DNA of 64,000 bases from Octopus sinensis (GCF_006345805.1 NC_043026.1:4960001-5024000); one strand, 5' to 3'; counted from the stretch's first letter, positions 1-64,000 are shown. Numbers and translations are program-made. Notes: generated by a model not told the origin, from the sequence alone.

Positions 1-508
1 GCGGGTGCGCTATTGGGCGTCGTCGCCGTTCGCGTTCTAGCGGTAGTAGCACGTCCACCTTCCGGTCGTTTCGGCCCGCACGGTTCCTCCGAGTGTCCGA
101 GGCGGCCGGTACGTTCACTGTGAAAAAATTAGAGTGCTCAGAGCGAGCCCCGCCGGCTGCATACGAAAAGCATGGAATGATGGAAAATGGCCTCGTCCGC
201 GCGTCATCCATCGGTCTCCGTTCACGACGAGGCAATGATCGAAGGGAGCGATCGGGGCCATTCGTATTGCGACGTTAGAGGTGAAATTCTTGGATCGTCG
301 CAAGACGCACTGCAGCGACGGCGTGTGGCAAGCACGTTTTCCTCGATCAAGAGCGAAAGTCGGAGGTTCGAAGACGATCAGATCAGACCGTCGTAGTTCC
401 GACCGTAACGATGCCGACTGGCGCTCCGCCGGCGTTCGCTTCCATGACCCAGCGGGGAGCCTGCGCGGGAAACCATAGTCGGTTCCGGGGGAGTATGGTT
501 GCAAAACA

Positions 509-554
<46 letters not shown>

Positions 555-1431
555 GCGGCTTAATTTGACTCAACACGGGAAAACTCACCCGGTCCGGACA
601 CCGGTAGGATTGACAGATCGATAGCTCTTTCTCGATTCGGTGGGTGGTGGTGGTGCATGGCCGTTCTTAGTTGGTGGAGCGATCCGTCTGGTTGATTCCG
701 ATAACGAACGAGACTCCGGCCTGCTAACTAGCGCGTCGATTAGTGCTTTTCCGGTAGCGCGGCGGCGCCGAAGCCGTCGTCGGTAGCTCCGCGCGCGGCC
801 CGGGCTTGCCGTTGCCGCCGCTCTCCTTCGCGTCCGGCGCTGCGGCCGCGTCCGGCGCTGCGGCCGCGTCCGGGCCGTCCCCCGTTCGCGGGGGTTCGGT
901 CGCGGCGTGGTTGCGGCGTCGGTTGCGGAGCGGCGGCGGTGACCCAGTCGGCTCGGCCCGCGCGAGCCCGGCGGCGGCACGCCGTCGCGTCGGGCCAGTC
1001 GGTGGCGAACGCAGCGCTTCTTAGAGGGACGGGCGGCAGAAAGCCGCACGAGGCGGAGCGATAACAGGTCTGTGATGCCCTTAGATGTCCGGGGCCGCAC
1101 GCGCGCTACACTGGAGGTATCAGCGGGCGCGTCTCCCCGGCCCGAGAGGTGGGAGGGGCTCTGAACCACCTCCAGGGACGAACGGCCTCTGATAGGGAAT
1201 CGGGCCTGGAACCAACCCCGTGAACGAGGAATTCCCGGTAGGCGCGGGTCATCAGCCCGCGTCGATCACGTCCCTACCCTTTGTACACCACCCGTCGCTA
1301 CTACCGATCGAACGGTCCGGTGAGGTCCTCGGATCTGGCGACGAGTCCGCTTACGCGCGGCGGCGTTTTGCGCCGTCGTTGGCGCGTTCTCTGATGGCCC
1401 GGAGAGGAGAAGACGACCGAACCCGATCGCT

Positions 1432-1489
<58 letters not shown>
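1..1489 (+). rRNA. 18S rRNA: 18S rRNA gene, 3' part (from V4 to the 3' end); possibly a degenerate or low-quality copy
   Basis: Conserved eukaryotic SSU motifs: GTTAGAGGTGAAATTCTTGGA, AAACTTAAAGGAATTGACGGAAGGGCACCACCAGGAGTGGAGC, ATAACAGGTCTGTGATGCCCTTAGATG, and the 3' end AAGTCGTAACAAGGTTTCCGTAGGTGAACCTGCGGAAGGATCATTA (ends 1489). Large GC-rich expansion at ~730-1015 (V7). Confidence 0.97.
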
Positions 1490-1975
1490 GCGCCATCTTT
1501 TTTGGAAAACGCAAACTTGCGATCCGCCCAATTGCCAAGTCGCGGCCGGGCCCCCTCGCCCGAGTACCACCGAATGCTCTTGTTTTGGCCCTCTAACAGC
1601 GCAGCAGCAGCAGTAGGGGCAGCCCACCCACACGCCGAACTCTCTGCTGCCGACCGCGCAACCACCCTGCCGGCGTCGGCCTGCCCTCATGGCACTCGGA
1701 CGACGGGGCTTGTACGCTTTGCGAGCTCCATAACCATTTCTCTCTTCCTTCCTGCCTCGCCCGACCGCGCGATTCGGCCTAGGCCGTGGGTGCTGCCCGG
1801 CGCCTTCCGATGACCACCGAAATGCGCGGCCGCTGTTCCTCGCCTCCTAGCGCTCTCGAGAAACTTGCCGAGCTGTAAGTCGCGGCCGGGCCCCCTCGCC
1901 CGAGTACCACCGAATGCTCTTGTTTTGGCCCTCTAACAGCGCAGCAGCAGTAGCGGCAGCCCGCCGACACGCCGT
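1490..1975 (+). other. ITS1, truncated, with an internal ~100 bp direct repeat (1537-1637 / 1877-1974); no 5.8S follows
   Basis: GC-rich spacer directly after GGATCATTA. The segment AAGTCGCGGCCGGGCCCCCTCGCCCGAGTACC...CACGCCG occurs twice. Composition switches abruptly to AT-rich sequence at ~1976. Confidence 0.8.
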
Positions 1976-1989
1976 AATCTCTTGTCTGA

Positions 1990-2470
1990 CTTAATAGCAT
2001 CCCCTGATAGGATCTATTAAATCATTTTCAAGTCATATTTTGTGGTATCGAGCCCCATTCACGTAGGGAGTTGTTGAGTGAGATGTACCCAGGTATTGGG
2101 GGTTTCTCTGGTATCCCCTGAGGAAATTTGTCCAGGTTTCATTTAAAGGGAATGGGATAGTATTTTTTTTTCTTTGATTTGTTTTTGGATAACATTATAT
2201 GGAATAGGGTCCTGTTGAGGAAAAGAATTATATTGCTGTGGATTTATGTGTTGTGATCCTGAATTGTGTAGGGGCCATGTGACACGTGGCCACCCTAGCC
2301 CTGGATGTATTCTGAATCAAATATTAATGTTGTTTCAGCAATGCTGGTCATGTATTCGCCACATCGTGCAAGATGGCTTTGGAGAGAATAAAGTTTCAAT
2401 GCTTTATGTGTGGTCCCAATAATCAAGACGAGTCATACTTTGTATTTCTTAATGATTGCTCTCTGGAGTG
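1990..2470 (-). mobile_element. Decayed CR1-type LINE 3' end
   Basis: Minus-strand translation FK*NLDKFPQGIPEKPPIPGYISLNNSLREW resembles CR1-group ORF2 C-termini (compare FKSKLDIFLSTVPGEP at 47.5 kb). Confidence 0.6.
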
Positions 2471-2649
2471 ACTCATTTCTCTTAATGTTTTGTGTGGTGT
2501 GGGGCAGGGGTGGGGGACCGTAGGGAGCAGCATCATTTTAGGTGTGGCTGCTCAAAAGAGGAGAGTGGGGGAACAATTGCATCTTGCTCTCCGGAATGGA
2601 AAGTTCCGAGGATCCAGGAGCTCGTCCTGCAAGCTATATTGACTTCATT

Positions 2650-3110
2650 GTTGATGCATAGCAAGCATAAGACCGCTGTCCCACCCGTAGGTCCATTGAG
2701 AGACAATAACAGGATTCTCCACCACAACGCTAAAGACATGGCTCAAGTACTACAGAAACAATACTGTCCTGCCTTTAGCGATCCCACTGATACTGATGCA
2801 AGGGATGTGAACGGGGTCAACCCTCAGCATATTATCTCTACCATAACTGTCTCACACACTGAAGCAGCAAAGAAGACCAAACTGAACACGTGCAGTTTGC
2901 AAAAGAGAATGCCCTCAGCCGACCATATTCTCTTCCATCAGAGGAACTACTCACAGCATCCAAAAGTAGAGACTTAGGAGTAGCCGTTGGAAACAGTCTC
3001 GACTGGAGTGTTCTCATCAACACTAAAGTCAATATGGTTCACAGAATGAGCTCCTCAATCCTTAGAACCTGCCAGTCCAAGGTGCCAAAATGTCATCAGA
3101 CCATTTCCTC
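2650..3110 (+). mobile_element. Decayed CR1/Jockey-type LINE fragments with the RT core deleted
   Basis: VGPLRDNNRILHHNAKDMAQVLQKQY (pre-RT linker) is joined to RDLGVAVGNSLDWSVLINTKVNMVHRMSSSILRT (post-RT region). Confidence 0.6.
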
Positions 3111-3124
3111 CACCTCTGTCCACC

Positions 3125-4060
3125 TTACATGACCATGCCAGTGCAGTCATCTATCTTGTACGCCACATCCGATGTCTCCAATTTTCTCAGCACATTTCTT
3201 TGTCCTAAAAGCACCCTGGTATTGCACATCCAGTGGAGCATGCTAGTTTCTTCTCTTTCTATATCTTCTGCATTCAACTCCTAACTTTCACAACTGTGTA
3301 GCTTTGCTGTTTGTATATAGGCATCGTACAACCTACCTTTCACTCTGAGAGAAAAGTCTTTCATTACCAACTTACATAAAAGTTCTCTAAGCTTTCTCCA
3401 CTCACATCTTATTCCACTAACTATCCTGTCAGTCTATCCTCCTCCACTGTTAATTAGCTCACCTAGATAACAGAATCTGACTACTATTTCTAGGGAGCCT
3501 CCTAGGTATTCCAGGACATCTATTTCCCATGTTCTCTTATTACATATTGCTCCTGCATATCTGCCACAAACAACTTCTGTTCTCTCTCTTTACATTCCTC
3601 TCATACCACTACACCTCTTATGCATCCATGGTTTGCACTGAGGACATTGTAAGCAATTTCTGCCTACACCTTGTCTATACATGGAACAGGGTCATTTACC
3701 CAAACGGATTACTGCCCTATTTTTCTGCTAACTTGAACTTGGGTCTTTGCCAACTTAACTTTAAGACCCTTTCATTCCTGGTTTTGTTTTCACATTTGGA
3801 ATTCTCAAATTAATTCTCCTAAGTTTCAGCTGTAAGAACAAGATCTTCATCATAGAGGAGTTCCCATGGGTAACCAGTCTTAAATTCCTCCGTTATGGCC
3901 TTGACGACTATGTAAAATAAGAGAGGTCTCATGACTGACCTATGATTGAACTCCCACTCGCACACTAAATTCATCTCGCTGTACTCATTGTTAACTGTCT
4001 TCTTCATTATCTGGGCTACGGCTCTTGCAGGGACATTTATAACCTGGTCTAGTAATTTAA
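3125..4060 (-). mobile_element. Decayed RTE-clade LINE fragment
   Basis: Minus-strand IKLLDQV...PLLFYIVVKAITEEFKTGYPWELLY matches the RTE family at 43.9-45.8 kb. The reverse complement of the FSLRVKGRLYDA region lies near 3320-3370. Confidence 0.85.
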
Positions 4061-4114
4061 TACACACAAGTATACACATACATACGTATATTTGTACATA
4101 TACATATACATACA

Positions 4115-4146
<32 letters not shown>

Positions 4147-4299
4147 CATATATGTTTACATATGTACGTGCCAAATCTGCAGCTGGTGCAAAGTCCCATC
4201 CAGACCTAGGGTGACATGGCAGAGGAACAATGCTGTTGACAAGGCCATTAGAGCAAAGAAGATTGGGGGTAGGAGGAAACTGCATCAGATAACCAGAAG

Positions 4300-5530
4300 G
4301 AAAGCTAGGGGACAGGTCTATCTAGCCAAGAGAGAAGCAGAAAAGAAGTTTGCCTATGTTTAGCGACATGAGAACCAGAGTCTTGAAGTGTTTTGGAATG
4401 CAAGACAGTGTATGAGAGAGATTTGTGATGTCATAGGAGAGAAATGTGTCCACATGGATGATGGTTCACTAGCATTTAATGATTTGGCAAGGAAAGAGGC
4501 TTAGAAATTCCATTATGAAAGACTGCTGGACGTGGAGAATGAATGGGAGGAGAGTCTGCCAAATGTTGACCCAACTGAGGGACCAGCTATCCAAAGCGAC
4601 AGTATCTTGATAGATAAAGCAATTAAGAATATGTAAACAGGGAAAGGCCCCGGCCCATCAGGAATCACTGCTGAGATCCTTAAAATATCTTGACATGTGT
4701 GGGTAATGGTCTACTCACTCATATCAAGTTGTTCACGAAGGAGTCATACCCAATGACTGGTGTAGCAGCACCATAGTGAACTGCTACAAATGGGAAGGTG
4801 ATGCTTTAGATAGGAATAATTGCAGAGGTATCAAATTGTTGAATCAAATGATGAAAGTTGCCGAGAGGGTCCTAGCCAAACTAATTAGGGAGAGAGTTAG
4901 TCTAGAAGAGATGCACTTTGGTTTTGTGGTGCCAGGGATGCTATATTTCTGATGCTATATTTCTGGAAGGGCAGCTTCAGGAGTGTTATGGAGAGTGCTA
5001 GCATCTAAATCTGTCTAATAGAATATTCTAGAGAGTTTTACAACTATCCATTTGATTCTATTGGACAGATTTAGATGCTAGTGATCTCCACAACAAAGAG
5101 AAAAATGTAACCAAAAATAAACCCCTGTACTTGGCTTTTGTTGACTTGGAGAAAGCCTTTGACAGGGGCCCCCGATCCCTTATCTGGTCGTCAATGCTGA
5201 AACTAGGGTTAGACGAGTTGTTGGTGAGCCGTTCAAGCAGTGTACAGGGACGCAATCAGCAAGGTGATCGTTGGCAAGGAGTACAGTGAAGAATTCAGGG
5301 TATAAGTAGGTATTCACCAAGGATCGGTTCCCAGCACCCTGTTGTTCATCATAGTTCTCCAGGCAATAACAGAGGAATGTATGACAGACTGCACCTGGGA
5401 GCTCCTCTAAGCTGATGTCTTTGCTATAATAGATGAATCACTTCCAGAACTAGAGAAAAGTTTCAGGTATGGAAGCAAGGTCTAGAATAGAAGGGCCTTA
5501 GAGTTAACCTAGCAAAATCTTAGTAAATAG
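4300..5530 (+). mobile_element. Decayed RTE-clade LINE (RT region, many stops)
   Basis: NDWCSSTIVNCYK, RGIKLLNQMMKV and [14 protein letters not shown] motifs; colinear with 43.9-44.9 kb. Confidence 0.9.
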
Positions 5531-5582
5531 AAGTCAGACACATAATGAATCCCTTCACATACATGCATATATATATCTGAGA

Positions 5583-5920
5583 GACCCCCTTCAGTCACGA
5601 CACTGACCATGGGATTGCACCTAGAAAGTTACCCTCCCAGGCACAAGTCCGGGCAAGGTTGTTTATGGAAGACCAGCAGTCGCCCATGCATACCAGCCTC
5701 CCCACTCTACACTACCAGTGTTATCCAAGGGAAAGGCAAAGGGGCCGATACAGCTTGCCACCTGTGACACTGCAACTCATTTCTAAGGCTGAGTGAACTG
5801 GAGCAACGTGAAATAAAGTGTCTTGCTCAAGAACACAACATGAAGCCAAGTCCGGGATTCGAGCTCACAACCTCACGATTGTAAGCTCGATACTCTAAAC
5901 ACTGAGCCATGCACCTTCAC
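5583..5920 (-). mobile_element. tRNA-derived SINE, family A (other copies at 31281-31596 and 34202-34517, partial at ~6750-6880)
   Basis: The minus strand has a tRNA-like head with A/B boxes (GGCTCAGTG...GAGCTCGAATCCC). Body sequences are near-identical between copies. Confidence 0.85.
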
Positions 5921-5960
5921 ATATATACACTCATACATCTATCTATATATGTATATATGT

Positions 5961-6011
<51 letters not shown>

Positions 6012-6663
6012 ATATATATGTGTGTGTGTGTGTGTATATATACACACACACACACACACATATATCTATCTATACATACACATATATATACCCACATATA
6101 TGCATTCACATGTACACACACATACATACACATAGTTTTCTTGCACTTGTTAATCAGTCACCTCTCCACGTGACACACACCACTTTAAATACCACTTCAG
6201 ATATTGAAATATATTCTTTGGAATGACTTTGTTCCCATTATGTCTGTGTTAAACAGTGATAATGGGGCCATCCATGCCCACCCTCGCCAACTCACTCTCT
6301 AAGCAACCTTACAACACACGAGGAATGTTACCAACGCATGACATAATCTCCAGATAAACTGCTCTTCTCTCTTTGTTGTTTTTAGCAGATTAGATTAACA
6401 ATGTTGACCAAAGTCTTCTCTTATCAGCAAAACAGAACATACACTCTCAGCTAATGAGGGGCTATGTACGTGGTAAATCAACAGACAAGAAATAGCAGCC
6501 AATTTTGCTGCTAATCACACCCTTGTCTTATATCAAAAGACCCCTTAGACAGTGCAGTTGAAAATAGATGTAAAATTTTGGGATGGTCATGAATGGAATG
6601 TTTTTGATCATGAATCCCAATCAGAGAGAGTGAGAAAGAGAAAGAGAGAGAGAGAGTGAGAGA

Positions 6664-6698
<35 letters not shown>

Positions 6699-6879
6699 TG
6701 TGAGAGAGAGAGAAAGGGGGAGAAAGAGAGAAAGGGGGTAAAAGTATAAAGGCTCCCTCCCGGTCATGAATGACCATGGGATTGCACTCTGAGGTACAAG
6801 TCCAGCAGTTGCCCATGCATTCCAGCCTCTGCTCTCCATGTCACCAATGTTGTCCATGGCAAAGGCAAAGGACGATACA

Positions 6880-6933
<54 letters not shown>

Positions 6934-8000
6934 GATATGTGTGTGTGAGAGAGTACTTAGGTGCAGACATGGGTTGGTGGTAAGAAGTCTGCTTCCCAGC
7001 CACATGGTTCTGGTTTCAGTCCCACAGTGTGCCACCATGGGCAAGTGTCTTCTACTACAGACTCACGCACACCGAAGTTTTGTGAGAGGATTTTGTAGAT
7101 GGAAACTGAAAGAAGCCCATCATATGTATACATACATCTAAATGCATAGATCTTTGTGAGTATTTCTTCCCCACAATCGCTTGGCAACTGGTGTGTGTTT
7201 ACATTCCTGTAACCTAGTGGTTCATCAAAAAAAAATCAATAAAATAAATATCAAGACTTTTTTTAAAAATGAGGTCAATTCATGTGTTTAAAACGTTTCA
7301 AGGCAGTGCCCCAGCATGGGCACAATATTGATAGATACATACATATAAATATAAATCAGAAATGGAAAAACAAAACAATAAATTGAACAATGTATGCATG
7401 TTTATGTAATTTATACACATATATAGACACCCCCACCCCATCAGTGGTCTACTACCCCTTCTACCACTCCCCTCTCCAATCACATACCCCTATTCATCTC
7501 CATTTCTGCCCCTCTCCTCTTCTCTCATATTGATGTGACTAACGATAGCACTGGATCTTTCCGGTGGCTCCCTCTACATCAATTCCCTTGTAACAAGAGA
7601 GCCAAGAGACATATATCACCCCCACCCAACACCCCTCTCATGCACATCAGTCTTCTGATACTGTTTGGGGTCCACATATAAGGGAGCTCATCAGATGTAC
7701 ATGTACCCCATACACTCGCTCCCACTAATGTCCATTTGATATTGACATCAACCATTCACTCTCATCATTTATTGAGATGCCTTATATCTCGCTCTTTCTC
7801 ACTTCTAATCCCCTCCAGGGCTGGATCCAGAACAAGAAGGCACCAAGGACACTGTAAGACAGTTGATGTTAGGAAGGACAACACACCATAGAAACGAAAC
7901 CCAAAATAAATATTAAAGGCTAAATGACATCCTGAGACCCATCTGGGAGAGAACCGCTGACCCTCCAATCCATACAAATGGACAAAACAAATATGTACAG

Positions 8001-8031
<31 letters not shown>

Positions 8032-8787
8032 ATATAAATGAAGCTGAAAACACACGCACACATATGAAACTAATAAAATGATGAAGATGGAGAGCCCCTT
8101 CCAATGTGGAAAGGGTCAGTTAAGTAACATTTACATATTTCCCGAAATATAAAAAGATGACTTTTGCCTTTCTACATCGTAAGAAGCTGTCAGTCTCCAA
8201 TGACAAGGCTTCTAGCAAACCACAAGGCTCTTCAGTACATGTGCGTGTGTGTGTGACTATCTATGTATATGTAAGTATGCACACACACACGTCTGCATAT
8301 ATATATCTATAGGCAGGAGTGCCTTTGTAGTAAGAAGCTTGCTTCCCAACCACATGTTTGTGGGTTCAGTCCCATTGCATGGCACCTTGGGCAAGTGTCT
8401 TTGGGCCGAGCAAAGACTTGTAAGTGGATTTAGTAGATGGAAACTGAAAGAAGCCCCTCGTATATATATATATATATATTATATATATAAATAGTTTCTC
8501 AGTGTATTTGCTTTGTATGTCATAATTAGTAATACTGTTAATTATAGCAGTTGCTTAATCACTAGACTGGAGGCAGATACAATACACACACACACTAAAT
8601 ATATTATATATATATGTGTATGTATTATATTTATATATATATGTAAAAACACATTTATCTATGCACACAGAAATAATTGTATGTACATTTATATATGTGG
8701 TGTGTGTGTGTGTGTGTGTGTGTTTGCAAGTATTTATCTCTTTTTCCCTGTAGTGGGAACCTAGCACACACACATCCATATATACGA

Positions 8788-8828
<41 letters not shown>

Positions 8829-8929
8829 TAATATAGAGACACACAGGTAGGACATGTCTAGGCTTTATCATTTGTCTACGTGATCAAATACATAACAGCT
8901 TGTGTGCAAATTTCACACTACACACACAC

Positions 8930-9300
8930 AAGGCGTTAACGTCCACTTCTTCCTGCTATTTATAAATAAGCCTCACCAGTAGGGATTATCACATTTTTGC
9001 CCGTTCTTTCAACTGAACTCACAGACAGAAAGACTTCAGGCTGAAATTCAAACGCAATTATTGACTCAAGTAAGTACTTTTATGATAATTATCTTCATTA
9101 ACAACTTCATTAACACATTTACAGTGTGAAATATTCCTTACAACTATTTCAAACATAACTATGCTGTTATGTTGAAAATTGTTTTATTTTCAGGCAGTAT
9201 TTTTCATACTAGGAACTGTTCAAACATTTCACAAAGTTACATTATAAGCAAAACATTTCATTTCCAGAATATAATATAAAGAATTGTTTGGTTATGACAA
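8930..9300 (+). other. Candidate non-coding 5' exon, 124-nt intron and exon (copy A)
   Basis: ...TTGACTCAA|GTAAGT at 9070 and TTTTATTTTCAG| at 9193. Homologous to 17563-17915, where a donor and acceptor lie at equivalent positions. Confidence 0.5.
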
Positions 9301-9690
9301 GGTCAAAACTATTTGATGGAAATTAAGGAAATGGAAATGTTCATCTAAGGATACAGCATTTTAAGTTGTTTCCAGTAAATTTCTAATTCTCAAGTGAAAT
9401 TAAAAATTTGTAAATCAATTTCATGGCTGTTAAATTGTTTATAGTAAATTTAATGTTTTTCAAAGTTTAGTCAAGGGAGAAGGGCCTTGCCGATGGCCCT
9501 TTATATTTCCAGGGTCTTCAAGAGTGGGGAATGGAAGAAAGACATTCTCAAAACAAGAGACCTAATATACATCAGAGAAATCCTCAGCTAAAGGGGCCAG
9601 GTGATGGTGTTGAAAAAGGTTATAGATTAAGTCTGAAACCCAGGGCAGCAAGAAAAGGATTTGAACCCAGATCACAAAGAACCACATTAA

Positions 9691-9904
9691 CCCTTTCATT
9701 AGAAACCCAGCTGAAACTGGCTCTGAGTACAAATGTCTTATTTTCATTAGTTTTAAATTAAAATCTTCCACCAAAACTTAGTCACAATTTATGTTCCTAA
9801 CTCTAACTTCATAATAACGAATTTATTTTACTAACTTCTTTGTTATATCCAAAGTAATTAAAAGAAACACAGATCATCTCAAAATAAATACAGTAGCGAA
9901 AGGG
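9691..9904. mobile_element. piggyBac-type MITE (214 bp)
   Basis: TTAA|CCCTTTCATTA...TAGCGAAAGGG|TTAA: TTAA duplicated at 9687-9690 and 9905-9908, with 11-bp imperfect CCC-starting TIRs. Confidence 0.8.
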
Positions 9905-11705
9905 TTAAATACTACAAGGAATATTGTCAAATATATAATTCCATCAGACCACCACCTCAGATTGGCATTTTAATTATTGACACTAGCATAATAAAAATCA
10001 AAATTAATCTCGGCAGTATTTGAATTCAGCAGACAAAGAGAATAAATACCACAAGGTATTAAGTCCATATGTTCTAACGACTCTACTAATTGATCTTTTT
10101 CTTTTTTCAATCAATGAAATTTTTTAAAACTGATTTTTTATTTCAATATTAAACTTTGTATATAAATGGAATTGTTCTGGTGATTTCATTTCTATTTTAT
10201 ATCTTTATGTCTTGAAGCAAACAAGAAGAATTGTTTAAATATTAAACAATTCGGTGACAACATATATTTTCTCTCTCAGCACATCTTTATCCTACATCAA
10301 CATTTTAATGTGCAATGCATTAAATATGTTTTCTCACCATCTTCGATATTATTTATTAGATGGATGGCTTCTGGGAAATATTTGACATTGTCTGCATTTA
10401 ATATAAACTCTATTACAAACCAACAACAAAGTCCCCCAAAAATGCCCTTAAAAACATATTAGATAATAACACATTGGTGAGGTCATGGCTAGAAAGTCTG
10501 ACTATAGGGTGACTAGATAAGAATTAACTTTCATCAACAGAAGCCATAATTTTAATTGATTTTAAACAAATATATTTGTTACATTTCAAATATAATTTTT
10601 ATAAAAATAATTTTAATATTTCAACTTTATAAATTGTATTCTGACATTATAAAAGTTAAACATCCTATTAAATTTAAAAAGATTATAGTTTTGATATAAT
10701 TTTATAAATTACATTTAAATATTGTATTTGAAGGAATAATCTATGTTATAATTTGGAGATTTCTGTGGAATTATCAGCTTGGTTGAGAAATAGAATAGTG
10801 ATGGGTTTTTTTTTTAAGTGTAGATTTGTGGATGAGAAAGACATGAATAATAATTGAAGAGAGGGTGTGTCATTTATAGAGATAGGTTAACAGACTAAAT
10901 GGTGATGGTCGTGGTGGTAGAAAGATTTCAAGTTATGTATGTAATGTGTGGCTGATGTGTTTTACTCCTTTAGTTATTGAACCATGGCCATGATGGAGCA
11001 TTGCTTTTATATATTTAACTGATCGTATTAGCACCAGCATTTCTTTTTAAGTCCGGTAAATATTTTAACCGAATCCATTTGTGGATCAGCTAAATTAGGA
11101 AATGGAGTTGATATTTTAATTAAACAGTAAGTACTAATGATTAAATGATGGAAAGAATATATATATATATAAAGTGAGAGAGAGAGACACACACACTTGT
11201 ATACATACATATATACGCACACTCTTCACGTTTGTGCTAATTTCCTCCTACCATTTTATAAACTATAAAAAATGTGTCCAGGATTTCAAATACTTTTACA
11301 AGAAGAGAAAGTTTATATTTTTTTGAACAATTTCAAAAATATTTGATGAATTCTAAAGAAAGAAAATGTAAATTATATTTAATGACAAAAGGTTTTAGAT
11401 TTTGTTTCATGGAAAATTCAAAATTTCTAAATCAATTTTACAGAAATATAAGCTAAGAAATCAAATAGGTACGTAATTGTGTCTTTATTTTTGTCCCACT
11501 AACATTGCTTGACAACCGATATTGGTGTGTTTACATCCCTGTAACTTAGTTGTTCAGCAAAAGACACCAATAGAATAAGTACTAGGCTTACAAAGAATAA
11601 GTCCTGGGTTCAATTTGTTTGACTAAAGGCAGTGCTCCAGTATGGCCACAGTCAAATGACTGAAACAAGTATACGAATAAAAGAATATATATATATATAT
11701 ACATA

Positions 11706-12117
11706 CAGGCGCTGGAGTGGCTGTGTGGTAAGTAGCTTGCTTACCACCCACACGGTTCCGGGTTCAGTTCCACTGCGTGGCATCTTGGGCAAGTGTCTTC
11801 TACTATAGCCTCGGGCTGACCAAAGCCTTATGTGTGGATTTGGTAGACGGAAACTCAAAGAAGCCTGTCGTATATATATGTATATATATGTATGTGTGTA
11901 TGTGTATGGTTGTATGACTGTGTTTGTCTTCCTAGCATAGCTTGACAACCGATGCTGGTGTTGTTACGTCCCCTTCATTAGCGGTTCAGCAAAATAGACC
12001 GATAGAATAAATACTAGGCATACAAAGGATAAGTCCCAGGGTCGAGTTGCTCAACTAAAGGCAGTGCTCCAGCATGGCCGCAATCAAATGACTGAAACAA
12101 GTAAAAGAGTAAAAGAG
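11706..12117 (+). mobile_element. tRNA-derived SINE, family B, full length (fragments at ~6960, 8310, 11490, 13390, 16940, 18440, 35925-36320 minus, 40860, 49600, 51440)
   Basis: Head GGCTGTGTGGTAAGTAGCTTGCTT...GGTTCAGTTCC, internal (TA/TG)n, and tail TGACTGAAACAAGTAAAAGAGTAAAAGAG; recurs throughout the window. Confidence 0.85.
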
Positions 12118-12337
12118 AGAGTATATACACGTACACTATATAAAGACACACACGCATAATATATACATGTCTATGTAAAAGGGAAATAAAATGTTGAAGT
12201 TGATATTGAAAAGGAGAGAGGGAATAAGAGAAAGAGAGAGAGAAGAAAGTAAAAGAAGAGAAGGACATATGAAGGATATAAAATAAGAAAGGGAGGGTTG
12301 TTATCATTATTATTAATTACTATTACTATTATTTGGG

Positions 12338-12733
12338 TGGTGAGCTGGCAGAATCGTTAGCATGCTGGGCAAAATGCTAGGCAGCTATTGTTTGCCTTTA
12401 CGTTCTGAGTTCAAATTTTGCAGACATCAACCTTCATCTTTCGGGTCAATAAAATAAGTACCTTTTGTGTTCTGGGTCGATGCAATCAATTTACCTGCTC
12501 TCCAGAACAAGCTGGCCTTCTGTTAAAATTTGAAGCCAGTATTATTATTATTATTATTTTATTATTATTATTATTACGACTCATCTGCCACTACATTCTG
12601 AGTTCAAATTCCACCAAGGTCAACTTTGCCTTCATCCTTTGGGGTCGATTCAATAACTTCCAGCCATGCACAGAGGCGATGTAATTTACTAGTCCCCTCA
12701 CCCCAAATTTCAGGCCTTGTGCCTATAGTAAGA

Positions 12734-12778
<45 letters not shown>

Positions 12779-13365
12779 CATCATTATTATAATTACTGTG
12801 ACGAGCTGGCAGAATTGTGAGGATGCAAAGCAAAATGTTGAGCGGCATTTTGTCCATCTTTACATTCTGAGTTCAAATTCCACCAAGGTTGACTTAGCCT
12901 CTCATCCTTTGGGATCGATAAATTAGTACTAGTTGAGTACTGGGGTCAGTGTAATAGACTGGACCCTTCCTTGAACTTGCTGGCCTTGTGCCAAAACTTG
13001 AAATCATTTTTATTATATTAAAAAAACATAAAAGAAATCATTGCTGTTGTTGTTGTTGTTTTTGCTGCTGCTGCTAATATTATTATTATTGATGTTGTTA
13101 TTGTTATAGTTATTGATATTCTTCTTCTTATTATTATTAATGTGATGAACAAGCAGAATTGTTACAAAATGCCAGACAAAATACTTTGCATCATTTCTTC
13201 CAAGTTTACATTTTGAGTTCAAATTCCACCAAGGTTGATTTTGCCCCTCGTCCTTTTGGGATTGATAAAATAAGAACCAGTTAGGGGCTGGGGGGTGATG
13301 TAATCAATTAACCCCCCACACCCAAAATTTCAGGCCTTATGCCTATAGTAGAAAGGATTATTATT
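12338..13365 (+). mobile_element. Cluster of four SINE copies, family C, separated by (ATT)n (also ~20280 and ~40020)
   Basis: Repeated GAGCTGGCAGAAT...GAGTTCAAATT...CTTCATCCTTTGGGGTCGAT...CAGGCCTTGTGCCTATAGTA-like units with (ATT)n tails. Confidence 0.8.
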
Positions 13366-13628
13366 ATCTTCAGAATATTACCAAAAAAATTTGGGGGCAT
13401 GGCTGTATGGTTAAGAAACTCACTTTACAAACTTGTGGTCTCAGGTTCAGTCCTACTTTGCAGCACCTTAAAGAATTAACTTCTAATGTTCCAGGTTGAC
13501 TCAAGCCTTCTGAGTGGGTTTCGTACATGGAACTGATAAATCCTATGGTATATATATGTGTGTGTATATTCATGTATGCACATCTACATTTGTACTTGTA
13601 TGTGTATGCATGTGTGTGTGTGTGTGGT

Positions 13629-13677
<49 letters not shown>

Positions 13678-15077
13678 TGTGTGTGGTGTGTGTGTGCATA
13701 TGTCTGCTCACGTCTCCTTGTTTTGACATCTGCTGCTAATTATAAACAAATGTCATGTCAAACAAACAGAGTTGCTTGTCTGCAGTGTTCCACCAGAAAA
13801 CATATCCAACCATTGTGCTGTTCATGTTGGAAGAACTTGGGGAAATATTCTCTTGCTTGAAGCCAGGTGAGGATTGGTGACCCTCATTGAGTGTAGTCAT
13901 AGACTTGACTGAGTGGAACTCACAAGAACCTGGCAAGAAACAAAACAAAATTATTAGAAGGAAAATACAGAAAAGAAAATACATCATCTGATGTATTATA
14001 AAGGTTTTGACATCCATTTTCCCTAACTGGCATGGGTAGGACAGTTGACGAGGAAGCAGTGAACCAGAGGACATTGCTGAGCTCCAATGAAAGATTTGGC
14101 AAGATTTCTACAGCTGGATGATCTTCTTAACACAAGATGCACACATACACGTGTGTGTGTGTGTGTGTGTATGCATGCATAAGATTATATGAATGAATAA
14201 ACATGGGTTTACCTATGTTTGATAGCACACCTGATTTTGTATGCTAGCATGGGTTAGGTGAATATATTATTGTAGCCTTGTTTTACAGACAGACAGACTT
14301 CATATTGCTCACCCAAAACCATTTTGCAAGAACAAAAGTTCTTATTTCCCATGTCTTCCAAGGTGCGGGTGATTGGTTGACAGATGTTTCTGCTTGGAGC
14401 AATTTAAAAGAGATTGCAAACATAAACAAATGCACAGACACCTACGCGCACACACACTCAGCTCGAGTTCACTGCTTCCTGTAGCAGAAACAGCTGGAAG
14501 CTAATGAAGGTGTCTACGTAACTCTTGTTCTTTTGTCATTCATTGATTCATATCTATAAACATACATAGACACAAATATTTATACATAGGTATGTGAAGG
14601 TATATTCATATAATTACACATGTGTGTCTATGTATATGTTAGTGTGTATGTGTGTATATATATATATTTATATTAATATTATTTCACCGAAGTAACAAAG
14701 TGACCCAAGATCCAAAAGTTTCTTTTATTGGCATTTATATAACTGGTTTTTGGGAGGTATATTCCCAGACCTCCAAAGAACCAGATTGATGAGTGTCAAC
14801 ACATGAAACTCTCAGATCTTGAGTCACTGAGTTCGTTCTGCTCAATAATAATAAAAAATACAATACACATATACTTACATGTCAAGTTCTATTTTTCCCA
14901 TTTGCACCTGTATATATATAGTCAACACCTTCAGCCCTTTTGCTACCCTCTCATATTTACCACACCCCTCTAATACACATAACTTATCATTCACTTCCAA
15001 TATCACACACCCTTCATATCCCCCATGTCACTGTCACCTGTGTCCCTACTGCCACGCCCCTATCACCCCCACCTCTA

Positions 15078-15831
15078 TCTTTCATCTCTCAATCACTCTC
15101 TCTTCTTCTTTTTACTCTACTATCTTACTGCTGTGACAAAGATTGGCAGTAAATCTCTTCTCTTCACCATTCTTCCAATGAAACTAGGGATGTTACTGGA
15201 CCTACCTGGGTCTCTCCCTAACACCCAAACCACTCCTTTTCATATATTTATTACCCTAGATCTCTCACACATTCCAAGGCATATGTGAAACCCAGAGATT
15301 GAGGGGAACCTTTAGTTTTGTCAAGGACATGGCGATTGTCTCTAGCGATAGTGCCATAAGATGCACCCAGTGTACATTGTGCAGTGGTTGGTGCCAGGAA
15401 GAGCATCCAGCTGTGGAAAGATAACCAGAAAATGTAACTTCAGGCAAGATATTCTCTGAACCATCCAACCGATTCCAGCATGGAAAGTGGGAGTAAAATG
15501 ATGATCATACATACATACAGACGTATGGATGTATAAATATACATATGTTCATCCTTGTGTATATATTATACACATTCATTCATATATATGTATGCATGTG
15601 TATATAAATACATCTACGATTAGATTAAAGTCTAATTATTATGAGGGGTTTTGTAGGTTTTTCTTCCCCAAAATAAACCAAGTAGAATGGCACAAGTGAA
15701 ACATAAACATTCATTCCAATTTAATTTTACAATAGAAATATTGGCAATTATCTGCTTTTCTCTTTATAAACTTTGTTGTCAACAACAACAGCAATAACAA
15801 CAACATAGCCTTATCCAGCTTTTCCCCAAAA
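15078..15831 (+). repeat. ~750 bp segment duplicated at 21843-22596
   Basis: Alignment by eye gives roughly 95% identity; the 3' ~330 bp are almost identical. Confidence 0.95.
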
Positions 15832-16915
15832 TGACCTTGCTCTAATTGCTGAGTCACTATCAGAACTGGAGGAGAAGTTTCAGGTGTGGAAACAAGGATT
15901 AGAATCGAAGGGCCTTAGAATCAACCTAGCCAAAACCAAAGTCCTAATAAGTAGGAAGGTGGACCAATCACAAACGACTTCAAGTAGATGGCCCTGCTCG
16001 ATCTGTAAAAAAGGTGTAGGTAGAAACTCTATAAGGTGCACCAAGTGTAAGCTATGGACACATAAGAGGTGCAGCAATGTCAAAGGAAGGCTAACTAGGA
16101 AAAGAGTTTTTGTCTGTGGCAGATGCTCAGGAGCAATAAACACTGGAAATGTGCAGAGACCAACTTCTACCACGTTCCAGGGAGACAAACTAGAAGTAGT
16201 TGATAGCTTCCGCTACCTAGGAGACCAAGTCAGTAGCAGGGGGGTGTGCTGAAAGTGTAACTGCTAGAGTAAGAATAGCCTGGGCAAAGTTTAGAGAGCT
16301 CTTACCCTTGCTGGTGACAAAAGGCTTCTCGCTCAGAGTAAAAGGCAGACTGTATGATGCATGTATACGTACAGCCATGATACATGGTAGTGAAACATGG
16401 GCCGTGACTGCTGAGGACATGCGTAAGCTTGCAAGAAATGAAGCCAGTATGCTCCGATGGATGTGTAATGTCAGTGTTCATAATCGTCAGAGTGTAAGTA
16501 CCTTGAGAGAAAAGTTGAACCTAAGAAGCGTCAGTTGTGGTGTGCAAGAGAGACGTTTGCGCTGGTATGGTCATGTGATGAGAATGGCTGAAGATAGTTG
16601 TGTGCAAAAGTGCCACATCCTAGCAGTTGAGGGAACCTGTGGGAGAGGTAGACCCAGGAAAACCTGGGACGAGGTGGTGAAGCATGACCTTCGAACTTTA
16701 GGTCTCACCAAGGAAATGACTAGAGACCGAGACCTATGGAAGTATGCTGTGCGTGAGAAGACCCGGCAAGACTAGTCAGGCCATAACCCGTGGCCCCTAC
16801 CTGGGACGTAGTCAGTCCACCTGTGCATACCTTCCTTCTTGTGACACTTGTGAAGACCTGTTGAGGCAAGTGAAAATCAAAATCAAAATCAAAATCAAAT
16901 CAAAACAAATCAAAA
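15832..16915 (+). mobile_element. 5'-truncated RTE LINE with a PHD-type finger inside the RT C-terminal region
   Basis: DDLALIAES...WKQGLESKGLRINLAKTKVL, WPCSIC..CTKC..WTHKRC..FVCGRC, LEVVDSFRYLGD, RRLRWYGHV and GRGRPRKTW, followed by an (AAAATC)n tail. One stop at ~16250. Confidence 0.95.
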
Positions 16916-17343
16916 TAGATGAACATCAATGGAATTTGTATCTAAAGCGATAGTAGAAGACACTCTGTGTTCAATGGAATTGAACCCAGAGCCATGTGGG
17001 TGGGAAGCAAGCTTCTTAACACACAGCCAAGCTGTGCCTATTATTTATATATGTGTGTGTGTATGGGTGTGTGTGCGTATACACACATACACAAATGGCA
17101 TACATATACCCTGGCAGACACACACACACACACATTAAATATTATATATATATATAGTGTGTGTGTATATTATGTATAATCATATATATTATGCATCTAT
17201 CTACGCACAGATAGATAAATGTATGTACGTTTATATATGTGTCCGTATGTGTGTTTCTAAGTATGTTTCTTTTTGTACCTCTAGCGGGAACCTAGCACAC
17301 TCACAAACACACACACACACACACATATATGGGCATACACACA

Positions 17344-17389
<46 letters not shown>

Positions 17390-17562
17390 CATACATACAC
17401 CTAAACACACACACATTCCTGGCATTCACTGTTAGAATAATTGGTGTCAAGGACTTGCCATTTGTCTACATGATCAAATACATAACAGATTGTGTGCTAG
17501 TTTCACACTACACACACACACACACACACACTACGCACGCACACACACTAAACACACACTCG

Positions 17563-17915
17563 AACCGTTAACGCCCACTTTTTCCTGCCTCGTGACTTGT
17601 GATTTTTCTTTTTACATTTTTGCTACACTTTGAACGAACTGAACTCAGAGGCCAAGACTTCAGGCTGAGATTCAAACGCAATTATTGACTTTGGTAAGTC
17701 ATCTTGTGATAATTATTTTAATTAACAATTTAGTAACGCATTTACTTTGTTAAATATTCATTAGACCTATTTCAAACATAAATATACTCTTCTACAGAAA
17801 ATTATTTTATTTTCAAGCAGTATATTATACACGAGAAGCTATTAAACCTTGCCAGGATTTGAACCCAGAATAAATACCTTAGGATAACTGCAATATTACT
17901 TTTTCAGTCTGGTAA
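17563..17915 (+). other. Candidate non-coding 5' exon, ~124-nt intron and exon (copy B); plausible 5' end of the 24-29.6 kb gene
   Basis: ...TTGACTTTG|GTAAGT at 17694, acceptor TTTTATTTTCAAG/CAG at 17817/17820, and a further possible donor CTG|GTAAAT at ~17912. The upstream flank is homologous to 8750-8940. Confidence 0.5.
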
Positions 17916-18149
17916 ATATTTTAACTGTATCTAATTGTCGAACTGCTAGGTTAGGAAATATACCAGATATTTTAATTGAATTGAGAGTACTAACACATTT
18001 ACAGTATGTTTGAATGACGGGAACTATATATCTATATATATCTATCTATCTATCTACTATCTATCTATCTATCTATCTATATCTATCTATCTATATCTAT
18101 CTATATATCTATCTATCTATGTCTGTCTGTCTGTCTGTCTCTGTCTGTC

Positions 18150-18182
<33 letters not shown>

Positions 18183-20845
18183 ATATATATATATATATAT
18201 ATATGTTTATGGTATATTCTGTTAGCAACTCGTTATCCAGTAGTAATATTGAACGTACTTCCAGGTTTGCGTTTGGGCATCTGTCGTGCGTGAATATATA
18301 ATTGAAAAAAAAAAATTGGGATCAACAAGAAGAAATATGGTTGGACATTTCTTTTCATTCACTACAATTGTTTCTGCGCAATGTAGTTCTCCAGGTATGC
18401 AGGTACTTGATTATACGACCATTTCCCTGCATTATGCAACCACGTTGTTCTGGGTTCAGTCCCACTGTGTGGCACCTTGGGCAAGTGTCTCCTACTATAG
18501 CCTCGGGCCAACCAAAGCCTTGTGAATGGATTTGGTAGACGGAAACTGAAAGAAGCCCATCGTACATAGAAAAGAATAAAAGAATGCTTATATTCATGCA
18601 CACACAGTCACATTCACGTTTGTATTTATTTCCTCCTATCATTATGCAGACTCTCAAATATGTATTTGATACACTCTGTATATTTTCACAGGAGACAAAA
18701 GATTTATCATCGTTATTGTTCCACTTCCTCCTCAACTACTTCTTTCTTTCTCCATGGAAGTCTTTGACAGGGGTTACGCATGTAGAGAGAAGGGATCTTC
18801 CAGATTTAAAACACCCTAAACACACTGTATGTCCCATGGATACTCTTTCAACTCCATTAGTTGTTCAGAGCCCCAAGAAAGGGTATTAAATATATACATG
18901 CGCACGATCGTGTTTAAGGGTCACTTTTTCTCTGCTTCCCCCGGTCAACTGAGACTTCATTGAGGCAGTTTTTTCTATGGATAGATGCTCTATTTCCAAG
19001 CAAGCTAATATCTTCTCTGGCCTAACAAACTGCAGACAGCCAAACTGTATGCTTTGTTACCAAGCACCAGACACAACGCAACACAACTACATACTTACTC
19101 ATATACAGCCAACACACACACACACACGTATTATTCATACGCATATACATTCAAATAGTTGTGTGTATAAACAGGTACTCTCTCTCTCTCTATCTCTCTC
19201 ACACCCCACCCACACATCCAACATAGTGGCGTGAGAAGAGGGTTGTGTAACGGGATGGGGAGGACCAATGTGGAGAAGTATGGTGGTGGTGGAGTAGCAA
19301 GGAGGTGTGACGTGGAGCAAGGATTTGGTACGGGACGGTAAGGTTTGTTTTCACCTTAAAATGTTTCTCATGTTTTTTTTTCTCATGTCCATCAGTTTTG
19401 GACATCATTATCTTTCATTATATTATCGATCCCAACAGGAATTCATTGCATATTTATTGAGCTCTGTCTTAACACATCTCATGTGGAAAATAGCTGCTTC
19501 CATATGTTTTATAACTTATTTGTATTATCATATATGCACACACTCGTCACATACAGGCTGCGATGGGTAAATTGTCGCTCTTTTATATTTCTAATTTCGT
19601 ACACACACAATGGTTGGTTGTTTTTGATTTTGTCGACTACACAGTATAGTAGGGTCAGATTGTATGCACATCAAGAAGTAATACTTTAAGGATGAAACCA
19701 GTAGTACACCAGCAGGGTATACAATATACTTCCTTAATTACCTCCTACTGAAGTTAAAATTGTCATTAGGAATGAACTACACGTGTTTCAGTATTGGAAG
19801 GTTATCATTCAACCATGGTAGTGGTTGAATATATTCTTAAGTTCACCATTCCGTCAATCCAAGCTTCACCACTAATTCAGTTCTCAACTAAATTGCCAAC
19901 TGTTAACAGTCTTAAAGAGGACACCTCCTCGGCTACACTTTGGCATAAATAGTTTTAGATTTGGTTCAGTGGAAAAAAAGTTACATCAAAATATCTGCGA
20001 CCTATAGAGGGGTGGGGGGCAGTAAGGCACCTATTCACCTTCAATTAACGTAAACTTTTTAATTTTAAAATAAAAGTATACTTTTCTTCGGCTTAAATGA
20101 GAGAAAAATGTATGAGGAATTCAGAGTCGTTAGTTGCACTGAACAAAAATTCGTAGAAGAAAAGTCATGGGGTGAAATGCCAGGAAATTTCGTGTCAGTA
20201 AGAGAGAAGGAAGTAATGCTTCAGCTATAAGAATATTAAAGAATATATTGCTAAAATGAATGTTTCTGTTCCAAGGGAGTGAGCTGGCAGAAACATTAGC
20301 ACAGGGCGAAATGCTTACGGGTATTTCGCCTTTGTTTACATTTTGAGTTCAAATTCCACTGAAGTCAAATTTGCTTTTTATCCATTTCGGATCTATTCAA
20401 TTTGACGTCCAGATTATTTAATTAACTTTTTTTTAACTAAACACTTTCAAACTTCAAATACTGGTAGAATGTGTCACATACAACAGGGTTTACTCTTAAC
20501 GTTTTTGACAAAATTTTGTATTTTAGAAGTTATTTCGTCACAAGTTACTGAGTGACAATGGACAAATTTGTGTTTGATAAGCGCCAATACATGAAACTCT
20601 CAGCTTTTGACTTACTCTCTAACTTCTGCCGATGATATATATATGAATATTATACATAGATTGTAAAAAAAAATCTCATCCCGCAATCAAACCAATGAAA
20701 GAGCCTCTATCTGGTCGCTCAACATGCTAAAAATAGCAGTCAATGTATCCCCCTACCCAGTATTTTATAAGGTAAAATCTTAAATTATTAATTGACACAT
20801 CATTAATTATGTTATAACAGCAATGTCTGGAAAAATCATGGATTA

Positions 20846-21404
20846 CATGGAAAAATGTGAGCATGAAAAGTAATATTCTTAAGATTATAAACCTGGAAAA
20901 GTACAGGACAAGTTATTACACCTGTAAAAGTTTAGGACAAGCTATTTCACCTGTAAAAGCTTAGGACAAGCTATTACTTCAAGTAAAGTAAAGATTAAGA
21001 AACTTTTTACTTAAAATATTGCAGCTAAAATAAAATTTGAATATTAAAACTTATTATAGTTTACAAATAAACACTATACTTATTTAAGTAGAATTTAGCT
21101 AATTTACTACCTTAAATACAGAAAAAAGTGACTAATTAGACAAACTTACAAATTAGCTGAACAGTTTGTACAATAAATTTAAAAGATGAGAACTGTAAAG
21201 AGTGTAAATTAGAAGAACTGGAATTCTTGGCTGCAATATTTTAAGTAAAAACTTTCTTATTCTTTACTTGAAGTAATAACTTGTCCTATACTTTTACAGG
21301 TGTAATAACTTGTCCTATACTTTTACAGGTGTAATAACTTGTCCTGTACTTTTACAGGTTTATAATCTTAAGAATATTACTTTTCATGCTCACATTTTTC
21401 CATG
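20846..21404. mobile_element. Foldback/MITE-like non-autonomous DNA element with ~180 bp TIRs
   Basis: Arms 20846-21025 and 21230-21404 are reverse complements. Each holds three ~29-bp subterminal repeats (ACCTGTAAAAGTxxAGGACAAGxTATT). Flanked by TTA|CATGG...CCATG|TTA. Confidence 0.85.
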
Positions 21405-21842
21405 TTATGAATATGTGTGTGTGTGTGTGTGTGTGTGTGTAATCATAAGATTTACAATTCTACCATCTTCAGGTTCTTTTTCAAAATATTGTTAACCTAA
21501 TTTTACATCACCTTAAAACTAAGCATTAAATTAAACATTAAAAATATAAAATTAAAAAATTAAACTTTACAAAATTAAGAATTAAAAATTATAGATTATA
21601 AATTATGAATATAAATTAGCATACATTTATCAAACTTAGAAAGTCAAGTATAGAATGTCAAATATAAAATATAAAATTATACATCAGAATAAAGATATCT
21701 GTGATTAAATGTGAAAAATAAAGATACCTATCCTCTTTTGATGGAGTCAGAAGTCATTCAAAATGTGTCTGTCTATATATGTGTATGTATGTGTGTATAT
21801 ATATACATATACTTATTAATAATTAGCAGAAGTATCTTTCTT

Positions 21843-22596
21843 TCTTTCATCTCTCAATCACTCTCTCTTCTTCTTTTTACCCTATCTTATTGCTGTGACA
21901 AAGATTGGCAGTAAATCTCTTCTCTTCACCATTCTTCCAATGAAACTAGGGATGTTACTGGACCCACCTGAGTCTCTCCCCAACACTCAGCCACTCCTTT
22001 TCATATATTTATTACCCTAGATCTCTCACCCATCCCAAGGTATATGTCACACTCAGAGATTGAGGGGAACCTTTAGTTTTGTCAAGGACATGGCGATTGT
22101 CTCTAGTGATGGTGCCATAAGATGCACCCAGTGCACATTGTGCAGTGGTTGGTGTCAGGAAGAGCATCCAGCTGTAGAAAGAAAACCAGAAAATGTAACT
22201 TCAGGCAAGATATTCTCTGAACCATCCAACCCATTCCAGCATGGAAAGTGGGGGTAAAATGATGATCATCATACATACATACAGACGTATGGATGTATAA
22301 ATATACATATGTTCATCCTTGTGTATATATTATACACATTCATTCATATATATGTATGCATGTGTATATAAATACATCTACGATTAGATTAAAGTCTAAT
22401 TATTATGAGGGGTTTTGTAGGTTTTTCTTCCCCAAAATAAACCAAGTAGAATGGCACAAATGAAACATAAACATTCATTCCAATTTAATTTTACAATAGA
22501 AATATTGGCAATTATCTGCTTTTCTCTGTATAAACTTTGTTGTCAACAACAACAGCAATAACAACAACATATCCTTATCCAGCTTTTCCCCAAAAA
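21843..22596 (+). repeat. Second copy of the ~750 bp duplicated segment (15078-15831)
   Basis: Alignment by eye; includes the same SINE fragment and (CAA)n tract. Confidence 0.95.
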
Positions 22597-23402
22597 TATG
22601 TTGTTGTTTAGTCCATGTATATTCAAAGAGCTGACATCCTGAAGGAGGTCTCTTTTATTTTTCATTCTCCTGGGGTCAATAGAGTAAAGTAACAGTCATT
22701 ATTTCATAGACCAAGGAGGCGGTGGAGGATCATTCTGATGATGATGGGTCACCACAATGTCATTAAACACCCCCACCAATATTTCCTAATCCACCTCATT
22801 AAAACCCCAATACTTCATAATAAACTACACCAAGTTATAACTCCTCACCTCACACAAAACAAAACACACTTCACCTGCCAAACCCCTTTTTCATACAAAA
22901 CATCTTTCTCATTGCTACCCAAACATTGTCCCTTATATTAAAGATAATTAAGATGAACTTAACTTTCATTAATTGGGCTAATTCATTAACCAATCTTTAT
23001 TATCTCAATCAGCAAAATAATAACGATCCTCTCAACATGCTGTCTATCAGTGTGATTATATGAAAGCCCATCTTTGGATAAGCTTTCCGAGTTAATCAAT
23101 GTTGTGTATGATAATTGTGTGGATTATATTGAAATGTCGAGAGATTTACAGCATTTGTCAGGTTAAGAACAGTTTCATCTCCAGCTTTATTGGTATCTGT
23201 GAATCCAAGTAAATATGATGGAAACCAAGCCAACCATGACTGTCACATCATTTCCAGTGCATATAATTATTAATAATACTTATATTCCTGATTTGTAGGG
23301 ACGTGGTATTTCATTATGCAACCATAAATTCCTGTAAAATATATTAAATCGTGTTAGAAGTCAACACCACATTCTACTTTGTTAGCAGTGTTTTTCACAT
23401 TA

Positions 23403-23625
23403 TTCTATTGATATTCCATAGAAATTATGGTTGGCTCTGATTTTTTGCTAAAACATTTCCTATCGAGATGTCAGATGTAAACAAACAATGAGATAAACAA
23501 TGAGAACAAACAACAGATGTTTTTCTCTTTGATCTCATTGTTTGTTTCCGTCTGACATTTCGATATGAAATGTTGTAGCAGGAAATCAGTCCTGGCTATA
23601 ATTTCTACCGATAATATCTGTAGAA
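23403..23625 (+). repeat. Imperfect inverted repeat (~92 bp arms, ~37 nt loop)
   Basis: 23403-23494 is the reverse complement of 23532-23625, e.g. ACATTTCCTATCGAGATGTCAGATGTAAACAAACAATGAGAT vs ACATTTCATATCGAAATGTCAGACGGAAACAAACAATGAGAT. Confidence 0.85.
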
Positions 23626-24024
23626 ATAACCTCAACAAAATATTTATATTCCTTCTTACTACAACACTTTTCACCATCACTATATTCAGTCAATAAAGAT
23701 AATGGTGTATTTATATCTTCAAGTTTTATTTCTAATGATTATTCCATTGGAAACAGTTTAAATGTTTAACTTCACTGTCAAATAAACAATTTGTTTAATA
23801 TATTTAATGAAATGTGTGTTTTCCTTGAAATTCTTTGAATGAATCAAGTAAATATTATTTTATCAAAAGCTTTTCACAAAACTAATAAAGTTTCCATTTT
23901 ATTTCAGCTTTCATGTAAAAATTAGTGAATTTTGAAGAGATAAATTGTATTCCAAAGGAAGAAAACAAAATCCACAGAAAAGAATATATTTAACAGAAAA
24001 AGATAATAATTCTATATTCATAAA

Positions 24025-27000
24025 ATGGAGAAGATTAATGAAGAAAACAAAATGTTGGCTCTCATTCCTGCCACAGTCTGTGATGCAACAGCAATTTATA
24101 AGGAAACTACACCAATTCTTACCCAAATATTACATACACAAAACACAAAGAAAACAGAAGAACAGGAAAGAAAAGACACAAAGAAATCTAAAGAACAGGA
24201 AAAGTCCATGCTACCAAGTTTCCTTCATATTGTGACATGTTACCGAACACTAATCAAAACAGACCACATCAATACGTTTATAGATTATGTAAAGGATAAA
24301 TGTAATCACATGGACTCTCTGGGTTTAAATGGATCTCGAATTCTACGTAATATCAAATGTAAATGCCAAGATTTCTGGAATTGCAAAACAAAATAATGAT
24401 TTTGTTCACCAAAACCTTGATTGGTTTCAACAAAGACTCTTTGACATTTATGTCACCTGTAACCCATACAACCACAAGACCATTGAACCACCAAAAGTAA
24501 CCACAAAATTTCGTCCTCTTCGGCCAGTTGTGACCAGAGAAGTAGAGATTGAAGAATCTGGTGAAGACTTAAGCAAACCAATATCCAATATTGTTGTCAT
24601 ACAAGGGGTGGTTGTATGTAACATATTCCCGCCACTTTATGACAATATGTTGTATAACAAGAGACGGCAACAGAAATGAAGTTCATTGCTCATCTTCTGT
24701 CACTGATTTTACCAGAATCAGTGAAGACACAGTCCTCGCCACCCTGCCCTTCCGAAAAATGGTTCTTATTATCAACCCTTTAAGTTTGAGAATCAAAAGA
24801 ATTCAGCTAGGATTAATGTTGGTTTCTTATTTGGAACATTCTACGCTTATAGGTGTAGAAATGTTTGGTCGGACCATATACGTCATTGACTGGGAAGAGA
24901 ATAGAATAAAATACGAATTCATAACGAAAGAAACCCCTTCAGATATTGCTGTAGGAGCACAAAATAAACTCTTAGTATCCTTTTCCAATATTAACAGGGT
25001 TACCTGTTACAATGTGGATGGCCAGCAGTTATTTGAGGTGGATACCAATTCCCTGGACATTCCAAGCCACATCTCTGTGTACCAAAACCATTTTTATGTC
25101 CTCCAGGGACATATTATTTATCGGATTTCAGGTACAGGTGCTGTGACAACAAGAGAAATTGGCATGAAATGCCGCCATATTTCTGTTGGCAAAGAAAACA
25201 TTTTTGTAACCGATTATTTTGATGTCCTTCATATCATTGGAACAAATGAAGACTTTTGGCCCAGGCAGTCATATAACTCCCAGCTATGGACCCCAACATT
25301 GAACAACTATATTTATATTGAGGATTGCTACAACATTACAAATATTCTACCTATGTCTACATCTTCTATATTAATATTCTACAGGAATAATAAAGCTATA
25401 TTATTCACTGAGACTGGAGAAATAATTAACCAAAATAATTCAACTTTCCCTGAGATTCCTTCTTGCTTTTGTAGAATGAATTCTAAAGGATTTCTGGTGT
25501 TTTACCATGAAAACAAAGAATTTCAGTGTATCACATACCCTGGGCTAATGAAAGGCCCTTTAATGAAAGTCCATACTGATTACATTAAACTATGTCATGT
25601 TGTATCAAATAAGTGTCTAGCTGTGACCACCACTGAAAACAAAAGCGAGGTCCATATCCTATTGATCAACAAAGATAAAGTTGACATTGCAGAAAGAATT
25701 TCTCTGGGACATCATAATGTCAGCATTGCTGCAACTCCAATTAATTTTGTAGTCGTAGATGGAAACGAAAATAAAATGGTATTTTATTCCACATGTGGTG
25801 AAGAACTTTTTCAAAAAAACCTTCCATTCTATGGCCACCCTCATCACATCTACTCTGATAATGTTTATTTCTATGTCCTCTTCAGGAGACACTCTATTCT
25901 CAGATGTTACGATCTATATGGACAAATGAAATGGCAGTGGGAACTGCCTTTCCCTGTTCACCCTCACATTGCTGTTTCCAAGGAACTCTTTATGTCCCGG
26001 ACTCTCAACTCAACAGGGTTCTTTTTACAAGTATCAAGACCGGTCGTCTGGCTGTCTTTTACCCATTAAAAATCCTTACATCAGAAATCTAAATCTACGA
26101 CTCAAAGAAAAGGAGAATGACCAAAAACTTGTCATTGGCGAAATATGTAATCTGTCCAATGGACAGTTGGTGGTGTCTGACATCAACCATGATTGCTTGT
26201 TGTACATTTCTGAGGAAGGAGACATTGTGTCCAGATTATCTCTGCCGTCTACAGCCACAGATATATGTCGATGGGATTCTAATCATATAGGGGTCACATT
26301 ACCCCTACAGAAACAATTAAGGGTCATCGGAAACCTATCAAAGACAGTGAGAAGTGTAAAATTAAGGCAGCCTTATGTACAGGTGTGTAAGATGGGTGAA
26401 TGTGAAATTGTTTGTTATTGTGATAAACCATCACATTTAGATATTTTAGCCATCAATAATTATAATCAAGTCGAAGTAATTAAGACAATTAATATCCCTG
26501 TGTTTGTGAAATCATTATCAATAGACAAGAAAACAGAAAAGCTATTAATTGTTACTAGGGGAAAAGCTTTTCAGTACAACACTAGAATAGGTGGTGGTGG
26601 TCATGGCAGTGCACGTCGTCAGAGTGGTGGAAGTGATGGTAGTATTAGTAGTGGTGATGGTAGTATTAGTAGTGGTGATGGTAGTATTAGTAGTAGTGAT
26701 GGTAGTATTAGTAGTAGTGATGGTATGGTTTCCAGTGATTCAGAGTCCGAAACAGAAGCTTTCTTCAAGGACATTAGTGGTGGTGGTCATGGCAGTCGTC
26801 AGATGGTCCCCAGTGTTTTAATGTCCCAAGTGAAACGTCCCCTCAGTCTCCAAGGTGGATCTATTGACCAAACGTCTGTTTATCTGATAGACAGAAGCCG
26901 TATGTTTGCCATAAACGATCAGAATTTGTTGGTTAATGATCTCGTTACTAATAATCAACTTAATTATTATATCGACCTGGTGGATGTATTTTCCAGACAC

Positions 27001-29616
27001 ATTTCTCTCAGTGAAATGTTGTCTTCCACTTTATATCTACAGGACCTGACAGTTTCTGATAAAGCCAGACATATTCCTCTCCCTAAACATTTGGGAGACA
27101 AAGAACCAGCGAGGATTGATTCTTTGGTTCTTACTGAAAATAATCTGATTGCAGGATGTGACTGGGAGAATGGAAACATTAAGATATTCACATTGGATGG
27201 TCACCTATTGGATTCAATCAAAGTGAATGTTTATAGTAATATTAAAATGTGTCGATGGCAGTCAAACACACTGGTCATTACGAATTGGGATCGTTATCAT
27301 AATAAATACCAACTGTTGACATTAAAAGGGGAATTTCCATTGTCGTTGGTAATTTACAAAACGAGAAATAAATATCAATGTGTGGCTTCTTTATCAAACA
27401 ATCAACTGGTTTTGAGTGAAAAGGGAGATGGAAGACATTTGCATTTTGTTGATATTGATGAAATACATTCGAGTGTGAAGGAAATAAAAAAAATAGACAT
27501 ACCTGAATCATTAATATTGAGAGAAGATGGACATTATTCTGATAGAATCCAGGATATTAAAGTTACTGATGAAGATGTCATCATTGTCTTAAACTGGAGA
27601 TTCATCATTTTCTTCAACAGTGGTGGTCAATATTTACATTCAGTCAGACACTACATGACAGTTTATCTTGGTGGTGATGTTGATGACAGGATGACAATTG
27701 ATGACAGTTTTTTGTACATTTATGGTTATTGGGAGAAATGTTTTAGTTCATCTGAATATCGAAACATTTTGTGTTTGACCCAGAATGGGGAATACAAGAG
27801 AATATTTTTAAATAAAAGAATTTATAAAGATGAAGTAGATTTCTCCAGTATAGACTGTAAAGGACCAAGGTTTGTTGGAAGCTTTGGGAAATGGGGAAGA
27901 GAGAATGAATTGTATGTTGAAGGGTTGTTTATGGTGAATCGAGACAGCTTCCCGGTTGCTCGTTTACAAACAGACAAATGTCCTGTTCAAGTAAAAGATT
28001 TTGATGTCTCTGAGGAAGGAAAGACAGTTGTGTGTGAAAAAGCCAATAATGGAAATGTTAAAATATTCGATGAAGACGGCCAGTTGCTATGTCACAGAAA
28101 TGTTGCAAGTTTAGTTGGTGGTGTGTGTTTTACACAAGAATCACACATAATGGCCACGGTTCCTAAAAGGAAAGAAATATTACAACTGAATGGAGAAGAT
28201 TTGCAGACATATCAAGTTTGGTCGAGTCTCATCCCTTATGGTGTAATATGGAGAAAAGTGGCGGGTATTTACTGGTGTGTACATAATGAATTGATTGAAT
28301 GTCATTGCATAAAGATTGATGGGAACCAAGTGAACATTCTGGAAACTGTGTCGTCATTAAATCTTGATTCTGGTCTTCGTTTCCCTTCCATTACATCTGA
28401 AACAAACAAGGAAATATTCAGTAATGAATTCATTAATAAATTGGAATACAGAGGAGGAGATGGAGATGGAGGAGGAAGAGGTAAATCAGGTGAAATAATT
28501 GGTAAAGGTAGATTAAAGGTGAGATGTGGTAATTATATAGCGGAGATTAATAATTCAGGAATTGATGAAATATCAGTGAGGAGACTTCCATATAGGACAG
28601 CAATGGTCCCTTTTTCCATTCCTGCATTCGTGGAACCTGTTAATTATGATATGAGGGACATTAGGGACCAGAACAGTAAACTAATTAAGTTAGATGAGAA
28701 TGTGAGTGTGTTTATGTTTCGAGAAAGTGTCACATTAATCAGAACAACAACAACAACAGTGGACATACTTCAACATGAACAACAACAACGACCAGCACTG
28801 GACATATGTCGGTGGACAGAGGAATGTTTCATTGTCGCCTTTGGGAGAGAAATGAGGGTCTTCAACAGGGATCTCCGTCGTTTAAAAACCATCAGAACTG
28901 AGAAATACTACAACAGGATTTATAAATACAACGACAATCAACTCGTGTGTGGTGGTCATTATATTAGAGACATAACTCAAGAAGAGAGAGACAAGAAATA
29001 CCAAAGAAGATGGGAGAACAACAAGTATTACTATTATTGCAAAGACCCCGACATCTTTGACCCTTATTATGTGGATGTGGTTGATATCAAAGATGGGAAA
29101 TGTAAAGATGAAGTGTGTCGTGGGAAGATGGGGAGAAAGGGAAGGTTGGAGGGAGATGAAGGTGTGGTGGATGGTGTGGGTGTCACATCTTTTGGTGATG
29201 TTTTTGTTGTGAGGAGGGAGAAGATGGAGGAGAAGGGGTCTGGATGGAGGGATGTTTTTTGTTTTGTGGAATGGTTCAGGGAAAAGTCTTTGGTGAGGAA
29301 GATAAGAATAGGAGAAAGAATGTTTGTTGGTCTGAGATATTTTTATATTGCAAGACCTCGTCTGACCATAACTGGTGAATGTGTTTATATAACAGATTCA
29401 AGAAACAATATTTACGAAATACCTGGACATATTGAAGAGGAAACATCTGAAGATGATGAAATCCTGGAATTAGAAGATAATCCAAAATATTTACTCCTCA
29501 GAAATGATGATAATGAAGTCTTTGAAGTTCTTGGTTTGGATGTTTCAGACAATTTGATGGTTTTTGGAATTATTCCTGGACCTCAATCTTTTGCTTTCTT
29601 TTATTTTGACAAATAA
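24025..29616 (+). CDS. Large intron-free coding block for a ~1860-aa protein: short N-terminal helical/charged region plus six tandem NHL-like/beta-propeller modules; four frameshifts in this assembly
   Basis: ORFs 24025-24396, 24329-24679, 24591-26069, 25904-26092 and 25969-29616 join with zero net shift. A recurring module start (I/V-x2-[IL]-x-[VLM]...D/E...G...[DT/M]-[IFM]C-R-W) occurs at ~24581, 25335, 26134, 27115, 27991 and 28672. Possible splice acceptor TTTTATTTCAG at 23908. The stop TAA overlaps AATAAA (29612-29617). The fold call comes from motif pattern only. Confidence 0.8.
26593..26796 (+). repeat. In-frame Ser/Gly insert: four 21-bp DGSISS(G/S) repeats between two GGGHGS copies
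   Basis: GATGGTAGTATTAGTAGT(G/A)GT x4 at 26635-26718; GGTGGTGGTCATGGCAGT at 26593 and 26779. Confidence 0.9.
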
Positions 29617-29799
29617 ATATTTCCAGAAATATTAAACTTCAATCTTCTTCTTCTTGTTGTTGTTGTTGTAAATGGCTTCGCCCGGGAATCGAACCTGCAT
29701 CGCATACATTGCATTCTACACACTAACACTTATCGTTGTAACATTCCTCAACACTCTCTCTTTGTGTGTATATATTTATATACAGTATATGTACATGTG

Positions 29800-32572
29800 T
29801 TTATATATATATACACACATATTTAGGAATGTATGTATAGAAATAAGGCTATAAGTATGTATGTTTGTGTGTGTATATATATATATATATATACGCATGC
29901 ATGTATGTATAGGAATGTCCGGTCCGAAAGCAGAGACTTTCATAATCATTGATTCTCCATTAAAAGGCAGACGACCACTGCCGCTGCCGCCGCCGTCGTC
30001 GTCTTCGTGCTCGTCGTCGTGGTCGTCGTCATCATCATCATCATCATCATCATCGTCATCATCATCGTCATCATCACCATCGTCGTCGTCATCAGCGTGT
30101 GTGCAGTCTGCATCTGACAGTTTTTAACGTTTAATAAGAATAGATTGTTGTTGTTGTTGTTGCAGTGACATTCCAACTGCACACACGCACAAACATTGCC
30201 TTTCGTCCTCGTAGGTTTGTTGTTGTTGTTGTTGCTGTTGGGGGTTCATAAAAAAGAGAAGGACACTTTAAGAAGCATTCAGTAAAAGCTTTCCCATAGC
30301 TGGTCATTTTTCACGCTTGAAATAGAAACCACTTTACTTTTCATATAAAATTTGAAGGACAGATAAGAAGCATTCATAAATAAAATTTGCCTGTATATGG
30401 TCTCATTTCATGCTAGAAAGAGCCACAAAAACCTTCACATTTTTGTCTCATCACAAATAAAAATCCAAGGACAATTTACAAAGCATCCATGTCAAATATT
30501 GTCCTATAGATGGCCTAACAGTATGCTAGAAATAACAGCCAAATACTCTGAAATTTGTATCGTTTTTCATAAAAAAAGTGAAGGACACTTTAAGAAGCAA
30601 CTCTAAAGATATTGTCCTGCGGCGGTTTAAGTGTAAAATATTATAAAAGTATGCATCTATGAGTTTTATGTGTTTAAAAAACATAGCAAAGACATGTGTG
30701 TATATGTAGGTATATACATGTGTATAAAGGTATTTTTGTATAAAAATGGTATTTTTGAATGAAATTTGGTAGAAATAACTTTCAAACGATGCAGATTACG
30801 ATTAAAAAGAAATTTGTTGGCAAAATGTTTTGTAAGGGTTCGAGGGAAAAAGTGTGTGATTTAAGGGAGATTTGGCTGTTGTTTCTAGCATACCACCCTC
30901 CTTGTCTTCTTTTTTTTTTTCATTTTTTCCCTCAGAAACACATTTATGTAACAAAAAAATAAAAAGAATATTTTTAAAATCTCTGATTATTTTTAGCCCC
31001 ACTTCCTGGCCCCTGATTCTTTCTCTTATATAATTGTAAAATATTGGAGAGCCTGAGAAGATTCTTGCTGGGATTTATCCACAGGGATTTAAATAAGAGC
31101 TTTGTAAAAGAGGATTTCTTTTGAGAGCATCCTTCTCTGTTAGAAAATGAAAGTGGAAGTTTCATTAAAAATATCCATTTTCCTGGAAGTTCTGAGGAAA
31201 CAAAGTCGATGGGGTGTTCATCTGTAGTTATGCCACAGGATGTATATATATATATATATCTTTATATACATATATATAAAGACCCCCTTCGGTCATGAAT
31301 GACCATGGGATTGCACCTAGAAAGTTACCCTCCTAGACACAAGTCCGGGCAAGGTTTATGGAAGGCCAGCAGTCGCCCATGCATACCAGCCTCCCCTCTC
31401 CACGCCACCAGTGTTATCCAAGGGAAAGACAAAGGTCGATACAGCTGGGCACCAGTGACGTCGCAACTCATTTCTACAGCTGAGTGAACTGGAGCAACGT
31501 GAAATAAAGTGCCTTGCTCAAGAACATAACACGCAGCCCGGTCCGGGATTCGAGCTCACAACCTCACGATCGTAAGCTCGACGCTCTAACCACTGATATA
31601 TATATAACTGTAGAAATGTAGGTGTGTATATATATATTATATGTATGTGTGTTTGTGTATACATTTATTCATGTATATGTACAAGTTTAAAAAAGAAATA
31701 TCAAAAGATGTTGGAATATTTGAGGTATTGGATAATTTCCGACTCTATTGTATAGGATTGCCGATACATTTATATAGGAATATAAATATACATCATAATT
31801 ATACCCACAGGAAAGCAGAATATTATACATACATACATATTCATATATAAACTCAGATATATATATACACCTACAGATATATATACATATAATTATACAT
31901 TATTATACGTAGACTTCTTGCCCACACATAGAAAAGACGACAGGTAAATCCATTTGTGACCATCCATACTTAAGGGTATCTGGTGATATTTCGGGTCTGG
32001 TATCATACAAACCGCCCAGTCTGGAGTCTCTCTATAACTTCTGCCGCTTCCCGTTCAATTGTTTCTATCTGTTGCCTAGCAACGCTAATTTGAATGACAA
32101 AAAACGTGGAGAAAAAGGCGGGAAATTTAGACAAAACTTTGTCTAAATTATTTATTTAAAATCAAAGAGACATTGTCAGTATTTTTATGAATTAAATAAT
32201 GTTAAATGACATTAAAGGTCTCACAATTAAATCATTAATTAGGAATTATAATTAATTTGGACGTGAAAAAGAAAGGAAAATTTCGATATGTATTTATGTA
32301 TGTACATAAGCAGGTAAATATTTATATATGTAAGTGTGTATGAATATTTACATACGTCTATAGAGAGAGAAAGGGGGAGAGAGAGGGTGGAGTATTACAC
32401 ATGTATACACATAAGACGAATGATGTCTGGGGTGTGTATCGGTGTGTCTGTGTGTGTGTATACACGCCTGTTTATGTTTGGGCGTGTGTGTGTATTTATG
32501 TGTGGTGTTGTGTGTGTGTGTGTGTATCCGGGAACGTCACTTTCTGCCTCTCTCTCTATATCTGGCTGTCTC

Positions 32573-32613
<41 letters not shown>

Positions 32614-32715
32614 ATATCTATATATATATATATATATGTCTGTTTGACTCTCTCCCCTATCTATCTAGCCATCTCTCTCTCTATCTATCTATCTATCTAT
32701 CTATATATCTATATA
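29800..32715 (+). repeat. ~2.9 kb tandem duplication, unit 1
   Basis: Identical ORF-track entries recur at offsets of 2916-2921 bp (29861/32777, 30397/33316, 31299/34220). Confidence 0.95.
32071..32125. promoter_or_regulatory. RFX X-box (GTTGCCTAGCAAC) plus E2F-type GGCGGGAAA in a CpG-containing island; copies at 34991-35045 and inverted at 63382-63435
   Basis: Match to the palindromic X-box consensus GTNRCC-N0-3-RGYAAC. The E2F-type motif is intact, and the X-box partly retained, in the diverged third copy. Function not shown. Confidence 0.4.
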
Positions 32716-35452
32716 TATATATATATATACACACATATTTAGGAATGTATGTATAGAAATAAGGCTATAAGTATGTATGTTTGTGTGTGTATATATATAT
32801 ATATATATACGCATGCATGTATGTATAGGAATGTCCGGTCCGAAAGCAGAGACTTTCATAATCATTGATTCTCCATTAAAAGGCAGACGACCACTGCCGC
32901 TGCCGCCGCCGTCGTCGTCTTCGTGCTCGTCGTCGTGGTCGTCGTCATCATCATCATCATCATCATCATCGTCATCATCATCGTCATCATCACCATCGTC
33001 GTCGTCATCAGCGTGTGTGCAGTCTGCATCTGACAGTTTTTAACGTTTAATAAGAATAGATTGTTGTTGTTGTTGTTGTTGCAGTGACATTCCAACTGCA
33101 CACACGCACAAACATTGCCTTTCGTCCTCGTAGGTTTGTTGTTGTTGTTGTTGCTGTTGGGGGTTCATAAAAAAGAGAAGGACACTTTAAGAAGCATTCA
33201 GTAAAAGCTTTCCCATAGCTGGTCATTTTTCACGCTTGAAATAGAAACCACTTTACTTTTCATATAAAATTTGAAGGACAGATAAGAAGCATTCATAAAT
33301 AAAATTTGCCTGTATATGGTCTCATTTCATGCTAGAAAGAGCCACAAAAACCTTCACATTTTTGTCTCATCACAAATAAAAATCCAAGGACAATTTACAA
33401 AGCATCCATGTCAAATATTGTCCTATAGATGGCCTAACAGTATGCTAGAAATAACAGCCAAATACTCTGAAATTTGTATCGTTTTTCATAAAAAAAGTGA
33501 AGGACACTTTAAGAAGCAACTCTAAAGATATTGTCCTGCGGCGGTTTAAGTGTAAAATATTATAAAAGTATGCATCTATGAGTTTTATGTGTTTAAAAAA
33601 CATAGCAAAGACATGTGTGTATATGTAGGTATATACATGTGTATAAAGGTATTTTTGTATAAAAATGGGTATTTTTGAATGAAATTTGGTAGAAATAACT
33701 TTCAAACGATGCAGATTACGATTAAAAAGAAATTTGTTGGCAAAATGTTTTGTAAGGGTTCGAGGGAAAAAGTGTGTGATTTAAGGGAGATTTGGCTGTT
33801 GTTTCTAGCATACCACCCTCCTTGTCTTCTTTTTTTTTTTCATTTTTTCCCTCAGAAACACATTTATGTAACAAAAAAATAAAAAGAATATTTTTAAAAT
33901 CTCTGATTATTTTTAGCCCCACTTCCTGGCCCCTGATTCTTTCTCTTTATATAATTGTAAAATATTGGAGAGCCTGAGAAGATTCTTGCTGGGATTTATC
34001 CACAGGGATTTAAATAAGAGCTTTGTAAAAGAGGATTTCTTTTGAGAGCATCCTTCTCTGTTAGAAAATGAAAGTGGAAGTTTCATTAAAAATATCCATT
34101 TTCCTGGAAGTTCTGAGGAAACAAAGTCGATGGGGTGTTCATCTGTAGTTATGCCACAGGATGTATATATATATATATATCTTTATATACATATATATAA
34201 AGACCCCCTTCGGTCATGAATGACCATGGGATTGCACCTAGAAAGTTACCCTCCTAGACACAAGTCCGGGCAAGGTTTATGGAAGGCCAGCAGTCGCCCA
34301 TGCATACCAGCCTCCCCTCTCCACGCCACCAGTGTTATCCAAGGGAAAGACAAAGGTCGATACAGCTGGGCACCAGTGACGTCGCAACTCATTTCTACAG
34401 CTGAGTGAACTGGAGCAACGTGAAATAAAGTGCCTTGCTCAAGAACATAACACGCAGCCCGGTCCGGGATTCGAGCTCACAACCTCACGATCGTAAGCTC
34501 GACGCTCTAACCACTGATATATATATAACTGTAGAAATGTAGGTGTGTATATATATATATATGTATGTGTGTTTGTGTATACATTTATTCATGTATATGT
34601 ACAAGTTTAAAAAAGAAATATCAAAAGATGTTGGAATATTTGAGGTATTGGATAATTTCCGACTCTATTGTATAGGATTGCCGATACATTTATATAGGAA
34701 TATAAATATACATCATAATTATACCCACAGGAAAGCAGAATATTATACATACATACATATTCATATATAAACTCAGATATATATATACACCTACAGATAT
34801 ATATACATATAATTATACATTATTATACGTAGACTTCTTGCCCACACATAGAAAAGACGACAGGTAAATCCATTTGTGACCATCCATACTTAAGGGTATC
34901 TGGTGATATTTCGGGTCTGGTATCATACAAACCGCCCAGTCTGGAGTCTCTCTATAACTTCTGCCGCTTCCCGTTCAATTGTTTCTATCTGTTGCCTAGC
35001 AACGCTAATTTGAATGACAAAAAACGTGGAGAAAAAGGCGGGAAATTTAGACAAAACTTTGTCTAAATTATTTATTTAAAATCAAAGAGACATTAAAGGT
35101 CTCACAATTAAATCATTAATTAGGAATTATAATTAATTTGGACGTGAAAAAGAAAGGAAAATTTCGATATGTATTTATGTATGTACATAAGCAGGTAAAT
35201 ATTTATATATGTAAGTGTGTATGAATATTTACATACGTCTATAGAGAGAGAAGGGGGAGAGAGAGGGTGGAGTATTACACATGTATACACATAAGACGAA
35301 TGATGTCTGGGGTGTGTATCGGTGTGTCTGTGTGTGTGTATACACGCCTGTTTATGTTTGGGCGTGTGTGTGTATTTATGTGTGGTGTTGTGTGTGTGTG
35401 TGTGTATCCGGGAACGTCACTTTCTGCCTCTCTCTCTATATCTGGCTGTCTC

Positions 35453-35509
<57 letters not shown>

Positions 35510-35613
35510 ATATCTATATATATATATATATATATATGTCTGTTTGACTCTCTCCCCTATCTATCTAGCCATCTCTCTCTCTATCTGTCTATCTTTTTAT
35601 GTATATATCTATT

Positions 35614-35640
<27 letters not shown>
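32716..35640 (+). repeat. ~2.9 kb tandem duplication, unit 2, followed by further ~120-bp sub-repeats to ~35900
   Basis: Near-identical to unit 1, except for microsatellite lengths and a 39-bp deletion between GACATT direct repeats at ~35095. Confidence 0.95.
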
Positions 35641-35653
<13 letters not shown>

Positions 35654-35726
35654 TGTTTGACTCTCTCCCCTATCTATCTAGCCATCTCTCTCTCTATCTG
35701 TCTATCTTTTTATGTATATATCTATT

Positions 35727-35779
<53 letters not shown>

Positions 35780-35874
35780 TATATATATCTATATATATAT
35801 ATCTATATATATATGTCTGTTTGACTCTCTCCCCTATCTATCTAGCCATCTCTCTCTCTATCTGTCTCTCTTTT

Positions 35875-35929
<55 letters not shown>

Positions 35930-36320
35930 TTTTACTCTTTTACTTGTTTCAGTCATTTGGCTGCGGCCAAGCTGGAGCACCGCCTTTAATCGAGCAACTC
36001 GATCCCGGGACCTTTTCTTTTGTAAGCCTAGTACTTATTCTATCGGTCTGTTTTGCCGAACCGCTAAGTAACGGGGACGTAAACATCGGTTGTCAAGCAA
36101 TGCTAGGGGGACAAACACAGACACACACACACACACTCATATATATATATAAATATATACGACGGGCTTCTTTCAGTTTCCATCAAACAAATCCACTCAA
36201 AGGGCTTTGGTCGGCCCAAGGCAATAGTAGAAGACACTTGCCCAAGATTCCACGCAGTGGGCTGTACCCGGAACCATGTGGTTGGTAAACAAACTACTTA
36301 CCACACAGCCACTCCTGCAC

Positions 36321-36414
<94 letters not shown>

Positions 36415-36529
36415 GTCTGTATTTAACTCTCTCACTTTGTCTTTATCTACAACAACCACCACTCTGTACCAGTGTCTGGGGTTTGGTTGTTTATAGAAGT
36501 GGTATGTTTAACAAGGAGTGTTTCAGCCT

Positions 36530-39111
36530 GTGTTGGCAAAATATGTAATCTGTTCAATGGACAGTTGGTGGTGTCTGACATCAAGCGTGATTGCTTGTTA
36601 TACATTTCTCAGGAAGGAGACATTGTGTCCAGATTATCTCTGCCGTCTACAGCCACAGATATATGTTAGTGGGGTTCTAATCATATAGGGGTCACAAGAT
36701 GGTCTCCAGTGTTTTACAGTCCCAAATGAAACCTCCCCACAATTTCTATGGTGGATGTATAGATAAAAATGTTTATCTGTTAGACAACATCCCTATGTTT
36801 GTTATAAATGATTACTATTTGGTGGTTAAGGATCTCGTTACAAACAATCAGCTTAATATTGACATGGCACATCTATTTTATAGAAACATCTGTGTCAGTG
36901 AAATGTTGTCTTCTAAATTCTATCTACAGGATCTCCAGGTTTCCGAGACAAACAACCAGTGCAGATTTTTCGTTTGGTTATTACTGAAAACAACCTGATT
37001 GCAATATACGACAGGAAAAATAAAAAACATTAAGAAATTCACATTTGATGGTTATCTCTTGGATTCTATCAAATTGAATGTCTCTGCCATCAATATGTGT
37101 CGATGGCAGTCAAACCCACTGGTTATTACAACTGGGGATGGTAACAACCAAATGTTGACATTAAAAGTTGAATTTCAATTGTCATTGGTGATTTAGCAGA
37201 CAAGAAATAAATATCATTGTATTGCTTCTTTGTCGGATGGTCTACTAGTATATAATTGGGATGGAGATGAACGTACTTTGTATGTCATTGATTTTGATGA
37301 AATCCATTCGACTGTGAGTATAATGAAGCAAATAGACATACCTGAGACATTATTGATGAGAGGTGGTGAGGTTATTGATTATGTTGAAGGCATATGCAAT
37401 ATTACAGTGACTGTTAATGATGTCATCCTCGTTAGCAACAACAAATTCATCAATTTCCTCAGTAGTGATGGTCAGTATTTACATTCAGTTAGACACTACA
37501 TGAAGTATATCAGTATTCATAGCAACATAACAGTTGATGAGAAAAGATATCATCTCTATGGTATATTTAACAACATAGTGTGTTTCACACAGACTGGTGA
37601 CCACAGCAAAATATATTTAAATGAAAGAATTTGTGTATGTAAAGTGGGCTTTAGCTGTATAAACAGTAAAGGGCCAAGATTTATTGGAAGTCACAGAAAT
37701 AAATTGTATGTTGAAGGTTTGTTTCAGCTTAATCAGGAGAGATTCCCTGTTTGTCGGTTACAAACAGACGACTGTCCTGTTCAAGTAAAAGATTTTGATG
37801 TCTCTGAGGAAGGAAAGACAGTCGTGTGTAAAAAAGCCAATAATGGAAATGTTAAAATGCTTGATAGAGATGGGGAGTTGCTATGTCATAGAGATGTTGG
37901 AAGTTTAGTTGGTGGTGTGTGTTTTACAGGAGAAAGAGGGATAATGGTCACACTTCCAAACAGATGAGAAATATTTCAACTGAAGGAACAAGATTTGGAG
38001 AAATATAAAGTTTGGCCAAGTCTAGTACCTTATGGTGTAATATGGAGAAAAGTGGCAGGTATTTACTGGTGTATACATATTGAATTGATTGAATGTCATT
38101 GCATAAAGATTGATGGGGACCAAGTGAATATTCTGGAATCTGTGTCATTATTAAATCTTGATTCTGGTCTTCGTTTCCCTTCCATTACATCTGAAACGAA
38201 CAAGGAAATATTCAGTAATGAATAAATAAAGGTAGATTAGAGGTGAGATGTGGTAATTACATAGCAGAAAGTAAGTCAGCAACTGATGAAATAGCAGAAG
38301 ATTGCCACATAGAACAGCAGTGGTCCCTCTTTCCATTGCCACATTCGATGAACCAGTTAATTCTGAATATCTGAAGAACAGGGACCGGAACAGTAATCCA
38401 ATTAAGTTGGATGACACTGTCAGTGCATTGATGTTTGGAGAAAGTGTCACATTAATCAGCACAATGACAGGAGACATGCTGCAACATAAACAACCACCAC
38501 CACTGGACATATGTCGGTGGACAGAGGAATGCTTTATAGTTGTCTTTTGTAAAGAAATGATGCTCTTCAACAGAGATCTCTGTCGTTTAAAAACCATCAA
38601 CGCTGGGAAGTACTACAACGGTATTTATAAAAGCAATGACCATCAACTTGTGTGTGGTGGTCATTATATTAGAGACAGGACTGAAGATGGATGATGTGTC
38701 GACTATTATTATTTAGATGTAGTTGGTATCGATGGTGGAATATGAGAATGCAATCAGGAAGTTTGTTGCGGGGAAGTGAAGGTAGCGGTGGAGTTAGAGA
38801 TGGTGTTTTATGACATAGTAGTGACACCTGGTGGTGATATTGTTGTTGTGAAGATGGAGGAGTAGTGGTCAGGAGTATAAAACTAACTACAGTATGGTAT
38901 TTACAGACCTTGTCTAACCACACACGGCAGTTTCGTTCACATAGCAGGTAGAGATAACAATATTTACCAAATACCTGGACATATAGAACACCAAACATCT
39001 GCAGGTGTTCAACAATATTTATTGCTCAGGTGTAATGATAACGAAGTCTTCCAAGTTCTTGGAATTATTCCACGATGCTAATCTTTTGCTTTCTTTCAAT
39101 TTGACAAATAA
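36530..39111 (+). pseudogene. Decayed paralog of the 24-29.6 kb gene, covering modules 3-6 and the 3' flank
   Basis: GKICNLFNGQLVVSDIKRDCLLYISQEGDIVSRLSLPSTATDIC* and VQVKDFDVSEEGKTVVC match the main ORF. It has substitution stops (TAG 36667, TAG 37195, TGA 37966, TAA 38223) and a ~500 bp deletion matching 26300-26800. Same GACAAATAAATATTT end. Confidence 0.92.
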
Positions 39112-39569
39112 ATATTTTTGTAAATGTGGGTTCACCTGGGAATCAAACCTGCACCATTTACATTGCATTCTACCTAACAATTGCTGTGACATTCTTCAAC
39201 ACAGTCTCTCATTCGGTATGTACGTATTGTATGCTAGTATATTTTATCTCTGATTTTATATATAATTGAATAGTATAAAACGTGGATTCAGAGAAACATG
39301 CAGCTATCATAGTAAGCTCCTCTTACGACCTTGGCTATCAGACCACAAAATTGTCAATTACAAAGTAGTGTAATGTAAATTATCCATGGAACTAAATGGT
39401 AGGGGTTTGCTCCCCCTGCAAGCAATAGATAGGGTGTAGCACTGCACTGATAACCAATTAGCAGGTCTGCCTGTGGGTAAACTAGTAGTAACATAGAACA
39501 GCCACTTTGATGTGGCAATTAACTTGTTAGTATAGTTACTACTCTGATCTAGTCTTGAGAGTTTGCTTG

Positions 39570-39606
39570 TTGTAAACAAAGTGACCAATGGTCACTTTGT
39601 TTACAA
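39570..39606. repeat. Perfect 17-bp palindrome with 3-nt spacer
   Basis: TTGTAAACAAAGTGACC-AAT-GGTCACTTTGTTTACAA. Confidence 0.9.
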
Positions 39607-41410
39607 TATTAGAGGACTTTCCACTGAAGCAATAACAAGGATGGGTAAGTGGGGGGATAAGACAGTTGGTGAATGGATGAATGCATAAAGACAGGGATAT
39701 AAAACTTATACTATGTAATTTTTTTGTTTTTAGGTGTTTTTATATCACAAGCCAAGTGAAATCACAGTCGTGGCCCGATGCCAGTGTGGTGTAACTGGCA
39801 CAAGTGTTGGTGGCCCTTAAAAAGCACATATCCAATGCTGGGCGATATGTTGCGCTTGAGCAGACCTGTCAAGCGAAGCGAAATCATAATTAAGGACGAT
39901 GCCAATGTTGCATACCTGGCAGGTAAAAAGTACCATTTGAAATTTGAGCCTTATAGAGGAAGTGACAAGTGACCGAGACCTTTGGCAATATACTGTGCCT
40001 GAAAGGCAGCACATTGGCAGAAACGTTAGTGGTATTTTGTCTGTCTTTAGGTTTTGAGTTCAAATTCCGCCTTGGTCGACTTTGCATTTCAATCTTTCAG
40101 GTTCAATAAATTGAGTACCAGTTGCATACTGGGGTCGATCTAAATGACTGGCCTCCTCCCCCAAAATTTCGGGCCTTTTGCCAAGAGCAGAAAAGAATAT
40201 ACTGCACTTGAGAAGACCTGTCAAGCCAAGTGAAATCCTCGTTATAGCTGATGCCAGTGCCACGTACCTGGCAGGTAACAAGCATGCTGGCATGGGTTGG
40301 ACGGTTTTGACTTGAGGACTGGCAAGCCAGGAGGCTCCACCAGGCCCCAATCTGATCTGGCAATGTTTCTACAGCTGGATACCCTTCCTAACGCCAACCA
40401 CTCCAAGAGTGCAGTGATTGCTTTTTATGTGCCACCGGTACGAGGACTACTGGCAATGACCACGCTTGAATGGTGCTTTTTATGTGCCACCAGCATGACC
40501 AGTCAGACGCCACCAGCACGGGGAGCCAGTCAAGCGGAACTGGCAACAGTCACGCTCGAATGGTGCTTTTTACATGCCACTGGCAGCATTGGAATTGACC
40601 ACACTCTTGCGTTCTAAATTGCAGAAAACACACTCACAAACAGCCATATGTACATTAAACAAACGATAGGAAGGGCTAAAGGCAGTGAGAAACAAGCTCC
40701 ACCTGCTGACACGTTCTGTGGTGGGTACAGGGTGGGAGGGTAGAAAAAAAAAGGGTTGGTGAGCAGAACATTCCAGAAACAGAAGAAAACACTGATAAAG
40801 AATACAGAAACGAATTAGAAATAGACCCCAAAAAACAAAATTCTATGTATGTGTGTGTGCATCTCTCTCTCCCTCAGGTGGGGTTGTGTGGTAAGAAGCT
40901 TTCTTCCCAACTACATGGTTCTGAAATCAATCCCACCGCGTGACACCTTGGGCAATTGTCTTCTACTACAGCCTTCAGCCGACCAACGCCTTATCAGTGG
41001 ATTTAGTAGAAAAAAGCCTGTCATGTTTATATATATATGTATGTATATATTTGTGTATTTGACCCCTAGCTATTGCTTGACAATCGACACTGGTGTGTTT
41101 GTGTCCCCATAACTTAGTGGTTTGGCAAAAGAGACCGATCGAAGGGGCTTAAAATGAAGAAGTTCTGGGCTTGATTTCCTTGACTAACTCCCTTTAATGC
41201 GCAGCTCCAGGTTGGCCACAGTGAAATGAGTGAAACGAGTAAGAGAATAAAAGGATATATATACATATATAGGTTTGCACTTTTTTATTAAAGCTGCAAA
41301 AATATCACCAGAATAGGTCACTCAGTTTACTCTACCTTTGGTAGTTGAGTACTACTTATGACGCTTGCTTCTCATTTATGTGCTTACTTACGTGTATATA
41401 TGTATGTATT

Positions 41411-41484
<74 letters not shown>

Positions 41485-41517
41485 TATATATATATACATA
41501 TATATACTTATATATAT

Positions 41518-41553
<36 letters not shown>

Positions 41554-41772
41554 CTTAAATATATATATATATATATACTTAAATATATATATATATACTT
41601 ATATATATATATATACATATATATACATACATACGTATTGAATGTGTATGATTCACTAATTCAATTCTTCCCTTCATCTATTTTTTAATTTCATATCCTT
41701 TTTCAAACAATTGAATGTGTTTATGTATATGTGTGTGTGTTTGGCTATGAACAATACCTGAAAGACATCACC

Positions 41773-41819
<47 letters not shown>

Positions 41820-42072
41820 TCATCATCATCATTTAGCGTCCGTTTTCCATGCTAGCATGTGTTGGACGGTTTAACTGGGGTCTGTGAAGCCGGAAGGCTT
41901 CATCAGGCCCAGTCAGATTTGGCAGTGTTTCTACGGCTGGATGCCCTTCCTAACACCAACCACTCCGTGAGTGTAGTGGGTGCTTTTTACGTGCCACCTG
42001 CACAGGTGCCAGACAGAGCTGGCAAACGGCCACGAACGGATGGTGTTTTTTCGTGCCAGCGGCACAGGGGCT
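41820..42072 (-). mobile_element. SINE-like repeat, family D, with (CAT)n tail (also ~40270-40600, 48835-49075, 51610-51790, and plus strand at 52420-52550)
   Basis: Recurrent CTGGATGCCCTTCCTAACxCCAACCACTCCG...GTGCTTTTTACGTGCCAC unit; this copy abuts the 42.07 kb element. Confidence 0.75.
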
Positions 42073-42465
42073 AGGCGTTGTAAATGCAACCCTCTATGGG
42101 ATAACATATATCCAATCTACCGCTAGTGAAGTACCCAACAAAGTTAATACATAAATGTTAATAATTGCGATGCAATTAATTCATTTACTGTATTATATGG
42201 GCAAAGGTAAAATTTTTTACCACAAATTCATAATACGAAATAAGAAAATGGAGAAATACATCTAAATCAAATATCGATTACCAGATAATACCCAATCACA
42301 TACTTTATTAAACCACCACATAAGAAACTTTAAGGTCAAACATAATAATGTAGAACAAAATAGTGTACATAAAGGAGTGTACATAAAGGAGTAATGTTAT
42401 ACAATAAGTACAATATGTATAAGAGAATATAAAAATAAGTAAATATAAGTATAAATATAGACTAC

Positions 42466-42555
42466 ATCTTACAGCTGTTTCGACCATGCAGATAAGTATG
42501 TCTCGTAGTTATAAATGAGACATTTACAAAAATATTCTAAGGCCTCTTCGGAGAT
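42466..42555 (-). ncRNA. Type I minimal hammerhead ribozyme motif (core CCGAAGA, U4C variant)
   Basis: Minus strand reads ATCT-CCGAAGA-GGCC...GGTC-GAAA-CAGCTG-TA-AGAT. Confidence 0.7.
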
Positions 42556-43201
42556 TATGTGATACAAATCAGATTACATACATATTTATATAGGTGTGGG
42601 TACATACCCATAATAAAACATATACATATACATATGAGTGCATATACTCACACTCCTATACATATAAATATACATATACCTAATGATATAAATAATATAA
42701 ATAATATAGATCAATAAACATACATATGTTCCACATTCAATGTTACAGTTTTTCAACTTAATATTGTGATAATTACAATGTAGAAAAACATACACATATT
42801 AATATCCAAATGCAGATATACAGAGTCAAGAGTACATTATATTAATTCTTAACAATTTCCAAAATGTCATTAATGTTAGCATCATTATCATTGTCATTAC
42901 CACTAATGCTACCAATATCATCATTCGTATCATTATTAATAACGCTAATACTAGAAAAACAATATATAGATTCCATTATTAGCAATATAGTTACAATAGT
43001 ACTACAATACCATGCAAAGTGTTAAATATCTGCATATACATACGAAATATGAAACAAAAGCATTCTGTTTACATGACATTAAGATCCACTGGTGCACAGA
43101 TGTACTTCCGAGTTCAAATACATATGTATATGTATATGTTTTATTATAGGTATGTACCCACACCTATATACATGTGTATGTAATCTGATTTGCATCACAT
43201 A

Positions 43202-43291
43202 ATCTCCGAAGAGGCCTTAGGATATTTTTGTAAATGTCTCATTTATAACTACGAGACATACTTATCTGCATGGCCGAAACAGCTGTAAGAT
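43202..43291 (+). ncRNA. Type I minimal hammerhead ribozyme motif (core CCGAAGA, U4C variant), predicted GUA cleavage after 43287
   Basis: Helix I ATCT/AGAT; helix II GGCC...GGCC with inner ATGTCTC/GAGACAT; GAAA; palindromic helix III ACAGCTGT. Confidence 0.72.
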
Positions 43292-43730
43292 GTAGTCTAT
43301 ATCTATACTTATATTTACTTATTTTTATATTCTCTTATACATATTGTACTTATTGTATAACATTACTCCTTTATGTACACTGTTTTGTTCTATATTATTA
43401 TGTTTGACCTTAAAGTTTCTTACGTGGTGGTTTAATAAAGTATGTGATTGGGTATTATCTGGAAATTGATATTTGATTTAGATGTATTTCTCCATTTTCT
43501 TATTTTGTATTATGAATTTGTGGTAAAACATTTTACCTTTGCCCATATAATTCAGTAGATGAATTAATTGCATCGCAATTATTAACATTTATGTATTAAC
43601 TTTGCTGGGTACTTCACTAGCGGTAGATTGGATATATGTTATCCCATGGAGGGTTGCATTTACAACCCCTATCTCAATTTGTATATAAATATATATCTTT
43701 ATATATATATATACATATATATATATGTAT

Positions 43731-43769
<39 letters not shown>

Positions 43770-43799
43770 TTTTATATAAATATACATATATATATGTAT

Positions 43800-43845
<46 letters not shown>

Positions 43846-43902
43846 TTATATATATATACACACATATATATATGCAAATATATATTTATATATATACATA
43901 TA

Positions 43903-45860
43903 TGTTGCAAGACAGTGTGTGAGAGAGAATCGTGATGTGGTAGGAGAGAAATGTGTTTGCATGGATGATGGTTCAATTGCGCTAAATGAGGATGCAAAGA
44001 GAGAGGTTTGGAGACGCCACTATGAAAGGTTGCTGAATAAAGTAAATGAATGGGATAAAGAGAGTCTGCCGAATGTCGACCCAACAGAGGGACCAGATAT
44101 CCGAGTTGACAGTTCCTTGGTAGTTAAGGCAATTAGAAGCATGAAGGCAGGGAAAGCCCCAGGCCCATCAGGAATTACTGCAGTGATGCTCAAAATATCT
44201 GGTAGTATCAACTATAGCCTAGTCACCCGTATAGTTAACCAGGTGATACACGAAGGAGTCATACCAAATGACTGGTGTAGCAGCATAATAGTCAACTGCT
44301 ACAAAGGGAAAGGTGACACCCTAGATACAAATATTTACAGAGGTATCAAGCTGTTGGATCAGGTAATGAAGGTTACGGAGAGGGTCATAGCCCAACTAAT
44401 TAGAGAGAGGGTTAGTTTAGATCAGATGCAGTTTGGATTCGTGCCAGGGAAAAGCACCACTAATGCCATATTCCTAGTAAGACAGCTGCAGGAGAAATAT
44501 CTAGCCAAAGATAAGCCCCTGTACCTGGCCTTCGTTGACATGGAGAAAGCCTTCGACAGGGTCCCCCGATCCCTTATCTGGTGGTCAATGGGGAAACTAG
44601 GGATAGATGAATGGTTAATGAGAGCTGTGCGTGCCATGTACAGGGACGCTGTTAGATGTATATTGGCAACGATTACAGTGAAGAATTCCGAGTAGAGGAT
44701 GGGGTTCACCATGTTCCAGTCCTCAGCCCCCTCCTATTTATCATAGTCCTCCAAGCAATAATGGAGGAATTCAAGACAGGATGCCCCTGGGAGCTCCTCT
44801 ACGCTGATGACCTTGCTCTAATTGCTGAGTCACTATCAGAACTGGAGGAGAAGTTTCAGGTGTGGAAGCAAGGATTAGAATTGAAAAGCCTTAGAGTCAA
44901 CCTAGCTAAAACCAAAGTCCTAATAAGTAGGTAAGGTAGACAAGTCACAAATGCCTTCAGGTAGATGGCCTTGCTCAATCTGTAAAAAAGCCGTAGGTAG
45001 AAACTCTATAATATGCACCAAGTGTAAGCTATGGACACATAAGAGGTGCAGCAACGTCAAGGGAAGGCTAACTAGGAAAATAGTTTTTGTTTGTGGCAGA
45101 TGCTCAGGAGCAATAAACACTGAAAATACGCAGGGACCATCTTCCGCCACATTCCAGGGAGAAAAACTAGAAATAGTTGATAGCTTCTGTTACCTAGGTG
45201 ACCAAGTCAGTAGCAGGGGTGGGTGTATTGAAAGTGTAACTGCTAGAGTAAGAATAGCCCGGGCAAAGTTCAGTTAGCTCTTGCCTCCGCTAGGGACAAA
45301 AGGCCTCTCGCTCAGAGTAAAAGGTAGACTGTATGACGCATGTGTACAAACAGCCATGCTACATGGCAGTGAAACATGGGCCGTGACTGCTGAGGATATG
45401 CGTAAGCTCGCAAGAAATGAAACCAGTATGCTCCGATGGATGTGTAATGCCAGTGTTCAAACTCAACAGAGTGTAAGTACCTTGAGAGAAACGCTGGACC
45501 TAAGAAGCATCAGTTGTGGTGTGCAAGAGAGACGTTTGCGCTGGTATGGTCAAGTGGCAAGAATGGATGAAGATAGTTGTGTGAAAATGTGCCACACCCT
45601 AGCGGTTGAGGGGACTTGTGGAAGAGGTAGACCCGGGAAAATCTGGGATAAGGTGGTGAAGCATGACCTTTGAACTTTAGGTCTCACCGAGGAAATGACT
45701 AGAGACCTTTGGAAGTATGCTGTGCATGAGAAGTCCCGGCAGGACAAGTGAGACCATAACCCATTGCCTCAGTCCACTTATGATACCTTTCCTTCTTGGG
45801 ACACAAAACTCTACTTGTGAAGACCTGTTGAAGCAAGTGAAAATCAAAATCAAAATCGAT
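43903..45860 (+). mobile_element. 5'-truncated RTE LINE (RT with PHD finger), with stops and frameshifts
   Basis: [52 protein letters not shown]4HC3 finger at 44972-45103, and an (AAATC)n tail. Confidence 0.96.
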
Positions 45861-45914
45861 CAACATCAATAGTAATTGTAGCGGTGATACCAGTGCCGAT
45901 GGCACATAAGAGAT

Positions 45915-47680
45915 CCATATGATATGCCACAAACTGTGTGACCTCGGCATAGCTGGAAAACTTGGAGTTTGGTTACATGACTTCCTGAAAGATAGGAGTC
46001 AGGCAGTAGTGGTTAATGGAGCCACCTCCATGAACACACAAATAGTGAGGAGTGTTCCACAGGGCACTGTCTTGGGACCACTTCTTTTCATAGTGGCCCT
46101 CTCAGATATGCCCTCAAATGCCCGGATAGCCACTCTGGCAAGCTATGCTGACGATACGAATGTCTCGCAGAAAATACAGAACCCCAGCGATGTTGCACAC
46201 CTGCAGCAGGAGTTGGACTCAATCTACAGATGGGCTGAAGATAATAATATGCAGTTTAATGCTGAAAAATTCCAGGCCCTGCGCTACCAGCATCCAAAAC
46301 TGAATATTAAACTTACAGGATACACCGGTCCACAGGGAATTTCAATCCCAGAGCCTAAGTCTGTGAGGGACCTGGGTATCGACATGAGTGAGGATACCTC
46401 TTTCCAGGTGCACATTACCAGGATGGCGACAAAGTGCAGACAACTGGCTGGATGGATCCTAAGAACATTCAGAACCAGAGATAAGGAAACCATGATGGTC
46501 CTCCGGCGGATATTCGTCCTCAGCCACCTGGATTACTGCTCACAGCTATGGTCACCCACTAGTGTAAAATTAACAGCAGACCTTGAAGCAATCCAGAGAA
46601 AATTCACAAAGAAGATCGTCTCTTTGCAACAGCTCAGCTACTGGGAAAGGTTGAAACAGCTAAGACTCTACCCACTGGAGAGAAGACGGGAGAGGTATGC
46701 AGTAATATATATCCGGAAGATCCTGGAAGGAATTGTGCCAAAATTTGGCATTGTAAGCTACACCAATGCTAGAACGGGACGACACTGCATAGTGCCAAAG
46801 ATCCTGTAGTGTATGTGTGTGTGTATAAATCAATACATAAGTTGTTTCATGGTTAAAAAGGGATTTATTTACATGGATTATAAATATACTACATAAAATT
46901 GTAAGCGAATGCTACGCATTGCTTGTAAGGAACACATATTAAAGATGAATATGTTTGTGTGTGTGGGTGTGTGCGTGAATCATACGAAAACGTAGCCTGT
47001 AGGCATTTCTCTCGGCGTCTCCAAATCGCGGGATGAGATAATTCCGTCTGCTGGTGTGTCAGCCGCGATTCTGCTTCTTTCTCTGTTTTTCCCTTGTATT
47101 TATAATATTTGAAACAGCTAGAAAGATAGACATGCTGCAACAGAGTTACTACTTAAGTAGGTCAGCGCTTGTCCAGCTGAACTTCACCTGACATGGCTGA
47201 GGTCGTAGGTCGAAGGGAGACGATCAATCACTTTTTGTCAGAACAAAGGATTCTGAGATTTCGCACCTCTAAATGCATTGGTTTTGACGACCGATGATTC
47301 TTGGATTCGATTTCGAATCTAGGCTTAGGGAGGGGAAATGCTAATTCTTACAATCCCAGTAATGCCATCATGCTTCAGGACCAGCTTCTGCAACAGCCTG
47401 GGTTTCAAGGGCCCACAGCTTTTTAATATTCTCTCAAAGAGTCTGAGGAACTTGCACAAAGTAGATGTAGTGGTTTTTAAATCAAAGCTGGACATCTTCC
47501 TGTCGACAGTCCCAGGTGAACCTACCTCATGGCAAGAGGTGCAAATGAGAGTAGCTATATCAAACTCCATTCTTCACCAAGTGTGACATATTAGAGGAGG
47601 CTCTTCGTAATAACAGTGTAGCATAAAACAGTGGTGCATCGGCTCTGAGCTGAAACAAGAAAAACGAATAAAAACGAATA
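45915..47680 (+). mobile_element. CR1-type LINE 3' half, interrupted by a solo LTR (46805-47352)
   Basis: SVPQGTVLGPLLF, YADDT, RDLGIDM, HLDYCSQLWSP and RRERY motifs. Removing the insert restores VPKI|PVMPSCFRTSFCNSLGFKGPQLFN in frame. Confidence 0.93.
46805..47352 (-). mobile_element. Solo LTR (548 bp), probably Ty3/Gypsy-like
   Basis: TGTA...TACA termini with a 4-bp ATCC duplication (46801-46804, 47353-47356). The minus strand has TATAAATA (47097-47104) followed by AATAAA (46864-46869). Confidence 0.85.
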
Positions 47681-47829
47681 TAAATATAAATATATAAATA
47701 TAAATACATATACATATAAATATATATATACATAATATATATATATACACATATTTATATACATATACACATATATATATTCATATACACATATATATAT
47801 TCATATACACATATATATACATACATATA

Positions 47830-47871
<42 letters not shown>

Positions 47872-48069
47872 TATATATACATATATAATATATACATATA
47901 TATATATAAACATTTACATATATCTTATTATTAATTTGCATATTGATGTATATGTTTTGTTCCATTTTCATGTTCCTATTTGTATAATTGATAAATAATA
48001 TGAAATTGTAATATCCGTAAGTTGATGATCGAAATGAATTTGTTCCTCCATTTTCTTATTTTTTATTAT

Positions 48070-48124
<55 letters not shown>

Positions 48125-48162
48125 ATATGTATATATATATATGTATATATATATATAATATG

Positions 48163-48247
<85 letters not shown>

Positions 48248-49559
48248 GTTTAAATATTTGTTGTGCAAGATTTTTTATGTGAAGTCATGTGTTGAAACAG
48301 ATATTGTTGTATCTAGGAATGGTCATTTTGCCAGTTTAGCCAATAAAAACACACGCACTATATATTTGGTGTTATTTTGCTTCAGTGATATTTATTTTTT
48401 ACATTAATCTTAATCTTATTTCGGCCAGAGTTCTTTCGTCACACTCCTGTGACCGCCTCAGTGGTCCTTTGTTTTCTTCTTTCTTATTTCTGTCTCTCCT
48501 TACTAACCGTCAGCCATTTTGTATTTCTATTGTATGTCTTCATTTGCACATGCTTATATCTCTATGTGCGTCTATATTTATTTAGTGTGTGTGGGGGGGA
48601 TGCCTGTAATATTTGTATCTTCTGTTTATATACATTCATGTAATTTGTATTTTGTTTTTGTTGTTGTTGCTTTTGTTCTAATTTTGTTCATGTGTTTACA
48701 TCCACCCATTATTATCATTACATATGCTTGTATGTATGTATAGCAACAATATTAGTAATAATAATAATAAATCTAAAAAAAAAAAAAATCTAATCGAAAA
48801 AAAAAAAAAATATATATATATATATTATACACATCATCATCATCATCATCATCATCGTTTAACGTCCGTTTTCCGCGCTAGCACGGGTTGGACGGTTTCG
48901 ACCGGGGTCTGGGGAGCTAGGGTCTGCCCCAGGCTCCAGTCTAGTCTGGCAGAGTTTCTACGGCTGGATGCCCTTCCTAACGCCAACCACTCCGCGAGTG
49001 TAGTGGGTGTTTTTTACATGCCACCTGCACAGGTGCCAGAGGGGTCTGGCATCGGCCACGTTCGGATGGTGCTTTTTTTTCTTTTATGTGGGGGGGGCGT
49101 GCAGAAATATAGGGGAGCACCAGTGGGGAGGGGTGGTTCAGAGAAAGGATGACAGGTTCTAGGCAAGTAGAACGTAGGATATCAAGAGAGGGGTAATGCA
49201 TGGTGAAATAGCGTATTGAAGAGGGGGGTTCGAAGAGTAGACACCTATTATGGTGGTGGGAGTAGCGACATCCGGTATGGATGGAGCAAAAATATAGAGA
49301 TATCCGGTATTAGTGGTGGGGGTGGGCAGGGCGGGTGCACCGCAAATACACGATGGTTGATGAATACACGAGAGGCGAGATGGGTAATGGATAAATTAGT
49401 TAAAATAATTAGATAGATATAGAAATTAGTTAAAAATAGTTAGATAGATAAGAAAGCATGTATGATTGATGGGGAAGTGAAATAAATAAATAAGCATTCA
49501 ACTTATCTGCTAGATGACTGAATGGATGAAAGAGCAGAAGTTTGGGGCTGCGTTTTTTT

Positions 49560-49607
<48 letters not shown>

Positions 49608-51207
49608 CACAGAAGTGGCTGAGTGGTAAGAAGTTTGCTTCCCAACCACATGGTTCCGGGTTCAGTCCCATTGCGTAGCACCGTTGGGCAAATGTCTTCT
49701 ACTATAGCCTTGGGCCAATCAAAGCTTTGTGTGTGGATTTCATAGATGGAAACTGAAAGAAAACCATCGTACGTATATATATATATATGTATTTGTGTGT
49801 GTGAGTGTTTATCACCCCATCATCGCCTGACAACTGATGGTGGTGTGTTTATGTCCCCATAATTAGCGGTTTGGTAAGCAAAGTTCAATAGAATAATTAC
49901 TAGGCTTACAACGAATAAATCTTGGAGTCGACTTGTTTGACTAAAGGTCGTACTCTAGTATGGCTGCAGTATAAGAATATATATATATGTGTGTGTGTGT
50001 GCATGTGTGTATATATATGTCTGAGGGAAAAAGGAACCATCTTGGATTGGTCCTTTCTTAGTGGAATACTTTACAACCGGTTGTGTTGCATCCCCTGGTG
50101 CAGATGCATCTTATCAGGTGTCTTGTTTTAAAGAAGATACCTCACTAAATATGTTCGGTGTTGAATTGGCAGTTGTGTTGCTTGTAAGATGTGGCAGATG
50201 TATAGAGATATATAATGTTGATTTGTTTATAGCTATACCCATGTGCGCGTGTGTCTATGTGTGTATATGAGTGTATATGTGCACGCACATACGGACACAC
50301 ACGCCGTGTGGGCGTGGCGCGTATTGACATGAGTACGGGATTCTTTACATACGTTCTTTACACATCCTTTAATATCTTATACCTGGACCTAGAGGCGTGG
50401 GCATATACGTTGTGTGTATGTAGTGATGGGCGCGCGTATATACATGTGAGCGTGTACGCGCGTAATGTCCGTGTAATATATGCGGATATTCTGTTGTATG
50501 TATGTGTGTGGGCGCGGGTGTGTACGCGCGTGCGTGTGGGTGCGTGTGTGTTTATGTACGTGTTACACGCGAATGCGTGTGATGCTTATAGGCTTGGAGG
50601 CGTATATGTACGCGTGTATGTGGGGTGTATATATCCATGATGATATGTATGTACTAGAAGTCCATTTAATTCAAGGAACCAGATTAAATGCTCATCAGCT
50701 CTGATTTACAACGCATTAAGTCCCCAGACGAAACTGGTGATGTACTGACAATTCTACAACTAAATTTTATCAATCTCCTGACCACCATGCTTGGTCCATA
50801 ACCTCTATACATCCCTTTATCTTTACATTCTTTTACACTTTTATCATGTTTTATCAGGTTTTTTTTACTTTTATTTCATTTTCTATTTTTACTTTATATT
50901 CTTTATACCCCCCTACATCTCTTACAAACCCTTTATCCTCTACATTTTTATATTTCTATACTTACAAATTTTTATACATTTTTTATCCCTCGTTCCGAAC
51001 TCTTGCCCCTCCATCTTCACCTCTATATATGTATTATTTATTACATTACCTCAACATCCAATTTTCCTCATTCTACATTGAGAGAAGAAAGAGATGGACG
51101 CTTCAACTCTATGCTGCTGCCGCATTATGTTGTACGTGAATGAGAGGATTTGCATCCCCAACAAGAATTTTGATGCTGTAACACATGTCCTTGTGGAAGC
51201 TGTGTGC

Positions 51208-51285
51208 GCGGTGAAGAAGGCCACAGACATAACATTATGCATTGTTATAAATCTGTCTAATAAAGGCCCGAAACATATGTACCGC
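51208..51285 (+). ncRNA. Degenerate hammerhead motif from another Penelope-like family (C3 missing)
   Basis: GCGG-TGAAGA-AGGCC...GGCCC-GAAA-CATATG-TA-CCGC: helix I GCGG/CCGC, palindromic ACATATGT, and inner helix II pairing ACAGA/TCTGT and ATAAC/GTTAT. Confidence 0.5.
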
Positions 51286-51397
51286 TGAATCCTTCGCATC
51301 ATGTTTTTATTTTATTTTGATCAAATTTACTCCCACCACCTACACCACCAAACGGTATACACAGGTGCTTATAATTATCAAGTACTCACCCCGAATT

Positions 51398-51430
<33 letters not shown>

Positions 51431-52674
51431 TATATATATGACAGGCTTCTTTCAGTTTCTGTCTACCAAATCCACTCAGAAGGCATTGGACAGCCTGCCT
51501 GAGGTCATGCAATGGGACTGAACCCACAACCCTGTGGTTGGGAAGCAGGCTTCTTACCACACAGCCATGCCTACACCTATATATAATGTACATATAACGA
51601 TCAGCTCCTCATCATTGAAGCTCCATTCTCCCTGCTGGCATGGGTTGGATGGTTCGATGAGCTGGCATGTCAGAGGGCTGCACTAAGCTTTACTCTCGGC
51701 TTTGCGATGGGTTTCTAAAGCTGGATGGCTTCCTTAATGCCAATCACCACAGAGTGGAACTGGACGCTTTCTACATGGCACCAGCAGGGTCACCGAGTAA
51801 CTTACAAGACATGGCGACCACAACGCGAGCGGAGTTGTGATGTTGGGGCTTTGTGCCAGGTGAGGAGAGTTTTGAGAGCGAAGGGGGGGACCACAAAAAG
51901 GGGTCTGCTGCGGAGGAGATACGCGGCCACTACAGTTGGAAGAGGCACATGGGAGAGAGAGAGTGAGGAGAGAGAGAGAGAGATGGGGACAAAGGTGTGT
52001 CAGGGTGTACCCCCAAGGCCACAGGGGGTGGGGGGAGTTGAATAAAAAGTGGTAGAGGGGTTGAAGACAGGGTGTAGAGAGAAAATGCAGGGGGTGGGAT
52101 ACAGGTGAAGGGGGACTGGGGTTAGGAAGACAAGTCGTGAGGGAGGGTTCATCCAGGACAGATTGTATGCAGGGGCCCCGTAGACATAAACAAACATGGC
52201 TTCAGGGTCTCAATTTACTTAGATGAACAAGTGTGTGCGGTGTGTATATACAATGTGAACATATATATATCATTATATATATATATATACACACACACAC
52301 ATACATACATAATGTATATGTATTTGTGTATATATACATGTATACACACATGCACATACATGTATGGATGCAACGACAAAAGATTGAGACCTTTGCTTGA
52401 GAAGAAGACCCATGAAGCCAAGGAAAATTGTAGCCGTGGCAGATGCTGGTGTCACACAAATGGCACCCGTGCCAGTGGCATGTAAAAGCACCCATTACAC
52501 TTTCAAAGTGGTTGGCATTAGGAAGGGCATCCAGCCATGGCAATCATGCCATAACGAACGTTACATAATGGACAACGGACATTACATTAATGATGATGGT
52601 AATGATACACACACACACACACACACACACTCCCATGGATATACACAAGTACATGGACACATACTTATACATGC

Positions 52675-52713
<39 letters not shown>

Positions 52714-52904
52714 GATATAGATATATAGGAGTAAATCTAAGGATAAGCCAAATGCTTGCCCCTACATTTACTCCTCCACCTGTGCTCAGTTTAAACCCCT
52801 TGAGCATTACAAAGTATATTCTACACGAAGAATATCTGATTCTCATCATACATATGTATGTGTGTGTGTATGGAGTTCTTGGTGCAGAATAATATATTTG
52901 AGAA

Positions 52905-53282
52905 AATGAGTAGAGATGGCTTTGTGGGGGAATAATTTTTATTTTAATGGTATGTTTACAGTTACTCCAAAGAGTTTCCAGCTTTTCAATAGCCATTTTC
53001 AAACTGAAATTCTGGGGTTTAGAAGGTTGTTTATAGAGCAAAAGATTTTTTTTTTATAAGAATATGAATAAAAATTAAAAAATATATAAAAAACATGATA
53101 TAAAAAATGATATAAAAACAATAATAAAAGAAAACAAAAAGTACAACAACAGTGAAAAAGAAAGAAAAAGGGTGGAAAGGAAAAGAGTAAGAGGCTGTAT
53201 ATGTATGTGTGTGTATATATATATATAATATATATATATGTATGCATATAATTGCTATATATATCTGTGCATATGTGTGTGT

Positions 53283-53316
<34 letters not shown>

Positions 53317-53888
53317 CATATACACTATATATACACATGTGTATGTGTGTATGCATATATGTAATCTATGCGGGTGTATGTGTGTGGATATTTGTCCATA
53401 TACGTGTGCATGTGGGTGTATGTGCAAATGTATGTGTGTGTGGATGTAAGGTGTGTATATGTGTGTGTCTTGTGTGTGTGGTGTGTGAGTAAATAAGGAC
53501 ACACCATACCAACTGTGAATGATGAATAAAATGACCTCAAATCAAAGATTCACAAAGGTCATCTTCACAAGAACCCAACATCTTTGACCACTCCTAAGAA
53601 TATTCCGTCCTTTATTCCTCATAGACTAATCTCTTCTCCCTACCATTTCCAGCTACTTTTGTCTTCTTCCTCTTACTCTTACCTTTTATCATTGCTTTTA
53701 TATTTTTGTTTTCTGTTTTAGTTTTTAGTTTTTTATATTACTACTTTGAGAAAAAAAATCAATTGCTATATAAGCAACCTTCTAAACCCCAGAATTTCAG
53801 TTTGAAAAGCCTGAAACTCTTTAGAGTAACTGTAAACATTACCATTAAAATAAAAATTATTCCCCTCCAAAAACGATCTCTACTCATT
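52905..53888. repeat. Diverged inverted repeat (arms ~52905-53194 and ~53669-53888)
   Basis: CAACCTTCTAAACCCCAGAATTTCAGTTTGAAAA...ATCTCTACTCATT is present in both orientations; ORF-track entries 52544(-) and 53706(+) share LYKQPSKPQNFSLK. Confidence 0.8.
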
Positions 53889-53945
53889 ATATATATATAT
53901 ATACATATATAAGTATGTATGTATATTATATATATATATATATAT

Positions 53946-56900
53946 GTCAGGTCACCTTCGAGTGCTACTCGGTAACATGTAACCCAGTACAAACCTGTTG
54001 CATGGTCGGGTCGTCGGCGACTAATCGGCAACCCCATCAAGCTTGCTTGGTGAGGAGGGTGTTTATTGGACACCCTGGGAATGAAAAACAAAAACCGTCA
54101 AAGGGCGGAGGACCTCTGAGAGTCAACGGCCACCCAATAATGTTAGCACGGGTACGTAGAAATTCCGGGGTGGTGTCCGGCGTGCTGAAAGACCACTGGA
54201 GTGAAGGCCCCTCAGCTTTTGTTAAACCACGTCTCTAGGAGAAGGTCACTCTGATATAAAACCAGATATGCAGGGAATGGCATTGAACATTTTGGGGATC
54301 TTTGGTTGTGCTAGAGATCACGGCGCTCCCACATCCCTGAGCCTGCGACTCATATTGGCACCAGACATCTTGCTCCGCTTGTTCTGGATAATGTCAATAG
54401 AGTAGAGAGGGTCTATGAGGTGTGTGCAAGCCTTATTGGACCTAAAACTCTGCATGCACAGGCATTGCCGACCTCCTCTTTTTTTTTTTATATATATATG
54501 TATCTTATTTTTAGTATATATTTTCTTCATTTTTTTTTTTTATTCGGAAGTCCTGCGGCGATGGGAAGTGGTGAAGCATGCAGACCTGACGGGTGGAAGC
54601 ATGTAGTCAGCGACCTGCACGTAGGCGGCCATGCCAGATATAAAGTCGTCTCCTTGTCGCCCAAGACAGCGGTAGGATTAGGTTGCTGCAGGGTGTCTGA
54701 GCAGCTCCATTTGGAGAGGGCACTGCTCACTCGGAGACCAGGGAGGTTCTAGAAAAGGTGAACCAAAAATTGCCTGTCTTTCCATATCTGGTCAGTTTAG
54801 CGCGACTGACGGATGTCCATTCTACGCTCGAAAAACAAAGAGTCTTTTATCTATAAAATCTGGACGGAACTTAAACATTTCATGTTGGAATATGCGTACT
54901 CTGTTGGACAACAAGAATGTTTGCAGGCCTGAAAGACGCACTGCACTTGTTGCTCGTGAGCTGAACCATTATAAAATTGATATAGCTGCACTCTCAGAGA
55001 CTCGTATAGAAGGTGATGGTCAGCTTGAGGAAGTAGGAGGCGGATACACCTTTTTTAGGAAATGAAGGCAGAAGGAGGAGCGCAGAGAGGCTGGTGTTTG
55101 TTTTGCAGTCCGATCTGATATCCTAAAGAAGTTGGAAGAGCTCCCTGTTCCTATAAATGAACGTATAATGACCCTACGGTTGCACTTGAAAGGTAACGGT
55201 TTGCTACTCTAATAAGTGCCTATGCACCTACTTTGACTAGCTGTGATGAAGATAAAATAATCTGTTATACCAGCTGAGAGCCATACTTAGAAAAATCCCC
55301 AATTCTGATAAAGTCATTCTACTGGGGGATTTTAATGGCGAGTGTAGGAACAGACTGGCAAACATGGAACTCTCTAGGACGTTTGGTGTAGGAAAATGAA
55401 TAGCAATGGTCTCATGCTACTGGAGGAGCTTTGCGAAGAACATGGACTTTACATTACAAGTACTCATTTTGCGCACAAAAGTGATCACACAACAACATGG
55501 ATGCATCCAAGGTCCAAAGTTTGGCACTTGCTGGATTATGTCATCATCCGCAAGCGCGACATTTATGACATTTGTAATGTCAAGTCCTTGCATAGATCAG
55601 AATGCTGGACGGACCACAGTCTGGTGCGAGCAAAGTTCCGAATGGTGATTAGGGCGAAAGAGAGAAGAGGACCAGTCAGCATTCCTCGCCGTCTAAATGT
55701 CCACGAGGTATATGACATTGTGGTTAGGAAAGAGCTTCAGACTCACTTGTCCAGCATTGAAACTGCTGCAGGATGGGAAGATTTTCGAGACCAGGTTGTT
55801 CAATGTGCAGCCGAAACACTGGGGCATGTTACTGCCAGACACAGAGACTGGTTTGATGAGAATGATGCTGAAATTCAACGACTATTAGTGATGAAGCGCC
55901 ATGCCCACAGTGTGTTGCTGCACAGAGAACTGTCTACTGTGCAGTGAAGTCTAGCACTTGCCCACTATAACAGTGTAAAATCACTACTGCAGCGATCTCT
56001 CAGGAAGATGCAGAACACTTGGTGGGAGGATCTTGCTCGTGATGTTCAGGCTGCTGCTGATGCAAATGACAGCAAGAAGCTTTACCATCTTATGAAGCGA
56101 GATTATGGACCTAAGAGCTCCACATCAGCTCCTTTGCTTTCCAAGGAGTCTTCCACTCAGTTTACTAAATCAACAGAAATCACAGGTCGCTGGATCGAAC
56201 ACTTCTCTGAACTCTTAAACCATGAGTCAGTTGTGGACGAAACAGTGATTGATACTATAAAACAAAGACCTATCATTGACTCCTTAGACTCCTCGCCATC
56301 AATACATGAAGTAATGACATCAATAAGTAAATTGAATCTTGGTAGAGCACCTGGAAAGGATGGAATTTGTGCTGAGGTCTTGCGATTTGGTGGTAATTGC
56401 ATCACACAGTCCCTTCATGAACTTATTAGTGCAGTCTGGAGGGATGGTGCAATCCCTAAGGACTGGAAGGATGCAATTATTCTTCCTCTATATAAAGGAA
56501 AAGGAGCCAGAACAATGCGTGGTAACTACAGAGGTATTGCTCTACTATCAGCTGCTGGCAAGGTTCTGGCAAATATTCTTCTTACCTGTCTGAATAGGTG
56601 TCTCGTAAGTGATGTCCTATCTGAATCTCAATGTGGCTTCCGATCTGGTAGAGGGACAATGGATATGATTTTCACAGCAAGACAGATGCAGGAGAAGTGC
56701 TATGAGCAGAATATGGATCTTGTCCAGGTATTCATTGATTTAACTAAGGCCTTTGATACTGTAAATAGGGCCTTTCTATGGAAAATACTTGGCAAACTTG
56801 GATGTGCGGATCACTTTGTATCTATAATTGAATCATTTCATGATGGGATGGAGGCTTGGGTCAATGTTGGTGGTGCCATGGCGGGACCCATTCCTGTAGA

Positions 56901-57521
56901 GAATGGTGTTAAGCAGGGTGACATCCTTGCCCCAACTCTCTTTTCTTTGTACTTTGCTGCTACTTTTACTCATGCTTTTGCTAAGGTTAGCTCTCTGGGG
57001 ATATATGTCAGATATCGATCTTCTGGCCGCCTCTTTAATCTTCGCCGATTTGCTGCCAATTCAAAGGTTTCCCAGTCTATTATTCGTGACCTCCTTTATG
57101 CAGATGACTGTGACTTAGTCACTCATACAGTGGATGACATGCAAATACTCATGAATTGCATTTCTGCTTCTTGCAGGGCATTTGGACTCAGCATTAGCCT
57201 GGACAAGACTGTTGTAATGTTCCAGCCTGCACCAGGAAATCCATATATAGAACCAGCTATCTTGGTTGAAGGAACAATTCTGAAGGTTGTAGACAAGTTT
57301 ATCTACCTGGGGAGCACACTCAGCCGTTCTTGCTCCCTGGATGAGGAAATATCTTTCAGGTTGCAGAGAGCAACAAATTCCTTCCGGTCTCTTCAGTCTT
57401 GTGTCTGATCCCAACATGGCATCGCAAGGAGAACAAAAGTTGCTGTGTACCGTGCTTGTGTACTGACATCGCTTCTCTACTCATGTGAGACATGGACTCT
57501 GTACAAACGTCAGATAAGGGT
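53946..57521 (+). mobile_element. Near full-length BovB-like RTE LINE (5' UTR, AP endonuclease, RT); inactivated, and 3' end lost in the gap
   Basis: NISCWNMRTLLD...IAALSETR, TWMHPRSKVWHLLDY, RSECWTDH, APGKDGI, NYRGIALL, QCGFR, FIDLTKAFD, GVKQGDILAP, LYADD, FIYLGS, LLYSCETW; stops at ~55062, 55945 and 57406. Confidence 0.95.
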
Positions 57522-57621
57522 NNNNNNNNNNNNNNNNNNNNNNNNNNNNNNNNNNNNNNNNNNNNNNNNNNNNNNNNNNNNNNNNNNNNNNNNNNNNNNN
57601 NNNNNNNNNNNNNNNNNNNNN
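57522..57621. other. Assembly gap (100 N)
   Basis: Run of exactly 100 N; a round-number size typical of scaffolding placeholders. Confidence 0.99.
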
Positions 57622-57723
57622 CATCAGACCAACACCATCTTGCCACACACAATAGCGAAATGTACATATTATAACACCGTAGCGTATTATGGAGAGAAGG
57701 AGAGAGATGATACATTGATAGAT

Positions 57724-57757
<34 letters not shown>

Positions 57758-57845
57758 CAGACAGTCAAATATATAGACTGTAAGAGAGGTAGATAGAAAG
57801 AGAAAAGAGGGAGAGAGAGAGAAACAAGCACACAAATGCAGACAG

Positions 57846-57896
<51 letters not shown>

Positions 57897-58045
57897 CAGA
57901 TAGAAAAACAGACAGACATACACTTAGTCTGAGAGATAGATTCCGTATATACATCAGTCTCTCTACTTTATATTTCTCTCTCTATATATGTATATAGATA
58001 TTCATACACATCCACATATACAAGGAAATAACCAAGAAATACAAA

Positions 58046-60397
58046 GTGGTACCTTCTAGTACACTTAGAAAACTGAACCTGGAGATCAGGGAAATCATAT
58101 TTGACTACTACCTAGAAGAAAAAACGGAACCCTACACCCCATCTAGACCGAGAATTACACTAAAGGATCATAAAGAGAATTTTCTTGGAAACACACAGGT
58201 CAGATTAATTTGCCCCACTAAATCTGACTTAGGCAGACTAAGTAAACTCATTCTGGATAAATACCTACCCACCATCCGCAATAAAATCAAACTAAACCTT
58301 TGGAAGAATACTCAGGGTGCTTTGGATTGGTTTTCTGCCATTAAGGTCTGTGACAGTAACAACTTTAGCTATAATAGAAATAAATTTATACAATTCGATA
58401 TACAGAATTATTACAATTCCATTAACCCTATTATATTAAATAAGTCCTTAATTTTTGCTAGAAAACACACTAAATTAAGTATGGGGGAGATTAAGGTTAT
58501 ACTAACAGCCAGGAAAACTTTAATAGAGTTTGACAATAAACTTTGGGCTAGAAAGGACACACCCAACTTGTTCGATATCACAATGGGATCGCCGGACTCA
58601 GCGGAGGTGACTGATCTAGTTGGGATGTATCTATTAGATAACTTTAGTAGGGAATTCCCTGAATTGAAAGGTGGATTATACAGGGATGACGCCTTATTTT
58701 GTGTTAGGAATACATCAAATAGGAGATTAGATCTTCTGAAAAAAAGAATAAATAAATTTTTTAAAAGCTTCGGCCTATCCATTATCATTGAAAGTGAAAA
58801 CTATTCTGCAAATTATTTAGATGTTAATTGTAATATTACTAATGGTTTACATGAACCCTATATTAAACCTAATTCTAACCTAATATACATTAACCGTTCA
58901 AGTAATCACCCCCCTCAAATTAAAAATGCACTAGTGAGGAGCATTAGTCAGAGAATTTCTAGTTTATCCTCAAACGAGGAAATTTTTAACAAACACTGTG
59001 ATAGATACAATGCAGCATTGCTTAAGGCAGGATATAAAAGTAAGATTTGGTTTATACCTAAGGGGAACCCCCCTAATGGAGGTAGAACTATCAGGAACAA
59101 CATAAATAGATTTAGGATATTCAACAATATGCATAAGAATTGTAAAAATGGAATATATGATAACACCTATAATAAATGTAGAAGTGATGTTAACCTTGGA
59201 AAGGTGAACGGTAGCTCAAATAGATCTAAACATACGGGTAATAGTAGGAATATTAATAATAATATACGAATTAAAACTTATGGTAGACATGATAATGGTA
59301 AAGTTTACTTGCGCAATAACCATGGTAATATTGATATAGATAGATATAACAATGACAGTGGTAAGAATAGTAATCCTATGAGTTGGTCTACAAATAGGAT
59401 TTTTACAAATAACATTAATTCTATAGGCAATCCTAATTCTGATAAGGATACTCTTTGGTTGATTATCCCATATGCAATGCAGATTAAAACAAACATAGTG
59501 AGAGCTTTGCATAATGTTATTTTTAGGCATTTTGGTAAGGATAAGAATAAATTTAGTCCTTTAATTAACAACGGTACTGTTAGAGTGGGATATAGCATTA
59601 CTCATAATCTAGCCACCATTATCTCCTCTTTTAATAACAAGAAACTGGATCACTTCTATAAGGATAGAAAATTGAATTTAGACCAGGAAAACTTGCCCCT
59701 CTTCATTAATAATAGGAATAGAAACTTTCTTGGAACAAATGGGAACAACCTCCTTACTAATAATGAGTGCAATATACCTGTCAGAGATAATATAAATGAA
59801 ATAGATCATACTACTACTACCAATACTAGTACTAGTGATAGGAATATAGCCGATAATGTGAAATTAACTCATTCGTTGATTTTGGGTTTGGATGATGATA
59901 ACAATTGTAACACTTATAATGTGAATAGTAGTATAGGGGTGTTGTCCAACTTCAGATTTCCTCATTCTGTTAATCTTTGTAATTTCAGAAATAAAAATAA
60001 ATGTGTATTTGGTAATCAATGCCTCAGGAAGGAGGTAGTTTACCAATGCACTGTAGATACGCAATTGAGTAGTAGGGTGTATATCGGGGCAACTATGAAT
60101 AGCATAAAACAAAGATGGAATTATCACAGATATACTTTTAGGAATAAAAATAGAATGTACTCTACAGGGCTAAGTGCATACATATGGGAGCTTAAAAATA
60201 AGAACTTAGATTTTAGATTAAACTGGAAAATACTAACTTCAGCACCTGTGTATAATGGAAAAAATAAAAAATGCTCTCTATGTATTAATGAAATTTTCTT
60301 CATTATTAAAGCGGGTCGGCAAATTATTAACAACATTAATGAAAAAAACTTCTTTTGTATTCATAGGCTACCGTTCACCTTTTCTAGATTCAAATAG
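58046..60397 (+). CDS. Penelope-like RT plus C-terminal GIY-YIG endonuclease (783 aa, N-terminally truncated, uninterrupted)
   Basis: ITLKDHKENF, RLICPTKSDLG, FIQFDIQNYY, FDITMGSPDSAEV, GGLYRDD, YRINRSSNHPP-like YINRSSNHPP, VVYQCTV...VYIGATMNSIKQRWNYHR...LSAYIW...CSLC. Confidence 0.93.
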   Translation: MVPSSTLRKLNLEIREIIFDYYLEEKTEPYTPSRPRITLKDHKENFLGNTQVRLICPTKSDLGRLSKLILDKYLPTIRNKIKLNLWKNTQGALDWFSAIKVCDSNNFSYNRNKFIQFDIQNYYNSINPIILNKSLIFARKHTKLSMGEIKVILTARKTLIEFDNKLWARKDTPNLFDITMGSPDSAEVTDLVGMYLLDNFSREFPELKGGLYRDDALFCVRNTSNRRLDLLKKRINKFFKSFGLSIIIESENYSANYLDVNCNITNGLHEPYIKPNSNLIYINRSSNHPPQIKNALVRSISQRISSLSSNEEIFNKHCDRYNAALLKAGYKSKIWFIPKGNPPNGGRTIRNNINRFRIFNNMHKNCKNGIYDNTYNKCRSDVNLGKVNGSSNRSKHTGNSRNINNNIRIKTYGRHDNGKVYLRNNHGNIDIDRYNNDSGKNSNPMSWSTNRIFTNNINSIGNPNSDKDTLWLIIPYAMQIKTNIVRALHNVIFRHFGKDKNKFSPLINNGTVRVGYSITHNLATIISSFNNKKLDHFYKDRKLNLDQENLPLFINNRNRNFLGTNGNNLLTNNECNIPVRDNINEIDHTTTTNTSTSDRNIADNVKLTHSLILGLDDDNNCNTYNVNSSIGVLSNFRFPHSVNLCNFRNKNKCVFGNQCLRKEVVYQCTVDTQLSSRVYIGATMNSIKQRWNYHRYTFRNKNRMYSTGLSAYIWELKNKNLDFRLNWKILTSAPVYNGKNKKCSLCINEIFFIIKAGRQIINNINEKNFFCIHRLPFTFSRFK

Positions 60398-62107
60398 AAC
60401 TTAGCACTTCCACTATTATTAATTTTTTAACACCCTTCTTTAACTAAATATACCGGTGGTCTTCTATAATTTCTAAAGTATACAATTTATATATTTTACA
60501 ATTTTATAATTTTTATAGCTACATTTGTATAATAATTAATGGATGTGTCTAGTATTATTGGTTTCTTGTTTTTTGTATGTGGGTTTTTGTTTGTTTTTTA
60601 AGAGAATTGCAATGTGACATAAAATAACATATTCATTTTGGTACTTGCCTTGTAATGTGTGATTTTTGAAGTTTTCTAATATTGCATAGTATATTGCATA
60701 GTATATATATACATCTTGGGTAGATACCTAGCTCTGGATAATGTAATGATATTATATAATATGTAATATATGAGAGCCTTTTGTGAGTTTGGTGGGTTTA
60801 GGTTGAGATTATAGGTTTTTTGTATGTGTTTATTTAGAAGGTTTTTATTGTATATTTGGTCTTTCTGTACTCACCTTAATTTGTATCTTATGCTACTCAC
60901 TGATAAACCTTTTTCATTTTTTTCATTTTCTCATTTACATGCATTATGCTTTATAATTATTACCAGCCTCATATATTTAGTTTATATATATATTCTGGAT
61001 CTGTACTTTAAACTATCCTTCCATACATATTTACTTTCAACAATATAACATATATATTCACTCTATTTATTATTTTTATTTATTTTCCATTTTATTGTAA
61101 TATTATCAATTTTTGCTTCTAGTCTTCTATTTATTTATTTATTTGCCTATTTAAGTGTAGATGTTTACATACATATCAAGTCATATAATTTGCTACCTAT
61201 TTATTTTTACTTATTTAATTATACTTGGGTAGTTTTATACATACATATCTATCATTTATTTTTATTTAATTTTAATAATATATGAATACATATATACTGG
61301 TTTGTACTTATAATTATGTGTATAACAGTATTTATTCCTTCGTATTTATTCCTTCTTATTTATTTTATCTCTCTTCATCTTAAATCTTTATAATATAAAA
61401 TTTATTTAAAATTTCTATGTTGTTCTCATAAGCGTTTACATTAATACTTCCCCTTCTATTCTTTAATGCCTAAACTGGTATATTATGGCACTATATTTAT
61501 TAAGTTAATAAGTGGCTTATTTATAATATTTAAATTAATATATATTTTATATTTTATTTTATAATTTAGCGTACTTAAAACCATAACAAACTTACGATAA
61601 ATCTAACAACCGTATGTTTTACTCTGCAACAAACCGGTGTTATAAATTTTAAGTTACCCATGAAATAAGTATCTGACTTAGTAACATACTGATATTTAAA
61701 AATATATTTATATCTAAATTAAATATTCTATGGAATGCATGGATGGTTCTTCTTTTATTATTGAGGCATATTATAATTTTGAAGGACTAAATTGTAGCAT
61801 AGTTGCTTCCCTTTTTGTTTATCTATGTGCTAGTTGTTGCTTGGAATTATGTATGTGTATAAGTGTATGCATATACATATTACTATGTGTGTATGTGCGA
61901 TTGATCTGTAGATGCGTGTGTGAATATTGGCGTTCCCTGACTAACCAACCGTATAATTTTCTTTTGTGATTTAAATTTCAAACCTATAGCCATTAGAATT
62001 AATCTATTTTTTCTTTACCTAGTGGTCAGCATTTCTTAACTCATAGTTATTTCGATCTTGTAAGGATGGACTTGGTGCTAACTTAACTGTATCTATTTTT
62101 TATTATA

Positions 62108-62159
<52 letters not shown>

Positions 62160-62506
62160 AGTAATTTTTATTAACTTTTATAGCTTTAGTATCTTATGAA
62201 CTATACCACGGATTTATTTATTATTTTCCATCTCCATATATGTTAGCCTTTTTTTTTTTTTATATATAAAAAACTACTAGCCAAATATGTATAATATCGG
62301 TACTTATTGATATTAATATATACACTATTATATATTTTGTTTTATTTTGTTCTGTTTGCTTTCCTTTTTTGTACAAATGTGTAGTATATTATATAAGTGT
62401 AGCTTTATGATGTATAAGTTTTTATATTTTATTTTTTTATATTTTTATATTTATATGTATATGATTGTATAATATTTTTCACTATTATAACAAATTTAAT
62501 TTAATT

Positions 62507-62614
62507 CTCTGAAGAGGCCGTGGGGCATCCTTGTTAATGCCTCATTTATACCTGCCTTTATGGCTTATAGGTTAAATGAGGTATGACTGTCCTCACTGCC
62601 GAAACAGCTGTCAG
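62507..62614 (+). ncRNA. Type I minimal hammerhead ribozyme with canonical core and 85-nt helix II; predicted GUC cleavage after 62612
   Basis: CTGAAGA at 62509-62515; GGCCGTGGGGCA/TGTCCTCACTGCC outer and ATGCCTCATTTA/TAAATGAGGTAT inner pairing; GAAA at 62601-62604; palindromic ACAGCTGT then C. Helix I is weak (CT/AG). Confidence 0.8.
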
Positions 62615-63074
62615 TTTTGATTTATTTGCATATTATATTTGAAAAAAATTTTTTACTTATATCTCTTTATCTTTTTACTATTACTGTATATCTCATTTCA
62701 TTTTATGTATTGCCTTTACTCATATGTAATGGTGTATTAAAGTATGGATTGAGTATCATCGGATAGTTGATGTTTTACTGATTTAAGTATATTTCTCCAT
62801 TCTCTAATTTTGTAGTATTAATTTACGGTAATATTATTACCTTTACCCATATAATGCAATAGATGAACTGATTGTTTGACAATTGTTAACATCTATGTAT
62901 TAAATTTGTTGGGTACCTATCTAGCAGTATATTGGATATATATTATCCCATGGTGGGTTGAATTTTCAACCCCTATCTCATTTTATAACATACATACATA
63001 TATATATATATAGATAGATTCCGTGTATGTATCTCTCTATGTGTATATATATATATTCATACTCATCCGATTAT

Positions 63075-63148
<74 letters not shown>

Positions 63149-63169
63149 TATACATATATATACATCTAT

Positions 63170-63835
63170 ACATACATTTACCCGCCTACGTACACATTAA
63201 ATACATACATATATATTCACACGCGTTCCGTCCAAATGGAAATTTTCTTTTTCACGTCCAAATTAATTATAATTCCTAATTAATGACTTAATTGTGAGAC
63301 CTTTAATGTCATTTAATATTATTTAATTCATAAAAATGCTGACAATGTCTCTTTGATTTAAATAAATAATTTAGACTCGGATTTCCCGCCTTTTCCCCCA
63401 CGTTTTTGTCATTCAAATTAGCGTTGCTAAGCGACAAATAGAAACAATTGAACGGGAAGCGGCAGAAGTTATAGAGAGACTCCAGACTGGGCGGTTTGTG
63501 CGATACCAGACCCGAAATATCACCAGACACCCTTAAGCATGGGTGGTCACAAATGGACTTACCCGTCGTCTTCCCTACGAGGTATGCTAATGTGTGTGCA
63601 AGAAGGCTACGTATAATAATGAATAATTGTATTCCTATATAAATGTATCGCCAATCCTATACAATAGAGTCGGAAATTATCCAATACCTCAAATATTCCA
63701 ACATTTTTTGATATTTCTTTTTTAAACTTGTACATATAAATGAATAAATGTATACACAAACACATATAATATATATATACACAAACACATATAATATATA
63801 TATACACACCTACATTTCTACAGTTATATATATAT
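63170..63835 (-). repeat. Inverted, more diverged third copy of part of the 2.9 kb unit (matches ~31600-32330)
   Basis: ORF-track 63607(-) shares YKFKKEISK.VGIFEVLDNFRLYCIGL with 31641(+); it retains the 39-bp segment lost in unit 2. Related sequence also lies at ~57900-58020, so the Penelope element sits inside this copy. Confidence 0.88.
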
Positions 63836-64000
63836 ATATATATATATGGCGAAGTTTCGTATGTCGTAGATCAGATTTCCGTCGATTTCCGTAAAAAACT
63901 TTTATTTTTTTACATAAGTAATGAGAGCGAAAGAGACTAAGAGGAAGCGATTTTACGACGAGAAGGTTTCACTTTGAAATCGGCCTGTGTGCGTTTGATG

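What the first reader, a model, noticed from the sequence alone, without database searches (positions are those of the whole stretch)
24025..29616. Giant single-exon protein with six tandem beta-propeller modules
Seen: after stitching, ~1860 codons with no intron and six ~230-330 aa modules that begin similarly (ISNIVVIQG, ITNILPMSTS, IGEICNLSNG, IDSLVLTENN, VKDFDVSEEG, IKLDENVS). The second-blade signature recurs as TDFTRIS / SCFCRMN / TDICRWD / IKMCRWQ / GGVCFTQ / LDICRWT. Established: molluscan B-box/TRIM-like families end in one such NHL-like propeller. Inference: six highly diverged propellers in one exon, inside a locus with duplication and pseudogenisation, suggests a lineage-specific multivalent recognition or scaffold family, possibly immune. 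I cannot assign it to a described family. This is the best candidate for an undescribed system here.
Basis: partly seen in the sequence, partly recalled or inferred. Interest (0 to 1): 0.8.

Follow-up and report, generated by a model that had tools for sequence, protein, structure and literature searches.

The report
Octopus giant six-propeller protein gene
This stretch is one, probably broken or mis-assembled, copy of an uncharacterised gene family found only in octopuses, encoding a roughly 1,860-residue protein of six NHL-like beta-propellers in a row, two of which evolve unusually fast as if they recognise changing targets.

Summary
Window 24025-29616 (+) is colinear, without introns, with an intact 1870-aa Octopus vulgaris protein. 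It carries five frame-breaking indels, not four, all in the first 2 kb.

The protein has a charged, helical N-terminal domain followed by six modules. The modules are distant homologues of one another (hhalign up to 96%). AlphaFold2 models them as four-stranded blades. Foldseek matches only multi-propeller proteins such as LRP2, DDB1 and IFT-A.

The nearest outside relative is the NHL-like propeller of a cuttlefish RING-B-box-NHL protein. The window contains no RING or B-box.

Only 34 of 1.84 billion representative proteins match. All real members come from Octopus species and Argonauta, all are unnamed, and many lie on one 29-Mb O. vulgaris chromosome.

My own additions:
- Propellers 4 and 6 have pN/pS of 1.7-2.4.
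- The other propellers have 0.34-0.68.
- Synonymous divergence is mosaic between modules, which indicates gene conversion.

Best reading: an intracellular recognition scaffold derived from a TRIM-NHL-type propeller, with a conserved core and two variable faces. An immune role remains an inference. Whether this copy is a pseudogene or an assembly error needs reads.

The parts
24025..29616 (+). Whole coding body, about 1864 codons including the stop at 29614-29616. It is read in four overlapping ORFs because of five frame-breaking indels.
   Evidence: ORF list. tblastn of P0001 is colinear over 24025-29613. The DNA alignment to the intact paralog L001 is 94.6% identical.
24025..24580 (+). N-terminal domain: a K/E-rich disordered head, a helical core of about 80 residues, then the conserved motif HKTIxxPKxxxKFRPLxPVVTREAxIEESGED. 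Frame breaks at 24361 and 24379 (1-nt losses in A runs).
   Evidence: AF2 predicts helices at residues 64-146 with pLDDT 50-57. Family alignment A4. No relatives in the PDB or in 5.8 billion proteins outside the family.
24581..25334 (+). Propeller module 1 (starts ISNIVVIQG). Frame break at 24613 (+4 nt).
   Evidence: AF2 pLDDT 81-90, about 21-24 strands. hhalign to M2 and M3 about 48%. dN/dS 0.15-0.4 in most pairs.
25335..26133 (+). Propeller module 2 (starts ITNILPMSTS) plus a short linker. Frame breaks at 25975 and 26024 (1-nt losses in T runs).
   Evidence: AF2 shows 24 strands, i.e. 6 blades, pLDDT 81-90. hhalign M2-M4 56%. dN/dS 0.3-0.7.
26134..26589 (+). Propeller module 3, first part, about 4 blades (IGEICNLSNG ... 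TDICRWD).
   Evidence: AF2 pLDDT 74-85. hhalign M3-M6 96%, M3-M4 92.5%. 88% to the cuttlefish TRIM-like NHL propeller.
26590..26802 (+). Disordered Gly/Ser-rich insert inside module 3. It contains a 21-nt tandem repeat (SDGSISS x 4.5) at 26632-26725. Its length varies between paralogs.
   Evidence: TRF. pLDDT 21-24. Family conservation 0.14-0.21. In-frame indels of 12 and 45 nt relative to L001.
26803..27114 (+). Remainder of module 3 (MVPSVLMS...) plus a highly conserved segment of unresolved structure (NNQLNYYIDLVDVF...TVSDKARH).
   Evidence: Conservation 0.72-0.77 but pLDDT 24-66. dN/dS 0.2-0.6.
27115..27990 (+). Propeller module 4 (IDSLVLTENN ... IKMCRWQ). This is a fast-evolving module.
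   Evidence: AF2 shows 24 strands, pLDDT 73-92. hhalign 95.6% to the cuttlefish RING-B-box-NHL propeller. dN/dS 1.3-2.3 among the four closest copies.
27991..28683 (+). Propeller module 5 (VKDFDVSEEG ... GGVCFTQ) with a Gly-rich disordered loop. Strongly conserved. Blade number uncertain.
   Evidence: AF2 pLDDT 64-86, with residues 782-857 of the model disordered. hhalign M4-M5 86%. Many invariant columns.
28684..29613 (+). Propeller module 6 (IKLDENVS ... LDICRWT ... FAFFYFDK). Its C-terminal two thirds are the most variable part of the protein.
   Evidence: AF2 pLDDT 58-92. hhalign M3-M6 96%. dN/dS 1.7-3.4 among close copies, with a variable zone at aa 1661-1830.
36508..39108 (+). Truncated, frameshifted paralog fragment. 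It has the start of M3 and then M3b through M6, and lacks the N-terminal domain, M1 and M2.
   Evidence: tblastn of 66 family proteins. 97.8% nt identity to the equivalent fragment downstream of the P0001 gene, so gene plus fragment duplicated as a unit.
1822..1875 (+). Candidate short 5' exon (MRGRCSSPPSALEKLAEL) in a 63% GC island, followed by a GTAAGT donor. It may belong to this gene.
   Evidence: 100% identical to aa 1-18 of the paralog model P0017, whose exon 1 splices 16 kb downstream into its large exon. GC profile. Its link to the 24025 gene is inferred, not shown.

Best explanation
Window 24025-29616 is one copy of an octopod-specific, tandemly amplified gene family. Its roughly 5.6-kb coding body has no introns.

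The encoded protein has about 1,860 residues:
- a charged, helical N-terminal domain of about 185 residues;
- six consecutive NHL-like beta-propeller modules;
- no signal peptide and no transmembrane segment, so it is probably intracellular.

The modules arose by internal multiplication of the kind of propeller that ends cephalopod RING-B-box-NHL (TRIM-like) proteins. The RING and B-box are absent, so the protein itself is a binder or scaffold, not an E3 ligase.

Shown here:
- Modules 1-3 and 5 are under purifying selection and are partly homogenised between copies by gene conversion.
- Module 4 and the C-terminal part of module 6 accumulate amino-acid changes faster than silent changes.

Inferred:
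- The conserved propellers form an invariant core that holds a conserved partner or shapes the particle.
- M4 and M6 are variable ligand-binding faces.
- The gene array supplies a repertoire of specificities against rapidly changing targets (pathogen-, virus- or transposon-derived protein or RNA).
- The helical N-terminus may mediate oligomerisation or hand-off.

This particular copy has five frame-breaking indels in its first 2 kb. It is therefore either a recently disabled pseudogene or a copy with residual long-read homopolymer errors.
For: Anatomy:
- Colinear with the intact single-exon paralog P0001.
- Modules are mutually homologous and share a conserved motif register.
- AF2 models modules as all-beta, four-strand blades with pLDDT 70-90.
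- Foldseek hits are exclusively multi-propeller proteins, E 1e-14 to 1e-21.

Origin:
- The first non-family hit in the 1.84-billion representative search is a cuttlefish RING + B-box + NHL protein, followed by NHL and WD40 proteins.
- hhalign gives 94% for the family profile, and M4 95.6%, M3 88%, M5 76%, M6 60% against that propeller.
- The best PDB profile hits, though sub-threshold, are the NHL domains of TRIM71, Brat and TRIM2/3.
- No RING or B-box occurs anywhere in the window.

Lineage restriction and expansion:
- The 66 protein clusters come only from Octopus vulgaris, O. sinensis, O. bimaculoides and Argonauta hians. About 33 of them lie on the 29.19-Mb O. vulgaris chromosome OX597841.1.
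- Intact copies sit at 9.58, 10.31, 21.9, 22.03 and 22.67 Mb.

Selection:
- M4+M6 have pN/pS 1.67-2.36 (Fisher p 0.001-0.02) in all six pairs among the window, L001, L002 and L003.
- The other propellers have 0.34-0.68.
- Ten of ten indels in the last 3.6 kb are multiples of 3.

Gene conversion:
- dS differs more than tenfold between modules of the same pair. In window-L003, M1 has dS 0.68 against 0.03-0.15 for the other modules. In window-L004, the N-terminus has 0.94 and M4 and M6 about 0.4, against M3 0.03 and M5 0.04.

Localisation:
- Hydropathy shows no transmembrane-like or conserved signal-like segment.
Against: - No expression, localisation or binding data exist for any family member.
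- No paper mentions the family.
- pN/pS above 1 comes from pairwise Nei-Gojobori counts on four related, recombining copies. The pairs are not independent and no site model was run.
- The AF2 models have moderate overall confidence (pLDDT 64 and 70, pTM 0.40-0.54). I had no coordinates, so blade counts for M3 and M5 and the positions of variable residues are unknown.
- Pfam NHL is never reached at threshold (best 18.5 bits against a cut-off of 20, in P0071). M1 and M2 show only weak links to the other modules and none to the TRIM-like propeller.
- The absence of a signal peptide rests on a hydropathy heuristic. Type-A N-termini have a weakly hydrophobic LALVPATVC stretch.
- The window copy itself may be non-functional.
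Confidence: 0.55

Rival explanations
1. The window copy is a real, recently inactivated pseudogene in a birth-and-death gene array. The frameshifts are genuine and the copy makes no full-length protein.
For: There are five frame-breaking indels within 2 kb. One of them (24613, +4 nt) is not a homopolymer-length change. No annotated protein in the 5.8-billion collection corresponds to this copy. The locus holds another obviously degenerate fragment at 36508-39108. Many family gene models are truncated.
Against: There is no in-frame stop anywhere once the indels are bridged. The frameshifted part has dN/dS 0.43, like the intact copies. Four of the five indels are single-base losses in A or T runs, the typical residual error of Nanopore assemblies. 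The O. vulgaris reference that contains the closest relatives is a Nanopore assembly polished with short reads (PMC10700109), and such polishing works poorly in near-identical paralogs.
Confidence: 0.45
2. The window copy is an intact, functional gene, and the five indels are assembly or consensus errors.
For: The points listed against the pseudogene rival also support this one. The indels sit in homopolymer context, there are no nonsense codons, the substitution pattern looks purifying, and all ten other indels are in frame.
Against: The errors would have to cluster in the first 36% of the gene. The chance of that under a uniform error rate is about 0.006 (my arithmetic). The +4 insertion at 24613 is atypical for a homopolymer error. 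The source assembly of the window is unknown to me.
Confidence: 0.4
3. The family is a structural or housekeeping multi-propeller scaffold, acting like DDB1/CPSF160, IFT-A or microtubule-associated propeller proteins. The high copy number would then be neutral segmental duplication, not a recognition repertoire.
For: Foldseek's best matches are such scaffolds. Modules 1-3 and 5 are well conserved. One divergent member (P0071/P0093/P0094) is more than 90% identical across three Octopus species.
Against: There is no sequence homology to those families. No orthologue exists outside octopods among 1.84 billion representatives. pN/pS is significantly above 1 in M4 and M6. The family shows birth-and-death dynamics with gene conversion. 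The low TM-scores (0.11-0.24) show only a shared propeller fold.
Confidence: 0.15
4. The intronless multi-copy ORF is carried by, or is itself part of, a mobile or selfish element, and is not a host gene family.
For: The coding body has no introns and there are dozens of copies. LINE reverse-transcriptase fragments lie nearby. Some gene models are fused to transposase-like (DUF4371) or zinc-finger parts.
Against: Copies share more than 10 kb of flanking, non-coding sequence in the same order, including the downstream fragment. That pattern is what segmental tandem duplication produces. I saw no terminal repeats, poly-A tail or transposase/integrase within the unit. The copies are concentrated on one chromosome rather than dispersed.
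Confidence: 0.05

Closest known systems
TRIM-NHL proteins (LIN-41/TRIM71, Brat, TRIM2, TRIM3, TRIM32)
   Same: The modules resemble the C-terminal six-bladed NHL propeller. These are the best, though sub-significant, PDB profile hits (E 0.03-0.4). Borderline Pfam NHL hits occur in family member P0071. From general knowledge, NHL propellers bind RNA or proteins through their top face.
   Different: There is no RING and no B-box, and no detectable TRIM coiled coil. There are six propellers instead of one. The family is lineage-restricted and fast-evolving, whereas TRIM-NHL proteins are ancient and conserved.
Cephalopod RING-B-box-NHL-like protein (Acanthosepion pharaonis CAE1315789.1 = P0087) and the 282-aa NHL-like protein P0092
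   Same: These are the closest relatives outside the family, at E 7e-6 and 9e-4 in the representative search. hhalign to M4 is 95.6% and 93.6%, and to M3 88% and 85%. They share the signature '..GICLW...VVVTLP' with 'TDICRWD..IGVTLP'.
   Different: Each has a single propeller. P0087 has a complete RBCC front end. Sequence identity is only about 22-26%.
Multi-propeller scaffolds and receptors (DDB1, CPSF160, SF3B3, IFT-A subunits; LRP2, LRP4)
   Same: They are strings of several beta-propellers in one chain and are the top Foldseek matches.
   Different: They are WD40-like or YWTD propellers with no sequence relationship to this family. LRPs are secreted or membrane proteins with EGF and LDL-A modules. 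None has six NHL-like propellers.
Rapidly evolving TRIM expansions (primate TRIM5-type genes and other lineage-specific TRIM groups)
   Same: The evolutionary mode matches: tandem arrays, and positive selection focused on the C-terminal recognition domain with a conserved remainder (abstracts of PMC2533329 and PMC3845644).
   Different: Those proteins use a B30.2/SPRY domain and keep the RING effector. Here the variable parts are two of six propellers, and no effector domain is present.

Membership tests
TRIM / RBCC-NHL family | N-terminal RING finger | tested here: not met
   There is no RING hit by Pfam in the four ORFs. tblastn with the RING-B-box part of P0087 finds nothing in the 64-kb window. 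The only RING among the family members scanned is in the chimeric Ank-RING model P0061.
TRIM / RBCC-NHL family | One or two B-box zinc fingers | tested here: not met
   No B-box Pfam hit and no tblastn match.
TRIM / RBCC-NHL family | Coiled coil between the B-box and the C-terminal domain | tested here: inconclusive
   AF2 gives helices at residues 64-146 with pLDDT 50-57. hhalign of the N-terminal domain against P0087 gives 0.3% probability. No PDB or database relatives were found.
NHL-repeat six-bladed beta-propeller (Pfam PF01436) | Sequence match to the NHL repeat model above the curated threshold | tested here: not met
   No NHL hit for the window ORFs. The best in the family is P0071 at 18.5 bits against a cut-off of 20. 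Sub-threshold SGL and DUF5711 hits occur; SGL (SMP-30/gluconolactonase/LRE-like) is a six-bladed propeller fold from general knowledge.
NHL-repeat six-bladed beta-propeller (Pfam PF01436) | Remote homology to a bona fide NHL propeller | tested here: met
   hhalign gives 94-96% probability (E 1e-7 to 1e-8) to the propeller of a RING-B-box-NHL protein. The PDB profile search is topped by TRIM71 and Brat NHL domains.
NHL-repeat six-bladed beta-propeller (Pfam PF01436) | Six blades of four antiparallel strands closing a ring | tested here: inconclusive
   DSSP on the AF2 models gives 24 strands for M2 and for M4 and about 21-24 for M1 and M6. M3 is split by a disordered insert, and M5 shows about 16 strands plus a loop. 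No coordinates were available to check ring closure.
WD40 multi-propeller scaffolds (DDB1 / CPSF160 type) | WD40 repeat sequence signature and a three-propeller BPA-BPB-BPC architecture | tested here: not met
   Foldseek similarity is at fold level only, with TM 0.11-0.18. No WD40 Pfam hits.
LDL-receptor class B (YWTD) propeller receptors | Signal peptide, EGF and LDL-A modules, YWTD repeats | tested here: not met
   No such Pfam domains. Hydropathy shows no conserved signal or transmembrane segment. The resemblance is fold-level only.
Octopod hexa-propeller family (unnamed; e.g. O. bimaculoides LOC106878473, O. vulgaris P0001) | Full-length colinear homology: N-terminal domain plus M1-M6, with an intronless coding body | tested here: met
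   76-93% amino-acid identity to family members and 94.6% nt identity to the P0001 gene, colinear over 24025-29613.
Octopod hexa-propeller family (unnamed; e.g. O. bimaculoides LOC106878473, O. vulgaris P0001) | Intact open reading frame | tested here: not met
   There are five frame-breaking indels at 24361, 24379, 24613, 25975 and 26024. Whether they are real cannot be tested with these tools.

The most novel reading that the evidence does not exclude
Octopods have evolved a previously unrecognised class of intracellular recognition proteins: RING-less giants built from six TRIM-derived NHL propellers. Two propellers (M4 and M6) act as hypervariable binding faces. The tandem array diversifies combinatorially by exchanging modules between paralogs (gene conversion). 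Functionally this would be a germline-encoded repertoire analogous to TRIM5- or NLR-type arms-race sensors, possibly directed at viral or transposon RNA or protein.
Probability: 0.2. Interest if true: 0.75.

Novelty: new variant of a known kind. Interest (0 to 1): 0.55.

Why it matters
Cephalopod genomes are known for lineage-specific gene expansions. I found no paper that mentions this family.

This family offers a concrete, testable case. It is a large array of more than 30 gene models on one small chromosome. The encoded architecture is a chain of six NHL-like propellers with no effector domain, and I could not match it to any described family. Selection is clearly partitioned into a conserved core and two fast-evolving propellers.

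If the variable propellers are recognition surfaces, this would be a new solution to repertoire building in invertebrate defence or genome defence. It would also show how a TRIM-type recognition domain can be freed from its ligase and multiplied.

If the family turns out to be a structural scaffold, it is still an unusual octopod-specific protein worth naming.

For the window itself the practical message is modest. It holds one damaged or mis-assembled copy and one fragment.

Tried and rejected
- Pfam on the four ORFs and on family members gave only sub-threshold SGL, DUF5711 and NHL hits.
- PDB sequence and profile searches found nothing significant for the body or for the N-terminal domain.
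- A search for the N-terminal domain in 5.8 billion proteins returned only two family fragments.
- Literature searches by gene identifiers and by topic found no paper on the family. One further search returned only general TRIM background.
- The idea that RING or B-box exons lie upstream in the window was rejected by tblastn.
- A processed retrocopy or transposon cargo was rejected because long flanks are co-duplicated and no element termini were seen.
- I asked whether the window is the same locus as the O. vulgaris P0017 gene. The upstream 14 kb is colinear at 92-96.5%, but the gene body is only 87-93% identical and has a different N-terminal type. It is therefore a paralogous unit or another species or haplotype.
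- Orthology to a characterised conserved multi-propeller protein was rejected by the search of 1.84 billion representatives.
- A per-module Foldseek search was not possible, because only whole models can be submitted and no coordinates are returned.

Full report
**1. What is at the coordinates**

Window 24025-29616 (+) is read as four overlapping ORFs in frames 1, 2, 0 and 1. tblastn with the best database hit, P0001, covers 24025-29613 colinearly with no gap that could be an intron. P0001 is an Octopus vulgaris 'hypothetical predicted protein' of 1870 aa. It is encoded by one uninterrupted 5613-nt exon on chromosome OX597841.1 at 10.31 Mb.

A global DNA alignment of the two genes is 94.6% identical and has 15 indels.
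- Five indels break the frame, and all lie in the first 2 kb:
  - 24361, -1 nt in an A run
  - 24379, -1 nt in an A run
  - 24613, +4 nt
  - 25975, -1 nt in a T run
  - 26024, -1 nt in a T run
- The other ten, from 26715 to 29553, are all multiples of three.

Bridging the five indels leaves no stop codon in 1864 codons.

**2. The six modules are real**

I cut a 23-sequence family alignment into an N-terminal part and modules M1-M6 and compared the pieces profile against profile.

| Pair | hhalign probability |
|---|---|
| M3-M6 | 96% (E 2e-9) |
| M3-M4 | 92.5% |
| M4-M6 | 90% |
| M4-M5 | 86% |
| M2-M4 | 56% |
| M1-M2, M1-M3 | about 48% |

The N-terminal part matches nothing. The 'xxCRW'-type signature sits 38-42 residues after each module start.

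**3. Fold**

Two AlphaFold2 models were built on family alignments.
- The first covers window 26014-29613 (1200 aa, mean pLDDT 64, pTM 0.54).
- The second covers the N-terminal fragment paralog P0062 (913 aa, mean pLDDT 70, pTM 0.40).

The models show the following.
- The modules are almost purely beta, built of short strands in groups of four, at pLDDT 70-92.
- M2 and M4 have 24 strands each, that is, six blades.
- M1 and M6 have roughly the same number.
- M3 is interrupted after about four blades by a disordered Gly/Ser-rich insert and resumes afterwards.
- M5 shows about four blades plus a disordered Gly-rich loop.
- Residues 64-146 are helical at low confidence, and residues 1-60 are disordered.

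Foldseek against the PDB returns only multi-propeller proteins at E 1e-14 to 1e-21 and probability 1.0. They include LRP2/megalin, LRP4, IFT-A subunits, DDB1, CPSF160, SF3B3, UTP21 and axonemal propeller proteins. TM-scores are low (0.11-0.24), as expected when the relative domain placement is not defined. I had no coordinates, so ring closure and exact blade numbers for M3 and M5 remain open.

**4. Relatives**

The word-indexed search found 66 protein clusters. All come from O. vulgaris, O. sinensis, O. bimaculoides or Argonauta hians. All are 'uncharacterized' or 'hypothetical', and almost none has a Pfam domain.

The exhaustive HMM search of 1.84 billion representatives found only 34 proteins at E below 1e-3.
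- The family members again come from Octopus genomes.
- The first outsider is a cuttlefish protein with RING, B-box and NHL domains (P0087, E 7e-6).
- Next come a 282-aa NHL-like protein (P0092) and a few WD40 STAND proteins that match single blades.

hhalign places the family profile on the P0087 propeller at 94% (E 1e-7).

| Module | hhalign probability against the P0087 propeller |
|---|---|
| M4 | 95.6% |
| M3 | 88% |
| M5 | 76% |
| M6 | 60% |
| M1, M2 | under 11% |

The sub-threshold PDB profile hits are the NHL domains of TRIM71, Brat and TRIM2/3. No RING or B-box exists anywhere in the window. The N-terminal domain has no relatives outside the family.

The simplest history is therefore as follows. 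A TRIM-type NHL-like propeller lost its ligase front end, acquired a new helical head and multiplied internally to six copies. This happened before Octopus and Argonauta split, because the Argonauta protein P0058 is colinear over all modules.

**5. Genomic setting**

The unit is segmentally duplicated.
- Window 22636-30026 matches the P0001 locus at 93-94% nt identity.
- The truncated paralog at 36533-39041 matches the fragment downstream of P0001 at 97.8%.
- The first 14.6 kb of the window are colinear, at 92-96.5%, with the locus of another paralog, P0017, at 10.22 Mb.

Other intact copies lie at 9.58, 21.9, 22.03 and 22.67 Mb of the same chromosome. About 33 of the 66 clusters map to that chromosome. 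One divergent member (P0071, P0093, P0094) is more than 90% identical across three Octopus species and sits on a large chromosome.

Some paralog models start in short upstream exons. The 18-codon first exon of P0017 is present unchanged at window 1822-1875, inside a 63% GC island and followed by GTAAGT. 'Single-exon' therefore describes the coding body and not necessarily the transcript.

**6. Selection and recombination (my own computation)**

I made a codon alignment of six copies: the window copy, L001-L003 and the large ORFs of L004 and L005. I scored it with Nei-Gojobori counts.

Among the four closest copies, in all six pairs:
- M4+M6 have pN/pS of 1.67-2.36 (Fisher p for dN above dS 0.001-0.02).
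- M1, M2, M3, M3b and M5 together have 0.34-0.68. This is below 1 in all six pairs (p between 9e-6 and 0.002 in five pairs, 0.06 in the sixth).

The variable zones are aa 1031-1300 (M4) and 1661-1830 (M6).

Synonymous divergence is strongly mosaic.
- In window-L003, M1 has dS 0.68 while the other modules have 0.03-0.15.
- In window-L004, the N-terminus has dS 0.94 and M4 and M6 about 0.4, while M3 has 0.03 and M5 has 0.04.

This pattern requires gene conversion or exchange of modules between paralogs.

Limits of this analysis:
- The pairs are not independent.
- Recombination violates tree-based assumptions.
- No site model was run.

**7. Is this copy alive?**

Points for an assembly artefact:
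- Four of the five breaks are single-base losses in A or T runs.
- There is no nonsense codon.
- dN/dS in the broken part is 0.43.
- The reference genome holding the closest relatives was assembled from Nanopore reads and polished with short reads (PMC10700109).

Points for a real pseudogene:
- All five breaks cluster in 36% of the gene.
- One break is a +4 insertion.
- No annotated protein corresponds to this copy.

I cannot decide this without reads, and I rate the two options about equal.

**8. How it most likely works**

Shown:
- The architecture.
- Intracellular-type sequence features: no conserved signal or transmembrane segment by hydropathy.
- A conserved core and two fast-evolving propellers.
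- Array dynamics.

Inferred:
- The protein is a multivalent binder.
- M4 and M6 carry variable specificity.
- The remaining propellers and the helical head provide an invariant platform, either for oligomerisation or for a conserved partner.

By analogy with NHL domains, which bind RNA or protein on their top face, and with fast-evolving TRIM arrays, a role in sensing or restricting rapidly changing targets is the best guess. I give it roughly 35-40%. 'Immune' is not demonstrated.

**9. Novelty**

The genes exist in databases as unnamed predictions. I found no paper or family model for them. The fold class and the TRIM-NHL ancestry are known kinds. New here are the six-propeller, effector-less architecture, its restriction to octopods and its partitioned selection. 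I class it as a new variant of a known kind. I rate interest as moderate, because function is inferred and this copy may be dead.

Noticed in passing
window 36508-39108 (+): A truncated, frameshifted paralog fragment (start of M3, then M3b to M6, in frames 1, 0, 2, 1). It is 97.8% identical to the fragment downstream of the P0001 gene. The full gene and the fragment were therefore duplicated as one unit.
   Followed up: partly
window 1-2000, especially 1822-1875 (+): A 63% GC island containing an 18-codon ORF (MRGRCSSPPSALEKLAEL) followed by a GTAAGT donor. It is identical to exon 1 of the paralog model P0017. It may be the promoter and 5' exon of the gene 22 kb downstream.
   Followed up: partly
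window 29802-32729 and 32718-35629: A 2.9-kb direct tandem duplication at 99.75% identity just downstream of the gene. It is either very recent or an assembly artefact.
   Followed up: no
window 43628-44695, 45919-46809, 55396-57408 (+): Fragments of non-LTR retrotransposon reverse transcriptase (Pfam RVT_1, E 1e-10 to 1e-27). An inverted repeat lies at 42072-42636 / 43121-43671.
   Followed up: partly
window 58046-60397 (+): A 783-codon open reading frame with no Pfam and no PDB sequence match. It lies just downstream of a reverse-transcriptase ORF and may be another retroelement ORF.
   Followed up: partly
window 26632-26725 (+): A 21-nt tandem repeat x 4.5 encoding SDGSISS units inside a disordered loop of propeller 3. 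The insert differs in length between paralogs (in-frame indels of 12 and 45 nt).
   Followed up: partly
window 26950-27080 (+): The segment NNQLNYYIDLVDVFSRHISLSEMLSSTLYLQDLTVSDKARH is among the best-conserved parts of the family, yet AlphaFold2 gives it pLDDT 24-30. Its structure and role are unexplained.
   Followed up: no
window 15074-15831 and 21839-22595: Direct repeats at 96% identity flank about 6 kb. They lie within the roughly 8 kb (14602-22636) that is absent from the colinear O. vulgaris locus L006.
   Followed up: no
P0061 (O. vulgaris, 953 aa); P0005; P0009: Some family gene models are fused to unrelated parts: ankyrin plus C3HC4 RING in P0061, DUF4371 transposase-like in P0005, C2H2 zinc fingers in P0009. 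They could be annotation chimeras or real exon shuffling. A genuine RING fusion would matter for function.
   Followed up: partly
L004, L005, L006 compared with the window and L001-L003: There are two very different N-terminal types, 'MEKINEENK...' and 'MEDQTENTLRK...', with dS of about 1 between them. They are attached to otherwise similar M1-M3 and M5 modules.
   Followed up: partly
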